Origin: an uncultured Clostridia bacterium
Lineage (GTDB): Bacteria > Bacillota > Clostridia > Christensenellales > Borkfalkiaceae
Direction: 5' to 3'
Assembly: GCA_964468085.1 (NCBI GenBank)
Contig: CAYXTN010000002.1
Coordinates: forward strand, 12-64,011
DNA: 64,000 bases
Shown: positions 1 to 64,000 of the stretch, in pieces
Layout of the letters: each line of letters opens with the position of its first letter
How positions within the stretch are numbered: the stretch's first letter is position 1
Position numbers and translations under genes: made by a program
Notes under the pieces: generated by a model
Told to the model about the DNA's origin: nothing
The model's input: only the letters and a program-made list of their open reading frames with translations
Database searches by the model: none

Positions 1-3000
1 GGCTTTTTGCAGAGCATTGAGGGTATATGGGATTATACCGCAGGTGGATTAGCTGACCTTTTCGGGGCGCACGATTGGGCGGAAAAGCAAATTGCTAACG
101 ATTGGGTAAATTACGGACACGCAGACGAGTGGTTTAACCCGTCTCAGGGGTGGCAAGTTGCAGGCGATGTTATGGGCGGTATCGGTACCAGCTTGCCTGC
201 TATCGCTACGGTTGCCGCTGCCGCCGCCATAGCGTACTTTTCGGGCGGCACTCTGGCTCCTGTTGCGGCAGGTATGATAGGCGGCGTTGTTGCAGGCTTA
301 GGTGCCGCAGGTACGGCGACGAAAGAGGCTTACAGGGAGACAGGACAGCTCACGGGTAAAGAGTGGGGCTACGGTACCCTCTCTGGCTTTACTGAGGGCG
401 CAATGGAGGGCGTTTCTGACGCTATCGGCTTTGGTGTCGGCTCCATTGCCAAAAACCTTGCAGGGAGCACGGCGAAAGCGAGCGCAAAAGCTGTCGGCAC
501 TCAGGTTGCAAAATCCGCCGCCCGTCAGACTTTCGGAAAGACGATATTAAAGAGCTTTTTAAGTGAGGCGTTCGAGGAGGGCGTTCAGGAGTTGCTGGAT
601 CCCGTATGGAAACGCATTACTTACGATCCTAACGCCGAAAACGCTACTTTCCAACAGGTCGCTTATGCGGCTCTCGTCGGCGGTCTCAGCGGCGCAATAA
701 TGGGCGGTGCAGATGTCTCCGTGCGCAATGGTATTAACTATTTCCACGGCAGTAAAGTAAACGCAAACGGCGGCGTAAACGGCGTTATAAGCCTCGCAGA
801 GGAAATCGCTCGTACAGAGGGCGTAAATCAGTCTGGTAACGCTCAGGTTGAGTTTGTCGTTGATACTCTCAACGAGTTACAGGAAAGCCTGAAAAGCACG
901 GGCGGAGAGGTTAAGACGGCAAAACAGAAAATGCTTGTCGGTATGCTCAGTAAAGCAAACACAGCAGCTCCGCTTTCCATCGTCGTACATCAGAACGCAG
1001 ACGCTATCATAGCAGACGCAGAGACTACCGTAAAACGCCTTAACGACATCGGCTACAAAACCTCTAAGGGCGAGGCTATTACCGTTGAAATGCTGTTAGA
1101 CGGCGTTAAAGGTGAAAGAGGTACCACTGAATACCGCAAATCTATCTCGGAGGCAATGCGTACAAATGAGGCGTTGCGTTCCGTCGCTGTTATGTCGGCG
1201 GCAGGACAGCTCAATATGGACGCTGCCAGATTCCAGCAGTCCACGCTCAGGGGCGAGCAGTTGTTTAATCAGTCCGACCTCAACCACTTTGTCGAGACCG
1301 CTACGGAGGCTCAAAAGCGTGATGTCGGAGAGCGTCTTGGTATTACGGATTGGGCTACCGTTACGGCGGACGAATTAAAGAGCCGTATCGTAGAGTTTTC
1401 TACCAACGGCGGTATGGATCAATACATAAACGAGCGCAACGAGATTAAAAAGCTCTCCCAGCTTGAAATATCGAAAAAGGGCTTGCCTAAATATGTGGGC
1501 TCTATCAAGCAGGACGGAGCCGTGCGCTATAAGTTTGGCGACGCAAGCGTGGCTATCGTCAAGAACGGCGACACCTACCTTGTGTACGACTACGCAAACG
1601 ATGTTGCCTCTAAGCCTCTTACAAAAACGGAGGCAAACAGGGTTATAAAGGAAATCTACGCCGCCTCCGTACAGAGTGCGACGGATTCCAACATACAGAC
1701 AAAAGCACAACAGGAGACGCAACAGCTTGACACTTTCGCTCGTGAGAATATCCCCGACTATAAAAAGCTCGTGGGAGCGCAACAGCAGGCTGTCAGACAG
1801 ACGCTGAGGCAGGCGAGAGCGGCAGGTGTGAGTGAGGCAGACCAAATCCTCTACGCAAGTGTTGCGGCTCGCTCAGGCATAAATATCGAGTTTGTGAGCG
1901 CAGAGGAGCTGGGCGAAAAAAATGCAGACGCTGGGTATAGGCTGAGAGATGGTAAAATCCTTGTCAACCGTGAAATAGCGAATAATCCTAAGGCTCGTAC
2001 AGCAGCGAAAATCCTGTTGCACGAGTTTACTCACGGAATGATACACAGAGGGTATGCCGTAAAGGGTAAAAAAGGCAACCAACACCTCGAAAACAAAGTG
2101 CTCAATGACTTTTTCACTACCGCTATAAAGGGCTTGTCCGTAGAGCAACAGGTGGAGATTTTAACGCCGTATATCGAGAGGCACGGTGTAAAAATGCAAG
2201 ACTTTCTCGATGGCAAGGTTGACATAAGCGTTGATACCTATATTGAGCTCAGAGAGGAGCTTGCGGCGCACTTTGTAGAGAGGGAGCTCGGCAGCTCCGC
2301 CGCCCTGCAAAGGATTATCTCTGACAAGCCCTCGTTTAAGGATAAACTGCTGTCGTTCCTGAAAAGAGCTAAGGCGGATTACAGCTCAAATGAGAAATTG
2401 TCTCGTGCGGCAAACGCTTTGCTCAAAAAGTATCAGAAATTCTTTAATCAATACTCGTCGCAAAACAGGTTTAGTCCTACTGTTGCGAGCGACCTTTCCG
2501 CTTATCAGCGCACCCAGACGACGGAGGCGGCGGAGACAAGGCTTGCGTTGTCCGCCTCCGAGTTTGAGCATACACTTGATAATCTCGATTCTTTCAAATC
2601 GGTTGACGAAATAAAGTCTTATTTTTCTGATGTTCACGAAATGATTAACGGAGAATATTACGGCTCTCCGCACACAATGGCGGAACTCAACGAGCAAATA
2701 AGAAAGAGAGCCGAAAAGGTTATGCAGGCGTTAAACCTCGAAAAGGAGGCTATATCTCAGTGGCGCAAAAAGCATAGCCATAAGAAAAAAATCGACCTTA
2801 CAACTAAGGCGCAAATTGAAGCGATAGATAAGCAGTACCAAAAAGCCATTAAAAACAATGACCTTGAAACGGCAAGACGCTTAGTGGAGCAGATGGCTAT
2901 TCAAAAGGGTTATTCCGTAACGGATTATAGGATAGATCATAGAGCACCTTGCGCTGACGGCTCTAACGCAAGCCTTGACGATGTTAGTTCTATGTTTGGA

Positions 3001-6000
3001 GAGGATATTTACAGCGACAAGGCGGCTCGGTATTTTGGTACCTATGAGGGTTTTGACGCTGAGAGTATTCGTTATATTCAGCAGGCGAAAGGCAAGCCTA
3101 ATGGCACCGTAATAGCGTATAGGGCTGTTCCTGTCAGTGTAAAGTCAGACCAGATACGAAACGGGGATTGGATAACGCTAACCCGTCAATATGCGGTCAA
3201 CCACGGCGAGTCAAATATTATCGGTAATTATCGCATAATCCACAAAAAGGTTAGAATAGCCGATGTTTACACTAATGGAGACTCTATACACGAGTTTGGA
3301 TATGACGACGGTAAGCAGTATTTTTATAGAGATACCGTCAATTTTAGAAAACTTGCCGATACTATAACCTTTGACGACGAGGGAAATCCCATCAGACTCA
3401 AAGATAGGTTTAATTACAGGAATAGTGATATAAGATACGCTCTTTCGCCTATGACGGAGGAGCAGTACCGCTTTGTGTCTAAGCTCTCTGTTGTTGAGGC
3501 AACGCAGACGGAAAATAGCCGTTATAGTGTTTACTGTGAAAACAATAGCGGTCTGTTGGAATATGAGGCAAGCGGTTTAACCTACGAAAAGCTGGCAAAG
3601 TATTTTGGCGGCGAACTTGCTACGGAGATAACGCTCAGAGCAACCGAAACAGGAAAGACGGTTAAAGTTTTGCGTGATACTCTTGCGCCTATCGTTGATA
3701 GATATAAGTCATTAAGCAATATCACGCCAGATATTTATAAAATAGCCAAAAAGGAGTTTGGTACCACAACCAATGTGCAGGTCGCAGGATATATCAACCT
3801 CGACGGCACTATGCTCGACTTTGGAGGCGGCTACGATTACCGCCTGTTAGATCATAGAGACATATCGTCAATTATGAGTGAATTGTCTGGCACTCAGGCT
3901 ATGAACGCATACATAGCGCAGGGCAACATACGAATAATGCCCGAATCTCCGTCCATCGAGCTTGACTATCAGCACGAGCCGACAGCAAAACAGTACACGA
4001 CTATCCGCAAGGCGTTAGATACACTGCTCGCAAAGTTAGATACTTACGGTAAATTCTATTTGGAATTTAGTAACGCCAACTCCTCTGTTGATAGTAGAGA
4101 GTATGGGCGTAATACACCGACAGGTAAAATCATTTCTGATATTCAGTATTTCTATAAAAATGGAGTATTGCCTCAGCAGTCAGAGCTGAGCAAATTCCGT
4201 TACGCCTTGCCGACAAGCGATTCTCAGGGGCGCACTCTTACGGCGGAGCAGAGAGCATTTTTCAAGGACACTATGGCTGTGGACGAGAACGGGCACCTGT
4301 TGACGGTTTACCACGGCACTCGTAGCGGAGAATTTACTGTATTTGAGCACGGGAAAGGTACAAAAAATGACGCAGGTTGGCTCGGAGAGGGATTTTATTT
4401 CTACGGAGACGAACACGAGGCGTCAATCTATGCAATGGGCGGCGGCAGGGTAGTTGAGGCTTACTTAAATGTAAAAAATCCCTATTACGCTACCGAGCAA
4501 GAATTTAATAGACTTGCTGAACTTGACAACGAGATAGAATCTCGCAAATTTTCCGATTCTCTCAAAGCTGAGGGCTACGATGGGGTATATTACAACGGTG
4601 ATTTACGGCAGGAATGGGTTGTTTTTGATTCTAACCAAATTAAGCTCACAAGCAATGAGAATCCATCGCTTAACGCTGATATACGCTACGCTTTACCTGA
4701 AACCGATTCGGCAGGTAAAACTCTTTCCGAACAGCAACGCAGATTCTTTAACGATAGCAAAATCGTTGACGAGCAGGGGAGATTACTGCCTGTTTATCAC
4801 GGATCCCCGAAAGCAGGTTTTACTGTCTTTAATACGAGCTTAGAGGGCTCTTATTTCACCGCAGATGAACAGTATGCTCAGGAATATGCGAGAGGCGACA
4901 AGAGCAAAGTATATTCGGTATATTTGAACATCAAAAAACCGTTTGATACCCGTGATACCGCCGCCCGTAAGATATTCGAGAAAGAGTTTTACGGAAAATG
5001 GGGCAACGGTGCTCCTCTAACCGCCAGAGGTTTGCTTGATTGGACGGACGGCGCAGATATGTACGACTTTTTGCAGGAAAAAGGGTACGACTACGACGGC
5101 ATTATAATTGACGAGGGCGGCGTTCCTGACGCAAACAGCGGAGTGCGTGATAGGGGTATAAGCTATGTCGCTTTCTCTCCTGAACAAATTAAACAAACAA
5201 CAAACCTTGCGCCGACCAGTGATAGCGACATAAGGTATGCGCTCAATACCAAAACTGCCTCCGATGGCAGAAAACTTACAGCAAAACAGCGTCAATTTTT
5301 CAACAATACGGTTGCGGTTGACAGCGACGGTAAATTAAGGGTGGAGTACCACGGTACGGACGCTCAGTTTTACACTTTCCGTAATCAGGGGCAGAATAGC
5401 AGGCAGATGTACGGCGTAGGATTTTACTTTACGCCTTACGAGGACGAGGCAATGGGCTACGGCAAGCGTGTCGTTAAAGCCTTTCTCAATATTCAGCAGC
5501 CTATCATTTACGGCGAAAAGCATATTACAGAGGCTCAGTGGGCGCAATACCTTGACTACTGCAAAGAGCACGCAAACGAATATGTGGAAGGCGTATGGAA
5601 AGGTAACAGCATAACATCTTTCGATTACAGAGATGTTATAGATGTCAAAAATGATAGCGTCCTTGTTACGGAGTTTGTAAACCACATATCTGGCGGCAGT
5701 GGCGATGTTGCAGTTGCGTATTTGCGTATGCTTAGAGATAGTTTAGGCTATGATGGCATACAGCGTGGAGAGTACCTTATTGCATTTACGCCTGAGCAGA
5801 TTAAAAAAATAACGAATACCGATCCTACCAGCAGTGTTGATATGCGCTATGCGCTTTCCAATCACGACGCTAACCCTGAAATAGATCCTACCGAGTCCGA
5901 CAACAGCGGAGCCATCGGCGGATTAACCAGAGGGCAGAGAGCTAAGTTTGTGGCGAATAATACCAAGTTTAAGGTGTATTCTAAGCTGGACGCAGTGAGC

Positions 6001-9000
6001 GTCATTGACTCTATCGTTGCCGAGCGGCTTACGCTCCGAGACGGGCGTTATGAGGGCATATTAAGCGGCAAGAATAGGGCAGAGGTAATCGAAAAGCTGT
6101 TTACTAAGCTCAACAGTACACCTGAGGGCTACCGTATAGGTGTTGCGTTGGATATTGCCGACTACATCATAAACAACGCAATCCTGACCGATATGTACGA
6201 GACCTATAACGACGACTCGTATGCTATGGGTGTTTTGTCGGTTATGCGCCACTATATGCACGGTATGGATTTAAGCGGCATACAGAGCGAGATTCAATAC
6301 AAATTCGATAAGAAAAACAGCATAAACCTCGTCTGGGGAGCCAAACAGGACGGTATTGCACCTGATGTGGTTGCTCAGGAGTTAGAGGGCTACGGAATAC
6401 ACATCGAGGCTATAAACGAGGCAGAGCAGTTTTTTGAAATGCTGGAACTCTACGAGAGCGCAAAAGAGCAGGTAAACAAAAGAGTTGAAAAAATTATGCT
6501 TACCGCCATCGGTAGCCAGAGCGAGATTGAGCAGTTAAGGCAGCAGATCGCTCGTGATGTGCTTATGGCATACGACAAAAAAGGTACCAAGTCTAAGTAC
6601 GCTAAGCTCGTTGAGCAGTACACCAACAAAATAGCTAACCTCAAAAAGGATCTGAGCACGGCTTACAAGCGCAACACGCTCACCAACAGAATAATCGACG
6701 GGGCGGCTTATTTGCGTGATATAGCCACTAAGCGCAATTATGTGGGGGCGGAGATTTTTGCGGCTCCTGAACTTACATCGTGGCTCAAACAGCTTGGTAA
6801 GATAAAATACCGCTCCGACCTGCGCAAGTCTGGCGTTCGTAAAATCCTGCTCGACTACGGGCTGTTTTACAACACGAATAATGCGCTGCTGTACGACGAG
6901 AATCCCGACCTGAGCTACATCGACAATAATGTAATCGACGCTCTTAACTTTATCAGACAGAACGCCCTCAGCACTAAGCCTCTTTCGATGGAGGAATTGC
7001 AGGCGGCGGAGATTATTATTGCCTCGGCAAAGCACCTTTTCAATAACTACGATCAGGTGATTATTGAGGGTAAAAAGGCGAAAATTACCGACCTTGCCAC
7101 TGAGGGCAACGAAATAATCAAAAAGACTAAGAACAGGACGAGCAAGGGCTTTTTCAACCAGATTTACGGCGTATTCAACAAAATAATCGAGCCTCGTGTG
7201 GTAATAAAATCGTTGGAGAACTTTAACCCTAACGGCATACTTACACGAGCGTACAACGAGGTTACGAGGGGCGAGACGGAGGCAGGACTACTTTACATCG
7301 AGCTCACAAACGACATCGACACTTACATTAAGCAACACAGGCGTTTCAAAAATCGCCTCAGCTCGCAATATGTAACGGTTGCAGGAGCCGAGCTTACCGT
7401 GGGGCAGGCAATATCCCTCTACGAACTTTCTAAGCGTCCGCAGGCGCAGGAGGGTTTGTACGAGTCTGGATTTAGCTATATCGACAAAAAGGGCAGTAAG
7501 CAGACCGCTCACATTACGGAGGCGGATATTACTGCGATGTACGACGCTTTCACGGACACCGACAAAGGATTTATCGAGCTCGTAGAGACATTTTTCAATG
7601 TTGCAAGTAAGCAAGTCAAGACTGACGCTGATATGCAGATTTTGGGCTATACAAACACCTCAGAGGAGTTTTATTATCCCATCAAGCGTGATAGCGGAAC
7701 GATTGCAAAAAATATCACCGACGCTCGATCCATAATGTCGGATTGGGCGAATGTGTATAACTTTTCTTTCAACAAAGATGTTAAGACGGGAGCCAAAAAT
7801 AAGCTCTTTGTAACCGATGTTTATAGCGTCCTTACACGCCACGCAAAGCAGCTCTCGACCTACGCCAGAATGACGGTGCCGCTCAAAAATTTCAGCCAGA
7901 TATACGCAAAGAATATAGGCGATAAGACGAATGTCGTAAGCATACGCAACACCATCAATGAGCAGGTATGGGGCGGTGCAGAGGGCTATTTAAGCAAGCT
8001 ATTCTCCGATATTCAGGGCAGAGCTACCAGTAGCTCCATCATTGAGAAAATGAGGGGCGCATACGCCAAATACCAGCTCGGCGCAAATCTCAAAGTCATT
8101 GTTTCTCAGATAACATCTTATCCGACAGCAGGCATAATGCTCGATACGGGCGTAATGGCTAAGGGCTTTGTTATGAAAACGAATTGGGCGGCGATGGATA
8201 AATACTGCCCGTATGCTCGTGTGCGTAACTACGAGCGTGGTATAGTCAAGGCGGAGGGCGTTATCGACAAAATAGGTAAGGTTGGCGATGTACTCACTAA
8301 GCCTATACAGTGGACGGATAGATTTACGATAGGTAGGCTCTGGAATGCTTGTCAGTTGCAGGTACAAAAAGACACGGGGCTCAAATTCGGCTCCGTGGAG
8401 AATATGCAAAAGGCAGGCGTTATGTTGGAGGAGGTTATTCGCCTCACGCAGCCGAACTACACAAACACGGAACGCTCGGAGCTTATGCGTTCAGACAGCG
8501 ACCTCGTAAGGAGCTTTACGATGTTTACCTCCGTGCCGCTCAAACAGCTTTCGAGGCTCGTTGAATCGTTTGGAGAGTTTAACGCCCTGCGTTCGCTCAT
8601 AAAGAGCGGAGACACAGACGCTACGCTCGCTCAGCGTTATAAGCTGGCAAAGAAAAAGCTGCGCAGGACGCTCGCCTCCGTAACGGTTGCAAACCTGATG
8701 TATGTGCTTGTCGGACAGTTTTTCAAATTCCTGTACAACAATATGGCAGAGGACGACGAGGAGGGCAAGGTTACGGCAAAATCCGTATTCCTTGATATGC
8801 TCAAAGACTTTGGCAGCACGACGATAGGTATGCTCCCCATCGTAAGGGATATATACAGCTATTTCGTTGACGGTTACGAAATTAACAGCTTTACGGCAGA
8901 TATGCTCAACAGCATAATCGGATCCACAAAATCGTTATTCGAGCTGGCGCAAAAGGCGGCAAGCGGAGAGGAGATCTCCACGCAGGATTATATGTCGATT

Positions 9001-9888
9001 TTCCGCAATTCGATTTACGCCATAGGGCAAGTTACGGGCATACCGTTTAGGAATATCAATAACACCATTACGGGGCTTGTAAAGCGTTTCAGCCCGTCTG
9101 CGGCGTACTCTTACACATCGCTTTTCTACAACCATAAGTACAGCACCGACATAAAGGACGCTCTCAAAAAGGGCGACTATGAGCTTGCAGAGACGATTAT
9201 GGGAATGATGTTGAAAGACGATAGGACGGGCGGTTTAAGCAGTAAGGCGACGAGAAAGCTCATTGAGTTGTACGACGCAGGGTTTACCGTTCTGCCTAAG
9301 AGCATAGGCGACACACTCACATACGAGGGTGAGACAATCCAGCTCACGGCGGCGCAACGGAAAGAGTTTAAGACGGTGTACAGTCAAGCAAACGCCGAAA
9401 TCGAAAAGCTGGTAAACAGTGCAGAGTTTGCGTCTCTCCCTGCCGAACAGCAGGCTAAGGCAATAAAGCTCCTGTACGACGCTTATTACAGCAAGGCGCA
9501 AGCCACCGTATTAAAGGTGCCGACAGACAATAAAATTATTATGCTTAACAGCGCAATATCCGCCTCCGTGCTGGCTACTCATTTGGCGGCAATATCCACC
9601 ATCGAATCAGACACCGACAAAAAGGGTAATGTAATCAACGGCTCCAAAAAGGCTAAGATTATCAAGTATGTAATGGCGCAAAAGCTCTCGATGGCGCAAA
9701 AACTGTTGCTTATACTTGCCTTAGGTTATACTATCAAGGACGGCGATATAAGGGGTGTTTCCGCCGCCAAAGCCAAGAGTACAGTTGCTCGTTACATAAC
9801 CAACCTTAAACTCTCGAAAGAGGAAAAAACCGCCCTTGCCGAGAAATGCGGCTTGACGGTAAAAAACGGACGGATATACGCCAGATAA
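1..9888 (+). CDS. Giant polyvalent-type virion/effector protein, more than 3,290 aa and 5'-partial because the ORF is open at the window edge. It has a Gly/Ala-rich hydrophobic N-region, a zincin-like HExxH domain, several effector-like modules including three tandem ART-like modules, and a long helical C-terminal region.
   Basis: There is a single uninterrupted frame-1 ORF from base 1 to the stop at 9888. An HEFTH motif lies at 2020-2034. Five [DS]x[IFM]RYAL linker motifs occur at aa 1143, 1398, 1560, 1743 and 1947. Three modules each carry YHG[TS]..F[TY][VT]F, then G.YF[YT], then GYDG[VI]. The gene sits immediately upstream of the capsid module. Confidence 0.85.
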   Translation, partial: GFLQSIEGIWDYTAGGLADLFGAHDWAEKQIANDWVNYGHADEWFNPSQGWQVAGDVMGGIGTSLPAIATVAAAAAIAYFSGGTLAPVAAGMIGGVVAGLGAAGTATKEAYRETGQLTGKEWGYGTLSGFTEGAMEGVSDAIGFGVGSIAKNLAGSTAKASAKAVGTQVAKSAARQTFGKTILKSFLSEAFEEGVQELLDPVWKRITYDPNAENATFQQVAYAALVGGLSGAIMGGADVSVRNGINYFHGSKVNANGGVNGVISLAEEIARTEGVNQSGNAQVEFVVDTLNELQESLKSTGGEVKTAKQKMLVGMLSKANTAAPLSIVVHQNADAIIADAETTVKRLNDIGYKTSKGEAITVEMLLDGVKGERGTTEYRKSISEAMRTNEALRSVAVMSAAGQLNMDAARFQQSTLRGEQLFNQSDLNHFVETATEAQKRDVGERLGITDWATVTADELKSRIVEFSTNGGMDQYINERNEIKKLSQLEISKKGLPKYVGSIKQDGAVRYKFGDASVAIVKNGDTYLVYDYANDVASKPLTKTEANRVIKEIYAASVQSATDSNIQTKAQQETQQLDTFARENIPDYKKLVGAQQQAVRQTLRQARAAGVSEADQILYASVAARSGINIEFVSAEELGEKNADAGYRLRDGKILVNREIANNPKARTAAKILLHEFTHGMIHRGYAVKGKKGNQHLENKVLNDFFTTAIKGLSVEQQVEILTPYIERHGVKMQDFLDGKVDISVDTYIELREELAAHFVERELGSSAALQRIISDKPSFKDKLLSFLKRAKADYSSNEKLSRAANALLKKYQKFFNQYSSQNRFSPTVASDLSAYQRTQTTEAAETRLALSASEFEHTLDNLDSFKSVDEIKSYFSDVHEMINGEYYGSPHTMAELNEQIRKRAEKVMQALNLEKEAISQWRKKHSHKKKIDLTTKAQIEAIDKQYQKAIKNNDLETARRLVEQMAIQKGYSVTDYRIDHRAPCADGSNASLDDVSSMFGEDIYSDKAARYFGTYEGFDAESIRYIQQAKGKPNGTVIAYRAVPVSVKSDQIRNGDWITLTRQYAVNHGESNIIGNYRIIHKKVRIADVYTNGDSIHEFGYDDGKQYFYRDTVNFRKLADTITFDDEGNPIRLKDRFNYRNSDIRYALSPMTEEQYRFVSKLSVVEATQTENSRYSVYCENNSGLLEYEASGLTYEKLAKYFGGELATEITLRATETGKTVKVLRDTLAPIVDRYKSLSNITPDIYKIAKKEFGTTTNVQVAGYINLDGTMLDFGGGYDYRLLDHRDISSIMSELSGTQAMNAYIAQGNIRIMPESPSIELDYQHEPTAKQYTTIRKALDTLLAKLDTYGKFYLEFSNANSSVDSREYGRNTPTGKIISDIQYFYKNGVLPQQSELSKFRYALPTSDSQGRTLTAEQRAFFKDTMAVDENGHLLTVYHGTRSGEFTVFEHGKGTKNDAGWLGEGFYFYGDEHEASIYAMGGGRVVEAYLNVKNPYYATEQEFNRLAELDNEIESRKFSDSLKAEGYDGVYYNGDLRQEWVVFDSNQIKLTSNENPSLNADIRYALPETDSAGKTLSEQQRRFFNDSKIVDEQGRLLPVYHGSPKAGFTVFNTSLEGSYFTADEQYAQEYARGDKSKVYSVYLNIKKPFDTRDTAARKIFEKEFYGKWGNGAPLTARGLLDWTDGADMYDFLQEKGYDYDGIIIDEGGVPDANSGVRDRGISYVAFSPEQIKQTTNLAPTSDSDIRYALNTKTASDGRKLTAKQRQFFNNTVAVDSDGKLRVEYHGTDAQFYTFRNQGQNSRQMYGVGFYFTPYEDEAMGYGKRVVKAFLNIQQPIIYGEKHITEAQWAQYLDYCKEHANEYVEGVWKGNSITSFDYRDVIDVKNDSVLVTEFVNHISGGSGDVAVAYLRMLRDSLGYDGIQRGEYLIAFTPEQIKKITNTDPTSSVDMRYALSNHDANPEIDPTESDNSGAIGGLTRGQRAKFVANNTKFKVYSKLDAVSVIDSIVAERLTLRDGRYEGILSGKNRAEVIEKLFTKLNSTPEGYRIGVALDIADYIINNAILTDMYETYNDDSYAMGVLSVMRHYMHGMDLSGIQSEIQYKFDKKNSINLVWGAKQDGIAPDVVAQELEGYGIHIEAINEAEQFFEMLELYESAKEQVNKRVEKIMLTAIGSQSEIEQLRQQIARDVLMAYDKKGTKSKYAKLVEQYTNKIANLKKDLSTAYKRNTLTNRIIDGAAYLRDIATKRNYVGAEIFAAPELTSWLKQLGKIKYRSDLRKSGVRKILLDYGLFYNTNNALLYDENPDLSYIDNNVIDALNFIRQNALSTKPLSMEELQAAEIIIASAKHLFNNYDQVIIEGKKAKITDLATEGNEIIKKTKNRTSKGFFNQIYGVFNKIIEPRVVIKSLENFNPNGILTRAYNEVTRGETEAGLLYIELTNDIDTYIKQHRRFKNRLSSQYVTVAGAELTVGQAISLYELSKRPQAQEGLYESGFSYIDKKGSKQTAHITEADITAMYDAFTDTDKGFIELVETFFNVASKQVKTDADMQILGYTNTSEEFYYPIKRDSGTIAKNITDARSIMSDWANVYNFSFNKDVKTGAKNKLFVTDVYSVLTRHAKQLSTYARMTVPLKNFSQIYAKNIGDKTNVVSIRNTINEQVWGGAEGYLSKLFSDIQGRATSSSIIEKMRGAYAKYQLGANLKVIVSQITSYPTAGIMLDTGVMAKGFVMKTNWAAMDKYCPYARVRNYERGIVKAEGVIDKIGKVGDVLTKPIQWTDRFTIGRLWNACQLQVQKDTGLKFGSVENMQKAGVMLEEVIRLTQPNYTNTERSELMRSDSDLVRSFTMFTSVPLKQLSRLVESFGEFNALRSLIKSGDTDATLAQRYKLAKKKLRRTLASVTVANLMYVLVGQFFKFLYNNMAEDDEEGKVTAKSVFLDMLKDFGSTTIGMLPIVRDIYSYFVDGYEINSFTADMLNSIIGSTKSLFELAQKAASGEEISTQDYMSIFRNSIYAIGQVTGIPFRNINNTITGLVKRFSPSAAYSYTSLFYNHKYSTDIKDALKKGDYELAETIMGMMLKDDRTGGLSSKATRKLIELYDAGFTVLPKSIGDTLTYEGETIQLTAAQRKEFKTVYSQANAEIEKLVNSAEFASLPAEQQAKAIKLLYDAYYSKAQATVLKVPTDNKIIMLNSAISASVLATHLAAISTIESDTDKKGNVINGSKKAKIIKYVMAQKLSMAQKLLLILALGYTIKDGDIRGVSAAKAKSTVARYITNLKLSKEEKTALAEKCGLTVKNGRIYAR
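2020..2034 (+). other. HExxH (HEFTH) zinc-metallopeptidase signature inside the giant protein
   Basis: The translated context is AKILLHEFTHGMIHRG. It is in frame at aa 672 of the window ORF. Confidence 0.6.
4198..5844 (+). repeat. Three diverged tandem protein-level repeats (4198-4683, 4684-5232, 5233-5844), each an ART-like module bounded by RYAL linkers
   Basis: The three modules align by eye: RYALP.SD..G..LT..QR.FF.D....D..G.LL.VYHG.....FTVF...G.YF.......A..Y......V...YLN[IV]..P....GYDG.......E.....F...QIK. Confidence 0.75.
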
Positions 9889-9893
9889 GAAAA

Positions 9894-9919
9894 GGGGCTG
9901 CCATTCACACGGCAGCCCC
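9894..9919. terminator. Bidirectional intrinsic terminator hairpin between convergent genes
   Basis: The stem is ggggctgcc / ggcagcccc (9 bp) with the loop attcacac. It is flanked by A-rich sequence on the left and T-containing sequence on the right. Confidence 0.7.
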
Positions 9920-9924
9920 TTAAA

Positions 9925-10698
9925 TTATTGGTCGGTTATGTCTCCTTTAATATACCCATTTTCGACACACCATTTTAGCAATATTCGTTTTATAATGTCA
10001 AAATCATTGTTTGGAATAAGAGATACTGTATATTCGTTTATGTATTGAGCAAGCAATTCGATTATTTCAGCCTTTTGGCTTTCAGTAGGTGTTATCCTTG
10101 CATTTTGCTGTATTGAGTCCTCAACAAAACAAATATGATAGAGAGTAGCAGCAAGAACACTGCTTGTGTGTTCGTGTGCTGAAAAGGGGAATTTCTTTAT
10201 TATAGAGGATATTTCAACCTGTATTTTATCCTTGTACACACAAAAGGAATCTTTTAGTCCATAAAGTGTAGATAAATCCTCAGCGCATTTAAGTAATTTA
10301 TTTGCGGTTTTTTCTAACAGCTTTTTGTTTCTGCGCTCTACTGTTTTTTTGCTCGGCTCGTAGTCGTCGTATGTCTGCGGAATGAGCCCGATAAACGCTA
10401 TCACAAAGCCAATACCAAAACATAAACTTTGAAACAGGTACGAAATAAAGCGTAAGTACGGAACGCAGGCGATGGGAAACAGTATTGTGATTAATACTAA
10501 TTCTACGAGAACTATGCAGGAGTAAACGAGCCAAAACGGAAATACCCACCATATCAACAGCCAATACCACCAACCCCCACCGCAAGCGATGTTAAACAAA
10601 AATGGTATTTGCTCCGTAAACATTTGCTTAACTCGGTTTTTGTAGCTTGTTGCTCCCCTTACAGGTATAGGGAAAGTTACGGGGGTTTCCAGCCTCAT
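9925..10698 (-). CDS. Opposite-strand membrane protein of 257 aa with a Trp-rich multi-TM N-terminal half and a soluble C-terminal domain; a moron-like gene
   Basis: A GGAGG motif lies about 9 nt upstream of the ATG; its reverse complement reads atcggaggatttattATG. Hydrophobic segments include GGGWWYWLLIWWVFPFWLVYSCIVLVELVLITILFPIA and LCFGIGFVIAFIGLI. The DNA is clearly more AT-rich than the flanks, and this is the only minus-strand gene in the phage arm. Confidence 0.75.
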   Translation of the reverse strand: MRLETPVTFPIPVRGATSYKNRVKQMFTEQIPFLFNIACGGGWWYWLLIWWVFPFWLVYSCIVLVELVLITILFPIACVPYLRFISYLFQSLCFGIGFVIAFIGLIPQTYDDYEPSKKTVERRNKKLLEKTANKLLKCAEDLSTLYGLKDSFCVYKDKIQVEISSIIKKFPFSAHEHTSSVLAATLYHICFVEDSIQQNARITPTESQKAEIIELLAQYINEYTVSLIPNNDFDIIKRILLKWCVENGYIKGDITDQ

Positions 10699-11013
10699 AA
10701 TAAATCCTCCGATAAAAAAAGAATGCGCAGCCCGTTGAGGCTACGCATTGAAAAACGCAGCTCGTCAACAGTTGCTACACAGTCATATTCGCCTGAGAAT
10801 ATGTAAAGACAGAGCTAACGCTTTTACCGATAGTTAGCTCAGACGAATATTAAACTGTGTAGCGGAGCTATTATAACACAATTTAAGAGATTTTGCAAGA
10901 GATATGATACCGTATAATTGCAAGCGAAAAATGGCAGAGTAAGAATTTTCGGGTACAATTTTGAGTTAATTATGTTTTATAATATGTACTGTAAGCCAAA
11001 AGGAGCAGTATTT

Positions 11014-11184
11014 ATGAGCATTAAGCTGACCGAAATACCTAAAAACACGGAAATCCAAAAGCCGACCTGTCCGCATTGCAAAAAGACAATACACGCAGTA
11101 GGTTTTACCAAAGGCAGTAAGTGTGAGGGTATTACCGTCGTGTGTAAATTCTGCGGCAGGGCTTACTCAATAAAAGCAGAGTAA
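11014..11184 (+). CDS. Small zinc-ribbon protein (56 aa)
   Basis: The ATG at 11014 is preceded by aaaggag. The protein has CPHC....CKFC cysteine pairs. The upstream part of the 10918 ORF has no RBS. Confidence 0.55.
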   Translation: MSIKLTEIPKNTEIQKPTCPHCKKTIHAVGFTKGSKCEGITVVCKFCGRAYSIKAE

Positions 11185-11197
11185 TCGGAGGACTCTT

Positions 11198-11707
11198 ATG
11201 AAAAACAAAGTTACACAGCAGGACATCGACGAGATATTTAAGAATGGCACTCTGACGGTAGAGACCATCGGAGAAAAGACGACTATGGTGCGTCTGGTTA
11301 CGAAAGAGGGCTATGAGATAATCGAGACCTCGGCGTGTGTCGATAAGGCAAACTACAATGAGGCTATCGGGGCGGAGATCTGCCGCAAACGCATTGAGGA
11401 TAAACTCTGGGCGTATGAGGGTTATCTCCTCCAAAAAGAACTCGCCAAAGACAACACCGCCTGTATGAGTTTCGGAAAAGCTATCGAGGCTCTGAAAGCA
11501 GGCAATAAGGTAGCAAGAAAGGGCTGGAACGGCAAAGGAATTTACCTTGAACTCCAAAAGCCCGACGAGCACTCAAAAATGAGCCTGCCTTACATCTACA
11601 TCGTAACAAACTCGCTCGTATCGGATAATCCCGACGCACCGAGAGGAGTTGTGCCGTGGCTTGCCTCTCAGACGGATATGCTCTGCGAGGATTGGGTAAT
11701 CGTATAA
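11198..11707 (+). CDS. Two-domain phage protein: N-terminal N4 Gp49/Sf6 gene 66-like domain fused to a C-terminal DUF2829 (Tad2-like) domain
   Basis: The RBS reads cggagg. The N-terminal half (ETSACVDKANYNEAIGAEICRKRIEDKLWAYEGYLLQKEL) matches my memory of the Gp49_66 family signature. The C-terminal half (FGKAIEALKAGNKVARKGWNGKGIYLEL...PYIYIV...VPWLASQTDMLCEDWVIV) matches the DUF2829 signature. Confidence 0.75.
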   Translation: MKNKVTQQDIDEIFKNGTLTVETIGEKTTMVRLVTKEGYEIIETSACVDKANYNEAIGAEICRKRIEDKLWAYEGYLLQKELAKDNTACMSFGKAIEALKAGNKVARKGWNGKGIYLELQKPDEHSKMSLPYIYIVTNSLVSDNPDAPRGVVPWLASQTDMLCEDWVIV

Positions 11708-11733
11708 CCCAGAGCGACAGTTATAAAAAATCA

Positions 11734-11751
11734 AGAGGCTGAAAAGCCTCT
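11734..11751 (+). terminator. Short hairpin downstream of the Gp49/DUF2829 gene
   Basis: The stem is agaggct / agcctct (7 bp) with the loop gaaa. An A-run lies upstream and there is no clean T-tract downstream. Confidence 0.4.
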
Positions 11752-11755
11752 ATAT

Positions 11756-11848
11756 GCGGAGTTAGTGTACGGCGCACTCCATCGGCAGTATTAGTGTAAA
11801 GTAAGCACTCCGAGGGCAGAGTAGGTTTGATTCCTGCACTCCGCTCCA
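11756..11848 (+). ncRNA. tRNA-like cloverleaf element with a genomically encoded CCA; non-canonical, possibly a degenerate or specialised tRNA-like RNA
   Basis: There is a perfect 7-bp acceptor stem, GCGGAGT (11756-62) paired with ACTCCGC (11838-44), followed by T then CCA. The T-arm is GTAGG-TTTGATT-CCTGC at 11821-37. A D-like hairpin lies at 11764-78. A long central arm pairs 11779-85 with 11810-16 and 11793-97 with 11805-09, closing a 7-nt loop AAAGTAA. There is no canonical U33 and the central arm is oversized. Confidence 0.35.
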
Positions 11849-11884
11849 CATCACAATCATTTAGTGCCAATATCCAAGAGATTT

Positions 11885-11924
11885 GAGCCTCATACCCTAT
11901 CCAGCAGGGTATGGGGCTCTTTCT
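11885..11924 (+). terminator. Strong intrinsic terminator
   Basis: A 14-bp stem, gagcctcataccct / agggtatggggctc with one G-U pair, closes a 7-nt loop and is followed by tttct. Confidence 0.75.
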
Positions 11925-11954
11925 ATAAAAAATCCATACGGGAGGTTATCAGTT

Positions 11955-12092
11955 ATGAAAGGAAATCATAAAGGCAACCCCTACGCAACCAACAAGGGCG
12001 GTGTAATCAGGGCTCCCAAGCCCGTGAGCGACCAGCCTAAGGCTGATGTTGTTAAGGGCTCCGACCTGAGAAACGGCAAAAAAGGCAAATAA
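11955..12092 (+). CDS. Small basic protein (45 aa), function unknown
   Basis: The ATG at 11955 is preceded by gggagg. The longer ORF from 11883 would run through the terminator hairpin. Confidence 0.4.
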   Translation: MKGNHKGNPYATNKGGVIRAPKPVSDQPKADVVKGSDLRNGKKGK

Positions 12093-12119
12093 AAAATCAA
12101 CAATACGGAGGATTCATAA

Positions 12120-13025
12120 ATGGCAGCAAATATCGTAAAAGACGACGATCTTGACCTTGACGACATTGACGACGAGCTCGATAACGACGAGAGCTACGAC
12201 CTTGACGGCGACTCAGACGAGGACATCGACACCGAATTTGACGACGAGGAAACGGACGACGCAGAGGCAGACGACGGCGAGGACGAGCTGGACGAAACCG
12301 ACACCGACGAAAACGACGACGAGACGGACGAGGACGACGAGGAGGACGGAGAAAAGGACGACGAGCCCGATAAAGACGCTCCTGCCGACGACGAGTCCGC
12401 TACGGACGATAAGGACGCTCAGATTGAGGACTTGCGCAAACAGCTTGCGGCGAAAGATACCGAGTTAAGCAATGTGCGCAACCTCAGCAAGGAAACCCTG
12501 CAAAAAATGGGCGTTCAGGTTGACGGCTCCGTGGAGGAGGCTTTGGAAAAAGCCAACGCCGAATCGGAGGGAATCAGCTTAGAGGAGTACCGCAAGGCGA
12601 GAGCGGCAACGGCAGAGGCGCAGGCAGCCGAGAGGCAGGCTAAACAGCAGGCGTTTGAAAAGCTGGCGGCGGCAGACCTTTCGGAACTCAAAAAATCATT
12701 CCCCGACTTGCTCAAACAGACGCACATTAAAGACTGTTTCGACAGTATGGCGGACTTTATTCAGTTTGGCAAGCTCAGGGATAGCGGCGTAGAGCCCAAG
12801 ACCGCCTACCTCGCTGTAAACGGCGACAAAGTGCGCACCAAGCAGGCGGCGGCAGCACAGCAGAAAGCGGCAAGCGGCGGTAAGGATCACCTCAACTCCG
12901 CCGTATCGAAAAAAGCCTCAGGCAACAATGTTGTGATGTCGGAGGCAACCCTGAGAGAGTGGAGAGACCTTTTCCCCGACAAGACGGATAAAGAGATTAA
13001 AGCTCTGTACAGGCAATCACTTTAA
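12120..13025 (+). CDS. Putative capsid scaffolding protein
   Basis: The RBS reads acggagg. The N-terminal ~95 aa are extremely acidic (D/E-rich) and are followed by Ala/Gln/Lys-rich predicted coiled coil. The gene lies directly upstream of the capsid genes. Confidence 0.6.
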   Translation: MAANIVKDDDLDLDDIDDELDNDESYDLDGDSDEDIDTEFDDEETDDAEADDGEDELDETDTDENDDETDEDDEEDGEKDDEPDKDAPADDESATDDKDAQIEDLRKQLAAKDTELSNVRNLSKETLQKMGVQVDGSVEEALEKANAESEGISLEEYRKARAATAEAQAAERQAKQQAFEKLAAADLSELKKSFPDLLKQTHIKDCFDSMADFIQFGKLRDSGVEPKTAYLAVNGDKVRTKQAAAAQQKAASGGKDHLNSAVSKKASGNNVVMSEATLREWRDLFPDKTDKEIKALYRQSL

Positions 13026-13054
13026 CTACATCTTATAAGGAGAATTTTTATCGT

Positions 13055-13474
13055 ATGTTTAACTGCAAAAAGATAATTAACGGCAGAATGAATGTACCCG
13101 AAACGGAATCCTTACCCACCACCGCAGGCGAGACCTACAAGGAGGGTGAGGCTCTTGTGCTTTCGGGCGGCAAGCTCACGAAATGCGGAGCAACGGCAAA
13201 ACCGACGCATATTTCGCTCGCTGACTATACGGCACCTGCAAGCGGTCAGAAAGACCTGCCCTGTTTCCGTATCGCCAGCAATATGGTGTTCGAGGTACCC
13301 GTAACCTTTTCCGAGACCGCAAAGGCAATCGTTGTCGGCTCTAAGCTGACCGTAGCGGAGGACGGACTCGGTGTTACCGATGTAACCACCAGCGGCGTTG
13401 TAACCGTTGTGGACGCTTTGAACGCAAACAACAACAAAGAGAGCGGAGACTTGGTTTCCGTTATCGTAGAGTAA
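13055..13474 (+). CDS. Small capsid-module protein; a decoration or cement role is only a positional guess
   Basis: The RBS reads aaggaga. The 139-aa protein is beta-rich and lies between the scaffold and major capsid genes. Confidence 0.5.
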   Translation: MFNCKKIINGRMNVPETESLPTTAGETYKEGEALVLSGGKLTKCGATAKPTHISLADYTAPASGQKDLPCFRIASNMVFEVPVTFSETAKAIVVGSKLTVAEDGLGVTDVTTSGVVTVVDALNANNNKESGDLVSVIVE

Positions 13475-13495
13475 AACACGGGAGGAACAGAATAA

Positions 13496-14533
13496 ATGGC
13501 AATCGTATTTTCCAAACTTTCGGGCAAGAACGATCCTTTATACGGTAAGTTTGAGCACCCGATTAAGGCAATTATCCAGAACGAGAGCAACGCTCTCGAA
13601 AAGAAAAAGACGCTGCTCGATGTCCTTTACAATGTCGAGAAATCCAACCGCTACGCAGAGACGGTTATGGGGCAGACCGACTTTGACACTTTCCAGAGCG
13701 TCAAAGAGGGCGAGGGCGCAGAAAACGACAGCATAGAGCTGGCGTTCAAAAAGACGATAGAGCATATCGCCTTTATGAAAGAGTTTACCATCACCAAAGA
13801 GATGGCGGACGACGCAAAAACGGGTATGGGTACCAATATGAAATCCAAGCCTAAGGGCTTTGTTCGTGCGTACTACAAAACCCGTACCAAGCTCGCAGCG
13901 TGGGCTCTGGCACACGCCACCGAATCCAGCGGCAAGTTTAACAAGGCACTCGTTGACCTTACCACGGGCGACGGTAAACCCGTATTCCATTCGGCGCACC
14001 CTTACTCGCAGGAGAAATTTAAGAAAAAGACGCAGAGCAACTTTTTCTGTAAGGAGAATATCTGCTCCTCCACGACGGCGTTTGAGGACGCTCTCAACGA
14101 ACTTGCGAACAAAATGCGCAATTTCAGAGACGAAAACGACGAAACGATGGAGTATGTGCCCGACACCATCATTTTGCCCTGCAACCGTCCGAATCTTGAA
14201 AAGATTGCGAAAAAGGTTGTCGGTTCCGAGAGGACTACGGGCACGAACTACAACGACATCAACATTCAGTACGATAATTGGACTATCGTAATTCTTTCGG
14301 GGTGGGAGACTACCGACGACAGATTTATGCTGATGTCGTCCGAGGCAAACCAGCAGCTCGCAGGCTCGATGTTCTACAACCGTGTCGCTCTCGACATCAG
14401 GAGTTACATCGACGAGCATACCCGTAACAACATCTGGAACGGTTACTGCCGTTTCGGTATCGGTTTCACGACTTGGAAACACCTGCTCCTTGCGGTTGAC
14501 GGCAAGAGCGTAACGGGTGCGTCGGCTCTTTAA
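13496..14533 (+). CDS. Putative major capsid protein
   Basis: The RBS reads gggagg. The 345-aa protein follows the scaffold gene and is followed by a strong terminator, which is a typical major-capsid expression context. No signature motif was verified. Confidence 0.6.
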   Translation: MAIVFSKLSGKNDPLYGKFEHPIKAIIQNESNALEKKKTLLDVLYNVEKSNRYAETVMGQTDFDTFQSVKEGEGAENDSIELAFKKTIEHIAFMKEFTITKEMADDAKTGMGTNMKSKPKGFVRAYYKTRTKLAAWALAHATESSGKFNKALVDLTTGDGKPVFHSAHPYSQEKFKKKTQSNFFCKENICSSTTAFEDALNELANKMRNFRDENDETMEYVPDTIILPCNRPNLEKIAKKVVGSERTTGTNYNDINIQYDNWTIVILSGWETTDDRFMLMSSEANQQLAGSMFYNRVALDIRSYIDEHTRNNIWNGYCRFGIGFTTWKHLLLAVDGKSVTGASAL

Positions 14534-14544
14534 TTTCGATATAA

Positions 14545-14576
14545 ACGCCCCGTCAAACATCTTACGGGGCGTTTTG
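14545..14576 (+). terminator. Intrinsic terminator after the capsid gene
   Basis: A 9-bp stem, acgccccgt / acggggcgt, is followed by a T-run. Confidence 0.8.
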
Positions 14577-14646
14577 CTCTGGACGGGCTTGCGGTTATGA
14601 GACGCAAGCCTTGTCCTGAGGTTTTATTCTAAAAGGAGGCTATGCT

Positions 14647-15579
14647 ATGACACTTAAAGAATTATACGACTCTGTGGCGGAGCTCGGTTTTGAAACGGAG
14701 CTCGAAAGCGAGAGATTAAACGGATTTATCCTTGCGGCTAACAGAGCGATTGTGCAAATCAACCGTATAAGACCAGCTACCTCTATTTACAAACTCAACC
14801 ATTTTCCGCTTGCAAACAAGCTGAGCGAAAGCACTTACGAGCCTGTATGCAAAGACGACGAGGCTCTTATTTTTACCGCCGAGGGCGCAAAAAGCTACTT
14901 TTTTGAATGCAACGGCAACGGTATCGCAACTATCGAAAAAAGCACTGATTTTGGGGAGACTTGGGAGACGCTGAAAGCGATTGAGCTTGTTTCCGATAAA
15001 GGTCAGTTTGAACAATATAGAGGCTTAATACTTGACGGAGAGGAGCCGTATTTAGGCTTAGTCCGTATTAAGTTTGACGGGGATTACATTTATTGGGTGC
15101 AGAATGTCGCAATGTACGGGAGCCTGCTTTCGGCGGATCCTGATAGCGTTCCTGCGTTCGGTAAATTTATCCCTTATGATCTTGCCAGCCTCACAGACGA
15201 CTTTGTTTCGTTTGTGTGTCCTCCGATTGTGGACGCTCAAAGGGGTAAGGGCTTTATTTTGAATACCGACTACTTTGTAGAGGGTGCGAGTAAAATCCTT
15301 ATCCCTGCGTCCTTTAATGGCGTTTACGATGTGCTGTATAACAGGCAGAACAGACAGCTCTCGTATGACGATACCGAAAATATGGAGGAAATAGAGATAG
15401 ACCTTGACAGTGAGCTTTGTAGCTTAATGCCTAACCTCGTTGCGAGCTATATCTGGGCTGACGACGAGCCGACAAAAGCAGAATATTACCTGACGCTCTA
15501 CAACGCTCAGGTTGCGGAAATAAAGGAAAAACAGAAAATCCTGACTCCTGTTATGTACCGCAACAAATCGGGGTGGTAG
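14647..15579 (+). CDS. Virion structural protein; possibly a head-tail adaptor / tail tubular A-like protein by position
   Basis: The RBS reads aaggagg. The 310-aa gene is translationally coupled to the next gene. The order scaffold-capsid-X-Y-fibre resembles T7-type podoviruses. Confidence 0.45.
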   Translation: MTLKELYDSVAELGFETELESERLNGFILAANRAIVQINRIRPATSIYKLNHFPLANKLSESTYEPVCKDDEALIFTAEGAKSYFFECNGNGIATIEKSTDFGETWETLKAIELVSDKGQFEQYRGLILDGEEPYLGLVRIKFDGDYIYWVQNVAMYGSLLSADPDSVPAFGKFIPYDLASLTDDFVSFVCPPIVDAQRGKGFILNTDYFVEGASKILIPASFNGVYDVLYNRQNRQLSYDDTENMEEIEIDLDSELCSLMPNLVASYIWADDEPTKAEYYLTLYNAQVAEIKEKQKILTPVMYRNKSGW

Positions 15580-15580
15580 T

Positions 15581-18220
15581 ATGGGCGTTTTAAGTAAAGC
15601 TGTAACAGAATACAGCAGACATTACGGGAATTTTAAGGGCGTTGATTTTTCCAACGACCACACGCAGGTACACGCCTCTCGTCTCGCTTACCTCGTCAAT
15701 ATGTACAAGGACTATAAGAGCGGACAGGGCGAGGCTCTGGAAACGATGGCAGGGTACAGGCGCAGGGCAGATTTCTCAAAGACGGTTGCCGTAAATTCAG
15801 ACGGTATCGCTAACGCAACGGAGGTTGCGGATTCTAACAGAGAGATCTACGGGATTTTTTATTTTAAGGCTAAGCTGGCAGGTGGCGCAGAGCGTGTCGT
15901 CGTGCATAGCGGCAAAAAACTGTTCCTGTGGCGCAATTACCCGTCCTCGGTAAACATTCCGACATCTAAGGTTATTTCGGCTCCTGCGCCCACACGGAGC
16001 GACGAGGTGGGCGGAATTACGCTTTATACCTACGACATTGCATTTGCGTTTGAGTGCGATGGGGTTATAAGCGTAAAAACGCAGTCAGGCTCCGATATTA
16101 CGGGCGTTGCGTCTTTTAATAAGGCGACCAAAACCTTATCGCTCACGAGCTCTGAGGTTGCAGATGGCGACCTTTTAGAGGTTGAGTATTACGAGGGCGT
16201 TGCAACGGACGCAGACCTGCTCTATTCGTCTATGAACGAGCACAGGAGCGAGTATTTTATATTCAATAACTTGCTCTATATCATAGACGGTAAAAACTAC
16301 CTCGTGTACGACGGCGAGGAGATAATGCCCGTTGTGAATTACGGGGATAAGCACCCTGTCTATGTGCCTACGACTTACATAAACATCGTGCCGTCAGGCG
16401 TAAATGCCGACATCGGCAAAGAGTACGAGCAGAGGAATATTTTAACGCCGAGATTCAAGCACACATTTGTTGCTGATGGCGAAACGAAAGACTTTTATAT
16501 GAACGAGGGCAACCTTGATTCCATCGTTTCCGTAAAGGTTTACGGCGTTGAAACAACCGCATACACAACAGACTTAGTAAATGGCAAAATCACGCTCTCT
16601 ACGGCTCCTAAAAAGCCTGAGGAGACCGCAAGGGCGGACGGCTCAAAGTACGAGCAGGGCTACGCTGGCGTTGAAATAACCGCCTCCAAAGTATTCAAAA
16701 CGATAGACGGCGTTACCGACAATATGAGCAACATTGCGGAGCTCATAACAAAGTGTACTCTCTGCACGACCTATGACGGCAGGGTATTCTGTACGGGCAA
16801 TCCTGATTACCATAACTACATCTTTTTCTGCGGCAGAAACAGTACGGGTTATGCGGATCCGTCGTATTTCGGTATTTTGAACTATATGCAGGACGGCGTG
16901 GGTATGTCGCCAATAACGGGTATAATGTGCGTCTCCGATACGCTGATGGTACTTAAAAGCGATACACAGCAGGACAGCGCAATTTATTTCCACACGGCGA
17001 CGGACAGCAATTTACACCTTATGCCTCGCATTTACCCGTCCGTACAGGGCTTGTCTGGGCTCGGCTGTATGGGAGCCTGTTGTAATTTCCTTGACGATCC
17101 TATATTTATCTCTCGTCTCGGCGTAGAGGGCGTAGGGCAGTTAAAAATCGCCTCGGAGCGTTCCAACGAACACCGCAGCAGGCTTATTGATACAAAGCTC
17201 GTAAATACGGACTTGTCGCAGGTCTCCCTTGAAGAATGGGGTGGCTATCTGTGCGTCCTGACTGAGGGCAGGATATTCCTCGCAGACAGCAGGCAACGCT
17301 ATCAGGACGAGACGGGTGCTATGCAGTACGAGTGGTATTACCTTGAAAACATAGGCACTTGGGATAATCAATACAGGGAGTATAAGTATTCCAGCGTATT
17401 GCCTGAGGAGCTTGTGGGAGCGACGGTTGAGTACGACGGCGAGGTGTACGACCTTGAACTTGCGGAAAGTGTACCTGCGCTCTACGACGATCCGAAAAAT
17501 CTTTGCGGTGAAATCGTAAACGAGCCTGACAGTAGAGGCAGAGCGGACATCACGATTTGCTCAAAGCCTATAACCGTACACATCGGAGAGACGGACTATA
17601 CCGTGGGCGTTTCTTACGCTATTTACGATGTTAAGGACGAGGCAGGAGATGTAATCGAGAGACACGCCTATTTATGCGAGACTAAGGGCAACTATACGGG
17701 CGGTCAATTCAGAAAGGCTGTCGTATTGCGCTCTATCAGCGACAATTTGTTTTTCGGTTGCGAAAACGGAATTGTATGCTCATTCAACTTTGATTTACGG
17801 GGAGAGGACGGCGAACTGCCTACATCGTCGTACAGCTACGATAACAGGACTATTGTGTGTGGCTGCGCTACGGTAATGGATAACTGCGGAATACCGCATT
17901 TGACAAAGACGACAATTAAGCGTTCCACTGTAATAAAAACTAAATCATTCAAAAACAGCTCGGCAAAAGTAAAGGTTAGGACGAATAAAAAGCCTTATGC
18001 GCAGATTGCGAGAATCAACAACGCCGTTTTCTCGTTTGAGGACTTGGATTTCTCCGACCTGACTTTTAACACGACGGAGCAGAGCCTGTTTGCGATAAAA
18101 GAGAAAGAGAAACAGTGGGTAGAAAAGCAATACTACCTGTTTTCGGACGAATACCTTAAACCGTTTGCGCTGTTCTCAATTTCTTACCGCTATCGTGTGG
18201 CAGGACGCTATAAGGGCTAA
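15581..18220 (+). CDS. Large virion structural protein; possibly a nozzle / tail tubular B-like protein by position
   Basis: The 879-aa ORF starts 1 nt after the previous stop. The call rests on position and size only. Confidence 0.45.
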   Translation: MGVLSKAVTEYSRHYGNFKGVDFSNDHTQVHASRLAYLVNMYKDYKSGQGEALETMAGYRRRADFSKTVAVNSDGIANATEVADSNREIYGIFYFKAKLAGGAERVVVHSGKKLFLWRNYPSSVNIPTSKVISAPAPTRSDEVGGITLYTYDIAFAFECDGVISVKTQSGSDITGVASFNKATKTLSLTSSEVADGDLLEVEYYEGVATDADLLYSSMNEHRSEYFIFNNLLYIIDGKNYLVYDGEEIMPVVNYGDKHPVYVPTTYINIVPSGVNADIGKEYEQRNILTPRFKHTFVADGETKDFYMNEGNLDSIVSVKVYGVETTAYTTDLVNGKITLSTAPKKPEETARADGSKYEQGYAGVEITASKVFKTIDGVTDNMSNIAELITKCTLCTTYDGRVFCTGNPDYHNYIFFCGRNSTGYADPSYFGILNYMQDGVGMSPITGIMCVSDTLMVLKSDTQQDSAIYFHTATDSNLHLMPRIYPSVQGLSGLGCMGACCNFLDDPIFISRLGVEGVGQLKIASERSNEHRSRLIDTKLVNTDLSQVSLEEWGGYLCVLTEGRIFLADSRQRYQDETGAMQYEWYYLENIGTWDNQYREYKYSSVLPEELVGATVEYDGEVYDLELAESVPALYDDPKNLCGEIVNEPDSRGRADITICSKPITVHIGETDYTVGVSYAIYDVKDEAGDVIERHAYLCETKGNYTGGQFRKAVVLRSISDNLFFGCENGIVCSFNFDLRGEDGELPTSSYSYDNRTIVCGCATVMDNCGIPHLTKTTIKRSTVIKTKSFKNSSAKVKVRTNKKPYAQIARINNAVFSFEDLDFSDLTFNTTEQSLFAIKEKEKQWVEKQYYLFSDEYLKPFALFSISYRYRVAGRYKG

Positions 18221-18231
18221 GGAGGCAGACG

Positions 18232-19821
18232 GTGAAAAAATTACTCAATATCACAAACGAGCAAATAAAAGAGAGAGGTGTGCAGGCGTTAGCCGACAGA
18301 CCTAACGCCGCCAACCAATACGGACAGAGTGGGCTTACGGCGGCGCAGTTAAAGCTCTGGTTTGATAAGCTCGCCACATTCCTTGCAGGCAAGATTAACG
18401 AGATACAAAATGTTATTTCGGGCGAGGAGGCAGGCGAGTACATCAGGGTAAAGCTGGACGACTACGGTGTTGATAACCTCGACAGTCTGGTTGCGGCTTT
18501 CCTGAGCGGCGATTTTGCGGCGGACATTCTCAAAGTTTATCCGTCCGTAAGCGCAACGCAGGCTGTGGCGTTACAGACGCTCTTAAACAACACGGCTCTC
18601 ACTATAAGCCAACACGCAGAAAAACTTGACGCTCTCGATACGGGCAAGCTCGATAAGGTTACGGCGTCGCATACATACAGGCGAGCCTACATCATAACGC
18701 CTGAGGGCGAGCAGAGCGTAATAATCGTCTCTGAGAGCCCTGCTGAGGGGCGTGTGCCTGTTTACACGACGGAGGGCAGGATTAACGCTGCGGATCCTGT
18801 TGTGGACGGACAGGTGGCTACTAAGCGTTATACGGACGCTCAGGATAAAAAGCTGGCGTGTAATATCGACGCTGAAATAGATCCTACCAACTATGTAATG
18901 ACGGTCAAGCTCAAAAACAGTCTCGGTCAACAGCTTAGCCAGACGCAGATTGACTTACCGCTCGAAACGGTGGTAGTGGGCGGCAGGTACGACGAGGCGA
19001 GCAAGCAGGTTGTCCTGACGCTTGAAAACGGCGAGGATATTACTTTTAGTATTGCAGACCTCATAGACGGGCTCGTAAGCAGCTCTAAGCATAACAGCGA
19101 CATTGAGCAGGCAAACGAGAGAATCAACGATACGAACGCCGACCTCAACGCATTTAAGGACTATGTGGAGGAGCATAAGGTCTATGCCTCTGCGTCGATG
19201 TATGCGGAGGAGGCGGAGACGGCAAGAGGCTATGTCGGCGGCGGCAAGATAGACAGGCAATTCCGTCAAATCTTTGCGCACGGTGCTTTTGCGCTCGATG
19301 TGTCGATGGATAGCGACTATAAGCTGACGGTTGCTCTTAAAAACAAAAAGGGCGAGACGATAAGCAGCGGTATGGTTGACCTGCCTATTGAAAGCCTGAT
19401 CGCCCACGCCTCATACAAAAATAAAATTCTTACGCTTACTTTCCAGAACGGGGAGCCGCTGAATATCAACATTTCGGAGATTGTGAGCGGACTCGTACCC
19501 GAAACGAGAAAGATAAACGACAAACCGCTTACGGCGGACATCACGCTTATTGCAAGCGATGTAGGGGCGTATGCAAAGGACGAAACTTACTCTAAGGCTC
19601 AGACGAATACAGCCATAAATAACGCCGTGGACGACGCTAAGACGACGCTCAGGGGCGAAATGGCAGAGATGGGCGGCGGAGCAGGCGGAGGCTCTGATGG
19701 GGCTACGGAGGTGTTTTACGCTCAGGAGGCGGAAACAGCTCACGGCTATACGAAAGGCGGAGCCATCGACAAACAATTTAAGGCAATTTTAAGGCGTTTG
19801 AAAACGCTCGAAAATAATTAA
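18232..19821 (+). CDS. Tail fibre-like protein with an internal two-fold duplication
   Basis: The start is GTG, preceded by aaggagg. The unit Y[VK][ML]TV.LKN..G...S....DLP[LI]E occurs twice, and the motif YA.EAETA.GY..GG.ID.QF occurs twice. Confidence 0.6.
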   Translation: MKKLLNITNEQIKERGVQALADRPNAANQYGQSGLTAAQLKLWFDKLATFLAGKINEIQNVISGEEAGEYIRVKLDDYGVDNLDSLVAAFLSGDFAADILKVYPSVSATQAVALQTLLNNTALTISQHAEKLDALDTGKLDKVTASHTYRRAYIITPEGEQSVIIVSESPAEGRVPVYTTEGRINAADPVVDGQVATKRYTDAQDKKLACNIDAEIDPTNYVMTVKLKNSLGQQLSQTQIDLPLETVVVGGRYDEASKQVVLTLENGEDITFSIADLIDGLVSSSKHNSDIEQANERINDTNADLNAFKDYVEEHKVYASASMYAEEAETARGYVGGGKIDRQFRQIFAHGAFALDVSMDSDYKLTVALKNKKGETISSGMVDLPIESLIAHASYKNKILTLTFQNGEPLNINISEIVSGLVPETRKINDKPLTADITLIASDVGAYAKDETYSKAQTNTAINNAVDDAKTTLRGEMAEMGGGAGGGSDGATEVFYAQEAETAHGYTKGGAIDKQFKAILRRLKTLENN

Positions 19822-19836
19822 CAGGAGGACAATTTA

Positions 19837-20886
19837 ATGGTATCTGAAAAGAGCAAAATTTACGGCGTAGATAATGTGGGGCAGTCCACGCCTACGCTTG
19901 CGAGGACGGATAGCGCAATCGGGTTGACGGTAACGGTAGGCACGAGCGAAATCAAAAGCGATTTTGACCGTTGCTACCCGTGGAGCGATATGCACGAGGT
20001 CGTGGACGAGCACGGAAATGTGTTTATCAAAATCCCTAAGTTTTACAGCAGAATTACGAAAAATACCAACGGTACCCATAAGCACCAGCTTTCGGGCTAC
20101 CGTTACGATGGTTTTACCACGCTGTTTGTGGACGGACAGGGCAACGAAATCGACTATGTGCTTGTCGGCAAGTACGAGGCGAGCGGCAGCAAGAGTAGGG
20201 CGTATTCCCAGAAAGGCAAGACCTGTCTCGTCAATATCACTCTGCCTGAAATGCGGACGGCTTGCAGGGCAAACGGTGAGGGCTACCAGCAGTACGACTT
20301 GCTGATAGACCAGATCATTAAAGAGCTGTGGCTTATCGAGATGGCAACTACAAACTGTCAGTCCATTATGTACGGCTACGCAAACGGCAACTCGGCGGCA
20401 GTACAGACGGGCAGAACGGACGGCGTTAAAACCGCCTCTGGCTCCGAGGTAAGCAACACGGACGGCAAACACGCCTGCAAGTACAGAGGCATTGAGAATC
20501 CGTGGGGCAATATCTGGAAATGGGTTGACGGTATCAATTTCCACGACAGCGAAATGTACATCTGCCTCGATCCTACAAAGTATGAATCGGACAAATTTGC
20601 GCCGCCTTATTTCTATGTGGGCAGCTCCGAGGTTGACGGGTATGTAAGCGGCATTGAATACTTTGACAAATTCCCTCTCCTCGGCTTTCCTACTGAGGGA
20701 GACGCAAGCGAGACCACTCATTACTGCGATTACGGCTATGTGGAGCCTGAGGGCGACTATGTGCTGCGTGTCGGCGGTACTTGGAGCGACGGGCTCGATG
20801 CTGGTCTTTGGCTTCTGTATGGTTACGTTGACTCGTCTTTCTACGTCTCGTACTGCGGCGGTCGCCTTTGTTATAAGCCTCTTTAA
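19837..20886 (+). CDS. DGR target protein: variable receptor-binding protein with a C-terminal lectin-fold-type variable region
   Basis: The RBS reads aggagg. The last ~40 codons are the VR, which pairs with the downstream TR. The C-terminal sequence is GGTWSDGLDAGLW...GGR. Confidence 0.85.
   Translation: MVSEKSKIYGVDNVGQSTPTLARTDSAIGLTVTVGTSEIKSDFDRCYPWSDMHEVVDEHGNVFIKIPKFYSRITKNTNGTHKHQLSGYRYDGFTTLFVDGQGNEIDYVLVGKYEASGSKSRAYSQKGKTCLVNITLPEMRTACRANGEGYQQYDLLIDQIIKELWLIEMATTNCQSIMYGYANGNSAAVQTGRTDGVKTASGSEVSNTDGKHACKYRGIENPWGNIWKWVDGINFHDSEMYICLDPTKYESDKFAPPYFYVGSSEVDGYVSGIEYFDKFPLLGFPTEGDASETTHYCDYGYVEPEGDYVLRVGGTWSDGLDAGLWLLYGYVDSSFYVSYCGGRLCYKPL
20761..20869 (+). repeat. DGR variable repeat (VR)
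   Basis: It gives an ungapped 109-nt alignment to 20962-21070. There are 20 mismatches, all at positions where the TR has A. Confidence 0.9.
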
Positions 20887-20896
20887 GAGAGGGATT

Positions 20897-20922
20897 GCTA
20901 AGGGGGAAACCTCCCCCTTAGC
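20897..20922 (+). promoter_or_regulatory. Perfect 11-bp hairpin with a 4-nt loop downstream of the VR; candidate DGR target-recognition cruciform, possibly also a terminator
   Basis: The stem is gctaaggggga / tcccccttagc with the loop aacc. It lies about 27 nt after the VR end. Confidence 0.6.
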
Positions 20923-20961
20923 ATATATTTAATTCAACATTACAGGGTAGTGTGTGCAGCG

Positions 20962-21070
20962 GTGCTGAATGTCGGCGGTAATTGGAACAACAGGCTCAAT
21001 GCTGGTCTTTGGAATCTGAATGGTAACAATGACTCGTCTAACTACAACTCGAACTACGGCGGTCGCATTT
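20962..21070 (+). repeat. DGR template repeat (TR)
   Basis: It is the invariant, adenine-rich (AAY-rich) copy of the VR. It lies in the non-coding gap between the target gene and the RT. Confidence 0.9.
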
Positions 21071-21185
21071 TAATCTTAATTCGGTCTATGAAACACGCAC
21101 AATCCTTGCCCCTTGGCAAAAAACACTTCGATAAGAGGGCGGCTTAGTAGGTTAAATCTCGAAACGCCGTGAGAAGATTAAAAGT

Positions 21186-22283
21186 ATGAAACGGGTAGGC
21201 TATTTATACGAAAAGATGTTAAACCTTGACCTCATAAAGCTGGCGATACATAAGGCAGCTCAGGGCAAGACAACACGAGGCTACATAGCAGTAGTCCTTA
21301 ATGATATTGATAGCTACGCCCAGCAAATAAAAACTATGCTTGAAACGGACAGCGTAACGCTGAGCCCAAACAGGCAAATTACACTCTTTGACCGCTCCTG
21401 TCAAAAGACGAGGATTATAACGGTACCAAAGTTTTATCCAGACCAGATAATACATTGGGTGGTAATGCTCGTTATGGAGCCCATCATAAAGCGTGGTATG
21501 TACCGATATTCCTGCGGTAGCGTACCAAACAGGGGCGGTATGGAGGCAAAACGCTTTGTAGAGCGTGTTATCGAGAAAGACAAAGCTCGGTATGTCGCAA
21601 AGCTGGATATATCAAAGTTTTTCAACAATGTAAAGCCAGCAATCCTGATGTCTCTATTTCGGCGCAAAATCAAAGACGAGCGGTTTTTGGGGCTGATAGA
21701 GAAAATCTTGGAGAACGGCGGCAACTGCCTCCCGATAGGATATTACACCTCGCAATGGTTTAGCAATTTCTATTTAGAGAGATTCGACCACTTTGTGAAA
21801 GAGCAGCTAAGAGTGCAGGACTACATAAGGTTTGTGGACGATATGGTGTTATTCGGCACGAACAAACGAAAGCTCCGCAGGGCTGTCGAGGCAATGAACG
21901 AGTATCTGAAAGCTAACCTCGGCGTGGAACTGAAAGGCAATTATCAGTTCTGGAAAATCCATAGCCGCCCGATAGACTTTGTGGGATTCCGCTTTTACAA
22001 GAACAAAACGCTGCTCAGAAAGAAAATCTACTACCGTTTATGTCGTCGCCTGCGGAATGTCAAAAAGGCGAACTACATCACGGTAAAGCAAGCTCAGGGG
22101 CTGTTGTCTCTTACAGGCTGGCTAACTCACATTAACGGCTTAAAATTCTACAAGGAGAAAATTTACCCGATTGCTCCTAAGTGGAAACTAAAAAGCATAG
22201 TAAGCAAACACTCAAAAAAATTAAACGGAGGTAACATCAATGGCACGGGTATTCAGCAAAGAAAAGTGGCTGCAAACGGCTAA
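21186..22283 (+). CDS. DGR-type reverse transcriptase
   Basis: RT motifs are present: KLDISKFF, LPIGYYTSQWFSNFYL (the DGR-characteristic [LIV]GxxxSQ) and RFVDDMVLFG. It is adjacent to the TR/VR pair. Confidence 0.9.
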   Translation: MKRVGYLYEKMLNLDLIKLAIHKAAQGKTTRGYIAVVLNDIDSYAQQIKTMLETDSVTLSPNRQITLFDRSCQKTRIITVPKFYPDQIIHWVVMLVMEPIIKRGMYRYSCGSVPNRGGMEAKRFVERVIEKDKARYVAKLDISKFFNNVKPAILMSLFRRKIKDERFLGLIEKILENGGNCLPIGYYTSQWFSNFYLERFDHFVKEQLRVQDYIRFVDDMVLFGTNKRKLRRAVEAMNEYLKANLGVELKGNYQFWKIHSRPIDFVGFRFYKNKTLLRKKIYYRLCRRLRNVKKANYITVKQAQGLLSLTGWLTHINGLKFYKEKIYPIAPKWKLKSIVSKHSKKLNGGNINGTGIQQRKVAANG

Positions 22284-22446
22284 CAAGGACAGGGCAAAGG
22301 GTATTTTAACCCAGCAGGAAATCGACGACGCTCAGGAAATCTGGGTAAACGATCTCGACGGCAAAACCTACGAAGAAATCAACGCAAAGGGCGATGTCTG
22401 CACCAGAGAGGATTGGTTTGTTGAGACGGGCGGCGACAAAGGGTAA
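22240..22446 (+). CDS. Small acidic protein (68 aa) overlapping the RT 3' end, function unknown
   Basis: The RBS cggagg lies 9 nt before the ATG at 22240. The gene overlaps the RT by 44 nt. Confidence 0.5.
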   Translation: MARVFSKEKWLQTANKDRAKGILTQQEIDDAQEIWVNDLDGKTYEEINAKGDVCTREDWFVETGGDKG

Positions 22447-22457
22447 AGGGGCGCAGT

Positions 22458-22919
22458 ATGAAAATGGAATACAAACTCATTGACGACTGTCGCAAAGGCT
22501 TTATCCTGACGAGGGAGCCCGAAACGGTAACGGGAGAGCTGATTATATCGTTTACGGGCGCACCTGCAAACGCTACGGCGGTTTTTGAGAACGCAGAGGG
22601 CAATTCCCTGTACAGGCTCCTGAAAGACGAGACCTGCTCAATTCCTGCCGATTTCCTGAAAGGCTGTGTAAAGGTAACGGTTGCCGTTCTGAACGGAAAA
22701 GAGAGGGCACCGAAATACGCCTGCGAGGGCATTTACACGAAACCTGTACCGCCTGTCGGCGTTGTCGTCTGTCCTAACGGCATAGACACGGCGAAAGAGG
22801 TTATCGCCGCCCACGGCGAGATACAGGAAATCAAAAACCTTATTAAGGGGCTCAACAAGAGCCTCGACACCCTGAACGAGAAACTTGTAAAGTTGCTCGA
22901 TGGGTACGACTTTGAATAA
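22458..22919 (+). CDS. Hypothetical phage protein (153 aa) with a C-terminal coiled coil
   Basis: It is a clean ORF with a G-rich RBS region and sits in the co-directional late operon. Confidence 0.55.
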   Translation: MKMEYKLIDDCRKGFILTREPETVTGELIISFTGAPANATAVFENAEGNSLYRLLKDETCSIPADFLKGCVKVTVAVLNGKERAPKYACEGIYTKPVPPVGVVVCPNGIDTAKEVIAAHGEIQEIKNLIKGLNKSLDTLNEKLVKLLDGYDFE

Positions 22920-22934
22920 CGGGAGGCAAATACT

Positions 22935-23594
22935 ATGACTAAAAGATTACATACGGCATTATTGCTGACAATATGCGTTTCGCTGTGCTTGGCTATTATG
23001 CTGCTCTGTTGCGGTTTCACCGTAAGCACCGCACACGCCGCCACGAGCAACGAAACGCAGGCTGTGGCTGTCCTGAGCGACGGCGAGGACGACGGAGCGG
23101 CAGAGCCCTCCGAAACGGCTCCTGCGGTGCCTGAGACGCTGTGGACGAGGATTGAGCAGTGGTTTTCCAAAAACCTTGCAGAGTTTTTAGGATCCGTCAA
23201 TCTCGGCGCAGTTGCGGCGTGTATTGTTATGGTTATTCTCGAACGCAGAGGCAATAAGAAAGCTGCCAAAATTACAGCAGAATCGCTTGGGATAAATACT
23301 GACAGCAACAGCGAGGTTGTAAAGGCTGTAAACGGGCTTATTGAGAATTACAACGAGACTCTGGATAAACTACACGCTATGGAGACTAAGGCGGAACAGC
23401 AGGAGTATATTATTACAGAACTCAAAACCTCCTGCAAGGCGATTCTCGAAATCCTTGCTACGGTTTACGCCAACAATAAAAATATCCCTCAGGCGGTGAA
23501 AGACCTTGTAAATATCAAGTATGTGCAGGCTCTGAAAGCGGAGCTGCCTGTGTCCGTTGAGACGGAGGATAAGGGCGACGCAGAGGAGGGCTAA
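22935..23594 (+). CDS. Secreted or membrane-anchored phage protein (219 aa)
   Basis: The RBS reads gggagg. An N-terminal signal-like segment ends in AHAA. A second hydrophobic segment reads LGAVAACIVMVILE, and a coiled-coil tail follows. Confidence 0.6.
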   Translation: MTKRLHTALLLTICVSLCLAIMLLCCGFTVSTAHAATSNETQAVAVLSDGEDDGAAEPSETAPAVPETLWTRIEQWFSKNLAEFLGSVNLGAVAACIVMVILERRGNKKAAKITAESLGINTDSNSEVVKAVNGLIENYNETLDKLHAMETKAEQQEYIITELKTSCKAILEILATVYANNKNIPQAVKDLVNIKYVQALKAELPVSVETEDKGDAEEG

Positions 23595-23595
23595 T

Positions 23596-23997
23596 ATGAA
23601 AAATAAGACGAAAGGCAACATCATAAAATGGGTGTCGATCATACTCTGTGTTGCCGCTCCTCTTGCCGCCACCTTATCTCAATTTCCTGTCTGGATAGCG
23701 ACGAGCGACAGGGCAACCATCTCTGGTATAGTGGTCGTCCTCTTGTTCGTCTCCTGCGTTCCGTTTTTCAGGGTGATTAAGGAAAAGCTGAAATCCCCTG
23801 CGGCGTGGCTGGTGTGGACTATCCTCGCAGTCATTACAATTCTTTTAGCAAATATTATTTTTCAAATGCGGTTTGTCTGTATCGTCGGTGCCGTCTCTAA
23901 CGGCATAGGTGCCCTCCTGTTTAAGTGGGCGGAGCATATATCGAATAAACCAGATAAACCTAAGGACGGAGGTAACGGCAATGGCGGAGCCGATTAA
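23596..23997 (+). CDS. Small polytopic membrane protein (133 aa, ~4 TM), holin-like by size and topology only
   Basis: The ATG at 23596 follows gaggaggg. There are four hydrophobic stretches and a charged Gly/Asn/Asp C-terminal tail. Confidence 0.55.
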   Translation: MKNKTKGNIIKWVSIILCVAAPLAATLSQFPVWIATSDRATISGIVVVLLFVSCVPFFRVIKEKLKSPAAWLVWTILAVITILLANIIFQMRFVCIVGAVSNGIGALLFKWAEHISNKPDKPKDGGNGNGGAD

Positions 23998-24982
23998 GCC
24001 GATAGGCGAAAACAACAAAGAAAATAAGCCCTCGGTGGGTAAATCCATCGAGAGTATGCACAACACTAAGAAAAAGATCGCAAAAGGTTTTCTCAACAAT
24101 TCGGGAATTTTTGTAGGCGTATTCCTCGTGTTTGTTGTTATCGTGGTGTTTACCACGGATATACAGCTCAGCTCGTTTGCGGATTGGGCTAAGCTCGGTC
24201 TGGCGTTCTTTGTCTTGCTATTCTGCTCATATTCGATGTACATAAATTTTTCCGATACGGGTATGCGAGCAGGCAAGGAAAGCGACACCTACAAAAACAC
24301 TCTGGACGATTACGACAAAATCAAAAAGCAGATAATCGAGGACGGGCAACAGGGGCGGCTCCTTGAATTTTGCAGGCACTTTATTGTGGAGGAACTGCAA
24401 AGCACACGCCACGCCATTATAACCGAGGTAGGGCTTGATTTTAAGCTCTACAAGGAAAAGTACATAGGTCTGAGTAAAAAGGCGTTGGAACAGGTTAAAG
24501 AGCTCACGGAGCCTCAGAGAAAGGCGATTATAAAGGCAAACAGCGTCAAGCCTATCAAGCTAACGCCTGAGATGTTTTTCAAGCGTGGCAGGGGCGCAGG
24601 GCGCAGGGTGCCGCTCGGTACAAATCCTCACACGAAAAAGGGCGTAGCGTTCGCAGTCAAGTTTGTAAAAATTTCCGTAACAACGCTCCTGACGAGTATC
24701 ATTGTCTTAGATGTCGTCGTAAATCCGAATTGGGCGACCTTTGCGGCTTGCTGTCTGAAACTTATGCCTGTAATCCTGAATGGCTTTACAGGTTACAAGA
24801 TGGGCTATGAGAATATCGTGTACGATACGGTCAATTATATGAGCGACCAGATAGACCTTATCCATCAATTTCAGCAGTATGTGGCGGACAATCCTACACC
24901 AGAGGCTTTTACGGCTCCTGAGAGCGTGGAGGAAACGCCGCCCGATACAGAAAATACAGCGGCTCAGGACGAGGCTGTGTAG
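23981..24982 (+). CDS. Membrane protein (333 aa) with two pairs of TM segments flanking a helical cytosolic region
   Basis: The ATG at 23981 follows ggacggagg. It overlaps the previous gene by 17 nt. A terminator lies downstream. Confidence 0.6.
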   Translation: MAEPIKPIGENNKENKPSVGKSIESMHNTKKKIAKGFLNNSGIFVGVFLVFVVIVVFTTDIQLSSFADWAKLGLAFFVLLFCSYSMYINFSDTGMRAGKESDTYKNTLDDYDKIKKQIIEDGQQGRLLEFCRHFIVEELQSTRHAIITEVGLDFKLYKEKYIGLSKKALEQVKELTEPQRKAIIKANSVKPIKLTPEMFFKRGRGAGRRVPLGTNPHTKKGVAFAVKFVKISVTTLLTSIIVLDVVVNPNWATFAACCLKLMPVILNGFTGYKMGYENIVYDTVNYMSDQIDLIHQFQQYVADNPTPEAFTAPESVEETPPDTENTAAQDEAV

Positions 24983-25004
24983 CAATTATATAATAGAAAA
25001 ATAG

Positions 25005-25027
25005 GACGGGGTTGCCCGTCTTATTTT
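25005..25027 (+). terminator. Intrinsic terminator ending the phage late operon
   Basis: The stem is gacggg / cccgtc with the loop gttg, followed by ttatttt. Confidence 0.65.
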
Positions 25028-25039
25028 ATGTCTTTTTCG

Positions 25040-25260
25040 GTATGCAATATCTATACAAATGTAATGCACTTGCATAATGTTTGCAATGCAAATGTAATGC
25101 AAAGTTATACAAATCTAAATCTAAATCAAAAGGGAAAGATAAAGTTAAAGAGAAAGTAAAAGTTAAACCATAATCCCTAATCCTAAAAATAATTTTTATC
25201 TTAACATCGACAGACAGACTGACAGAATGTGCGTGCGCACACGAGGAAAGTTGATGTTTT
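25040..25260. repeat. AT-rich non-coding region dense in short direct repeats; candidate prophage end, recombinase-binding or iteron region
   Basis: The 13-mer CAAATGTAATGCA occurs at 25056-25068 and 25089-25101. Other repeats are the run aaatctaaatctaaatc, AAAGTTAAA twice, gacagacagactgacaga and the palindrome gtgcgcac. Confidence 0.5.
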
Positions 25261-25309
25261 TTTCTTTTTGTTTTTTTGAGAGGGAGGGCTTACGCCTGAT
25301 GGTGAGGGG

Positions 25310-25338
25310 TTGAAATTTTTTCGGTTATGTGTTATACT
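25310..25338 (+). promoter_or_regulatory. Sigma-70-like promoter upstream of the transposase
   Basis: The elements are TTGAAA, a 17-nt spacer and TATACT, about 30 nt upstream of the RBS aggagg. Confidence 0.45.
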
Positions 25339-25367
25339 TTTTCCACTTTCACTCAGGAGGATAGGTT

Positions 25368-26378
25368 ATGAGAGGTATGCGATACTCACCGAAAGAAAAG
25401 GAAAGAGCGTTGCGGTTGTGGCTCGTAGAGGGTAACGACATTCTCTGGGTTGCCAAAAAGACGAAATGCACGGAGCGCAGCTTATGGCGATGGAAAGCTC
25501 TTTACGATGGCACCCTGAAAAGCCTTGAAAACGGCTCCTGCGTTCCGCACACGCCGCATTTTAACGCACATACGAAAGAGGAGCGTAAGCAGATCGTGGA
25601 TATATTCACCGAGCACCCAGACATCACCTATGCGGAGGCTCTGGGGATTCTGCGCCAGCGTTACGCTTACAGCAGGACTTACTACGGGCTCTATCGGTTT
25701 GTGGTAAAGAACGGACTGCGCCCTCACGAGGAGGTCAAAGAGGTTTACAAACAGCAGCCGTACTTTACGCCTGAGATGTTAGGGCAGAAATGGCAGCTCG
25801 ATGTAAAGTTTGTGCCGAAAGAGTGCTACTTGGGGAATCTGGCTTACGAGAGGTTTTATCAGTACACGGTAATCGACGAGGCTACGAGGGAGAGATTTAT
25901 TTACGCCTATAACGAGCATAGCGGTTGGTCAACGGTTGATTTTATCAAGCGAGCCATCGTTTACTTTGGGTATATGCCTAACACGATACAGACGGATAAC
26001 GGCACGGAGTTTACTACTCCTGCGAACGCCAAAGAGGGTACCGTTCACATAATGGATATTCTCTTAGACAAGTTGCGGATCCGTCATAAGCTCATTGCGC
26101 CGAGAACACCGAGACATAACGGCAAGGTAGAGCGCAGCCATCGCTCAGACCAAGAGGCTTTTTATAATCACCTGACTTTTAACACGCTGGACGAATTGCA
26201 GGAAAAGATGGGAGAGTGGCTAAACAGATACAACGAACGCCCTCACTCCCAGCTCAGAAACAAAGAGGGTAAACGGGTTTGGTACTCGCCTCGGCAAAAG
26301 CGAGCTGAGCTTTTGGAAATCCTGAAAGAGTGCAGGGGTGAATACCGAGTACGGTTTATTAAGCCGAAAGCGGCTTAG
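25368..26378 (+). mobile_element. IS481-like (rve/DDE) transposase gene; element ends not identified
   Basis: The N-terminal region is HTH-like. The DDE triad context reads WQLDVKFVP, IQTDNGTEF and HNGKVERSHRS. It is a single 336-aa ORF at the phage/chromosome junction. Confidence 0.75.
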
Positions 26379-26404
26379 AGAAATAAAAAATACCGAGCGA
26401 TACA

Positions 26405-26433
26405 GGCTCTTTGAGAAATGAGAGCCCTTTTTT
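26405..26433 (+). terminator. Intrinsic terminator after the transposase
   Basis: The stem is ggctct / agagcc, followed by cTTTTTT. Confidence 0.6.
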
Positions 26434-26613
26434 GCTGTCCTGAAATCGGCAAAACAGCAATCTAAACAGGCAGAAATGGCAAAAATCAACCCAATTGAGC
26501 CTTGAACGGGGCTTTTTTGAGCCTGAAAAGCACCTTGCAAAAGAAAATTTTAGAAAAGTTAAGAAATTTTCTGAAAAATGCTTGACAAACATCACGCAAA
26601 TTGTCGAAAATAC

Positions 26614-26642
26614 TTGCAAACGGTGAACGTAAAGAGTATAAT
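26614..26642 (+). promoter_or_regulatory. Sigma-70-like promoter for the LbH-glmM-glmS operon
   Basis: The elements are TTGCAA, exactly 17 nt of spacer, and TATAAT. Confidence 0.6.
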
Positions 26643-26720
26643 GTATAAGATTAACTATATAATATAGTTTAATGCGTACGCGCGGGCGCTTGTTTATGCA
26701 CGCGCGAAAGTGGTGAAATT

Positions 26721-27374
26721 TTGATTGAACTGAACGAATTGTACGATTTGTCGCATACTGTTGCGGGGGAATATCTCAAGGGCTTTTCCAGACCATGGCA
26801 GGCCCTCGGCGGGATAAGCGCGTTTATTGAAGAGCTCGGGCAAACGCTCGGCGGTGAATACGAGGAAATTTCGCCCAAGGTCTGGGTGCACAAGACGGCA
26901 AAGGTCGCGCCCACGGCGTATATAGGCGCGCCCGCAATTATCGGCGAGGAAAGCGAGGTAAGGCATTGCGCCTTTATCCGCGGCAGTGCGCTCGTCGGTA
27001 AAAACTGCGTGGTGGGCAACTCCACCGAGCTTAAAAACGTCATACTTTTCGACGGCGTGCAGGTGCCCCATTACAACTACGTGGGCGACAGCATTTTGGG
27101 CTACAAGGCGCATATGGGCGCGGGCTCGATAACCTCCAACTTAAAGTCGGACAAAACGCAAGTTGTAATTCACGGCGAGACGCAAGAGCCCACGGGCTTG
27201 AAAAAGGTGGGCGCGTTCTTGGGCGATTTTGCCGACGTGGGCTGTAACTGCGTTTTGAACCCGGGCACGGTAATAGGCAGGCATACGCGCGTATATCCGC
27301 TCTCGTCGGTGCGCGGAAGTATACCCGCCGACAGCATTTACAAGGGAAAGGGCAACATAATTCACAAAGGTTGA
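26721..27374 (+). CDS. Left-handed beta-helix (hexapeptide-repeat) acetyltransferase-like protein, resembling the GlmU C-terminal domain
   Basis: The start is TTG. Hexapeptide repeats run throughout, for example VGNSTELKNVILFDGVQVPHYNYVGDSILG..HMGAGSITSN. The gene is directly upstream of glmM. Confidence 0.65.
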   Translation: MIELNELYDLSHTVAGEYLKGFSRPWQALGGISAFIEELGQTLGGEYEEISPKVWVHKTAKVAPTAYIGAPAIIGEESEVRHCAFIRGSALVGKNCVVGNSTELKNVILFDGVQVPHYNYVGDSILGYKAHMGAGSITSNLKSDKTQVVIHGETQEPTGLKKVGAFLGDFADVGCNCVLNPGTVIGRHTRVYPLSSVRGSIPADSIYKGKGNIIHKG

Positions 27375-27377
27375 AAA

Positions 27378-28727
27378 ATGGGAAGATATTTCGGAACGGA
27401 CGGTTTCAGGGGCGAGGCTAACGTCACACTGACCTGCGAACACGCATATAAAATCGGCGCATATCTGGGCTGGCAGCTTTGCCGCGCGGGCAAGTGCAAA
27501 GACGTGGTAATAGGCAGAGATACCCGCAAGTCGGGCGGTATGCTTGAAAGTGCGCTCGTCGCGGGGCTGACCTCGTCTGGCGCAAACGCCTACGTTTTGG
27601 GCGTCACCACAACGCCCGCTGTCGCGTTCACGGTTAAAAGAACGGGGCTTTCGTGCGGAGTGATGATTTCCGCAAGCCACAACCCCTACTACGATAACGG
27701 TATCAAGCTTTTCGGCGAGAACGGCGAGAAGATTAAAGAGGAAACGGTTGCGGGAATAGAGGACTTTATTGACGGCAAGTCGGACAAGCCCGCGCCCGCA
27801 TTGAAAAGTGATATAGGCAGTGTTGTCGCTTATGCGGACGGCAACGCGGAGTACGAAAAATTCCTCGTTAAAAACGGAATAAATCTTTCGGGCTTAAAGG
27901 TGGGGCTGGACTGCGCCAACGGCTCGGCTTACAAAATCGCGAGCGCGGTTTTCAATGCGCTCGGGGCTTTCGTTACGGCGATAAATTGCGCGCCCGACGG
28001 GCTCAACATAAACGCCGACTGCGGCTCTACGCATATAGAGGGCTTACAGAAGCTTGTCAAGGAAAAGGGGTTGGATATAGGGTTTGCCTACGACGGAGAC
28101 GCGGACAGATGTCTTGCCGTCGACGAGAAGGGCAACATAGTAAACGGCGATAAAATATTGTACCTTTGCGGCTCTTATCTAAAGGAGCGCGGACAGCTTG
28201 CGAATAATACTGTCGTAACTACAGTAATGTCCAATTTCGGACTGTACAAAGCGTTCGACAAGGCGGGCATAAATTACGCCAAAACCGCGGTAGGCGATAA
28301 ATACGTGCGGGAATATATGCTTTCGAGCGGCTGTACGCTGGGCGGCGAGCAGTCGGGGCACGTGATTTTCGGCGATATTGCGGGCACGGGCGACGGCATA
28401 CTTACAAGCCTTAAAATCGCTCAGGTTATGCTTGAAAAGGGCGGGGCTCTGTCAAGCCTTACCGCGACTGTAAAGGACTATCCTCAGGTGCTTTTGAACG
28501 TAAAGGTCTACGATAAAAAGGCGGCGCAGGAGGACAAGCTCGTAAAGCAAGCAATCGCCGCGGCGGAAGCCGAGCTCAAGGATAAGGGCAGAATTTTAGT
28601 GAGGGAATCGGGCACCGAACCGCTCGTTCGCGTAATGGTCGAGGCGGAGGATATAAAGGTGTGCGAGCGCCTTGCTTCAAGCGTTAAAGCCGCGATAGTT
28701 TCGGGCGGCTACGAGAGGTTAGACTGA
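27378..28727 (+). CDS. glmM: Phosphoglucosamine mutase
   Basis: The N-terminus reads YFGTDGFRG and the active-site loop reads SASHNPYYDNGIKLF. The length is 449 aa. Confidence 0.92.
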   Translation: MGRYFGTDGFRGEANVTLTCEHAYKIGAYLGWQLCRAGKCKDVVIGRDTRKSGGMLESALVAGLTSSGANAYVLGVTTTPAVAFTVKRTGLSCGVMISASHNPYYDNGIKLFGENGEKIKEETVAGIEDFIDGKSDKPAPALKSDIGSVVAYADGNAEYEKFLVKNGINLSGLKVGLDCANGSAYKIASAVFNALGAFVTAINCAPDGLNINADCGSTHIEGLQKLVKEKGLDIGFAYDGDADRCLAVDEKGNIVNGDKILYLCGSYLKERGQLANNTVVTTVMSNFGLYKAFDKAGINYAKTAVGDKYVREYMLSSGCTLGGEQSGHVIFGDIAGTGDGILTSLKIAQVMLEKGGALSSLTATVKDYPQVLLNVKVYDKKAAQEDKLVKQAIAAAEAELKDKGRILVRESGTEPLVRVMVEAEDIKVCERLASSVKAAIVSGGYERLD

Positions 28728-28728
28728 T

Positions 28729-30564
28729 ATGTGCGGAATAGTCGGATATACGGGAAAAAAACAGGCGACGCCGATACTTTTGGAGGGGCTTTCCAAGCTC
28801 GAATACCGCGGATACGATTCCGCGGGCGTTGCCGTGCAGAACAATAAAGGCAAACACGAGATAGTAAAGACTAACGGCAAGCTGAGCGTGCTGTCGGACA
28901 AACTCAAAAAGGGCAAGGCGCTCAAAGGCACGTGCGGCATAGGACATACCCGCTGGGCAACCCACGGTATGCCGTCGGAAATTAACGCTCACCCCCACAG
29001 CAACGACGACCAATCGATTGTGGCTGTGCACAACGGCATTATAGAAAACTACGTCGAGCTTAAAGAAAAACTGACGGGGAAAGGGTATACGTTCTATTCG
29101 GAAACGGACACCGAGATTGCCACCAAGCTCGTGGACTACTACTACAAAAAGTGGAAGAGCCCCCTCGAGGCGATGGTCAGCTTTACGCTGCGCGTGCGCG
29201 GCTCGTACGCGATTGCCGTAATGTTCGAGGACTATCCCGACGAAATTTATATTGCGAGAAAGGACAGCCCTTTAATCGTCGGCGTCAACGGCGACGGCGG
29301 CTTTGTCGCCTCCGACGTGCCCGCGATTTTGAAGTACACACGCAACATTTACTACGTTGACAATATGGAAATCGCCCGCGTCGAAGCGGGTAAGGCGACT
29401 TTCTATAACGTCGACCGCAAAGTAATCGAAAAACAGCCCGTGCATATCGACTGGGATTTGGACGCGGCGGAAAGGGGCGGTTACAAGCATTTCATGCTCA
29501 AGGAAATGCACGAACAGCCAAAGGTTGTGGCGGATACTTTAAATTCGTTTATTAAGGACGGCAAAATCGATTTGTCGGAAGCGGGAATTTCCGACGACGA
29601 ACTGTGCTCTTACAGCCGTATACGCATAGCGGCGTGCGGCTCGGCTTACCACGTGGGCGTGGTGGCAAAATACATTATCGAGGACTTGGCGCGCATTCCC
29701 GTGGACGTGGACGTCGCGTCCGAGTTCAGATACCGCAACCCGATATTCGGCGAAAACGAACTGTTCGTCGTAATCAGTCAATCGGGCGAAACGGCGGACT
29801 CGCTTGCGGCACTGAGAGGCGCAAAGGCTCAGGGGGTTAAAACGCTTGCGATAGTCAACGTGCTCGGCTCGGCGATTGCGCGCGAGGCGGACAGAGTACT
29901 CTACACCAAGGCGGGTCCCGAAATTTCGGTTGCGACGACCAAGGCGTACAGCGCGCAGCTAATCGTTGCGTACGTGCTTGCCGTTCAGCTCGCTTTCGTG
30001 AACGGAAAAATCGACGAGGACAGATACGCGCAGTTAATCGGAGATATGCTTGCACTGCCCGCGTCAATAGAGAAGATTTTATCCGACGACGAGTGGCTCA
30101 AATGGTTTGCAACCAAGATAGCCAATAAAAAGGACGTGTTCTTCATAGGCAGAGGCATAGACTACGCAATCTGCTTAGAGGGCAGTTTAAAGCTTAAAGA
30201 GATAAGCTATATACATTCGGAGGCGTACGCGGCGGGCGAGTTAAAGCACGGCACGATAAGCCTTATCGAGGAAGGCACGCTGGTCATCGGACTTATTACT
30301 CAGTTGCAGCTTGCCGAAAAGTCGGTGAGCAACCTTGCCGAAGTCAAGTCGCGCGGCGCGCAGATTATGAATCTGACGCTCGACGGCAATTACACGATGG
30401 GCGAACATTCCGAATTTACCGTATACGTTCCCAAAACTTCGCCGTACTTTACGGCAAGTCTGGCGGTCGTTCCGTTGCAGCTTTTGAGCTACTACGTAAG
30501 CGTTGCTAAGGGGTTGGATGTGGATATGCCGCGCAACCTCGCAAAGTGCGTATCCGTGGAATAG
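28729..30564 (+). CDS. glmS: Glutamine--fructose-6-phosphate aminotransferase (isomerising)
   Basis: The N-terminal nucleophile context is MCGIVGY. SIS domains are present and the C-terminus reads KCVSVE. The length is 611 aa. Confidence 0.95.
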   Translation: MCGIVGYTGKKQATPILLEGLSKLEYRGYDSAGVAVQNNKGKHEIVKTNGKLSVLSDKLKKGKALKGTCGIGHTRWATHGMPSEINAHPHSNDDQSIVAVHNGIIENYVELKEKLTGKGYTFYSETDTEIATKLVDYYYKKWKSPLEAMVSFTLRVRGSYAIAVMFEDYPDEIYIARKDSPLIVGVNGDGGFVASDVPAILKYTRNIYYVDNMEIARVEAGKATFYNVDRKVIEKQPVHIDWDLDAAERGGYKHFMLKEMHEQPKVVADTLNSFIKDGKIDLSEAGISDDELCSYSRIRIAACGSAYHVGVVAKYIIEDLARIPVDVDVASEFRYRNPIFGENELFVVISQSGETADSLAALRGAKAQGVKTLAIVNVLGSAIAREADRVLYTKAGPEISVATTKAYSAQLIVAYVLAVQLAFVNGKIDEDRYAQLIGDMLALPASIEKILSDDEWLKWFATKIANKKDVFFIGRGIDYAICLEGSLKLKEISYIHSEAYAAGELKHGTISLIEEGTLVIGLITQLQLAEKSVSNLAEVKSRGAQIMNLTLDGNYTMGEHSEFTVYVPKTSPYFTASLAVVPLQLLSYYVSVAKGLDVDMPRNLAKCVSVE

Positions 30565-30620
30565 TACGGGGTCAATCGAGAGAGAATTAAAATTTTTACG
30601 AAGAAAAGTTGGTGAGTTAA

Positions 30621-32453
30621 GTGAGAAAGAGGAACAGAGAATTAAGCGGAAGACTATTAATTGCGCTGTGCGACTTGGGAGCGGTTACGCTGTCAATGTT
30701 CATTGCCGTGCTTGCGACGGAGAAATATATTCCGTTCGTATCTTACACATGGCGTCTGCCCGTTTGGTATCTGGCGAACGTAGCTGTTGCGTTTTTCTTT
30801 CTGGAAGTTTTCAGACTGTACCGCATAGTATTCGATTCGATAGGTCTTTTCGATACGCTAAAGCTTGTCGCCGCGGCGCTGTGCATATTCAGCGTGGGGC
30901 TTTCTTACAGTATTCCGCTCGAAATGGGAGTGTGGAAACAGTTCTATTTCGTACTGACCTTTTTCTTCATAGCGCTTACGGTGCGTTATTCCAAGCGAAT
31001 TTACATCATGGTAAAGTACTCGGTTACCAAGAGCGGTAAGGGCAAGATAAGGGCGATGATAGTCGGCGGCGGCAACGCTGGCACGGCGATAATAAGGGAA
31101 ATTCAGACTTCCGACAAGATAGCATATAATCCCGTCTGCGTAATCGACGACGACGAAACAAAAATCGGCAAGCGCATAAGCAGCGTAAAGATTGTCGGCA
31201 CTACAGCCGAGATTGTAAAGTACGCCGAAAAGTACGCAATCGCTGAAATATTGATAGCAATACCGTCGGCTACCAAGTCGGACGTAAAGCGCATTTACGA
31301 AATCTGCAAAAAGACAAAGTGTAAGGTCAAGACCCTGCCGGGAATTTATCAGATAGTTAACGGCGACGCAAGCGTTGCGGCATTGCGCGAAGTGCGCATA
31401 ACCGACCTACTCGGCAGAGAGCAGATACAGGTCAACCTCGACGAAATTATGGGTTATATCGAGGGCGAGGTCGTGCTGGTCACGGGCGGTGGCGGTTCTA
31501 TAGGCAGCGAGCTTTGCCGTCAGATAGCCACCCACAACCCCAAACAGCTCATAATTTTGGACATATATGAAAACAACGCGTACGATATCGAGCAGGAGCT
31601 CAAACGCAAATATCCCTCGCTCAACCTTCTTGCGCTCATTGCAAGCATAAGGGACAAGGGCAAGATGGAGGACGTGTTCGAAAAGTATCACCCCGACATA
31701 GTGTTCAACGCGGCGGCGCACAAGCACGTGCCCTTGATGGAAACCAGCCCCAACGAGGCGGTGAAAAACAACGTTTTCGGCACGCTCAATGCGGCGCGCT
31801 GCGCGGATAAATACGGAGTTAAAACCTTCGTGCAGATTTCGACCGACAAGGCGGTTAATCCCACTAATATTATGGGCGCAACCAAGCGAATCTGCGAAAT
31901 GATAATTCAGACAATCGGCAGAAACAGCAAGAATACTAAGTTCGTCGCGGTGCGTTTCGGCAACGTTCTGGGCTCGAACGGCTCGGTAATACCCCTCTTC
32001 GAAAAGCAGATAGCGGAGGGCGGACCGGTAACCGTCACGCACAAGGATATTATCAGATACTTTATGACTATACCCGAGGCGGTTTCGCTCGTGTTGCAGG
32101 CGGGCGCGTACGCAAACGGCGGTCAGATATTCGTGCTCGATATGGGCGAGCCCGTCAAAATTTACGATTTGGCTTACAACCTTATCAAGCTTTCGGGGTT
32201 CGAACCCAACGTGGATATCGAGATAAAGTGTACGGGACTGCGCCCCGGGGAAAAGCTGTACGAAGAGCGGCTTATGGACGAGGAGGGTATGCAGACGACC
32301 CCCAACGGACTAATCAATATCGCCAACCCGATAGCTCTCGACGAGCAGTTTTTGTGGAGCAAGCTCGACGAGCTGTACGCGGCGGCGTATATCGAAACCG
32401 ACCAGATGAAGAACCTCGTTTCCGAGCTCGTGACCACGTACAAACCGCAGTAA
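30621..32453 (+). CDS. Membrane-anchored polysaccharide biosynthesis NDP-sugar 4,6-dehydratase (CapD/PglF/WbpM family)
   Basis: The start is GTG. There are four N-terminal TM segments, then [12 protein letters not shown] and an SDR core. The length is 610 aa. Confidence 0.85.
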
Positions 32454-32466
32454 CAGGAGAATTTCA

Positions 32467-33486
32467 ATGGCAAAAAACATACTTGTAACGGGCGGCGCGG
32501 GCTATATCGGCTCGCACACCTGCGTCGAACTCATAAAGAGCGGCTACGGCGTCGTAGTGGTGGACAATCTGTCCAACTCGAGCGAAGAGAGTATTGCCCG
32601 CGTGGAAAAGATAACGGGCAAAAGCGTTAAGTTTTACAATGCCGACGTCCGCGATAGGGCGGCGCTCGATAAGATTTTCACCGAAAATGCAATCGACTGG
32701 GTAATACATTTCGCGGGACTGAAAGCGGTTGGCGAAAGCTGCGTAAAGCCCGTGGAATACTACGACAACAATTTAAACGGTACGCTCGTACTGTTGCAGG
32801 CAATGCGCGGTCACGGCTGTAAAAGAATAGTTTTCTCGTCGTCGGCAACGGTGTACGGCGACCCGGAAACTCTGCCGCTAACCGAGAACTGCGCGATAGG
32901 CGGCACGACCAATCCGTACGGCACAAGCAAGTATTTTCAGGAAAAAATGCTGACCGACTTGTACAAAGCCGACAAAGAGTGGACGGTGGTACTGCTCAGG
33001 TATTTTAACCCCGTCGGCGCGCACGAGAGCGGACTTATAGGCGAAGACCCGAGGGGTATTCCCAACAATTTAACGCCGTATATATCCAAGGTTGCGATAG
33101 GCGAACTTAAGGAAGTGGGAGTGTTCGGTAACGACTATCCCACGCCCGACGGCACGGGAGTGCGCGATTATATCCACGTGGTCGACCTTGCAAAGGGGCA
33201 CGTTGCGGCAATCGATAAATTAAATTCGAGCGGCGTTTATACCTACAACCTCGGCACGGGCAAGGGTTACAGCGTGCTCGACGTCATTCACGCGTACGAA
33301 AAGGCGTGCGGGCATAAGATACCTTACGTTATTAAGCCGAGAAGGTCGGGCGATATCGCCGCGTGCTATGCGGACGCGTCGAAGGCGGAAAAGGAGCTCG
33401 AATGGAAAGCAGAGCTCGGTATTGACGAAATGTGCTTATCTGCCTGGAACTGGCAGACCAAAAACCCAGAGGGTTATAAAAAATAG
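32467..33486 (+). CDS. galE: UDP-glucose 4-epimerase
   Basis: [13 protein letters not shown] and the YGTSK catalytic motif are present. The length is 339 aa. Confidence 0.9.
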
Positions 33487-33506
33487 AGAGAATTTAAAAT
33501 TTTAAA

Positions 33507-33534
33507 AGGCGGCTCTGATATGAGCCGCCTTTTT
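33507..33534 (+). terminator. Intrinsic terminator after galE
   Basis: The stem is aggcggctc / gagccgcct, followed by tttt. Confidence 0.8.
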
Positions 33535-33585
33535 AGTACAAAATATATGTGAAAGGGTATATCGAGGAAATATACCGTAATTCTA

Positions 33586-33614
33586 TTGCTTTTCTGACTA
33601 TATTATATTATAAT
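33586..33614 (+). promoter_or_regulatory. Sigma-70-like promoter for the downstream polysaccharide operon
   Basis: The elements are TTGCTT, a 17-nt spacer and TATAAT. Confidence 0.55.
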
Positions 33615-33656
33615 ATAGTTTGTAATTATGGCGAATTATGTCAATACGGAGCAAAT

Positions 33657-34904
33657 ATGTTTACATTAGACGGTAAATTTAAAGCATTCGACAAAAAAGT
33701 CTGGCTGGCAACGCCCACAATGCACGGCGAAGAGCTCGAATGGATGACCGACGCTTTCAACAAAAACTGGATGTCGACGGTGGGTGAAAATATAAACGAA
33801 ACCGAGCGCATAGTAGCTCAAAAGGCGGACTGTAAATACGCGGTCGGTCTGGCAACGGGCACGGCGGCTCTGCACCTTGCAATGAAGCTTGCGGGCATTA
33901 AGCGCGGCGACAAGGTGTTCTGCACGGATATGACTTTCTCTGCAACCGTAAACCCCGTGGTCTACGAGGGCGGTATTCCCGTGTTTATCGATACGGAGCG
34001 CGATACCTGGAATATGGACCCCGTAGCTCTCGAAAAGGCTTTCGGGGTATATCCCGACGTAAAGCATATCGTGGTAGCCAACCTCTACGGCGTGCCCGCA
34101 AAACTGGACGAGATACGCAAAATCGCGGACAAGCACGGCGCGGTAATAATCGAGGACGCGGCGGAAAGCTTCGGCGCAACCTACAAGGGCAGGCAGACGG
34201 GCACGTTCGGCAATTTAGGCATTATCAGCTTTAACGGAAATAAAATAATAACGGGGTCTGCGGGCGGTATGCTCTTGACAAACGACCTTGCTCAGGCGAA
34301 TAAGGCGCGCAAATGGTCCACGCAGAGCCGCGAAAACGCTCCCTGGTATCAGCACGAGGAGCTCGGTTACAACTACCGTATGAGCAACGTCGTTGCGGGC
34401 GTCGTACGCGGACAACTCCCGCACCTCGAAGAGCATATCGCGCAAAAGCGTGCGGTGTACGAAAGGTATAAGGAGGGTTTCAAGGGCTTGCCAGTTTCGA
34501 TGAACCCCTACGACGAAAAAAATTCCGTGCCCAACTTCTGGCTGTCCTGCCTTTTAATCGACGAAAAGGCAATGTGCGCTCAGGTGCGCGGCGAAACCGA
34601 GGCGCTGTATATAATAGAGCACGGCAAGTCGTGTCCCACGGAAATTCTGGAAACGCTTGCAAGCTTCAATGCCGAGGGCAGACCCATTTGGAAGCCCATG
34701 CACTTGCAGCCGATATTCAGAATGAACCCGTTCGTAACGCGCGAGGGCGACGGCAGAGGCACGACCAACGCGTATATAGCGGGCGGCGGCTCGGACGTAG
34801 GCGCGGATATTTTCAACCGCGGACTTTGTCTGCCGTCGGACAATAAAATGACGGAAGAAGAACAACAAAAGATTATAGAAATCGTAAGGGCGTGCTTTGA
34901 TTAA
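33657..34904 (+). CDS. DegT/DnrJ/EryC1/StrS-family sugar aminotransferase (PglE/EpsN-like)
   Basis: The ATG at 33657 follows ggag. The sequence is family-typical, for example LATPTMHGEELEWM, FNGNKIITGSAGGML and GYNYRMSNV. The ORF stretch upstream of the ATG lacks an RBS. Confidence 0.85.
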   Translation: MFTLDGKFKAFDKKVWLATPTMHGEELEWMTDAFNKNWMSTVGENINETERIVAQKADCKYAVGLATGTAALHLAMKLAGIKRGDKVFCTDMTFSATVNPVVYEGGIPVFIDTERDTWNMDPVALEKAFGVYPDVKHIVVANLYGVPAKLDEIRKIADKHGAVIIEDAAESFGATYKGRQTGTFGNLGIISFNGNKIITGSAGGMLLTNDLAQANKARKWSTQSRENAPWYQHEELGYNYRMSNVVAGVVRGQLPHLEEHIAQKRAVYERYKEGFKGLPVSMNPYDEKNSVPNFWLSCLLIDEKAMCAQVRGETEALYIIEHGKSCPTEILETLASFNAEGRPIWKPMHLQPIFRMNPFVTREGDGRGTTNAYIAGGGSDVGADIFNRGLCLPSDNKMTEEEQQKIIEIVRACFD

Positions 34905-35690
34905 ATGAAAGAGTTTTTTGAAAACCTTGTCGCCGAGTGGTGGGGAATTTTAATAATCTGCATAGTTTGCGTTGCGGTCTGGATATTGCTTTCCGCCATA
35001 CTGTACAGACAGTTTTTCAAACGCTTTTACGATATACTTTTAAGCGGACTTGCGATAATCGTGCTCTCTTTGCCGCTGTTGATTTTAATTATCGTCGGCG
35101 CAATCAAAATGAAGGGCAATCCTTTCTTCACGCAACTTCGCCCCGGTAAGAGGAAAAAGCTTTCCAAAAAAGAGTGCAAAAAGCGCGGCGTGCCTTACGG
35201 AACGTACGGCGAAGAAAAGATATTCAAGCTTGTAAAATTCCGCACAATGACGTGCGAAAAGGACGAGGACGGCAATCTGTTGCCCGACGAAAAGCGGCTT
35301 ACCAAGTACGGCAAGTTTCTGCGCAGTACCTCTTTGGACGAACTGCCCGAGCTTTTCAATATCTTCGCGGGGCATATGTCGATAGTAGGACCGCGCCCCT
35401 TGCTCGTGCAATATCTGCCCCTTTACAGCGAAGAGCAGCGCCACCGCCACGATAAGCGTCCCGGTCTTACGGGACTTGCGCAGGTCAACGGCAGAAACGC
35501 GATTTCGTGGGAGGATAAGTTCGCTCTCGATTTAAAGTACAACAGTAAGATAACGCTGTGGAAGGATATTTCCATTATTTTAAAGACCGTATTAAAGGTG
35601 TTCAAGCGTTCGGGCATTTCGCAGGAAGGTCAGGCGACGATGGAGTATTTCACGGGTAGCAGTCAAGAGAACGGGAAAGATGAAAATTAA
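34905..35690 (+). CDS. Undecaprenyl-phosphate sugar phosphotransferase (small PglC/WecA-independent bacterial sugar transferase family)
   Basis: There is an N-terminal re-entrant hydrophobic helix. DELPELFNIFAGHMSIVGPRPLL and RPGLTGLAQVNGRN are present. Confidence 0.85.
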   Translation: MKEFFENLVAEWWGILIICIVCVAVWILLSAILYRQFFKRFYDILLSGLAIIVLSLPLLILIIVGAIKMKGNPFFTQLRPGKRKKLSKKECKKRGVPYGTYGEEKIFKLVKFRTMTCEKDEDGNLLPDEKRLTKYGKFLRSTSLDELPELFNIFAGHMSIVGPRPLLVQYLPLYSEEQRHRHDKRPGLTGLAQVNGRNAISWEDKFALDLKYNSKITLWKDISIILKTVLKVFKRSGISQEGQATMEYFTGSSQENGKDEN

Positions 35691-36639
35691 CGTTTTGATA
35701 ATGAGCGCGGGAAGGCGTGTGGAGCTTGTCAACTGCTTCAAGGCGGCGCGCGATAAACTTAAAATAGACGGCAAGGTTTACGCCGCGGATATGAACGGTA
35801 CAGCGCCGGCATTGTATTTTGCCGACGGATATTTTCTTGTTCCGAGGATAAGCGCCGACGACTATATCGACGCGATTATTAAAATCTGCAACGAAAACGA
35901 TATTTCGCTGATTGTTCCCACAATAGATACCGAGCTTGAAAAGCTTGCGTTAAATAAAGATAGGATAGAAAAGGCAACGCACGCCCGCGTCCTCGTTTCA
36001 GATTACAAGGCGGTTTCGATTTGTTGCGACAAATTCAGGACGGCGGACTTTTTCAAAGAGCACGGCTTCGGCTATCCGAAAGTGATAACCGCCGAGGATA
36101 TCAAGACTAAAAATTATCAGTTCCCGCTGTTTATCAAGCCGTTGAACGGCAGTTCGAGTATAAACGCGTTTAAGGTCAACGGCGAAAGGGAGCTGGAATT
36201 TTTCACCGAATACGTTAAAGAGCCCATTTTGCAGGAGTGCGTTTCGGGCAAGGAATACACAATCGACTGCTTTTCCGATTTCGACGGCAATATAATAACC
36301 GTCGTGCCGCGCCTTCGAATTGCCACGCGCAGCGGCGAGGTGCTTAAAGGCAGAATAGAGAAAAACGCCGCGATAATTGCGGACGTAAAAAAGCTTATTA
36401 TAGCGTTGGGCTTTATCGGGCAGATTACGGTACAGTGCTTTCTGTGCGTAAGCGGCGAAATCAAATATATAGAAATCAACCCCCGCTTCGGCGGCGGCGC
36501 GCCCATGAGCATAATGGCGGGCGCGGACAGTTGCGAAAATCTGTACAGACTGCTTCTCGGCGAAAAGCTTTCCTATACCGAAAGCTGGCAAGACGGCGTA
36601 ACGTTCGCACGCTTCGACGGCAGTGTAAGGGTAAGCTGA
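35680..36639 (+). CDS. ATP-grasp domain protein
   Basis: The N-terminus reads INVLIMSAGRRVELV. The layout is ATP-grasp-like (FIKP..GSSS, then EINPRFGGG). It lies inside the polysaccharide operon. Confidence 0.7.
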   Translation: MKINVLIMSAGRRVELVNCFKAARDKLKIDGKVYAADMNGTAPALYFADGYFLVPRISADDYIDAIIKICNENDISLIVPTIDTELEKLALNKDRIEKATHARVLVSDYKAVSICCDKFRTADFFKEHGFGYPKVITAEDIKTKNYQFPLFIKPLNGSSSINAFKVNGERELEFFTEYVKEPILQECVSGKEYTIDCFSDFDGNIITVVPRLRIATRSGEVLKGRIEKNAAIIADVKKLIIALGFIGQITVQCFLCVSGEIKYIEINPRFGGGAPMSIMAGADSCENLYRLLLGEKLSYTESWQDGVTFARFDGSVRVS

Positions 36640-36641
36640 GT

Positions 36642-37325
36642 ATGTCCGCTTTGACAGATATCCTTGTTAAGAGAGGGATAAAGGCGGTCATATTCGATTT
36701 GGACGATACGCTTTTTCCCGAAATGCAGTACGTGCAAAGCGGGTTTAAGGCGGTTGCCGCGCAGCTTGAATGCGACTTCGGAGTAAACTGTTACGACACT
36801 ATGCTCGAACTGTTTGCCGCCGACGGAAAAGACGTTTACAACCGCACGCTCGATAATTTGGGCGTAAGTTACGATAGAGAGTATATCGCAAAGCTCGTAA
36901 GCATTTACAGAGAGCACGAGCCGCTTTATTTGCAGTTTTATCCCGACGTTCTGCCGTTTATAAACGAGCTTAAAAGCCGCGGAATTTCTATCGGGATAAT
37001 CACCGACGGCAGAGTGGACGGGCAGAAGAAAAAGCTGAATGCCCTCGGCTGTTACTCACTTTTCGACAGCATAATAATTACCGACGGGCTAGGCGGCGAG
37101 ATTTACAGAAAGCCGTCGGACAAGGCTTTCAAAATTATGTGCGACAAGTTAAAGGTCGGGCTAAATGAAACGGCGTATATAGGCGACAATCCCGCAAAAG
37201 ATTTTTATGTCGGCATGCAGGGCGTGTTTACGGTAAGGGTTAAGCGCGACGGCGCGCTGTGCCTCGGCGGCGACGAATATTACGGGGGCGTTGCGGCTTG
37301 TTTGACGGTCGACAGCCTGATTTAA
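36642..37325 (+). CDS. HAD-superfamily hydrolase/phosphatase
   Basis: The ATG is at 36642. The motifs are DLDDTLF (motif I), ITDG (motif II) and IGDNPAKD (motif IV). Confidence 0.8.
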   Translation: MSALTDILVKRGIKAVIFDLDDTLFPEMQYVQSGFKAVAAQLECDFGVNCYDTMLELFAADGKDVYNRTLDNLGVSYDREYIAKLVSIYREHEPLYLQFYPDVLPFINELKSRGISIGIITDGRVDGQKKKLNALGCYSLFDSIIITDGLGGEIYRKPSDKAFKIMCDKLKVGLNETAYIGDNPAKDFYVGMQGVFTVRVKRDGALCLGGDEYYGGVAACLTVDSLI

Positions 37326-37334
37326 GGGAAGAGT

Positions 37335-38105
37335 ATGGATAACGAAAAATTTCGTCGGTTTGTTCACGGTAAGCTTTTCGAGCTTCTGGAGTTTGTCGAC
37401 GGTATTTGCAAAGAAGAGAATATTCCTTATTCGCTGACGGGCGGCTCGATGCTCGGCGCGGTAAGACACGACGGCTTTATTCCCTGGGACGACGACGTCG
37501 ATATCGTAATGAAGCGCGCCGACTTTGAAAAGTTCAAGCGCGTTGCGGGCGGGTATTTAAAGAATACGCCCTTTGCCTGGTGCCGCCACGACAGAGTGGA
37601 AGGCGTGGAGTTTAAAGAGCCGTTCGACTTCGAGGGGTTAAAGGTTTCGCACCTTTGCCTGGACGTGTTTACTTTAGACAATGTGCCCGATAGCGATAAG
37701 CAGTTTAAAAAGCAGATTTTCGGCTTGAAAAAATTGCAGGGAATGATGAAAAAGGGCAAAACCGACTGGAAGAAGTACAACTTCAAGGGCAAAATTTTAG
37801 TGTTTGGCACAAAGATTTTGGGCTTGTTTCATTCGAAAAAGAGCATACTGAAAAAGTACGAAAAGCTTTCAACCAAGTATAACGGCGTTGAGACAAAACG
37901 CAAATTCATATCCAACGACGTGTACGCGCTCTTCGATATTCCGTTCGAAAACTGTCTTCTGGACGAGATAGCCGAGCACAAATTCGAGAGCGGAGCGTTT
38001 CCTGTTTACGCGCACTATGACGAGATTTTAACGGCGCAGTACGGCGACTATATGACGCCCCCGCCCGAGAGTGAAAGGGTGTTTTTGCATACGAACGCGG
38101 AGTGA
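37335..38105 (+). CDS. LicD-family phosphotransferase (copy 1)
   Basis: GGSMLGAVRHDGFIPWDDDVDI and the C-terminal YGDYMTPPP are present. Confidence 0.85.
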   Translation: MDNEKFRRFVHGKLFELLEFVDGICKEENIPYSLTGGSMLGAVRHDGFIPWDDDVDIVMKRADFEKFKRVAGGYLKNTPFAWCRHDRVEGVEFKEPFDFEGLKVSHLCLDVFTLDNVPDSDKQFKKQIFGLKKLQGMMKKGKTDWKKYNFKGKILVFGTKILGLFHSKKSILKKYEKLSTKYNGVETKRKFISNDVYALFDIPFENCLLDEIAEHKFESGAFPVYAHYDEILTAQYGDYMTPPPESERVFLHTNAE

Positions 38106-38113
38106 CTTAACTT

Positions 38114-39202
38114 ATGAAAATATTACTTATCTGCACCACTTCGTGGTCTGTCGCAAATTTCAGAAAATCGCTGACAGAGAAACTGCAAAGCGAAAATTTC
38201 GAGGTGGGGGCGGTAGCTTTCGACGACGAATGCAGACAGGCTATAGAGGAAAGGGGAGTTAAATTTTACTGCGTAAACGATTCCAACCGCGGCACGAACC
38301 CCTTTAAAGTGCTGTCGTTAAAGAAAAAATATCTGAAAATTATCAAAAGCTTTGCACCTGACGTCGTGTTCACGTTTATGATGAAGCCGAATATTTTCGG
38401 CGTGCGCGCGGCGAAAAAAGCGGGCGTCAAAAAGATATATTCTATGGTCGAGGGCGGTGGCGACGTGTTCATAAACAACGGCTTGAAGTGGAAGCTTATC
38501 CGTTTCGCCGTATGCAAGATGTACAGAAAGTCGTTTAAAATTCCGCGCAAAGTGTTCTTTATAAACAACGACGATAAAGCTGAGTTTATCTCCCGCGGCT
38601 TGGTTAAAGAACCTCAATGCGTGGTAATACCCGGTATAGGCGTCGATTTGGAGCGCTTTTCTTACAGACCGATAAAAAATTACCGAACGTTTTTGATGAT
38701 AGCGCGAATGCTCAAAACCAAGGGAGTTATGGAGTACTGCGCGGCGGCGCGCGCCGTCAAAAGCAAGTACCCCGACGCAGTGTTCAACTATCTCGGCGGC
38801 GAGGGCAACGTTACCGTTGCGGATATTCAGGAGTATATCGACGATAAGAGTATAAATTATCTGGGCACGACCGATGACGTCCGCCCCTATATAGAGGACT
38901 GCGCGGTGTACGTTCTGCCGTCGTACAGGGAGGGTATGCCCGTCAGCGTTATGGAGGCGGAGGCGGTCGGACGAGCCGTCATTGCCACAAACGTGCAGGG
39001 TTGCAGAAGCGCGGTAAAGGACGGCTACAACGGCTACCTTGTCAAAAAGGGCAGTGCGGAGGAGCTTGCCGAAAGAATGATTTTCTTCCTTGAGAACACC
39101 GGTAAAACCGAGGAAATGTCAAAGGCGAGCAGAGCTTTGGCGGAAGAAAATTTCGATAAGGACAAAATAAACGGAAAAATTCTCGGCGTGGTGGAGTCGT
39201 AA
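38114..39202 (+). CDS. Glycosyltransferase, GT4-like (group 1)
   Basis: The length is 362 aa. The C-terminal half carries the E(x7)E-type context PSYREGMPVSVMEAEAVGRAVIAT. Confidence 0.8.
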   Translation: MKILLICTTSWSVANFRKSLTEKLQSENFEVGAVAFDDECRQAIEERGVKFYCVNDSNRGTNPFKVLSLKKKYLKIIKSFAPDVVFTFMMKPNIFGVRAAKKAGVKKIYSMVEGGGDVFINNGLKWKLIRFAVCKMYRKSFKIPRKVFFINNDDKAEFISRGLVKEPQCVVIPGIGVDLERFSYRPIKNYRTFLMIARMLKTKGVMEYCAAARAVKSKYPDAVFNYLGGEGNVTVADIQEYIDDKSINYLGTTDDVRPYIEDCAVYVLPSYREGMPVSVMEAEAVGRAVIATNVQGCRSAVKDGYNGYLVKKGSAEELAERMIFFLENTGKTEEMSKASRALAEENFDKDKINGKILGVVES

Positions 39203-40183
39203 ATGCTGTTTTCGGTAATAGTACCCATATACAAAGTTGAAAAATATTTGCGGCAGTGCGTCGACAGTCTTTTAAGTCAGACTTTTTCCGACTTCGAGCT
39301 TATATTAGTTGACGACGGCTCGCCCGATAGCTGCCCTGAAATATGCGACGAGTACGCCGAAAAGGACGAAAGGATTAAGATTATCCACAAGCAAAACGGC
39401 GGACTTGTTTCGGCAAGAAAGGCGGGCACGCAAATTGCGCAGGGCGACTATATAATCGCCGTCGACGGCGACGACTGCGTAAATGTGAAAATGCTCGAAA
39501 CGGTCAACGGAATACTGTCCGAAAAGCGTTACGATATCGTATGCTTCGGTTACGATACCTACCCCGAGGGCAATAATAATATTAAGCCTTCTTATCGCGA
39601 GGGCGCTTACGATAAAGAGCAGATAGAAAAGGAAATTTACCCCACGCTGATTACGGGCATAGACGGCAAAAGGTTTCCGCCGTCCGTCTGGGGCAAGGCG
39701 TTTAAAAGGGAACTCGTCGCGCCCGTACAGCTCGACGTTCCCGATAAAGTAAGTATAGGCGAGGACAGCTGCGTTTCGTACGTGGCGGTATATAAGGCGG
39801 ACAGCCTTTATTTCTCGCATGAGAAGCTGTATTATTACAGAGTGGACAATCAGTCTTTAACCCGCGGCAAAAAGAAATTGTTCAGTTGGGACGAGCCCTT
39901 GTGGCGGGCGGACTTCTATTTTAAATATCTGCCGAAAGAGCAGTTCGGAGAGCAGGTGGCAAGGATAACGGCACATTCATTTTTCAACGTTGCGGTGTCG
40001 GTTATAAGGGTAAAGAAATACCGCGAGGCGAAAAGAGAGATAAAGCAAAAGCTTTCCGAAGCGCGGGTAAAGGAAATTCTGAATAAAGCGCAGTTTAAAA
40101 GCAATAAAAAAGAGAAGCTTGCGCTGTATTGCTTAAAGCATAAGAGCACGTTTTTAATTAAGCTTATTTCAAAGGTGATATAA
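39203..40183 (+). CDS. Glycosyltransferase, GT2 family
   Basis: FSVIVPIYKVEKYLRQCVDSLLSQTFSDFELILVDDGSPD is present, along with a DGDD motif. Confidence 0.88.
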   Translation: MLFSVIVPIYKVEKYLRQCVDSLLSQTFSDFELILVDDGSPDSCPEICDEYAEKDERIKIIHKQNGGLVSARKAGTQIAQGDYIIAVDGDDCVNVKMLETVNGILSEKRYDIVCFGYDTYPEGNNNIKPSYREGAYDKEQIEKEIYPTLITGIDGKRFPPSVWGKAFKRELVAPVQLDVPDKVSIGEDSCVSYVAVYKADSLYFSHEKLYYYRVDNQSLTRGKKKLFSWDEPLWRADFYFKYLPKEQFGEQVARITAHSFFNVAVSVIRVKKYREAKREIKQKLSEARVKEILNKAQFKSNKKEKLALYCLKHKSTFLIKLISKVI

Positions 40184-41332
40184 ATGAAGATAGCGTTTGT
40201 GTTCGACGGACTGAGCTTCGGCGGAATAGAGCGGGTCGGTATAGACTATATAAGGCTCTGTAAGCAGATGGGGCACGAGGTCGACGTCTACAACTTAACG
40301 CCCAAAGATAACCAACTTGTAGGGCAGTTGCCCGAGGGCGTAAAATATTATAAAAAGCGGCTTTCGACCAGAGCATGCCCCGAAATTTACAGCTACGGCG
40401 TGCAGAAATGGTGGTGGGGCAAGTACGCCTATGCGATAATGTCCCCCTTCGTAACGCTCGGGCAAGCTGTAAAAAAGCTGTTTACAAGGCGGCGCAAATA
40501 CGACGTTGCCATCGCCTTTGCGGGGCATATCAACGATTTGTCGTTCGTTGCGAAAAAGTTCATTAAAGCTGACAAAAAGGTATGCTGGTGTCACGGAAAT
40601 ATTTTATCTTATTTCGCAATATGTGACGCATATCCCGTGCTGTATAAGAAGATTGATAAGTTTGTCGTGCTGTCGTCGGCGGGGCAAAAGGATATTTACG
40701 CCGGGCACAGATATATGTACGGCAAAAAGATTTATAAGATATATAACCCCACGTTTATCGGTGAAAAGCAAGTGGACGAACGGACTGTAAGCGAGCTGAA
40801 AGATAAGTACGGCGATTTCATTTTAATGATAGGTCGGTTCGATACGAGAAAGGGTCACGATATCGCAATCCGTATCGTAAAGAGATTAAAGGAAAACGGA
40901 TTGGAAAAACATATAGTTTTTCTCGGCGACGGACCGACGTTTGCAGATATGCAGGCGTTTGCCAAAGAGCAGGGTGTGGACGGGCTGTGCCGTTTCGAGG
41001 GCACAAAGTCCAACGTCTGCGACTATATAGCGGCTTCGCATATCAATCTTTTGTCAAGTCTATGGGAAGGGTTGCCTACGGTTATCGTGGAGGCAATGAC
41101 TTTGGGCAAGCCTTGCGTTATGACAAATACAGACGACGGAGAAGCTTCGGGCGGCGGCAAATACTGCAAACTGACGGAAATAGACGATATTGACGCTTTG
41201 ACTAAAGCGTTGACCGAGCTTTATACAGATAAAAACGAGTACGAAAAATACTGCAAGTTGTCGCTTGAAAGAGCGGAAGATTTTACTCCCGAAAAAATAA
41301 AAGAGCAGTTGAAAGTGTTGCTCGAGGGCTGA
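40184..41332 (+). CDS. Glycosyltransferase, GT4-like
   Basis: The N-terminus reads KIAFVFDGLSFGGIERV and the C-terminal context reads SSLWEGLPTVIVEAMTLGKP. Confidence 0.8.
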   Translation: MKIAFVFDGLSFGGIERVGIDYIRLCKQMGHEVDVYNLTPKDNQLVGQLPEGVKYYKKRLSTRACPEIYSYGVQKWWWGKYAYAIMSPFVTLGQAVKKLFTRRRKYDVAIAFAGHINDLSFVAKKFIKADKKVCWCHGNILSYFAICDAYPVLYKKIDKFVVLSSAGQKDIYAGHRYMYGKKIYKIYNPTFIGEKQVDERTVSELKDKYGDFILMIGRFDTRKGHDIAIRIVKRLKENGLEKHIVFLGDGPTFADMQAFAKEQGVDGLCRFEGTKSNVCDYIAASHINLLSSLWEGLPTVIVEAMTLGKPCVMTNTDDGEASGGGKYCKLTEIDDIDALTKALTELYTDKNEYEKYCKLSLERAEDFTPEKIKEQLKVLLEG

Positions 41333-41337
41333 ACTGT

Positions 41338-42426
41338 ATGGTAAAAATTTTACATTGCGTAAGCGTTATGAACAGGGCGGGTCAGGAAACCTTTTTAATG
41401 AACGTCTTCCGCAATATCGACAGAGAAAAATTCACGTTCAATTTCCTTTGCACGCGTAACGAAAAGGGAGATTACGACGACGAGATTTACGCGCTCGGCG
41501 GTAAAATTTTTTATCTTGAACGAAGCACCAAAATGGGCAGGATAAGCTCTTATCTAGAAAACAGAAAAAATCTTGTCAAGTGGTTTAAGGCGCACCGCGA
41601 CGAGTACGATATCGTGCACCTGCACACTTACCACAATTTAGACGTGTATAAGCATTTGTGGGCGGCAAAGCGCGCTAAGGCAAAGATTGTGATTCACAGT
41701 CATAACACCAGCGGACCGCACGCAAAACTGCACAAATTCTTAATTCCCGCCTGCAATTCGTACCGCCATACCAAGCTTGCGTGCTCGACGGAAGCGGGTA
41801 AGTGGCTCTACGGAAAAAATGGCAAGTTCACGGTAGTAAATAACGGAATAAACTTAAAAAATTTCGCGTTCGACGAAAAAGTGCGCAAGCAGTACAGAGA
41901 GGAACTTTCGCTCGACGGATATACCGTGCTCGGGCATATAGGGCGGTTTAACGAACAGAAAAATCACCGCTTTTTAATCGATATTTTTAATGAATACCAT
42001 AAGCTCAACCCCGAATCTAAGCTCGTTTTGGTAGGTCAGGGCGGGCTGGAAGAGGAAATAAGGAAAAAGACGGAAAGTCTGGGCTTGAGTGATAGCGTAC
42101 TGTTTCTCGGCGTAAGGGACGACGTGGAAAAATTAATAAGCGCCTTCGACTGCTTTGTGTTCCCGTCGCTCTACGAGGGGCTTTCGGTCGTGGCGGTAGA
42201 GGTTCAGGCGAACGGTCTTAAAGCGTTTTTAAGCGATACGGTTTCGCCCGAAACGGTATTGAATGAAAATGTTAACCTTTTGCCTATCACAGACAGTAAA
42301 GTCTGGGCGGACGAAATAGCTTGCGCCGATATGAAGAGAGCGGGCAAGTTGAACGTGGAAAAGTTCGACGTAAGCTTTACGGTAAAACAGTTAGAGGAAA
42401 TTTACGCAAAAATAGCGGCAAAGTAA
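41338..42426 (+). CDS. Glycosyltransferase, GT4-like (EpsF-like)
   Basis: MNRAGQETFLMNV and PSLYEGLSVVAVEVQANGL are present. Confidence 0.8.
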   Translation: MVKILHCVSVMNRAGQETFLMNVFRNIDREKFTFNFLCTRNEKGDYDDEIYALGGKIFYLERSTKMGRISSYLENRKNLVKWFKAHRDEYDIVHLHTYHNLDVYKHLWAAKRAKAKIVIHSHNTSGPHAKLHKFLIPACNSYRHTKLACSTEAGKWLYGKNGKFTVVNNGINLKNFAFDEKVRKQYREELSLDGYTVLGHIGRFNEQKNHRFLIDIFNEYHKLNPESKLVLVGQGGLEEEIRKKTESLGLSDSVLFLGVRDDVEKLISAFDCFVFPSLYEGLSVVAVEVQANGLKAFLSDTVSPETVLNENVNLLPITDSKVWADEIACADMKRAGKLNVEKFDVSFTVKQLEEIYAKIAAK

Positions 42427-42427
42427 A

Positions 42428-44053
42428 ATGGATAAGAAAAAAGCGTTACTGAACGTAGGGGTCTCCATAGTGTTTAAGGTGTTGGTACTGGTTGCCAACA
42501 TTTTATCGCGCAGATTTTTAATTCAGTATATTGGCGAAGAGATATTGGGTTTAAACGACCTCTACTTATCTATTATAAACGTGCTTTCCGTGGCGGAACT
42601 CGGCATAGGTACTGCAATTTCGTTCAGTATGTACCGCCCCATAGTCGAAGGGGATAACGCAAAGGTTGCCGCACTCTACAGACTGTACACAAAACTGTAT
42701 TTAATAGTTGGCGGCATAATTTTAGTGGGCGGCTGTGCGGTAATGCCCGCGCTGCCGTATCTTGCAAAGGGACACGAAACTGCGGGCGTAAATTTATATT
42801 TAACTTACGGCTTGATGCTGATATCTGTCGTAATGTCGTACGTTTACAGTGCACAGACGTCGCTTATCAACGCATATAAAAATGACTATATAACAACTAC
42901 AATAACCTCTGTTGGCTCGTTATTGCTACGCGCCATACAGATAGTCGTTACGATTTGGCTGAAATCGTTCGAGGCGTATCTTGCCTGCCGTATATTTACG
43001 ACGGGTTTACAGTGGTTGGTTACGGCGATAATAGTCAAAGTCAAGTACGGCGGAGTAATCAAGCTAAAAGCCAAGCTTGACGCCGAAAGTAAGAAGGAAG
43101 TTACAAAGAGCATAAAGGCTATGTTTATGCATAAAATCGGTGGCGTTCTGGTCAACAGTGCCGACAGCCTGATTATTTCCGCGTTTATCGGCGTTGTGAT
43201 ACTCGGTAAATATTCCAATTACACGACGATTATGACATCTATGGTCGGGTTCATAAGTATGGCTTTTACTCCGCTGACGTCGGTGATGGGGCATATGTGC
43301 GTCGAAGAGGACAGCGCCACCGCGCAGCGGTATTTCAGATTTTTCCACACCATCAACTTCATTTTAGGCACGGTTTTCTTTCTGGGATATTACGCTGTAA
43401 TAGATAATCTAATATCAATACTGTTCGGCGCAGACCTCGAATTGAGCAGAGCGGTAGTGTTTGTGGTAACGATAAACTACTTTGTCAGTTTTATGCGGCA
43501 GGCAACCCTTTTGTTTAAAGATGCGACGGGCACATTCTATTACGACCGCTGGAAGCCCCTTTGCGAGGGCGTATGCAACGTCGTGCTTTCAATAATTTTC
43601 GTGCTTGTGTTCCCCGAAGATTTCAAAGTGGTGGGCGTAATTGTCGCAACTATAATTACGAATATTTTAATTTGTCACGTTGTCGAGCCTTACGTTTTAT
43701 ACAAGCACGCATTCCACGCGTCGCCGAAAAGATATTATATACGCAACTATATTTGCATAGCGGCTTTCGCGGCGGTATTGTTTGCGACGCATTTCTGTAT
43801 GGTCGATATCGACAGTAAATGGTTGCAGTTCGTGGCCAACGGCTTTATAGCGGTGGGTATAGCATTAGTGCCCTGTTTGGTCGCAATACTGCTCAATAAA
43901 GACTTTATACATTATTTTAAACAATTCAAAGACAGAAGAAAAGCTCGGGCGAATACCGAAGCGCCCGAAGTGGGCGAAACGCTCGAAAAGAGCGAAGCGG
44001 TAACCGTAGAAGAGGTAAACGTAGTCGAAATGGACGGGGAGCAGTCGGAATGA
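42428..44053 (+). CDS. Wzx-type oligosaccharide flippase (MOP superfamily) with an acidic C-terminal tail
   Basis: The 541-aa protein has at least 12 hydrophobic segments and an N-terminus typical of polysaccharide flippases. Confidence 0.75.
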   Translation: MDKKKALLNVGVSIVFKVLVLVANILSRRFLIQYIGEEILGLNDLYLSIINVLSVAELGIGTAISFSMYRPIVEGDNAKVAALYRLYTKLYLIVGGIILVGGCAVMPALPYLAKGHETAGVNLYLTYGLMLISVVMSYVYSAQTSLINAYKNDYITTTITSVGSLLLRAIQIVVTIWLKSFEAYLACRIFTTGLQWLVTAIIVKVKYGGVIKLKAKLDAESKKEVTKSIKAMFMHKIGGVLVNSADSLIISAFIGVVILGKYSNYTTIMTSMVGFISMAFTPLTSVMGHMCVEEDSATAQRYFRFFHTINFILGTVFFLGYYAVIDNLISILFGADLELSRAVVFVVTINYFVSFMRQATLLFKDATGTFYYDRWKPLCEGVCNVVLSIIFVLVFPEDFKVVGVIVATIITNILICHVVEPYVLYKHAFHASPKRYYIRNYICIAAFAAVLFATHFCMVDIDSKWLQFVANGFIAVGIALVPCLVAILLNKDFIHYFKQFKDRRKARANTEAPEVGETLEKSEAVTVEEVNVVEMDGEQSE

Positions 44054-45120
44054 AAAAAATAGCAGTAACCGGTTATTACGGAACGGGCTCTTCCGCCGTG
44101 ATTGATTTGCTTGCGGAGGTCGAGGGCGTAAGCTGCGCCCTGGGTATCCGCTACGAGCATACCAATTTAAACTGTGCGGGCGGTTTGTTCGATTTGGAGG
44201 CGCGCCTTTTTCACGACAACGCCGACTACTACAGCCGCGATATCGCCTTGAACGATTTTTATAACGAGATGTACAAGCAGTACCGCTATAACTTCGGGTG
44301 GTACGGCTCGTACAAAAAACTGCTCGGCAAAAAGTATATGGACAGCGTGAACGCGCTTATGGATAAAATCTCGGTAAGCGGCGATAAAAATTGCCTTGCG
44401 CACACGACGAAAACGCGGTTTTCGTTAATTAAGGCTACGTTGCAGATTGCGGCAAAGATTTTCTTTAAAAGAAGGTACGGCGTTTTAGGCTGTAAATACG
44501 TTCACGACAAAGACCCGCAGCGCTTTTTGACCGCCTCTCACGAAGAGTTTATGAAAGAGGCGCGCGCGTTCGTAAATTCGTATTTCGAAATGTGCCGGAA
44601 GGGTAACGACGATATGTTGTACGACCATCTGCTTTTCCCCGAGCAGAGCAACGTCGTAGAGCGCTTTTTCGACGACGATTTCCGACTTATCGTAGTCGAC
44701 CGTGACCCGCGCGACATCTATATTTCGGACAAATATTTCTGGAGTACGCCCAAGTACGGCTGTCAGACAATACCCATGCCGCGCGATATTGACGGCTTTT
44801 GCGATTACTGGCTTGCAATGCACGAGCGGGCGGACAAGCAGCGCGGACAGAAAAATATTCTTTTCGTGCAGTTCGAAGATTTAATTTACAACTACGACGA
44901 AACGGTTAAGAAAATATTCGATTTCTGCGGGATAGAGGGCGAAAGGCATACCCGCAAAAAACAGGTGTTCGACCCCGACAAGTCGATAAACAACACTCAG
45001 GTCTTCAATATTGTCGACGGCGCGGACAAAATTTGCGCGCGCATCGAAGAAAAACTGCCCTCGCTGATTTACGAATTTCCGTACGACCGCAGGGCAAAGG
45101 CGGAAAACGTTTTCGATTAA
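44050..45120 (+). CDS. Putative sulfotransferase-family protein
   Basis: The N-terminal loop TGYYGTGSS resembles a PAPS 5'-phosphosulfate-binding loop. VVDRDPRDIYIS resembles the 3'-phosphate-binding RDPxD..S motif. No other family fits by eye. Confidence 0.5.
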   Translation: MKKIAVTGYYGTGSSAVIDLLAEVEGVSCALGIRYEHTNLNCAGGLFDLEARLFHDNADYYSRDIALNDFYNEMYKQYRYNFGWYGSYKKLLGKKYMDSVNALMDKISVSGDKNCLAHTTKTRFSLIKATLQIAAKIFFKRRYGVLGCKYVHDKDPQRFLTASHEEFMKEARAFVNSYFEMCRKGNDDMLYDHLLFPEQSNVVERFFDDDFRLIVVDRDPRDIYISDKYFWSTPKYGCQTIPMPRDIDGFCDYWLAMHERADKQRGQKNILFVQFEDLIYNYDETVKKIFDFCGIEGERHTRKKQVFDPDKSINNTQVFNIVDGADKICARIEEKLPSLIYEFPYDRRAKAENVFD

Positions 45121-45131
45121 AAGGTCACTCA

Positions 45132-45920
45132 ATGAACGAGATTCAACAAAAACTACTTGAAATAGCCGAGGAAATAAAGAGGGTATGCGAAAAACATTCC
45201 ATAAAGTATTTCCTCGATTACGGCTCGCTGCTCGGCGCCGTCCGTCATAAGGGCTTTATCCCCTGGGACGACGATATCGATTTCTGTTTGCCCCGCCCCG
45301 ATTACGAAAGGTTTACCGAAATCTGTAAGACCGAGCTTTCGGAGCGCTTCGCACTGCGCACAATAGGCGAGAGCAATTATATCTACTATTTCAATAAGGT
45401 AGACGATAAAACGACTACTTTGATAGAAGATTTCAACCGCCACAGCGATTACAGGGGCGGACTGTACGTCGATATCTTTCCGCTTGACGGCTTGCCAGAG
45501 GGGAAGGCGGCAAGGAAGAGGTTTAAGCGCAAGTGCAGGCGGCTGAGCCTCAGGGCAAATCTGGCGCTTTTAGATTTCACGGCAAAGAAATACCCGTGGT
45601 ACAAACGGCTGATAATCTCGCTGTTTAAGCACGCCGACGGCAGAAAGTATTTGTTAAAGCTTGACAAGCTTTTGAAAAAGTACGACTATGAAAGCGCGGA
45701 GTACGTTTGCTCGGACATAGTACACGGCGTCCCCGTGCCGAAAAAACTTTTCGAGCAATCGGACGAATACGTTTTCGAGGGCGTCACCTTTGCTTCGGTA
45801 AAGGATAGCGACGGATATTTGACCGCGCTGTACGGCGACTATATGACGCCGCCTCCGCCCGAAAAACAGGTGAGCAACCATTACTATACTTTGGATATGA
45901 ATAAACCTTACACCGAATAA
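45132..45920 (+). CDS. LicD-family phosphotransferase (copy 2)
   Basis: The ATG is at 45132. YGSLLGAVRHKGFIPWDDDIDF and YGDYMTPPPP are present. Confidence 0.85.
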   Translation: MNEIQQKLLEIAEEIKRVCEKHSIKYFLDYGSLLGAVRHKGFIPWDDDIDFCLPRPDYERFTEICKTELSERFALRTIGESNYIYYFNKVDDKTTTLIEDFNRHSDYRGGLYVDIFPLDGLPEGKAARKRFKRKCRRLSLRANLALLDFTAKKYPWYKRLIISLFKHADGRKYLLKLDKLLKKYDYESAEYVCSDIVHGVPVPKKLFEQSDEYVFEGVTFASVKDSDGYLTALYGDYMTPPPPEKQVSNHYYTLDMNKPYTE

Positions 45921-45937
45921 AGTCAGGAGAAAATAAT

Positions 45938-47068
45938 ATGGAAATTAAACGCAACGTTTTGTTAAATCCGGGACCGTCTACCACGACCGACACCGTAAAG
46001 CTGGCGCAGGTTGTGCCCGATATATGTCCCCGCGAAAAGGAATTTGCGGGTATGATGAAGGGCATTCGCGAAGATTTGGTTAAAGTCGTGCACGGCAAGC
46101 AGGACGAGTACACGGCGGTGCTCTTTTGCGGCAGCGGCACGATAAATATCGATATCTGCCTCAATTCACTGCTCCCCGCGGACAAGAAAATTCTCGTTGT
46201 AAATAACGGCGCGTACAGCACGCGTGCGGCGGAAGTCTGCGCGTACTATAACCTGCCGTACATCGATTTGAAGTTCCCGGTAGACGAGCTTCCCGACCTT
46301 AAAAAGGTGGAGGAAACGTTAAAGCAGAACCCCGATATCGCGCTGGTGTATACGACTCACAACGAAACGGGTACGGGCATACTCAATCCCATAAGGGAAA
46401 TAGGCGCGCTCGCGCACAAGCACGGCGCAATTTTCGTCGTGGATACGACCTCGACCTACGCAATGCGCCCGATAAACGTTTACGAGGACAATATAGATTT
46501 CTGTATGGCTTCCGCGCAGAAGGGCATTATGGCGATGACGGGTTTGTCGTTTATCGTCGGCAGGCGCGCGATTGTCGAGGCGAGCAAGGACTATCCCAAA
46601 CGCTCGTACTACTGCAATCTGTTTTTGCAATACGACTTTTTCGAGCGGACGGGCGAAATGCATTTTACTCCGCCCGTGCAGACAATTTACGCAACGGTGC
46701 AGGCGCTCAAAGAGTACTTTGCCGAGGGCGAAGAGGCGAAGTGGGCGCGGCATACGCGCGTTTTCGAGGCGATACACGAGGGGCTTGAAAAGCTCGGCTT
46801 TAAAAACGTAATAAAGCGCGAATGGCAGGCGGGACTGGTCGTTTCGGCAATATATCCCGACGATAAAAACTGGAACTTCGAAAAGGTACACGACTACTGT
46901 TACGAGCGCGGGTTTACCATTTACCCCGGTAAAATTTCGACGACCAACACGTTCAGACTGTGCGCACTCGGCGCAATCGACGTGCAGGATATCAAAGATT
47001 TCTTCGTCGTATTCGAAGAGGCGCTGAAAAAGACGGGCGTAACCGTACCCGTTGTATACAACAAGTAA
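45938..47068 (+). CDS. phnW: 2-aminoethylphosphonate--pyruvate transaminase
   Basis: It is a class-V aminotransferase. The N-terminus LLNPGPSTTTDTVKLAQVVPDICPREKEF is typical of PhnW. It is adjacent to the PEP mutase and phosphonopyruvate decarboxylase genes. Confidence 0.8.
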   Translation: MEIKRNVLLNPGPSTTTDTVKLAQVVPDICPREKEFAGMMKGIREDLVKVVHGKQDEYTAVLFCGSGTINIDICLNSLLPADKKILVVNNGAYSTRAAEVCAYYNLPYIDLKFPVDELPDLKKVEETLKQNPDIALVYTTHNETGTGILNPIREIGALAHKHGAIFVVDTTSTYAMRPINVYEDNIDFCMASAQKGIMAMTGLSFIVGRRAIVEASKDYPKRSYYCNLFLQYDFFERTGEMHFTPPVQTIYATVQALKEYFAEGEEAKWARHTRVFEAIHEGLEKLGFKNVIKREWQAGLVVSAIYPDDKNWNFEKVHDYCYERGFTIYPGKISTTNTFRLCALGAIDVQDIKDFFVVFEEALKKTGVTVPVVYNK

Positions 47069-47079
47069 AGGAGAAAATT

Positions 47080-48381
47080 ATGAAAAAGGTATATACTTGC
47101 TTTTGCACCGACGTCATTCACGAGGGGCACTTGAATATCATAAACGAGGCGAAAAAATACGGCGAGGTGTACGTCGGCGTACTCACCGACGAGGCGATGA
47201 TAAGATTTAACAGATTTCCCGCCGTATCGTTCGAAGAGCGCGTTGCAATGGTAAAAAATATCGAGGGCGTCAAAGAGGTAATAGTTCAGCGCGAGATTAT
47301 GTACGACAAGGTTATAAACGAGCTGAAGCCCGACTACGTTATCCACGGCGACAACTGGAAAAGCGGCACTATGAAAGCCATTCGCGACAACGTCGAAAAG
47401 CTTTTAAAGGAACTCGGCGGCGACAGAAAGATTATCGACGTGCCCTATACCTATAACGAAAACGTCAAGAGGACGGACGCGAAAATCAAGGAAAAGTTGG
47501 CTATGCCCGAGTACAGAAGAAAGAGGTTGAAACAGCTTTTGAAACTGCGCCCGATAGTAAAAACTATCGAGGTACACAGCGGACTTACGGGACTTATCGC
47601 CGAAAAAACGGTCGTAGAGCACAACGGCGAATTTGACCAGTTCGACGCAATGTGGGTAAGCTCTCTGTGCGATTCGACGGCAAAGGGCAAGCCCGATATC
47701 GAGCTTGTCGATATGACCTCGCGTTTCAGAACGATTGACGACGTTATGGAGGTTACGACAAAGCCCATAATTTTCGACGGCGACACGGGCGGTCTTACCG
47801 AGCACTTCGTGTACACCGTGCGCTCGCTCGAGCGTATGGGCGTTTCGGCGGTAATTATCGAGGACAAGACGGGTTTAAAGAAAAATTCGCTGTTCGGCAC
47901 GGAAGTCGCGCAAACTCAGGACACTATCGAAAACTTCTGCGAGAAGATTGCCGCGGGCAAAAAGGTTCAGCTTACCGACGACTTTATGATTGTCGCGCGT
48001 ATAGAGAGCCTTATATTGGAGCGCGGAATGGAAGACGCGCTTAAACGCGCCCACGCTTACGTCAAGGCGGGCGCGGACGGAATTATGATTCACAGCCGCA
48101 AGAAAGACCCCGCGGAGATTTTAGAGTTCTGCGATAAATTCCGCGCCGACAATAAGGAAACGCCCATTGTCGTCGTGCCTTCGTCCTTTAACACGATAAC
48201 GGAGGCGGAGCTTGCCGAGCACGGCGTAAACATAGTAATATACGCCAACCAGCTTACGCGCAGCGCGTTCCCCGCAATGGAGCAGACGGCAAAGGATATT
48301 TTGAAATATCATAGAGCGCACGAAGTCGATTCGCGCCTGCTTCCCATTAAGGACATAATTTCGCTTATCGAGGAACTGTAA
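47080..48381 (+). CDS. ppm: Fusion protein: cytidylyltransferase-like (HxGH) domain plus phosphoenolpyruvate phosphomutase
   Basis: The ATG at 47080 follows aaggag. The N-terminal CFCTDVIHEGHLNII carries a TagD-like HxGH motif. The C-terminal EVHSGLTGLIAE..MWVSSLCDSTAKGKPDIE..FDGDTGG is typical of PEP mutase / isocitrate-lyase-family proteins. Confidence 0.8.
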   Translation: MKKVYTCFCTDVIHEGHLNIINEAKKYGEVYVGVLTDEAMIRFNRFPAVSFEERVAMVKNIEGVKEVIVQREIMYDKVINELKPDYVIHGDNWKSGTMKAIRDNVEKLLKELGGDRKIIDVPYTYNENVKRTDAKIKEKLAMPEYRRKRLKQLLKLRPIVKTIEVHSGLTGLIAEKTVVEHNGEFDQFDAMWVSSLCDSTAKGKPDIELVDMTSRFRTIDDVMEVTTKPIIFDGDTGGLTEHFVYTVRSLERMGVSAVIIEDKTGLKKNSLFGTEVAQTQDTIENFCEKIAAGKKVQLTDDFMIVARIESLILERGMEDALKRAHAYVKAGADGIMIHSRKKDPAEILEFCDKFRADNKETPIVVVPSSFNTITEAELAEHGVNIVIYANQLTRSAFPAMEQTAKDILKYHRAHEVDSRLLPIKDIISLIEEL

Positions 48382-48388
48382 AAAGAGT

Positions 48389-49081
48389 ATGGCAAACGCA
48401 ATTATAATGGCGTCGGGACTGGGTACGAGAATGCGCCCCTTGACCGAAAAAACGCCTAAACCGCTCATAAAAGTATTGGGCAAACCGATGGTCGAAAGCG
48501 TAATCGACGCGCTCAATGAAATAGACGTCGGGCACATTTACGTCGTAGTGGGCTATCTTAAAGAACAGTTTAAGTATCTTACCGAAAAGTACGGCAACGT
48601 AAGCTTAATCGAAAACCCCGACTACGAAAGGGTTAACAACATTTCGTCGATATATTACGCGAAAGACGTTCTTTTAAAGGGCTGTACCTATATCTGCGAG
48701 GCTGATTTGTACGTTGCAAATCGAAAGCTGTTCTGCGCAGACTTGCTGCAGTCTTGCTATTTCGGCAAGTTCGTTAAAGGATATTCGGGCGACTGGGTGT
48801 TCGACACCGACGAAAACGGGCTTATAACGCGCGTCGGCAAGTGCGGAACGGATTTATACAATATGGTAGGTTTATCCTATTTTACCGCCGCGGACGCGGA
48901 AATTTTATCGCGCAAAATCGGGCAGGCGTACGGGCAGACGGGGTATGAAGCTTTGTTCTGGGACGACGTTGTAAACGACAATTTATCCGAGTTGAAACTG
49001 CGCGTTCACGCGGTGGGAACGGACGATATTTACGAAATTGACACGGTTGAAGAACTGAAAGCCATTAACGGTGAGGAATAA
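48389..49081 (+). CDS. LicC/PntC-like nucleotidyltransferase (candidate phosphonate cytidylyltransferase)
   Basis: AIIMASGLGTRMRPLTEKTPKPLIKV is present. The length is 230 aa. It lies between the ppm and ppd genes. Confidence 0.75.
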   Translation: MANAIIMASGLGTRMRPLTEKTPKPLIKVLGKPMVESVIDALNEIDVGHIYVVVGYLKEQFKYLTEKYGNVSLIENPDYERVNNISSIYYAKDVLLKGCTYICEADLYVANRKLFCADLLQSCYFGKFVKGYSGDWVFDTDENGLITRVGKCGTDLYNMVGLSYFTAADAEILSRKIGQAYGQTGYEALFWDDVVNDNLSELKLRVHAVGTDDIYEIDTVEELKAINGEE

Positions 49082-49087
49082 AAAATT

Positions 49088-50206
49088 ATGAAAATCGAAA
49101 GCTTTATACAAGCGTTAAACGCCGACTTTTTCACGGGTGTGCCCGATTCGCAGCTCAAATCGCTGTGCGACTATCTTGTCAACACGTACGGCACGGATAC
49201 CAAGCACCATATAATAGCCGCTAACGAGGGCAACTGCGCGGCGATAGCGGCGGGTTATCATCTGGCAACGGGGAAAGTGCCCGTCGTGTATATGCAAAAC
49301 AGCGGCGAGGGCAATATTATCAACCCCGTGGCTTCTTTGATGAACGACAAAGTTTACGCAATTCCCTGCATTTTCGTCGTCGGCTGGCGCGGAGAGCCCG
49401 GCGTTCACGACGAGCCTCAGCACGTCTATCAGGGCGAAGTTACGGTTAAGCTTTTGGAGGATATGGACGTAAAAGCGTTCGTTATCGATAAGAGCACTAC
49501 GGACGGCGAGCTCGGCGGTATGGTAAAGGAGGCGCAAGCAGTTTTATCCAAGGGTAAGCAGGTTGCGTTCGTCATTAAGAAGGGCGCGCTCGAATACTCG
49601 GAAAAAGTCAAGTACGCAAACGCCAACGCTATGAGCCGCGAAGAAATAATCAGGCACATAGTTGCGGTAAGCGGCGAAGACCCTATCGTTTCAACGACGG
49701 GCAAGGCTTCGAGGGAGCTGTTCGAAATACGCGAGGCAAACGGTCAAGGTCACGGCTACGACTTTTTGACGGTCGGCTCTATGGGGCACAGCTCGTCGAT
49801 TGCGCTGGGTATTGCGCTTCAGAAACCGGACAAAAAGGTGTGGTGCGTAGACGGCGACGGCGCGGCGCTCATGCATATGGGCTCGATGGCGGTAATGGGA
49901 GCAACCTCGCCTGATAACCTCGTGCATATAGTCATAAATAACGGCGCGCACGAAACGGTAGGCGGTATGCCGACCGTTGCGGGCAAGATAGATTTGACGG
50001 GCGTTGCCAAGGCTTGCGGCTATAAGAGCGCGGTAAAGGTGGAAAGCTTTGACGAGCTCGACGCCGAGCTTAAGAAAGCAAAGGCGAGCAAAGAGTTATC
50101 GTTTATTGAGGTGTTGAGCGCGATAGGCTCGCGTGCCGATTTGGGGCGTCCCACGACTACGCCCGTACAGAACAAAACCGACTTTATGAAAAATCTGAAG
50201 TCGTAA
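49088..50206 (+). CDS. ppd: Phosphonopyruvate decarboxylase (ThDP-dependent)
   Basis: The ThDP motif reads VDGDGAALMHMGSMAV....NNGAHETVGG. The length is 372 aa and the gene sits in a phosphonate context. Confidence 0.85.
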   Translation: MKIESFIQALNADFFTGVPDSQLKSLCDYLVNTYGTDTKHHIIAANEGNCAAIAAGYHLATGKVPVVYMQNSGEGNIINPVASLMNDKVYAIPCIFVVGWRGEPGVHDEPQHVYQGEVTVKLLEDMDVKAFVIDKSTTDGELGGMVKEAQAVLSKGKQVAFVIKKGALEYSEKVKYANANAMSREEIIRHIVAVSGEDPIVSTTGKASRELFEIREANGQGHGYDFLTVGSMGHSSSIALGIALQKPDKKVWCVDGDGAALMHMGSMAVMGATSPDNLVHIVINNGAHETVGGMPTVAGKIDLTGVAKACGYKSAVKVESFDELDAELKKAKASKELSFIEVLSAIGSRADLGRPTTTPVQNKTDFMKNLKS

Positions 50207-50245
50207 ACGGATTTATACTACAAAGGCACATTCGGGAGATATGGA

Positions 50246-51439
50246 ATGAAGAGAGTTTTGCTGCTTGTAAAAACCATAACGAGCTTCGGCGGCGCGGAGC
50301 GTATGTGCGCTTTCTTGACTAATGTGCTTCGGAGCGGTGGGTATGAGGTTGACGTAGTTGCAAAATTCCCGCCGACAGGTGGTTCGGAAACATACGCTTT
50401 CCCTATTGACAAAGACATAAAAATCTACCCGTTGGCAGATATTATAGGCAATCAGTTTGAGTTTAATTTTTTTGAAAAGGTATATAAAAAGTTAAATAGT
50501 ATATTCGGGATTTTTAATCATAAGTGCTTCAGTCGGTTAAATGCTTTCTTTCATGTGCCGGTTAGGTACCGTAAAAAGCTTATTAAATTTATTAATGACA
50601 ATAAGTACGACGCGGTAGTCGGAGTTGAAAGCTTTTTTTCAATGGTGCTCGGAATAATTTCGGATAAAATTTCCGCAAAAACATTGGGGTGGCAGCATTG
50701 TTCTTATGAAGCTTACTTTTCGAGTAAAAGTGTTGGGTTTTGGCATGAGGATTATCTTGCGCATTATGCTTTTGCACAATTAGACAAATATATAGTTTTA
50801 AATGAAATTGACCAAAAGAAATATAAAGACCGGTTTGGTTTAGATACTCAGTATATTTACAATCCTAAGAGCTTTGAAAGTGAAAGAGTGTCGAACTTGA
50901 ATAACACGCAATTTTTAGCGGTTGGCAGATTAGCGGAAGAAAAGCAGATAGATAAAATTATACAAGCTTATTATATTTACAGCCAAAATGTAAAGGAGTC
51001 TTGGGAATTGCTAATCGTCGGAGATGGCTACGAAAAAGAAAAATGTCAAAAGCTTATAGAAGAATACAACTTGCAAGATAAAATTATTTTGCATCCTTTT
51101 ATTAAAGAGGTTAAAGAGTTGTATTTGCATGCTTCATGTTTTCTGACGGCTTCGAAATCCGAGGGCTTTGGTTTAACAGTTTTGGAGGCGCTGACCTGTG
51201 GTTGCCCCGTAATTGCTTTCGATTTGCCTGCTTATAAACCGATGTTGGAGAATAACGTGAACTCTATCATTGTGGAAATGAATAATGTGCAGAAATTCGC
51301 TTCGGCAATGGAAAAAATTTCAACGCAAGACGAATTGCGCGTGAAACTCGGGTTAAATGCAAAATTGAAGTCCGAGGAGTTCGGTTGTGATGTAATTGGT
51401 GCCCAATGGCTGGATGTTTTTGATAAATTATTAAATTAG
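50246..51439 (+). CDS. Glycosyltransferase, GT4-like, encoded on markedly AT-rich DNA
   Basis: SFGGAERMCAFL and TASKSEGFGLTVLEALTCGCPVIA are present. Composition visibly drops relative to the neighbouring genes. Confidence 0.8.
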   Translation: MKRVLLLVKTITSFGGAERMCAFLTNVLRSGGYEVDVVAKFPPTGGSETYAFPIDKDIKIYPLADIIGNQFEFNFFEKVYKKLNSIFGIFNHKCFSRLNAFFHVPVRYRKKLIKFINDNKYDAVVGVESFFSMVLGIISDKISAKTLGWQHCSYEAYFSSKSVGFWHEDYLAHYAFAQLDKYIVLNEIDQKKYKDRFGLDTQYIYNPKSFESERVSNLNNTQFLAVGRLAEEKQIDKIIQAYYIYSQNVKESWELLIVGDGYEKEKCQKLIEEYNLQDKIILHPFIKEVKELYLHASCFLTASKSEGFGLTVLEALTCGCPVIAFDLPAYKPMLENNVNSIIVEMNNVQKFASAMEKISTQDELRVKLGLNAKLKSEEFGCDVIGAQWLDVFDKLLN

Positions 51440-51495
51440 ATAAGGCTAAATATCGCAGTTTGGTAATATTCGGTTGAATGCTTTTTAAATGTTTT

Positions 51496-52626
51496 CTATA
51501 CTGCAAGCCCCAATAAAAGCATTACGCCGGTTAAAATTATCAGAAACGAGAAATTGAAAGCGGAGAAAATCCCGAGATATTTTCCGCCCTTGCCGGGGTT
51601 GTGCGTGCAGTATTCTCTGAACGTGATAAGACTTGCAAGCGAGGAAATGAGCGTTCCGACCCCGCCGATATTCACGCCCACCAAAAGGGGAGCGTAGTTA
51701 TCGGTAAACTGCGACAGAAGTATTGCGGACGGCACATTGCTTATTACCTGGCACGAAAGCACGCTGAAAAGCAGAGTGTTCAGGTTCAAAAGGTAAGAAA
51801 AGAAGGAGCGCACGGCTTCAATCCTTGCCATATTCCCCGCAAAGATAAAGAAGAAAACGAAAGTTAAAAGCAGCGGGTAATCGACGGCTAAAAGCGCTTT
51901 TCTGTCTACAATTAAAAGTACGAGCAGTATAACGGGCAACCCTATCCAATAGGGAATTACTCTGAATACCATAATTATCGAAAGCGTAAACAGCACAAGA
52001 TACAAAGCAGTGCGTTTGGGTTCGGGTTTGGCGGTTTCGCCCTCGAAAACGAGCGGCTCTTTTTTTACGAAAATTAAACAGCACACCGTAATCAGAAGAA
52101 CGGAGAGGGCAAAGGGTATTACCATAATGCCCATAAATTCGAGCGTGGGAATGGAAAAGTTCGAATAGAGATAGAGGTTTTGCGGGTTGCCGAAGGGCGT
52201 GAGCATACCGCCGAGATTTGCCGCTATGTTTTGCATAACGAAGGTGAAAATCATATACTTTTCCGTTTTGGTATTTGTAAGAACGAGAAAACCGAGCGGC
52301 AGAAAAGTCAGAAGCGCCATATCGTTGGCAATGAGCATAGAGCCGATAAAGGTGATATAGACGAGAGCCAAAACGGAGCTTCTCGCCGTCTTGAAAATTT
52401 TGACCGTTCTGTCGGCGAGGAAGTAGAAAAAGTTGACGTTTTTCAGTGCGCAAACGATAGCGAGCACGGCCCAAAGACAGGATAGCGTGCGCAAGTCGAA
52501 ATATCCCAAATATTGACTGTCGGGCGGAACAAAAAACATCGTTACTATTGCAAGAAGAAGAGCAATCAGCATAACGATATTTTTGCGTGCAAACCTGCCC
52601 GTTTTTCGTAAAAACTCGCTTTTCAT
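51496..52626 (-). CDS. Polytopic anion/ion permease (ArsB/NhaD / citrate-transporter-like superfamily)
   Basis: The 376-aa protein has at least 10 TM segments and resembles the family by eye. The substrate is unknown. Confidence 0.6.
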   Translation of the reverse strand: MKSEFLRKTGRFARKNIVMLIALLLAIVTMFFVPPDSQYLGYFDLRTLSCLWAVLAIVCALKNVNFFYFLADRTVKIFKTARSSVLALVYITFIGSMLIANDMALLTFLPLGFLVLTNTKTEKYMIFTFVMQNIAANLGGMLTPFGNPQNLYLYSNFSIPTLEFMGIMVIPFALSVLLITVCCLIFVKKEPLVFEGETAKPEPKRTALYLVLFTLSIIMVFRVIPYWIGLPVILLVLLIVDRKALLAVDYPLLLTFVFFFIFAGNMARIEAVRSFFSYLLNLNTLLFSVLSCQVISNVPSAILLSQFTDNYAPLLVGVNIGGVGTLISSLASLITFREYCTHNPGKGGKYLGIFSAFNFSFLIILTGVMLLLGLAV

Positions 52627-52728
52627 ATGCTGTATTATATCACTAATTTAAAAAAAGCGTACTGTTTTATAGCGCATTACAACAGTAAATTGTAAAATTC
52701 GCAATTTTTTGTTTAAGGAGGTAATTAT

Positions 52729-54059
52729 ATGATTTACGTTACGGGCGATACGCACAGAACGGACTTACTTTACATACATAACTTTTGCGATAATCATCCC
52801 GAACTTACCAAGAGCGACTATATAATTATATCGGGCGACTTCGGCGGAGTCTGGGCAAAGGAAACGCTCGAAAGAGATTTGCAACCCTTTTCGGACTTGC
52901 CCGTAACCGTCTTGTTCGTGGACGGCAATCACGAAAATTTCGATTTGATAAACGCCTATCCCGTAGAGGTCTGGAACGGCGGAAAGGTGCACAGAATAAA
53001 ACCCGACGTTATTCATTTAATGCGCGGGCAGGTGTTCGAGATAGAGGGAAAAACCATTTTCACTTTCGGCGGCGCGACGAGTATTGACAGAGATTACCGC
53101 GTCGAGGGCGAAAGCTGGTGGGCAGGTGAAGCGCCCACATATGAAGAACTCGACGAGGGTTTGGCAAATCTTAAAAGGTACGGCAACAAAGTCGACTATA
53201 TAATCACCCATTCCTGCGGTGAGCGCGCTCTCACATATCCTAAGCTTAGAATTGCAGCAAGCATTAAAACGATGTGCCCCGAAAGTCATCTTTTGTCCAA
53301 CTTCGAAGACATTGTTCAGTTTAAACACTGGTATTTCGGGCATTTTCATATCGACGCGAATTTGAGCGACAAATATACCGCGCTTTTGCATAACGTAGTG
53401 TGCTTAAACGATAAAACGGCAAAGTACAAAATTTCCGTGCTCGGCGATTCCATATCCACATATGTGGGCATAATCCTCCCGAATACGTCTATTACGATGA
53501 AGCCGCAGCTTATGAGAACGGGCTTTTGAGCGTGAACGATACTTGGTGGAAAAGAGTAATCGACGGCCTTGAAGGAGAGGTTTGCGAGAATAACTCTTAT
53601 TCTGGTAGCTTTGTTTTCGGCGAGAACGAAACCGCCGCAAGCTCGGAAGAAAGGTGCTCGCATTTGCATAAGGACGCCGACCCCGATATAATACTCGTTT
53701 ATATGGGAACTAACGATAGAGGGCACGGAATCGAATTCGGAAAGTTTTACGACGCTTATTGCACTATGCTTAAGCGGATAAAGAAAAATTATCCCTCCGC
53801 GAAAGTAGTGTGCGCTACGTTACTTGTGGGCTACAAGAAAAGTGAGGGCGACGAACACGACGCAGAAAAATTCGTTGCGGAGTTCGATTATAACAACGCT
53901 ATCCGCGCCGCGGCGGAAAAGGAAGGCTGTATACTTGCAGACCTCGCCTCGTCGGGCAGGTGCTACGAAACCTTAGACGGATTGCACCCCACGAGAAACG
54001 GACACCGCCTGATTGCCAACCTTTGGCTTGAAAAGCTTACTTGCTTAAAACACTCATAA
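52729..54059 (+). pseudogene. Metallophosphoesterase::SGNH/GDSL-hydrolase fusion gene interrupted by a 1-nt frameshift near 53469
   Basis: Metallophosphoesterase motifs are GDTHR, SGDFGG, VDGNHEN, ITHS and GHFH. The same frame runs into the SGNH block I sequence ISVLGDSISTYVG, then stops at 53529. The next frame continues HNPPEYVYYDEAAAYENGLLSVNDTWW...MGTNDRG...DGLHPT, covering blocks III and V. Confidence 0.7.
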
Positions 54060-54082
54060 TTCGACATAAACCCACATATATT
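54054..54082 (+). promoter_or_regulatory. Possible sigma-E-type sporulation promoter upstream of spoIIID
   Basis: The elements are tCATAATT, a 13-nt spacer and CATATATT. This resembles the Bacillus sigma-E consensus (ATATT ... CATACA-T). Spacing to the RBS and ATG is reasonable. Confidence 0.3.
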
Positions 54083-54102
54083 TACCCAAGAGGGGTAATT
54101 AT

Positions 54103-54363
54103 ATGTGGGATATTCATATGCGCATACTTGCAGAAGCGGAGTATATAGTAAAGACAAATTCAACCGTGCGCGCCTGCGCGGGTCACTTTTCAATAAGCAA
54201 GTCCACCGTACATAAGGACGTAACCGAGCGGTTGGAGGAAATCGATAAAAAGCTCTTTGAAAGCGTGAGAGAGGTGCTCGACAAAAACCTTTCCGAACGC
54301 CATATCCGCGGCGGACTTGCAACAAGAAGCAAATACGAACGCGCAAGGAAAAATTTTTCATAA
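54103..54363 (+). CDS. spoIIID: Stage III sporulation protein D (transcriptional regulator)
   Basis: YIVKTNSTVRACAGHFSISKSTVHKDVTERL....RHIRGG.ATR.KY closely parallels B. subtilis SpoIIID. The length is 86 aa. Confidence 0.88.
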   Translation: MWDIHMRILAEAEYIVKTNSTVRACAGHFSISKSTVHKDVTERLEEIDKKLFESVREVLDKNLSERHIRGGLATRSKYERARKNFS

Positions 54364-54452
54364 AAATTACACTTTAACGCTCGCTTTATAATTTGGCAAT
54401 TGCTTTATATTATGATATAATTTATCCGGTATATTATTGCATAAGGTAAAGT

Positions 54453-57392
54453 ATGGCTAATCTTTTGGGCATTGACGTCGGTTCGACTACCGTCAAGGTG
54501 GTTGCTATCGACGAGAGCGGAAAAATTTTATATAAGTCTTACGTCCGTCACTTTGCAAAGGTAAAGGAGACGGTGCTTTCCGAGCTTGACAACGTTTTGA
54601 AGAAAGCTCCCGCATCTTACAGCGCGTGCATTACGGGCAGTGCGGGTTTGGGGCTTTCCCAGCGCAGCGGCATTGCCTTCGTACAGGAGGTTCAGGCGGC
54701 GTTTACGGCAATCCGCAAGTACTATCCCGACGCAGACGCGGCGGTGGAGCTCGGCGGCGAGGACGCTAAAATCATATTCATTACCGGCGGCACGGAACAG
54801 CGTATGAACGGCAGTTGTGCGGGCGGTACGGGTGCGTTCATCGACCAGATGGCGACCCTTTTGAACGTTACCGTGCCCGAAATGGACGAGCTTTCGTTAA
54901 AAGCCGAGCGCGTTTATCCCATAGCCTCGCGTTGCGGCGTTTTTGCCAAGTCGGACATTCAGCCGCTTATCAATCAGGGCGCAAAAAAGGAAGATATTTC
55001 CGCTTCGATTTTTCAGGCGGTCGTAGACCAAACCGTTTCGGGACTTGCGCAAGGGCGCAGAATTAAGGGCAAAGTGCTCTTTTTGGGCGGACCTCTGCAC
55101 TTTTTGAAGGGCTTGAAAAACGCGTTTAAAACCACCTTGAAATTGGATGACGAGCACGCGGTATTCCCCGACGACGCACCTTGCTTTATGGCTATCGGAG
55201 CGGCGCTCCATTCGGCAACCGTGCAGTCCAAAAGCTTGGAGGACATAATTTCCGCAATCGAAAATTCGGCGGGTAGCGAAGAGATAATAACGGGCGAGCC
55301 CCTCTTTTCGAGCAAGGAAGAGTACACGGCGTTTGTCGCCCGCCACCGCGCAACCGACCTTGAGTTCTGCGATATCCAGACCTACGAGGGCGGAGCATAC
55401 CTCGGTATCGACAGCGGCTCGACGACTACAAAACTCATTTTAATCACGCCCGACTGCCGCATTCTGTATTCGCACTATCAGTCCAACAACGGACAACCCC
55501 TCGATATAGTTATCGATAAATTAAAGGAAGTTTTCAAGCTGTCGCAGGGCAGAATAAAAATTTTGGGCAGTGCGGTCACGGGCTACGGCGAAGATTTAAT
55601 CAAAGCCGCAATCAAGGCGGACTTCGGCATTGTCGAAACGGTAGCGCACTTTAAAGCCGCGCTTCACTTCAACCCCAAGGTCGACTTTATAATCGATATC
55701 GGCGGTCAGGACATCAAATGCTTTAAAATCAAGAACGGCGCAATCGACTCGATTATGCTCAACGAGGCGTGTTCCTCGGGTTGCGGCTCGTTCATTCAGA
55801 CCTTCGCCAGAGCTATGGGTATGGAAATAGACAAATTTTCCATCTGCGGACTGTACGCACAGCACCCCGTAGAGCTCGGCTCGCGCTGTACCGTGTTTAT
55901 GAACAGCGCGGTCAAGCAGGCGCAGAAGGAGGGCGCGACGGTGGAGGATATCTCCGCGGGACTGTCCTCGTCTATCGTCAAAAACGCCATTTACAAAGTT
56001 ATCCGCGCGGCGAGTGCGGACGAGCTCGGCGACAATATAGTCGTGCAGGGCGGCACTTTCTTAAACGACGCCGTTTTGCGCTCGTTCGAAAAAGAGACGG
56101 GCAAACAGGTTATCCGCCCCGGCATTGCGGGGCTTATGGGCGCGTTCGGCGCGGCGCTGTACGCAAAAGAGAACGTTCAGAGCGCAAGCGCTACGCTGGA
56201 CGATACGGCGCTCAAAGACTTTTCCTACGTTTCCAAATCGACCAACTGCCACGGCTGTACTTCCAACTGCAACGTCAATATCATAACTTTCACCGACGGC
56301 AGCCGCTACGTTTCGGGCAATAAGTGCGAGAGGGGCGCGGGGCTCAAGCCCGCCTCGAACGAGCTCGACATTTATTCCTACAAGCAGGAAAGACTGCTTG
56401 CGAGCGTGGAGGGCGCTAAGGGCAAAAAGGGCAAGGTGGGCTTGCCGTTACAGCTTGTAATGTACGAACAGCTCCCTCTGTGGGCGGGCTTTTTCGAGAG
56501 CCTCGGCTTCGAGGTGGTTTTAAGCGAAAAATCGTCGCGAAAACTCTACTTTTTGGGACAGCACACGGTCGCAAGCGATACGGCTTGCTATCCCGCAAAA
56601 CTTATGCACGGGCATATCGAAAGCTTGCTGGATATGGGCGCGGACTTCATTTTCTTGCCCTGCGAGAGCTACAATTTGGACGAGCACTGTTCGGTCAACC
56701 ACTACAACTGCCCCGTCGTCGCGTACTATTCCGAGCTTTTAAAGGCCAACAACGAGCGGTTGACGGACGAAAACTTCATAATGCCCTATCTCGACTTGAA
56801 CGTCGAAAAGACGACGGTTGCAAAACTGCACGCAACGTTTGCAAAGTACGGCGTTACAAAGAAGCAGATTGCAAAGGCTTTGAAGGTCGGGTTCGACAGG
56901 CTGGACAAATATCACGCGGACGTGCGTGCGCGCGCGGACTACATAATTAAAAAAGCGCGCGAAGAGGGCAAGCAGCTCATCGTGCTTGCGGGCAGACCTT
57001 ACCATTTGGACAACGAGATTAACCACGGCATAAACAAGCTTTTAACTTCTTTAAACCTTGCGGTTTTGTCCGAGGACTCGGTATTCGACAGAGCGGAAAA
57101 GGTCAAGGTCAACGTTTTAAACCAGTGGACGTACCACGCGCGGCTTTACCGTGCGGCGCAGTACTGCTGTGAAAATTCCGATATAAACCTTGTACAGCTC
57201 GTTTCGTTCGGTTGCGGTATCGACGCGATAACCACCGACGAGGTGCGCTCGATTATGGAGAAGAACGGAAAGCTTTACACACAGATAAAAATCGACGAAA
57301 TAAACAATCTCGGCGTTGTTAAAATACGTTTGAGGAGTATGCTTGCGGCTATTGTAGAGAGCAAGCGCGGGAAAAACGATGGAAGAAATTAA
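54453..57392 (+). CDS. CoA-substrate-specific enzyme activase-like protein (tandem BadF/BadG/BcrA/BcrD ATPase domains plus a C-terminal extension)
   Basis: There are two actin-fold ATPase N-termini, LLGIDVGSTTVKVV and YLGIDSGSTTTKLI. Conserved Cys residues are present. The length is 979 aa. Confidence 0.75.
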   Translation: MANLLGIDVGSTTVKVVAIDESGKILYKSYVRHFAKVKETVLSELDNVLKKAPASYSACITGSAGLGLSQRSGIAFVQEVQAAFTAIRKYYPDADAAVELGGEDAKIIFITGGTEQRMNGSCAGGTGAFIDQMATLLNVTVPEMDELSLKAERVYPIASRCGVFAKSDIQPLINQGAKKEDISASIFQAVVDQTVSGLAQGRRIKGKVLFLGGPLHFLKGLKNAFKTTLKLDDEHAVFPDDAPCFMAIGAALHSATVQSKSLEDIISAIENSAGSEEIITGEPLFSSKEEYTAFVARHRATDLEFCDIQTYEGGAYLGIDSGSTTTKLILITPDCRILYSHYQSNNGQPLDIVIDKLKEVFKLSQGRIKILGSAVTGYGEDLIKAAIKADFGIVETVAHFKAALHFNPKVDFIIDIGGQDIKCFKIKNGAIDSIMLNEACSSGCGSFIQTFARAMGMEIDKFSICGLYAQHPVELGSRCTVFMNSAVKQAQKEGATVEDISAGLSSSIVKNAIYKVIRAASADELGDNIVVQGGTFLNDAVLRSFEKETGKQVIRPGIAGLMGAFGAALYAKENVQSASATLDDTALKDFSYVSKSTNCHGCTSNCNVNIITFTDGSRYVSGNKCERGAGLKPASNELDIYSYKQERLLASVEGAKGKKGKVGLPLQLVMYEQLPLWAGFFESLGFEVVLSEKSSRKLYFLGQHTVASDTACYPAKLMHGHIESLLDMGADFIFLPCESYNLDEHCSVNHYNCPVVAYYSELLKANNERLTDENFIMPYLDLNVEKTTVAKLHATFAKYGVTKKQIAKALKVGFDRLDKYHADVRARADYIIKKAREEGKQLIVLAGRPYHLDNEINHGINKLLTSLNLAVLSEDSVFDRAEKVKVNVLNQWTYHARLYRAAQYCCENSDINLVQLVSFGCGIDAITTDEVRSIMEKNGKLYTQIKIDEINNLGVVKIRLRSMLAAIVESKRGKNDGRN

Positions 57393-58641
57393 GACGGTGG
57401 ACTACACCGACGACTATCCCAGATGGAAAGCCGAATACAAAAACACGCATAAAATACTCGTTCCCGATATGCTCCCGTGGCACTTTGCCATAATCGAGGA
57501 GCTGTTGAAGCAGGAAGGGTACGACGTCGAAATACTCAAAAACGACTCCCGCACGGTCATTGACGAGGGGTTAAAGCACGTGCACAACGACACGTGTTAT
57601 CCTTGCCTTTGCGTCGTGGGGCAGTATATCGACGCGCTCAAAAGCGGCAAGTACGACGTGGAGCACACCGCGGTGCTGATAACGCAGTCGGGCGGCGGTT
57701 GCAGAGCTTCCAACTATATTCCGCTCATTCGCCGTGCACTTAAAGCAGAGTTCCCCAAAGTGCCCGTCGTTTCGGTCAATTTTTCGGGGCTGGAAAAGGA
57801 CAGCTCGTTTCCGATGAGCTTAAAGCTTATGCTCAAGCTCGTGTACGCCATTTTCTACGGCGATACGGTTATGTGGTGCTACAACCAGACCAAGCCGTAC
57901 GAGGAAGAGGCGGGCGCAAGCGATTTGGTGCGTGACTTCGTGGTAAAAGAGATTACCGAAAGCTTTAAAACCAAAAGTTACAAGCAGTTCAAGCGGATAA
58001 ACAGTTTGATTATAAGTGCGTTCGGTGCGGTCAAGCGCAAAGCGGAAAAGAAGGTCAAGGTCGGCATAGTCGGCGAAATTTACGTCAAGTACGCGTACCT
58101 CGGCAACAACAATCTCGAAAAGTTCCTGCTTTCCGAGGACTGCGAGCCCGTCGTGCCCGCTCTTATGGACTTCGTGCTTTATTGCATAGTCAACAACATT
58201 AACGACGGCTATTTCTACGGCAGAAAGGGCTTTTTCTGGCAGGCGAACAAATTCCTGTACAAAATTCTGCACAAAAAGCAGAAAAAAATTATTTCCTACT
58301 TTGAAAAGGACGGCAATTTCGAGCCCATACACGACTTCGAGCATTTGAGAAAGTGCGCGGACAAGGTGTTAAATCAGGGCGTTAAAATGGGCGAGGGCTG
58401 GCTGATTGCGGCTGAAATGGCGGCACTTGCGGAAACGGGAGTGGGCAATATAGTCTGTGCGCAACCGTTCGGGTGCCTGCCCAACCACATAGCGGGCAAG
58501 GGCGTCGTGCGCACGTTAAAGACGGAGTATTCGGACGAAAATATAGTGGCGGTAGATTACGACCCGTCGGCAACGCGCGTCAATCAGGAAAACCGCATAA
58601 AGCTTATGCTCGCCACCGCAAGGGAAAATCTGAATAAATAA
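57379..58641 (+). CDS. Activase-associated / 2-hydroxyacyl-CoA-dehydratase-related protein
   Basis: It overlaps the previous gene by 14 nt. DTCYPCLCVVGQ, SGGGCRASNY and CAQPFGCLPNHI Cys-rich motifs are present. The length is 420 aa. Confidence 0.6.
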   Translation: MEEIKTVDYTDDYPRWKAEYKNTHKILVPDMLPWHFAIIEELLKQEGYDVEILKNDSRTVIDEGLKHVHNDTCYPCLCVVGQYIDALKSGKYDVEHTAVLITQSGGGCRASNYIPLIRRALKAEFPKVPVVSVNFSGLEKDSSFPMSLKLMLKLVYAIFYGDTVMWCYNQTKPYEEEAGASDLVRDFVVKEITESFKTKSYKQFKRINSLIISAFGAVKRKAEKKVKVGIVGEIYVKYAYLGNNNLEKFLLSEDCEPVVPALMDFVLYCIVNNINDGYFYGRKGFFWQANKFLYKILHKKQKKIISYFEKDGNFEPIHDFEHLRKCADKVLNQGVKMGEGWLIAAEMAALAETGVGNIVCAQPFGCLPNHIAGKGVVRTLKTEYSDENIVAVDYDPSATRVNQENRIKLMLATARENLNK

Positions 58642-58650
58642 GGCGAGTTT

Positions 58651-59280
58651 ATGAAAGATACTGATTTTTACGTGGTCGGGATAAACCGATTCGAAAAGGG
58701 ATACGCTTACGGAGAAGTTGAAAACGACGCCGTTTATACTCAAAGTTGCGATAGATGTCCTAAATGCGGCAGACAAGTAGGCGCGTTTGAATGGGTCAGA
58801 CCACATAATATAACCGTATCGTCCAAAAAGCTCGGTGATTTTATTTTCGGTGTTTTCGGTCCGTTTGCCGTCAGTGAAAAGGTAAAACAGACTTGTGAAG
58901 AAGAGGGGATTACGGGAATATCCGAGTTCTGCCGACTCGATAACATTCGTTTCGGAAATCAGACGATAGAACAAAAATATTACGTGGTAAAACCGAAAAG
59001 AATCGATGTGCGTCCCGAACCTGTAAAAGCGGATTATATGGATACGGAGGACCCGTATTGCGAAGTATGCAGTAAGGTGAACGGAAGCGTCTATGCCGAC
59101 GTCTGGGGATATAAAATGAATGCGCGCAAAGTGACGGAATTTCCTGATTTATTTCAAACCTATACGAACGGTGAACAAACGTATTGCACGCAAAGGTTCG
59201 TCGATTTTTGTAAAAAATATAAGTTTACAAATTTTGAAACACATATAACGTCATTTCCAAAATACGCTACGCAAAGGTAG
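58651..59280 (+). CDS. Hypothetical double-CxxC protein (209 aa)
   Basis: CDRCPKCG and CEVCS motifs are present. The DNA is AT-richer than the neighbours. No function is assignable. Confidence 0.55.
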   Translation: MKDTDFYVVGINRFEKGYAYGEVENDAVYTQSCDRCPKCGRQVGAFEWVRPHNITVSSKKLGDFIFGVFGPFAVSEKVKQTCEEEGITGISEFCRLDNIRFGNQTIEQKYYVVKPKRIDVRPEPVKADYMDTEDPYCEVCSKVNGSVYADVWGYKMNARKVTEFPDLFQTYTNGEQTYCTQRFVDFCKKYKFTNFETHITSFPKYATQR

Positions 59281-59330
59281 GGGAAAAACTGAATAAATAA
59301 TAATTTTTTAAATCCTATGGAGGTATATTT

Positions 59331-60107
59331 ATGGATTTATTGAAAAAAGGTATTGCGGAAGCAATCGGCACGTTCGTGCTCGTGTTCTTCGCCTGCGGCG
59401 TTGCCGTGGTAACGGGCGGTAACACTTTGCACGGCTGGGTTGCAACCGCGCTCGCATTCGGTCTTGTAATCGTTGCGATGGCTTACTCAATCGGCAGAAT
59501 TTCGGGCTGCCACATCAACCCCGCGGTTTCGCTCGGTTGCCTTATCGCAAAGCGTATGACTGTAAAAGAGTTCTTCGTTTACGTCGCTTCGCAGCTTATC
59601 GGCGGCATTATCGGCGGTGTTGCGCTTGTCGGCATTGTAAAGCTCGGAAAAATCGACGGCATATTCGGCATAGGCAATGCTTGCAACAATGCGCTCGGTT
59701 ACAGCGGCGAACTTAGCGAAATCACCGCCGGCGGCTATATCGGTGCGATACTTATGGAAATTGTTCTCACGCTTGTATTCGTATACGTTATTTTGAACGT
59801 TACTACCGAAAACTCGGGCGCGGGCAAGAAGGCGGGCATAATCATCGGCTTTACGCTCACCCTCGTTCACCTTTTGGGTATCGGCTTCACGGGTACGAGC
59901 GTTAACCCCGCAAGAAGCGTAGCAACCGCTGTTGCCGAGGCTATCTATAACGGCAATACCGACCCGCTTGCTCAGGTATGGATATTCATCGTTGCCCCCT
60001 TGATTGGCGCAGTTTTGGCGGCACTTTTATTCAAGGTTCTTCACAAAGAGAAGAAGGCGGTAGTTCCCGCAGGAGATGCAGGCGCAGAAAAGGAAGTTTC
60101 CGACTAA
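59331..60107 (+). CDS. MIP-family channel (aquaporin / glycerol facilitator)
   Basis: There are two NPA boxes, SGCHINPAVS and TSVNPARS, and six TM segments. Confidence 0.9.
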   Translation: MDLLKKGIAEAIGTFVLVFFACGVAVVTGGNTLHGWVATALAFGLVIVAMAYSIGRISGCHINPAVSLGCLIAKRMTVKEFFVYVASQLIGGIIGGVALVGIVKLGKIDGIFGIGNACNNALGYSGELSEITAGGYIGAILMEIVLTLVFVYVILNVTTENSGAGKKAGIIIGFTLTLVHLLGIGFTGTSVNPARSVATAVAEAIYNGNTDPLAQVWIFIVAPLIGAVLAALLFKVLHKEKKAVVPAGDAGAEKEVSD

Positions 60108-60125
60108 TACATCAAGTAAAATGAG

Positions 60126-60155
60126 AAGCCCCGCGGCATACGCCGCGGGGCTTTT
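60126..60155. terminator. Bidirectional intrinsic terminator between the aquaporin and transketolase genes
   Basis: A 10-bp GC-rich stem, gccccgcggc / gccgcggggc, has a T-run on the + strand and an A-rich left flank. Confidence 0.8.
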
Positions 60156-60222
60156 AAGCTTTGTAGTGATAAGTCCGATATCGCATTCGCAATTAAAGGA
60201 CTCGGTAGCGGCGACACGCCGC

Positions 60223-62220
60223 TTAGTGTGAATATCTGTCCAACTTAACGTTTTGAATCGAAAGCTTAGCTTTTTCCACAATGTTTTCAGCGGTAAAGCC
60301 GAAGTGCTGGAACAGTTCCTTAGCGGGACCGGAAACGCCGAAGCCCGTCATAGTGATGAGTTCGCCGTAGTCGCGGCAGTACTTGTACCAGGCAAAGTGG
60401 CTTGCCGCCTCGACGCACACGCGCGCCTTGACCGACTTGGGTAAAACCTTTTCCTTGTATTCCTCGTCCTGAGCGTCGAAGATTTCCATGCAGGGGATAG
60501 AGATGACCCTTGCCTTGATATTTTCTTCCGCCAAAAGCCTCTTAGCTTCCATACAAGGCTCAACTTCCGAGCCTGTCGCAATGAGGAGGACGTCGGGTTC
60601 TTCGATTGTGCCCGCGATAACGTAGCCGCCCTTCAACGCCTTTTCGCCCGAGTTATGCTCGTAGCAAGGCAAATTCTGTCTGGTTTCAACGATAACGGTG
60701 GGCTTGTCCGAAGTGAACGCCGTAACGAACGCCGCCGCCGTTTCCTTGCCGTCGCAGGGGCGGATAACGTTTACGTTAGGGATAGAGCGCACCATAACGA
60801 GCTGTTCCATCGGCTGGTGCGTAGGACCGTCCTCGCCGACGCCTATCGAGTCGTGCGTCATAACGTAGACGACGGGCAACTTCATAAGACCGCTCATTCT
60901 GATACCCGGCTTCATATAGTCGGCAAACGAGAAGAAGGTCGAGCAGACCGCGCGCAAACCGCCGTGCAACTGAATGCCGTTGCAGATAGCGCTCATCGCG
61001 TGCTCGCGGATACCGAAGTGAATGTTAGAGCCCTCTCTGTGTTCGGGCGAGAAATACGCACTGCCCTTGATTTCCGTCTTGGTGGAAGGTGAGAGGTCGG
61101 CAGAGCCCGACATAATGTTGGGCGAAACCTTGGCAATCATATTCAAAATCTTGCCGCCGCAGCTACGCGTAGCCTCGGGCTTGTCGAAGTCGTAAAGACC
61201 GTTAATACTGCTGACGTCGATGTCAACGCCGCCCATAAACTGCTTGTACTGCGCCGCAAGCATGGGGTAAGCCTTTTCGTACTGAGCGAACAGCGCTTTC
61301 CATTCTTCTTCGGCTTTGCACTTGTCCTCGGCGATAGCAAGGCAGTGTTCCTTGACGTCGGCGGGAGCTTCGAATGGAGGCTGGGTCCAGCCGAGGTTTT
61401 CTCTGAGCTTTTGAACGTTAGCCTCGCCGAGGGGCGCGCCGTGGCAGTCCGCACTGCCTACAAGGGGCGAGCCGTAACCGATTTCCGTCTTGCAGATAAT
61501 AATGGAGGGGCGTGTCAAATCGCTCTTCGCACGAAGAATTGCCGCTTTGAGAGCGCCGAGGTTGTTCGCGTTGTTTACGCGGATAACCTGCCAGCCCTGC
61601 GCCATAAATCTGGTCGCCGTGTCCTCGCTGAACGTATTTTTCATGTTACCTTCGATGGTAACGTCGTTGTTATCGTATAAGAGAATGAGCTTGCCGAGCT
61701 TCTGCGTGCCCGCAAACGAGCAAGCCTCGTAGCCGATGCCCTCTTCCAGACAGCCGTCACCCGTTAAAACGTAGGTGAAGTGGTCTACGACGGGATAGTC
61801 GGGGCGGTTGAAGAGCGCCGCAAGGTGCGCTTCGGCAACTGCGAAACCGACTGCGTTTGCCAAGCCCTGACCTAAAGGACCGGTAGAGGTCTCTACGCCC
61901 TCGGTCGTGCGGTATTCGGGATGCCCGGGAGTGATTGAACCGAGCTGACGGAAGTTTTCCAAATCTTCCTTGCTCACCTTGTAACCGAAGAGGTGCAAAA
62001 GCGAGTACAAAAGCATGGAGCCGTGACCCGCCGAGAGGACAAACCTGTCGCGGTTATCCCACTTGGGGTTCTTGTAGCTGAACGACAGAAAGTCTGCGAA
62101 CAGCTCGTAACCGATGGGCGCAGCGCCCAGACAGATGCCGGGGTGACCCGACTTGGCTTTCTCGATGGCTTCCGCCGAGAGTACTCTTATTGTGTCAACG
62201 CTTTTCTGCTGTACTGACAT
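60223..62220 (-). CDS. tkt: Transketolase
   Basis: The N-terminus reads IRVLSAEAIEKAKSGHPG, the ThDP motif reads GDGCLEEG, and the length is 665 aa. Confidence 0.93.
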   Translation of the reverse strand: MSVQQKSVDTIRVLSAEAIEKAKSGHPGICLGAAPIGYELFADFLSFSYKNPKWDNRDRFVLSAGHGSMLLYSLLHLFGYKVSKEDLENFRQLGSITPGHPEYRTTEGVETSTGPLGQGLANAVGFAVAEAHLAALFNRPDYPVVDHFTYVLTGDGCLEEGIGYEACSFAGTQKLGKLILLYDNNDVTIEGNMKNTFSEDTATRFMAQGWQVIRVNNANNLGALKAAILRAKSDLTRPSIIICKTEIGYGSPLVGSADCHGAPLGEANVQKLRENLGWTQPPFEAPADVKEHCLAIAEDKCKAEEEWKALFAQYEKAYPMLAAQYKQFMGGVDIDVSSINGLYDFDKPEATRSCGGKILNMIAKVSPNIMSGSADLSPSTKTEIKGSAYFSPEHREGSNIHFGIREHAMSAICNGIQLHGGLRAVCSTFFSFADYMKPGIRMSGLMKLPVVYVMTHDSIGVGEDGPTHQPMEQLVMVRSIPNVNVIRPCDGKETAAAFVTAFTSDKPTVIVETRQNLPCYEHNSGEKALKGGYVIAGTIEEPDVLLIATGSEVEPCMEAKRLLAEENIKARVISIPCMEIFDAQDEEYKEKVLPKSVKARVCVEAASHFAWYKYCRDYGELITMTGFGVSGPAKELFQHFGFTAENIVEKAKLSIQNVKLDRYSH

Positions 62221-62269
62221 AAAATTCTCCTTTTAACTTATGTGTTTATCGTAAAGGCTTTCCCGCCCT

Positions 62270-63811
62270 TTAAGACTTTTTATCTTCAACGAACTTTTTG
62301 AGCGTACCCGTAAAGAGGTAGGGGTACTTTTCCAAAAGGTAGTAAAGGCTCTTTGCCATTTTCTTGTTGCCGCCCTTTTCCATACTTGCAAAGTTGATGG
62401 GCATAACGGGGTCGTGCACGCTCATACGTATAAGAGCCCAGCCGCCGCCCTCGCCCTCGGGGAAGTTGATTCTCACACCCTCGTAGCCGTCGGGAGCAAG
62501 CGACCAGCGCTTGTCGTTCTTGGCAAAGTACCTGATTTCGTCAAGGATTCTTTCGCCCTCGCGCTTGAAGTTTTCCGAGTGCACGTTAAACCTTATGCGC
62601 ACCTCGTCTTCCTCGACGGGAACTTTCAAATCGGCAATCAAATCGCTCAGTTTTTCCTTTTTGAGCGTCTGAGTGGTGTAAGCGATAAGCAGTTTGCATA
62701 CGAGGTATGCGCCGTCGTCCAGATAATAGTTGTCGGCAAACGCCGCGTGACCGCTCGTCTCGATAGCAAGAGGGCAGTACTCGCCGTGAGCGTTGCGCCT
62801 TATCGCCTCCTCGATAACGTTTCTGTATCCGCGCTTGTATCTGATATGTTTGCCGCCGTGATTTTCTATAAATTCGGTAAGACCGTCGGTCGTCACGCTG
62901 TCGGTAACGATAGTGGCGGGCTTGTCCGCAAGCACCGTCGCCGCGGTGAGCGCAACAAGGTTGTCCCTGTTGATATGCTTGCCGTTGCCGTCAACTATTG
63001 CGGCTCTGTCAACGTCGGTGTCGAAAATAATGCCCAGCTCGGCTTTAGAAGTTAAAACCGCCTCGCTCAACGCCGCGATAGCCGCAGGGTCTTCGGGGTT
63101 GGGAGCGTGATTGGGGAAATTGCCGTCGGGCTCGGTATTGATACTGCCGTCGGTAATCGCGCCGAGCTGCTGCAATACCTTTTTGACGAAGAACCCGCCG
63201 ACGCCGTTGCCCGCGTCAACGATAATGCGCTTGCCGAAGAGGGGGGCGGACTTGCCCGTGCCCGTTCTGACAAGGTTGACGAGCTTGCGGCAGTAGTCGT
63301 TCATATACGACTGCTCTATAACGTTTCCGAGCTTGCGGGGCAGAGCCGCGCCCTTTTCCGCAAGGTCGATAATTTCGTCTATGTCCTTGCTACTCAAACC
63401 GCCCTCGGGAGTAAAGAACTTAAGCCCGTTTCTGTCGTAGGGCAGGTGCGAGGCGGTAATCATAATCGAGCCTTCGCAGTCCCAGTCGCTTTCCTTTAAA
63501 AGCATAAACATCGAGGGGGTGGAGCTTACGCCGCAGTAAAAGAGGTTACAACCGCTTTCCAGAACGGCTTTCTGAACGGCGGAGTAGACCACGTCGCTCG
63601 AAATTCGCACGTCGTTGCCGACCGCTATATGCAGGTCGGTTTTGCCCGTCTTGTCCGACAGCCACTTTAAGTAGGCTTTGGTAATGTCAATAATCGCATT
63701 GACGGTAAGGGTGACTTCGCTGCCCTCTGTCTGAACTGCTATTCCGCGGATATCGCTTCCGCTTTTTAACGATTTGTAAGATTTCGTTTCCATAGTGAAA
63801 CTATTATACAA
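62270..63811 (-). CDS. Alpha-D-phosphohexomutase (phosphoglucomutase/phosphomannomutase family)
   Basis: The active-site loop reads ITASHLPYDRNGLKF and the metal loop reads FDTDVDR. The length is 513 aa. Confidence 0.88.
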   Translation of the reverse strand: MYNSFTMETKSYKSLKSGSDIRGIAVQTEGSEVTLTVNAIIDITKAYLKWLSDKTGKTDLHIAVGNDVRISSDVVYSAVQKAVLESGCNLFYCGVSSTPSMFMLLKESDWDCEGSIMITASHLPYDRNGLKFFTPEGGLSSKDIDEIIDLAEKGAALPRKLGNVIEQSYMNDYCRKLVNLVRTGTGKSAPLFGKRIIVDAGNGVGGFFVKKVLQQLGAITDGSINTEPDGNFPNHAPNPEDPAAIAALSEAVLTSKAELGIIFDTDVDRAAIVDGNGKHINRDNLVALTAATVLADKPATIVTDSVTTDGLTEFIENHGGKHIRYKRGYRNVIEEAIRRNAHGEYCPLAIETSGHAAFADNYYLDDGAYLVCKLLIAYTTQTLKKEKLSDLIADLKVPVEEDEVRIRFNVHSENFKREGERILDEIRYFAKNDKRWSLAPDGYEGVRINFPEGEGGGWALIRMSVHDPVMPINFASMEKGGNKKMAKSLYYLLEKYPYLFTGTLKKFVEDKKS

Positions 63812-63970
63812 TATATCGGCTTTAATTTCAAGTGTTTAAAGGTAATTACACGCAAATTTAGGTTACATAATTTTTCCGTTAAAGAGCCCGCAAACACTTT
63901 ATTTTTGATTTGCGGTGTGTTATAATAGCTCATATTAGATTACGTTTGTTTTGCAAGAGGAGAAATCTTT

Positions 63971-64000
63971 ATGGCAAAGGACAGTTTTGTTGAAAATATA
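63971..64000 (+). CDS. Start of an unidentified gene, 3'-truncated by the window end
   Basis: The ATG at 63971 lies 8 nt after agaggaga. Only 10 codons are visible. Confidence 0.3.
   Translation, partial: MAKDSFVENI

Follow-up and report, generated by a model that had tools for sequence, protein, structure and literature searches.

A likely phage-type polyvalent protein from an uncultured Clostridia bacterium, with a zincin-like domain and a recurrent peptide at its module junctions

In Vibrio MARTX toxins, an in-cis cysteine protease that is activated by inositol hexakisphosphate cuts the unstructured linkers between effectors after Leu, inside the target cell. Short peptides can also mark the points at which toxin cassettes are exchanged, as with VENN in CdiA and PxxxxDPxGL in Rhs proteins, where the Rhs motif is an autoproteolytic site as well.

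The polyvalent proteins are a class delineated by computational analysis in 2017 (Iyer et al., 2017; PMC5512222). Their ART-PolyVal domains, present in one to 12 copies per protein, have an H-Y-D active site whose residues lie in strands 1, 2 and 5, respectively (Iyer et al., 2017; PMC5512222). Autoprocessing by the MPTase was proposed, with the processing of P1 DdrB cited as precedent; the N4 virion RNA polymerase (vRNAP) bears an MPTase yet is packaged unprocessed (Iyer et al., 2017; PMC5512222), and the presence of a zincin therefore does not imply cleavage.

Gene layout, relatives and genomic setting

The giant gene described here opens a 64,000-nucleotide stretch of DNA from an uncultured Clostridia bacterium, hereafter the window. 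Reading frame 1 runs uninterrupted from nt 1 for 3,295 codons until it meets a stop at 9886-9888, and the gene (1..9888, + strand), which the initial annotation had read as a single ORF across the first 9.9 kb, still open at the window edge, is indeed 5'-truncated by that edge. By alignment to the closest complete ortholog (L026, 3,408 aa), approximately 76 N-terminal residues lie outside the window, and the full-length protein comprises roughly 3,370 residues; complete orthologs (L021, L010, L011, L026 and L029) range from 3,188 to 3,923 aa. The layout is three-part, with a conserved N-terminal block (N-block), a hypervariable cargo bay (aa ~850-1948) and a conserved C-terminal core (C-core). 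Relatives were gathered by searching pieces of the protein against a 5.8-billion-protein database. Across relatives, the cargo region is unrelated even between close ones, while both end blocks are conserved, and each end block also occurs alone or with other cargo. The chassis formed by the two blocks is abundant in gut Clostridia phages (Christensenellales). A relative is also present in the cultured isolate Anaerocaecibacter muris, where the prophage copy looks degraded.

The gene order is TerS, TerL, portal, one uncharacterised gene, the giant gene and the capsid genes, the upstream part being taken from the relative L021. In the window, the major capsid protein (MCP) gene lies at 13496-14533, 3' of the giant gene as had been proposed, and adaptor-like genes are also found downstream, with a weak podovirus SU10-adaptor match among them. 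Virion genes thus flank the giant gene, with terminase and portal upstream (L021) and capsid downstream (window), as in phage-type polyvalent proteins, for which at least two distinct conflict-related domains are also expected; here a zincin, a ParB-C-like module, an orphan module and three ADP-ribosyltransferase (ART) modules are found. The gene product is likely to be a phage-type polyvalent protein sensu Iyer et al. (2017; PMC5512222).

Two other identities were considered and rejected. The giant protein is not regarded as a tape measure, since its gene lies between portal and capsid genes and no tape-measure (TMP) family profile in Pfam or PHROGs matches it. The absence of any tape-measure gene from the phage, also proposed earlier, is upheld to the extent that none was recognised, a statement based solely on the absence of profile matches. 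A MuF-fused effector or MuF polymorphic toxin was likewise rejected: the position of the gene is equivalent, and it is the only equivalence, as no Phage_Mu_F (MuF/SPP1 gp7) domain was found in the window protein at E<=1, nor among the families listed in relatives. Furthermore, profile searches of the window detected no prohead protease near the capsid genes, which leaves the embedded zincin as the only candidate protease detected. The giant gene has no megablast match in the phage collection, and the MCP has matches there only at 26-28% identity; the lineage is therefore absent from deposited phages.

Conserved end blocks and the zincin-like domain

The N-block (aa 1-850; 1..2550, + strand) consists of a Gly/Ala-rich hydrophobic region, a helical region and the zincin. 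Its identity is 77-89% in close relatives and 39-68% in more distant ones, while no relatedness is left over the ~1,100 aa that follow, and in P0026-P0054 it is joined to other cargo. The Gly/Ala-rich character noted initially is borne out by a G+A content of 32.7% in aa 1-260 and by TM-like hydrophobic segments at aa 57-107 (169..321, + strand), which were located by a Kyte-Doolittle scan and are modelled by AF2 with low confidence. Outside the zincin, Pfam, NCBIfam and PDB sequence searches of the N-block gave no match.

The zincin-like metallopeptidase core (aa 612-763; 1834..2289, + strand) is recognised by its HExxH motif and AF2 topology, and contains the HEFTH signature reported in the initial annotation (aa 674-678; 2020-2034, + strand). 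H674, E675, H678 and a downstream Glu in an E-L-x-A-H-F-x-E helix do not vary among orthologs, even at 21-22% identity, and HExxH is present in 144 of the 146 matches to the zincin profile. In the AF2 model, a moderate-confidence prediction (pLDDT ~70-87), a helix (612-625) is followed by three strands (628-632, 644-647 and 652-656), the HExxH helix (668-685) and the Glu-bearing helix (744-763). Assignment to the Pfam MPTase family, as suggested earlier, did not hold: MPTase-PolyVal has no match at E<=1 in the window protein or at E<=1e-3 in 14 relatives, and no other named family scores above its cut-off. The best zincin-family matches of orthologs are weak (DUF6782, 7.6e-5; M78, 1.5e-4), the window copy itself gives only a SprT-like match of 12.8 bits against a cut-off of 25.6 bits, and profile matches in the PDB are to WLM (E 0.83) and IrrE (E 1.1). 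Foldseek against the PDB with the zincin-containing N-block model placed anthrax lethal factor on top at a non-significant E of 0.17. Because neither profile nor structure searches gave a significant match, the domain is filed as zincin-like, without a named family. Its profile retrieves 1,465 cluster representatives at E<=1e-3 and 162 at E<=1e-30, with giant proteins predominating among the best 150 listed. The peptide NADIRYALPETD would be a candidate substrate for the zincin (aa ~590-800).

The C-core (aa ~1953-3295; 5857..9885, + strand) is an uncharacterised helical chassis of ~1,350 aa defined by ortholog conservation. Identity to P0001-P0025 and the orthologs is 27-96% by BLAST, and 22% in the alignment of profile A3. 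The AF2 model is nearly all helix, with a mean pLDDT of 69.7. The region matches phrog_22978 in PHROGs and has no Pfam, NCBIfam or PDB sequence match; a 'sugar phosphate isomerase' PDB match of profile A3 was dismissed as an artefact, arising from a cargo domain of P0014 (PF01261) in the alignment overhang. The C-core fold recurs in 68 BFVD entries at E<=1e-3, every one of them a C-terminal fragment of a giant phage protein whose name refers to a polyvalent domain. Foldseek found no significant PDB match for the C-core model, solved ejection proteins included. The C-core is kept even where cargo is absent (L028 and P0003).

Cargo modules and their junctions

The cargo bay begins with a 'ParB C-terminal domain'-like module (phrog_2579; aa ~937-1105; 2809..3315, + strand) that scores E 3.7e-33 in PHROGs and has tblastn matches in 174 phage records, e.g. 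mycobacteriophage Cjw1, with no match in Pfam, NCBIfam or PDB. Module X, which fills the interval between junctions 1 and 2 (aa 1149-1397; 3445..4191, + strand), is an orphan with no Pfam, PHROG, NCBIfam or PDB match and a single weak tblastn match, under a 'methyltransferase'. Profile searches, proposed earlier for both modules preceding the ARTs, were thus informative for the former and returned nothing for the latter. In orthologs, the cargo bays hold PBECR5, PBECR3, LPD3, LPD23, ART-PolyVal, DUF3990 and GNAT, which are typical polyvalent-protein domains.

Three ART-PolyVal modules follow on the + strand, at aa 1428-1555 (4282..4665), aa ~1590-1738 (4768..5214) and aa ~1774-1943 (5320..5829), with Pfam PF18760 E values of 3.3e-25, 4.8e-24 and 1.1e-18, respectively, in agreement with the initial description of three ART-like modules in a polyvalent protein. 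Across the whole protein PF18760 scores 203 bits over three stretches; scored singly, the modules reach 89.9, 86.1 and 68.8 bits, all exceeding the curated gathering cut-off of 31.2 bits. Modules 2 and 3 are 36-43% identical to module 1. The earlier placement in an H-Y-E clade has to be corrected to H-Y-D, the triad of the family (Iyer et al., 2017; PMC5512222). In an alignment of 133 ART-PolyVal domains, H is conserved in 86%, Y of G-x-Y-F in 68% (with F in a further 17%) and D of Y-D-G in 87%, and all three window modules retain H, Y and D; from the sequence, we infer that this D lies in strand 5. The predicted ART modules presumably ADP-ribosylate host targets using NAD+. Triplication, regarded initially as unusual, is not exceptional: up to 12 copies are published (PMC5512222), three copies occur in 10 of 96 ART-bearing proteins sampled, and P0076 also has three stretches.

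The modules are separated by a short recurrent peptide, x-R-[YF]-[AS]-L. Five copies of RYAL (aa 1145, 1400, 1562, 1745 and 1949) stand against ~0.05 expected from shuffles, which confirms the five linkers between discrete modules seen at first inspection; the nine-residue strings quoted there start one codon before the positions assigned to them. All junctions lie on the + strand. They comprise DIRYAL at junction 1 (aa 1143-1148; 3427..3444), KFRYAL at junction 2 (aa 1398-1403; 4192..4209), DIRYAL at junctions 3 (aa 1560-1565; 4678..4695) and 4 (aa 1743-1748; 5227..5244), and DMRYAL at junction 5 (aa 1947-1952; 5839..5856), the boundary between cargo and C-core. The boundary between N-block and cargo carries a degenerate ETRLAL (junction 0; aa 845-850; 2533..2550), whose homologous position reads ETRYAL in L029 and L030, and aa 823-850 are disordered in the AF2 model. 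None of the five RYAL copies falls inside a Pfam or PHROGs domain envelope. Furthermore, the motif is conserved as a peptide, across synonymous codon changes: the five copies use differing synonymous codons for R, Y, A and L and share only 11-16 of 27 nt, which places the constraint on the peptide. Recent tandem duplication was rejected as the origin of the linkers, given that the modules are 36-43% identical, the codons differ and non-ART modules are flanked as well.

The motif extends across the family. In 17 orthologs, 48 copies were counted against 1.5 expected, joining 12 upstream by 12 downstream module families in 21 combinations. For a non-redundant set of 67 giant relatives, the cargo zone holds 94 copies against 4.9 expected (~19-fold), versus 2-3 fold in their end blocks (18 vs 6.1 and 22 vs 11.7 expected); the core motif is missing from the middle zone of 28 of these 67. 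Short fragments from metagenomes likewise carry it after an ART domain. Searching the literature for the motif strings gave only irrelevant text matches, and as a family-wide marker of module joining the peptide appears not to have been described before.

Comparison of relatives places module exchange at or near the same positions. Two DNA-level breakpoints were examined. L004 is 99.97% identical to the window from nt 5227, the first codon of junction 4, onward and unrelated upstream; in L005, DNA homology breaks ~57 nt upstream of junction 3, in the conserved ART tail. At the protein level, many block edges adjoin junctions 0, 2, 4 and 5. In the closest relatives (L007, L008, L010, L021, L024, L026 and L027) the N-block ceases to match at aa 846-851, and in others at aa 823-828 or 873-883. 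L030 and L033 start to match at aa 1395-1399 (junction 2), and C-core homology with L010, L011 and L031 starts at aa 1943-1948 (junction 5). On comparative sequence grounds, the junction peptide is a cassette boundary where modules are gained, lost and swapped.

Proposed mechanism, alternatives and known systems

In the preferred explanation, one very large polypeptide would be packed in the capsid and would enter the host along with the DNA, and its cargo enzymes would act early in infection. The chassis of N-block and C-core would bracket a fast-changing string of cargo modules, each terminated by a short exposed x-R-[YF]-[AS]-L peptide, and the in-cis zincin would recognise or cut this peptide, thereby releasing the modules either inside the capsid or once the host has been entered. 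Since Pfam detected no MuF, N4-vRNAP or DarA-type packaging domain in the window protein, packaging is deduced from gene position and analogy, and by that analogy the protein is probably packaged and injected. Genes with only the C-core or only the N-block, found in bacterial chromosomes without virion genes, are outside what this model explains. Further points against it are that the zincin stays below every Pfam cut-off, that 28 of the 67 giants have no core motif in the middle zone and that the motif also follows ART domains in metagenomic fragments. The most likely biochemical role of the junction peptide is that of a recognition or cleavage site for the in-cis zincin. Cleavage itself, suggested by the sequence pattern, is put forward tentatively and falls somewhat short of being probable. 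That the motif is a full cassette code, at once the cut site by which the zincin frees effectors and the boundary at which phages exchange them, is rather unlikely; breakpoints at the motif would also be expected from a merely tolerated joint or from microhomology recombination.

An uncleaved peptide could account for part of the same evidence, serving as a docking or targeting motif that tethers cargo to the chassis or scaffold, to the portal or to the inside of the capsid, or else ordering the modules through the exit channel, much as a repeated version of the T4 capsid-targeting sequence would; the polypeptide would then be delivered intact. Such a role agrees with the selection on the peptide, its exposed-looking setting and its specificity to the cargo bay, and N4 vRNAP, ArdC and TraC1 are transferred unprocessed despite an MPTase (Iyer et al., 2017; PMC5512222). 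However, docking would leave the strictly conserved catalytic HExxH...E of the same chain without a role, no partner was identified, and enzymes with separate targets would be hampered by their tethering, a point that Iyer et al. raise in favour of processing (PMC5512222). Docking is held to be improbable. A similarly small chance is given to the motif being mainly an evolutionary joint, at which microhomology or a phage recombinase swaps cassettes and the peptide has no biochemical role, a reading likened to VENN or DPxGL, which demarcate the cassettes of polymorphic toxins. The L004 breakpoint exactly at the first DIRYAL codon, the L005 breakpoint just upstream in the ART tail, the block edges of several relatives adjoining junctions and the 21 different module combinations are all in its favour; yet the limited nucleotide sharing and differing codons make the DNA a poor homology substrate, any flexible linker would tolerate recombination without a conserved sequence, and the DNA-level breakpoints number only two.

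The protein might also be chiefly structural, acting in ejection or in the internal core of a phage that lacks a tail tube, in the manner of T7 gp16 or the ejection proteins of P22. Its N-terminal hydrophobic helices and helical C-core would then form a trans-envelope conduit to which the cargo enzymes are accessory, and the zincin would target the host envelope or host proteins rather than its own chain. TM-like Gly/Ala-rich helices, a huge helical C-core retained in L028 and P0003 where cargo is absent, the lack of a recognisable tape-measure protein and the weak podovirus SU10-adaptor match are consistent with this possibility, and MPTases acting as effectors are allowed for by Iyer et al. 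(PMC5512222). Against it, the structure matches no solved ejection protein and the junction motif is left unexplained; an ejection role, which is considered doubtful, is in any case compatible with the preferred explanation, not exclusive of it.

Returning to processing by the in-cis zincin, the locus leaves the polyvalent-protein category unchanged and supplies a concrete, testable sequence rule, namely a peptide strongly enriched in the cargo bay and kept across synonymous codons, which lies at natural swap breakpoints and beside a conserved, intact HExxH zincin. With the phage-type polyvalent proteins, the protein shares a giant chain with several conflict domains, one to many ART-PolyVal domains, an embedded zincin, PBECR/LPD domains (here in orthologs), the head-morphogenesis setting, predicted packaging and injection, and proposed autoprocessing (Iyer et al., 2017; PMC5512222). 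It differs from them in having no MuF, N4-vRNAP, DarA-N or portal fusion and in a zincin unmatched by MPTase-PolyVal. Neither the layout of N-block, cargo bay and C-core nor the x-R-[YF]-[AS]-L junction is mentioned in that work, whose text does not contain the word 'linker' (Iyer et al., 2017; PMC5512222).

Further likenesses concern virion proteins. T4 Alt and internal proteins and P1 DarB/DdrB are capsid-packaged enzymes, an ADP-ribosyltransferase among them, that enter the host together with the DNA, and their proteolytic processing takes place at short consensus sequences (T4 gp21; P1 DdrB processing as cited by Iyer et al., 2017; PMC5512222). T4 Alt, in contrast, is a single-domain member of the R-S-E ART clade with no cassette series, and T4 uses a prohead protease that is a protein of its own and an N-terminal peptide for targeting. 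T7 gp16 and the P22 ejection proteins of short-tailed phages are likewise large, internal, mostly helical and exit the capsid with the DNA, and T7 gp16 also bears an enzymatic domain, but they show no detectable sequence or fold similarity to the present protein and are not multi-effector.

Polymorphic toxins differ in carrying one C-terminal toxin each, in their delivery route and in their unrelated motifs and folds. MARTX toxins share the giant chain, the conserved ends, an effector string swapped between strains and an embedded protease; they are secreted bacterial toxins directed against eukaryotic cells, use a cysteine protease instead of a zincin and have no sequence kinship with the protein described here. 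Cleavage is known for MARTX, whereas here it is hypothesised. Should the junction peptide be both cut site and exchange boundary, the system would parallel MARTX autoprocessing in phages, and sequence alone would suffice to predict effector repertoires and cleavage products in at least 162 clusters (E<=1e-30), or 1,465 at E<=1e-3.

A conserved chassis around a variable middle

The giant protein encoded at 1–9888 (+) is a polyvalent protein in which a conserved two-part chassis encloses a swappable cargo bay bounded by a conserved peptide. As the initial annotation described, a single open reading frame fills the first 9.9 kb and is still open at the window edge; frame 1 of the forward strand runs without a stop from nt 1 to 9886–9888 (3,295 codons). 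Alignment with the related locus L026 places ~76 N-terminal residues outside the window, and complete genes in relatives from IMG/VR and GTDB encode 2,999–3,923 aa. Comparison with relatives separates three zones, both ends being conserved and the middle unrelated even among close relatives. Identity is 77–89% or 39–68% over the N-block (aa 1–850); over the C-core (aa ~1948–3295) it is 84% in the relative L010, 59–67% in several MAG relatives and ~38% in the IMG/VR group, and blocks spanning the C-core and ART modules show 79–96%. The reported Gly/Ala-rich, hydrophobic N-region is borne out by 32.7% Gly+Ala in aa 1–260 and TM-like hydrophobic segments at aa 57–107. The C-core is predicted to be almost all-helical; no PDB counterpart of it was found, and its 68 significant BFVD matches are all C-terminal fragments of giant proteins from uncultured phages, named after polyvalent domains.

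Within the N-block, the zincin signature HEFTH lies at aa 674–678 (nt 2020–2034), as first noted. Even orthologs with as little as 21–22% identity keep HExxH and a later helix bearing Glu (E-L-x-A-H-F-x-E) invariant. In the AlphaFold2 model of the N-block (mean pLDDT 61.7; ~70–87 in the zincin region), a helix (612–625), three strands (628–632, 644–647, 652–656), the HExxH helix (668–685) and the Glu helix (744–763) reproduce the zincin core described by Iyer et al. (2017; PMC5512222). Matches from orthologs are weak and all to zincin families (DUF6782, 7.6e-5; M78, 1.5e-4; M91; eCIS core; M90; SprT), while the window copy's SprT-like match scores 12.8 bits, under the cut-off of 25.6 bits. PDB sequence-profile matches were to WLM and IrrE (E ~1), and the best Foldseek matches of the N-block model were to anthrax lethal factor (E 0.17–0.5). 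Because the HExxH/Glu signature is invariant and the core is recovered in the model, but family matches are weak and Pfam MPTase-PolyVal gave none in the window protein or the relatives searched, the domain is labelled zincin-like and divergent, predicted to be catalytically intact, and is not assigned to a named family. An exhaustive search with the zincin-region profile returned 1,465 cluster representatives at E<=1e-3 (162 at E<=1e-30); since the 150 best matches listed are mostly giants with the zincin at residue ~600–1,100, the chassis represents a large family.

The two halves of the chassis also occur separately. An ENA scaffold of 94 kb (L001, 10001–13663) encodes a C-core-only protein (1,220 aa, 82% identical) flanked by rpoD/trmK/NIF3 on one side and lipase genes on the other, with a 'Sequestin' gene adjoining, and a MAG contig (L024, 10001–13837; GCA_910589015.1) encodes N-block, LPD3 and PBECR5 (1,278 aa, 77% identical) in a small island that also carries genes for RHH, YqaJ and DUF1351. 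Both settings are bacterial chromosomal, with no virion genes nearby; candidate explanations are a prophage remnant, a satellite or a domesticated copy. In a prophage-like region of the cultured isolate Anaerocaecibacter muris CLA-AA-M11 (L028, 9296–13501), the gene 5' of the capsid genes encodes just 1,401 aa, in which what is left of a truncated ART is followed by a GRRYAL junction and the C-core. The 10 kb upstream contain no N-block, which suggests a degraded or rearranged copy. A short motif, V-K-N-G-(D/R/K), is among the commonest 4-mers repeated within one protein, and many members of the family carry it twice; the window copies are AIVKNGDTYLVYDY at 1540–1580 (aa ~520–527) and LTVKNGRIYAR at 9850–9885 (aa 3284–3295), at the extreme C-terminus.

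Cargo modules and the junction peptide

Pfam confirms each of the three ART-like modules as ART-PolyVal (PF18760; whole protein E 3.6e-60; singly E 3.3e-25, 4.8e-24 and 1.1e-18; cut-off 31.2 bits). In an alignment of 133 domains from 96 related proteins, the family positions are His (86%), the Tyr of G-x-Y-F (68%, with 17% Phe) and the Asp of Y-D-G (87%), all kept by the three window modules. They therefore fit the H-Y-D configuration published for ART-PolyVal rather than the H-Y-E clade first proposed (Iyer et al., 2017; PMC5512222). Nor is triplication unusual, as one to 12 copies per protein are published (Iyer et al., 2017) and three were present in 10 of the 96 proteins sampled. The three ART modules, each with its H-Y-D residues intact, lie in cis with the intact zincin on one polypeptide. 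Further upstream, aa ~937–1105 match phrog_2579 'ParB C-terminal domain' (E 3.7e-33), with relatives in 174 phage records, and module X (aa 1149–1397) is an orphan. Relatives' cargo bays carry PBECR5, PBECR3, LPD3, LPD23, one to three ART-PolyVal copies, DUF3990, GNAT and a methyltransferase.

The recurring RYAL linker was recovered in five copies (aa 1145, 1400, 1562, 1745 and 1949), against 0.05 expected in composition-preserving shuffles; the hexamers of junctions 1–5 start at nt 3427, 4192, 4678, 5227 and 5839 (+). None of the five falls inside a domain envelope, so the linker does separate discrete modules. At the N-block/cargo boundary, the window carries a degenerate ETRLAL (junction 0) where the relatives L029 and L030 have ETRYAL, and aa 823–850 are disordered in the AlphaFold2 model. 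The general form, [D/x]-[IMV]-R-[YF]-[AS]-[LI], occurs 48 times in 17 orthologous giants against 1.5 expected. It follows almost every ART (tail columns D 82%, R 80%); it is not merely an ART-domain tail, since in these giants modules of 12 families precede it and modules of 12 families follow it, in 21 combinations. Across 67 non-redundant giants, the middle zone holds 94 copies of the core R-[YFW]-[AS]-[LIM] where 4.9 would be expected; its density there is 1.94 per 1,000 aa, versus 0.28 and 0.25 per 1,000 aa in the N and C blocks. The junction motif is specific to the cargo bay.

Genomic setting

In the relative L021, TerS, TerL, portal and an uncharacterised 594-aa gene precede the giant gene, in that order. 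Beyond the giant gene, the window continues with a reverse-strand ORF, then a Tad2-like gene, a probable scaffold gene, the MCP gene, an adaptor-like gene and tail genes. The apparent hosts are Christensenellales, relatives being carried by Christensenella MAGs and Anaerocaecibacter muris. The reverse-strand ORF (9925–10698, 257 aa, no family match) lies directly 3' of the giant gene. It looks like a moron, as it is kept in two near-identical contigs (L004 and L005) while the corresponding place in L026 holds a 155-aa reverse-strand ORF. Next, still ahead of the capsid genes, 11198–11707 (+) encodes a 169-aa protein in which Phage_gp49_66 (PF13876, E 3e-21) is fused to a Tad2-like domain of the Thoeris anti-defence type (PF11195, E 7e-23); it is likely a sponge for defence signalling nucleotides. 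A diversity-generating retroelement spans 19837–22283, with its variable repeat (20761–20869) at the 3' end of a tail protein gene (19837–20886), a template repeat (20962–21070, 82% identical) and a reverse transcriptase (21186–22283; phrog_1423, E 5.8e-87); in the part of the repeat compared, mismatches sit at template adenines. A long same-strand run (~27378–50206, +) resembles glycan or nucleotide-sugar biosynthesis, with amidotransferase/asparagine-synthase-like (phrog_13807, E 5e-270), nucleotide-sugar epimerase, aminotransferase and heptose-phosphate kinase/adenylyltransferase-like genes, and is either host DNA beside a prophage or a large phage-borne glycan module.

Probable packaging, possible processing and comparison with known systems

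By analogy with T4 Alt, P1 Dar and MuF fusions, and given its gene position, the giant protein is probably packed in the capsid and would enter the host along with the DNA. The hydrophobic N-terminal helices and helical C-core may serve packaging or ejection; a mainly structural ejection protein is an alternative compatible with this model. The zincin is the only visible candidate protease, since no prohead protease is detectable near the capsid genes in the window, and could release modules at the junction peptide. Such cleavage is a tentative proposal, somewhat short of probable; its rivals are a docking motif at which nothing is cut and a joint that serves recombination in evolution and nothing else.

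Identity between L004 and the window is 99.97% starting at nt 5227, which is the first codon of junction 4, and the sequences upstream of that point are unrelated. For L005, identity of 97% starts at nt 4618, within the conserved ART tail and ~57 nt short of junction 3. Many protein block edges, chiefly in closer relatives, fall at aa 846–851, 1395–1399, 1727–1752 and 1943–1948, beside junctions 0, 2, 4 and 5; others lie farther away (aa 823–828, 873–883, 1972–1975). Judging from these alignments, natural cassette swaps break at the motif. Selection acts on the peptide: the five window copies have only 11–16 of 27 nt in common, and the synonymous codons chosen for Arg, Tyr, Ala and Leu vary among them.

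Altogether, what was first noted in the sequence is confirmed, and the initial interpretation is upheld in part: it stands as to the polyvalent protein, ART modules, zincin-like domain and linkers, and falls as to the H-Y-E clade and the rarity of triplication. The protein belongs to the phage-type polyvalent proteins, for which MPTase autoprocessing has already been proposed (Iyer et al., 2017; PMC5512222). The word 'linker' is absent from that paper, and a literature search on the motif gave nothing relevant; the chassis layout and junction motif appear undescribed so far, but they refine an established kind and do not create another. What the finding chiefly offers is a concrete, testable rule for the points at which these polyproteins are joined and perhaps cut. 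As working analogies, the linkers between effectors in MARTX toxins and the demarcation motifs of polymorphic toxins come closest to the junction peptide.

Follow-up and report, generated by a model that had tools for sequence, protein, structure and literature searches.

An Avd-less DGR with an RT-18 spacer RNA in the tail module of a gut Clostridia prophage

All mechanistic knowledge about DGRs comes from elements that contain Avd. In the DGR of phage BPP-1, whose gene order is mtd-avd-TR-brt, the 387-nt avd gene lies within the 422-nt gap that separates VR from TR. Homing of this element needs a hairpin with a 4-nt loop located after the VR, and the GRNA consensus of the loop is critical at the level of sequence (Guo 2011, PMC3240598). 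The RNA that spaces TR from the RT gene of BPP-1, known in Rfam as Phage_DGR (RF03022), was seen by cryo-EM to grip both the RT and Avd. An avd gene is present in 74% of DGRs, and hence is not universal. Accessory-less DGRs were described as Architecture A (29%) by Wu et al. (2018, NAR 46:11, PMC5758913), as was an avd-less “Lineage 3”; no remote avd was found by these authors either, and Avd-independent homing was proposed. The working of DGRs that lack avd, roughly one in four, was flagged as a question in 2018. Our search of the later literature turned up no experiments on Avd-less DGRs, and the locus described here, which is one of many, gives no answer to the question.

Among deposited phages, the RTs closest to the one analyzed here (tblastn) are those of Lactobacillus phage LBR48 (38% identity) and Butyrivibrio phage Arawn (36%). 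The LBR48 and Arawn/Idris loci were taken from GenBank records NC_027990 and NC_048848. In Arawn, the VR is followed by 131 nt, the TR, 156 nt, and the RT, and a GGGGG/CCCCC hairpin is present. LBR48 has an RNA of the Rfam family RT-18 ahead of its RT; no VR/TR pair was found in the LBR48 stretch searched, which begins just upstream of the RT. In both LBR48 and Arawn, an acidic ORF overlaps the end of the RT gene. The publication of the RT-18 family (Weinberg et al. 2017, PMC5737381) went no further than placing it “near RT genes” and speculating that DGRs are served by some of the RT motifs, and no link from accessory-less elements to RT-18 was drawn by Wu et al. (2018, PMC5758913).

The locus studied here lies in a 64,000-nt stretch of DNA from an uncultured Clostridia bacterium (the window), which gave no match to deposited phages in a DNA-level search. 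All features described below are on the + strand. The VR (20761..20869), as delimited by alignment with the TR, corresponds to codons 309-345 of the target gene, while the TR (20962..21070) contains 29 adenines and, in the target frame, 12 AAY codons. The two repeats, 109 nt each, align without gaps, 201 nt apart throughout, and the similarity ends at both repeat edges. Each of the 20 mismatches affects an adenine of the TR (8 A>G, 8 A>T, and 4 A>C). Thus, 20 of the 29 TR adenines are altered in the VR and 9 are kept, while none of the 80 non-adenine positions is altered (hypergeometric P = 2.8e-15). The VR-TR and TR-RT gaps are 92 and 115 nt, respectively. The recount and re-measurement reproduced the ungapped pair with 20 adenine-only mismatches, the abrupt loss of similarity on both flanks, and the gap lengths that had been reported in an earlier note on this DNA. 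No second VR was found on either strand of the whole window.

The earlier note had also proposed that polymorphism be checked for restriction to TR-adenine sites. Six natural target alleles (at least 90% identical) behaved in this way: of the 17 VR codons whose first or second position is an adenine in the TR, 14 vary, while VR codons without such an adenine vary in 0 of 20 (Fisher 1.1e-7). In one of the alleles, just one residue, at an AAT codon, is changed relative to the window protein. Judging from these six related alleles, the DGR appears to have been recently active, and its lineage may be active currently. The two most 3′ VR/TR mismatches, at 20855 (TAC>TGC) and 20866 (ATT>CTT), are invariant in the six variants. 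Therefore, about 18 VR positions look diversified, and the final two resemble a fixed difference at the VR/TR boundary, of the IMH/IMH* kind. The 3′ boundary of the VR (20856..20869) is GC-rich and IMH-like, with CGGCGGTCGC followed by CTTT where the TR has ATTT. The GC-rich block (20856-20865) and the C (VR) versus A (TR) difference are repeated in relatives, the difference at 20866 having been found again in nearly all close ones. By analogy with the IMH of BPP-1, this boundary may act as an IMH.

The RT gene (21186..22283) is an intact ORF encoding 365 amino acids. Both motifs from which a DGR-type enzyme had been proposed earlier, LPIGYYTSQ (IGxxxSQ, motif 4) and FVDD (YxDD), are present. 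The protein matches Pfam RVT_1 (5.6e-14) and phrog_1423 (5.8e-87), and its alignment with BPP-1 Brt spans the full length (26% identity over 320 amino acids, E 6e-30), the IGxxxSQ motif being common to both. An alternative is that the RT belongs to another retroelement (a group II intron, a retron, or a defence RT) and that the repeats are an ordinary duplication that has diverged. Weak matches to models of such enzymes are present, as is expected for any prokaryotic RT, but their scores are far below the curated NCBIfam cut-offs (101.7 bits versus 300 for group II and 56.3 versus 235 for retron; cut-offs for DRT are 200-600 bits). An Rfam scan of the window detected neither group II intron RNA nor retron RNA, and twenty adenine-only mismatches are incompatible with ordinary divergence. 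We consider this explanation extremely improbable; motifs, homology, HMM cut-offs, and the closest phage RTs, whose loci show DGR parts (a full VR/TR pair in Arawn, RT-18 on the TR side in LBR48), together indicate that the RT is of the DGR type.

A compact layout without Avd had been regarded as unusual, a view that was not upheld. Among related phages and prophages of Firmicutes, the VR-hairpin-TR-RT arrangement recurs at about 120 loci, which have between 4 and 25 adenine mismatches apiece (the VR/TR finder applied to the relatives confined the TR to the neighborhood of the RT). Short gaps and a missing avd are the norm in this large clade of Firmicutes phage DGRs. As in Architecture A1/Lineage 3 elements of Firmicutes phages and prophages, the target with its VR, the TR, and the RT are on one strand, and there is no avd, HRDC, or MSL. 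On the strength of its layout, of family searches, and of the module swap described below, which leaves out orf68, the locus can be placed in Architecture A1, and it may belong to Lineage 3. It represents a new DGR of a known class, since Architecture A and the avd-less lineage were already described by Wu et al. (2018). LBR48 and Arawn differ from it in their target proteins and phage backbones, and their RTs are just 36-38% identical to the one in the window. With BPP-1, the locus shares a homologous RT, the adenine-only transfer from TR to VR, and a tail receptor-binding protein whose CLec domain is C-terminal, as well as a VR with a GC-rich 3′ boundary, a hairpin with a 4-nt loop behind it, and a structured RNA in the TR-RT spacer. 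In contrast to the 422-nt VR-TR gap of BPP-1 with avd inside, the corresponding gap here is 92 nt.

The target gene (19837..20886) encodes a tail/receptor-binding protein of 349 amino acids, with the VR in the last ~40 codons. It directly follows a 529-amino-acid tail-fibre-like ORF, and its product matches phrog_5302 “tail protein” (2.4e-61) and no Pfam family. A C-type lectin fold, suspected in the earlier note, was borne out at the level of profiles. When a profile of the C-terminal 230 amino acids was compared with PDB, it matched 5vf4 (Thermus aquaticus TaqVP, a CLec-fold DGR variable protein) with E 1.1e-10, covering both halves of the CLec domain, VR included; the Mtd VR was matched weakly (E 0.24), and a shallower target profile matched 5vf4 with E 0.46. 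The likeness to TaqVP and Mtd (1YU2) is at the profile level only, and the N-terminal ~120 amino acids of the target are unrelated to these proteins. By this comparison, the VR appears to lie in a C-type-lectin-type domain. An AF2 model of the target, built from a 43-sequence alignment, had pLDDT 52, a quality too low to corroborate the fold. LOV-domain and Fab folds, which Foldseek returned for this model at E of about 1, were rejected as meaningless.

A perfect hairpin (20896..20923), in which positions 20896-20907 pair with 20912-20923 to form a 12-bp stem with a 4-nt loop, AACC, is located 26 nt past the VR. A hairpin 3′ of the VR had been described before, and its presence was confirmed, while the stem is 12 bp rather than the 11 bp given at the time. 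The resemblance to the Bordetella phage cruciform, also pointed out then, stands in part: a hairpin with a 4-nt loop does follow the VR, but the AACC loop is outside the GRNA consensus, to which the GAAA loop of BPP-1 conforms. Conservation was evaluated by a motif search combined with a shuffle test; the MAFFT alignment prepared for RNAalifold set the hairpins out of register. Of 101 unique VR-TR spacers, 74 contain a hairpin of the G4-6/N4-10/C4-6 type, versus 0.4% of shuffles. Among 121 loci, such a hairpin is present no more than 60 nt past the VR at 79, and past the TR at none. The 12-bp hairpin is also picked up by a simple terminator scan. We infer that it plays a role in homing, as a candidate target-recognition hairpin or cruciform, and possibly serves as a terminator as well.

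The spacer between TR and RT contains a structured RNA (21107..21184) that was matched by the covariance model of Rfam RF03021, “RT-18 RNA”, at 51.8 bits (gathering score 41.3, E 4e-8, model positions 1-84 of 84). This was the sole Rfam match across the window. The earlier note did not contain this identification of the spacer. Of 20 diverse relatives, 19 have RT-18 RNA in the same place, phage LBR48 among them, and so has a related phage, L164; besides the window, the tally of Avd-less relatives scanned that have it between TR and RT is 20 out of 22. The corresponding score in Arawn is below the gathering threshold. When TR and spacer were folded alone, their stability was no greater than that of shuffles (z 0.48), so the evidence for RT-18 structure is the covariance model and not folding energy. 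Whereas the family was published as located near RT genes, here it is found between TR and RT of Avd-less DGRs, a position equivalent to that of the BPP-1 spacer RNA. The latter grips Avd, while the window locus has no Avd to grip. RT-18 RNA is likely a functional partner of the RT, and the spacer RNA may prime cDNA synthesis.

Overall, the DGR call made in the earlier note withstood every refutation test that the note had proposed (mismatch recount, RT class, variation among natural alleles, and flanking ORFs), with all named parts of the element being present. The locus is very probably a functional DGR of the Avd-less class, situated in the tail module of a prophage whose gut Clostridia host is probably a member of the Christensenellaceae. 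In the mechanism that we propose, transcription would cover the TR and the RT-18 RNA that follows it, and the adjacent RT would copy the TR into cDNA, misincorporating at adenines. The cDNA would then take the place of the VR in the 3′-terminal part of the gene for the 349-amino-acid tail protein, guided by two elements, the GC-rich 3′ boundary of the VR and the hairpin that lies 26 nt beyond the VR. As an outcome, a few codons in addition to the 12 AAY ones would be randomized in a ligand-binding domain of the C-type lectin type, and a likely effect is altered specificity for the host receptor, suggesting a role in phage tropism. A less favorable view is that the locus is a decayed relic, in which the VR/TR pair and the RT ORF remain while diversification has ended. 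The hairpin loop is not GRNA, and Avd is absent, both of which would suit a relic. However, the RT ORF is unbroken and includes the catalytic motif, and the TR, RT-18, and hairpin are intact and conserved. Moreover, near-identical alleles differ at adenine codons only, one of them by the single residue mentioned above, and the same parts are retained, with adenine mismatches, in the related loci. A relic is accordingly improbable in our estimate, and a functional element is the reading followed below.

The absence of a recognizable Avd, also reported earlier, extends to the entire window. None of the 57 small ORFs at 1-27 kb matched PF22296 or PF05635, while positive control Avds gave 3e-21, and HMM and phmmer searches over all 290 ORFs of the 64 kb yielded nothing better than E ~1. 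The extent of the DGR itself could be delimited by comparison with L164. In blastn, homology covers positions 18296-20684 (77.6%) and 22227-24000 (75.3%) of the window; between these blocks, similarity is gone except for a 110-nt match at the TR. The RTs are 44% identical, while the tail fibre, the target body, and two ORFs behind the RT, orf68 and orf153, are 69-91% identical. As judged from this alignment, the VR-to-RT block (ca. 1.5 kb), which consists of the target 3′ end with the VR, the hairpin, TR, RT-18, and RT, and whose limits are approximately 20685..22226, was swapped as one unit in L164.

It is conceivable, and we put this forward tentatively, at somewhat less than even confidence, that the ~1.54-kb block 20685-22226 is a self-sufficient DGR without an element-encoded cofactor, with RT-18 in the scaffolding and positioning role of Avd. 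Such an element might be independent of any protein cofactor, or an unrecognized one, of phage or host origin, may participate. If self-sufficiency is true, the block would be the smallest natural DGR unit, moving between phages as a cassette. The locus offers several handles on Avd-less DGRs: a 1.5-kb module with boundaries set by a natural phage-phage swap, a named conserved RNA that is the likely partner of the RT, and a conserved small post-RT ORF that is probably outside the machinery. For engineered targeted mutagenesis, where current systems carry both brt and avd, a compact cassette comprising a single protein and a single RNA would be attractive.

The two ORFs behind the RT had been singled out earlier as places where an Avd might be found, and neither proved to be Avd-like. 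The first, orf68 (22240..22446), overlaps the 3′ end of the RT gene by 44 nt and encodes an acidic protein of 68 amino acids (pI 4.6); the second, orf153 (22458..22919), encodes 153 amino acids (pI 5.3). Avd is a basic protein of about 110-130 amino acids, and the control Avds have pI values of 9.0-9.3. Neither ORF has a match in Pfam, PHROG, NCBIfam, or PADLOC, and hhalign probabilities against Avd are 0.3% for orf68 and 0.2% for orf153. The AF2 model of orf68 (pLDDT 86) shows a small strand-helix-helix-strand fold instead of a four-helix bundle, and no fold match to it was found in PDB or BFVD. Conservation of orf153 is limited to 24 loci, those with a shared phage backbone, and it is regarded as a backbone neighbor.

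A case can be made that orf68 encodes a novel accessory protein of the DGR, one that stands in for Avd in this lineage. It is always directly behind an RT (49 loci, and 46 of 46 in a search with orf68 itself), and is kept where orf153 and other backbone genes show no detectable conservation. A small acidic ORF overlaps the end of the RT gene in nearly all of the Avd-less relatives, which recalls the acidic CH1 accessory (Wu et al. 2018). Yet in L164, orf68 is 91% identical versus 44% for the RT, and the recombination boundary is 13 nt ahead of the orf68 start. Since the swap covers just the VR-to-RT block, orf68 falls on the phage-backbone side. Another relative, L022, has an RT that is 62% identical and nevertheless carries an unrelated acidic ORF in the orf68 position; in addition, orf68 is acidic where Avd is basic and has no fold match. 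An accessory role is thus improbable, and orf68 is probably a neighbor belonging to the phage backbone and not part of the DGR machinery. The idea that all acidic post-RT ORFs form a single accessory family was likewise discarded: by hhalign, they fall into at least five unrelated families, some clearly tail-related, one having Phage_tail_APC (tail-fibre assembly chaperone, 1.7e-13) and another a carbohydrate-binding module.

The variable repeat (VR, 20761-20869) and the template repeat (TR, 20962-21070) align without gaps over 109 nt at an offset of 201 nt. All 20 mismatches fall on TR adenines (eight to G, eight to T, and four to C), and none of the 80 non-adenine TR positions differs from the VR; given the 29 TR adenines, 20 random mismatches would all land on adenines with a probability of 2.8e-15. 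The recount agrees with the adenine-only pattern described in the earlier note, and the same gaps were measured, 92 nt between VR and TR and 115 nt between TR and the reverse transcriptase (RT) gene. A repeat finder returned the VR/TR pair as the largest family in the window, and a scan of both strands of the 64 kb with adenines as wildcards revealed no further VR.

Natural alleles were taken from the six members of the target protein's 90%-identity cluster, which represent different assemblies rather than reads. Of VR codons 309-345, 17 have a TR adenine at their first or second position, and 14 of these vary among the alleles, as against none of the other 20 (Fisher 1.1e-7); the confinement of polymorphism to TR-adenine positions, proposed earlier as a population check, is thus seen in alleles at the codon level. 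A lone substitution, T315A at TR codon AAT, separates one of the alleles from the window protein. The 3'-most mismatches, 20855 and 20866, are invariant in the six alleles, and the GC-rich block CGGCGGTCGC is followed by A in the TR and by C in the VR, as in nearly all close relatives. This invariance and recurrence suggest that the A/C difference, which looks like a fixed IMH/IMH*-type boundary, is not a product of mutagenesis. The TR contains 12 AAY codons together with AGG, GAC, two TAC, and ATT; by simple arithmetic, counting the codons that remain once the 20855/20866 mismatches are set aside, the number of accessible protein variants is ~15^12 x 3 x 4 x 4 (roughly 6e15).

The RT ORF (21186-22283, forward strand) is uninterrupted, contains both motifs previously cited as DGR-type (LPIGYYTSQ and FVDD), and matches Pfam RVT_1 and PHROG 1423. 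Its whole-length alignment with BPP-1 Brt (26% identity, E 6e-30) includes the IGxxxSQ block. Membership of the retron or group II RTs, which would have spoken against a diversity-generating retroelement (DGR), is not supported by the scores, all far below the NCBI curated cut-offs (101.7 vs 300 bits for group II introns, 56 vs 235 for retrons, and likewise for defence RTs), and no group II intron or retron RNA was found in the window. In a tblastn search of deposited phages, Lactobacillus phage LBR48 (38%) has the closest RT, Butyrivibrio phages Arawn and Idris (36%) come next, and crAss-like, Faecalibacterium, and Bordetella phages follow.

The 349-aa target ORF (19837-20886, forward strand) lies directly behind a tail-fibre-like ORF; its PHROG match is to a "tail protein" family (2.4e-61), and it has no Pfam match. 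AlphaFold2 with a 43-sequence alignment produced a poor model (pLDDT 52), on which a fold search was meaningless. A profile of 21 diverse C-terminal domains of the family, searched against the PDB, matched both halves of the domain in 5VF4 (E 1.1e-10), a Thermus aquaticus DGR variable protein with a C-type-lectin fold; a weak match to BPP-1 Mtd covered the VR segment. Several 90%-identity clusters of target homologues (P0084, P0090, P0112, P0120, P0123, P0130, P0150, and P0157) have 60-365 distinct members, while their representative sequence occurs on one or few contigs, as expected for hypervariable DGR targets.

The locus is, as the earlier note read it, a complete DGR without Avd, the usual accessory protein. 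PF22296, the Pfam family dedicated to bAvd, and PF05635 matched none of 57 ORFs (70-260 aa, either strand, window 1-27000). The positive control, small basic ORFs that immediately precede cyanobacterial DGR RTs, scored 3e-21; searches of the whole 64 kb with an HMM built from these controls and with BPP-1 Avd gave a best E of ~1 among 290 ORFs of at least 50 aa. The earlier note's failure to recognise an Avd gene is therefore borne out by Pfam, HMM, and BPP-1 Avd searches. It extends to the two flanking ORFs, orf68 (68 aa, 22240-22446, forward strand) and orf153 (153 aa, 22458-22919, forward strand), whose profile-profile probabilities against Avd were 0.3% and 0.2%. Both are acidic, and orf68 is modelled (pLDDT 86) as a small strand-helix-helix-strand domain rather than as a four-helix bundle.

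For comparison, 160 loci encoding RT relatives were collected from IMG/VR and GTDB species genomes and screened with a simple adenine-mismatch repeat finder. About 120 of them, with RTs 35-90% identical to the window RT, have the same layout: VR, mostly 56-170 nt, TR, mostly 105-200 nt, RT. They stem from Clostridia and Bacilli and from phages of these, Butyrivibrio phage Arawn among them; the nearest genomes, with RTs 89-90% identical, are MAGs of Christensenella and Christensenellaceae from mouse gut. Avd HMM matches were limited to 15 mostly cyanobacterial loci with RTs at most 32% identical and canonical order, avd upstream and TR downstream of the RT. An avd gene was present in 74% of 372 DGRs (Wu et al. 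2018, PMC5758913). The compact layout and absence of Avd, initially taken as unusual, are not so: the window DGR belongs to an already described class, and compactness is the rule in its clade. Our literature search found no later experimental work on Avd-less DGRs. What is added here is the assignment of RT-18 RNA to the TR-RT spacer of such DGRs, an exchangeable module of ~1.5 kb delimited by a natural swap, and evidence against orf68 as a cofactor. Separately, among loci L125-L130 (Peptococcia/Peptococcaceae MAGs), several of a single Peptococcia MAG have RT relatives that are shorter at the N-terminus (43-45% identity, matching query residues ~71-345); the repeat finder returned no TR/VR pair there, and these RTs may be truncated or non-DGR copies.

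Past the VR, the repeat finder identified a perfect 12-bp inverted repeat (20896-20907/20912-20923) with a 4-nt loop; the hairpin noticed earlier is thus present with its perfect stem and loop size, the stem being 12 rather than 11 bp long. Most relatives, including Arawn, have a G-run/C-run hairpin about 20-28 nt past the VR, typically GGGGGA-NNNN-TCCCCC with variable outer pairs. Of 101 unique VR-TR spacers, 74 contain the G4-6/N4-10/C4-6 motif, as compared to 0.4% of shuffles; among 121 loci, 79 have it no more than 60 nt past the VR, and none has it past the TR. BPP-1 homing requires a hairpin with GC-rich 7-10 bp stems and 4-nt loops, 4-34 bp from the VR (Guo 2011, PMC3240598), and the hairpin of the Avd-less clade fits this type of element. 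Its loops (AACC, CACT, ACTC, and others in the window and relatives) are, however, unlike the BPP-1 GRNA consensus, which is sequence-critical there. The window hairpin also passes a crude terminator scan; the T-rich tail is not kept in relatives. Shortly ahead of the main hairpin, the stop codon of the target (TAA, 20884-20886) lies within a second small inverted repeat (CCTCT/AGAGG, 20878-20892), with arms that co-change in relatives (e.g., GCCGT...ACGGG), and an extra G-run ahead of the hairpin's own makes alternative pairings with the C-run possible.

The sole Rfam match in the window, RF03021 "RT-18 RNA" (21107-21184), is full-length (51.8 bits vs a gathering threshold of 41.3) and lies in the TR-RT spacer. 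RT-18 was published solely as one of 19 motifs near RT genes (Weinberg et al. 2017, PMC5737381); its authors assigned RT-10 to the TR-RT interval of BPP-1, and a DGR role of the other RT motifs was their speculation. RT-18 scored above threshold at the same position in 19 of 20 diverse compact relatives, phage LBR48 included. In contrast, the BPP-1 spacer matched RF03022 "Phage_DGR" instead, and four Avd-containing relatives (three cyanobacterial, one Elusimicrobia) had neither. This distribution argues that RT-18 is the spacer RNA of this Avd-less clade. The BPP-1 spacer RNA primes cDNA synthesis in cis, its 5' stem-loop gripping Avd and its 3' stem-loop the RT; by analogy, we infer a corresponding role for RT-18.

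That orf68 might act as a DGR accessory protein is suggested by its GGAGG site 8 nt upstream and its 44-nt overlap with the RT, and by its homologues, which lie behind the RT in 49 of the compared loci, whereas orf153 and other backbone genes are shared by fewer; an IMG/VR search with the orf68 alignment yielded 46 further loci, every one with an RT directly upstream. Moreover, in almost all Avd-less relatives the end of the RT is overlapped by some small and highly acidic ORF, which recalls the acidic CH1 accessory (Wu et al. 2018, PMC5758913). However, at least five families without detectable mutual homology are represented among these ORFs; a tail-fibre assembly chaperone domain was identified in one of them (PF16778, 1.7e-13) and a carbohydrate-binding module in a second. 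At locus L022, whose RT is 62% identical to that of the window, an unrelated ORF occupies the orf68 position. Most telling is locus L164, a related IMG/VR phage, where orf68 is 91% but the RT only 44% identical. We consider an accessory role very improbable and rate orf68 as a probable tail-module or other phage gene. Among L001-L146, the ORF that comes first behind the RT has, in nearly all Avd-less relatives, a 3-100 nt overlap with the RT 3' end and a pI of 4.1-5.5.

Between L164 and the window, the tail fibre is 80%, the target body 72%, and orf153 69% identical. DNA homology covers 18296-20684 and 22227-24000 and is broken in between, where L164 (2459-4041, facing window 20685-22226) contains a different DGR module with its own TR/VR pair and RT-18, in a backbone 75-78% identical. 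From this break, the exchanged unit of ~1.5 kb comprises the VR end, hairpin, TR, RT-18, and RT, and on the right it stops 13 nt ahead of the orf68 start. The comparison indicates cassette-like exchange of VR-to-RT blocks between phages, and orf68, found next to two very different RTs, probably belongs to the phage backbone.

The DGR occupies the right-hand end of a prophage, whose genes upstream of it encode a giant polyvalent protein, a gp49/Tad2-like fusion, a Mu gpT-like head protein, and tail components. The giant ORF (at least 3293 aa, 7-9888, forward strand) enters from the window's left end and contains an ART-PolyVal domain (3.6e-60), the ADP-ribosyltransferase of polyvalent proteins; such an ORF is typical of phage or conjugative-element polyvalent proteins. 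The 169-aa ORF at 11198-11707 (forward strand), in which Phage_gp49_66 (3.1e-21) is fused to a Tad2-like Thoeris anti-defence domain (7e-23), is a candidate prophage anti-Thoeris gene. Downstream of the DGR are three membrane-protein ORFs, an rve-family transposase or integrase ORF (25368-26378, forward strand, 4e-15), and, behind it, host glmM and glmS (27378-30564, forward strand); with this succession of the rve ORF and glmM/glmS, the prophage probably passes into host DNA on its right side, about 2.5 kb past the DGR neighbourhood.
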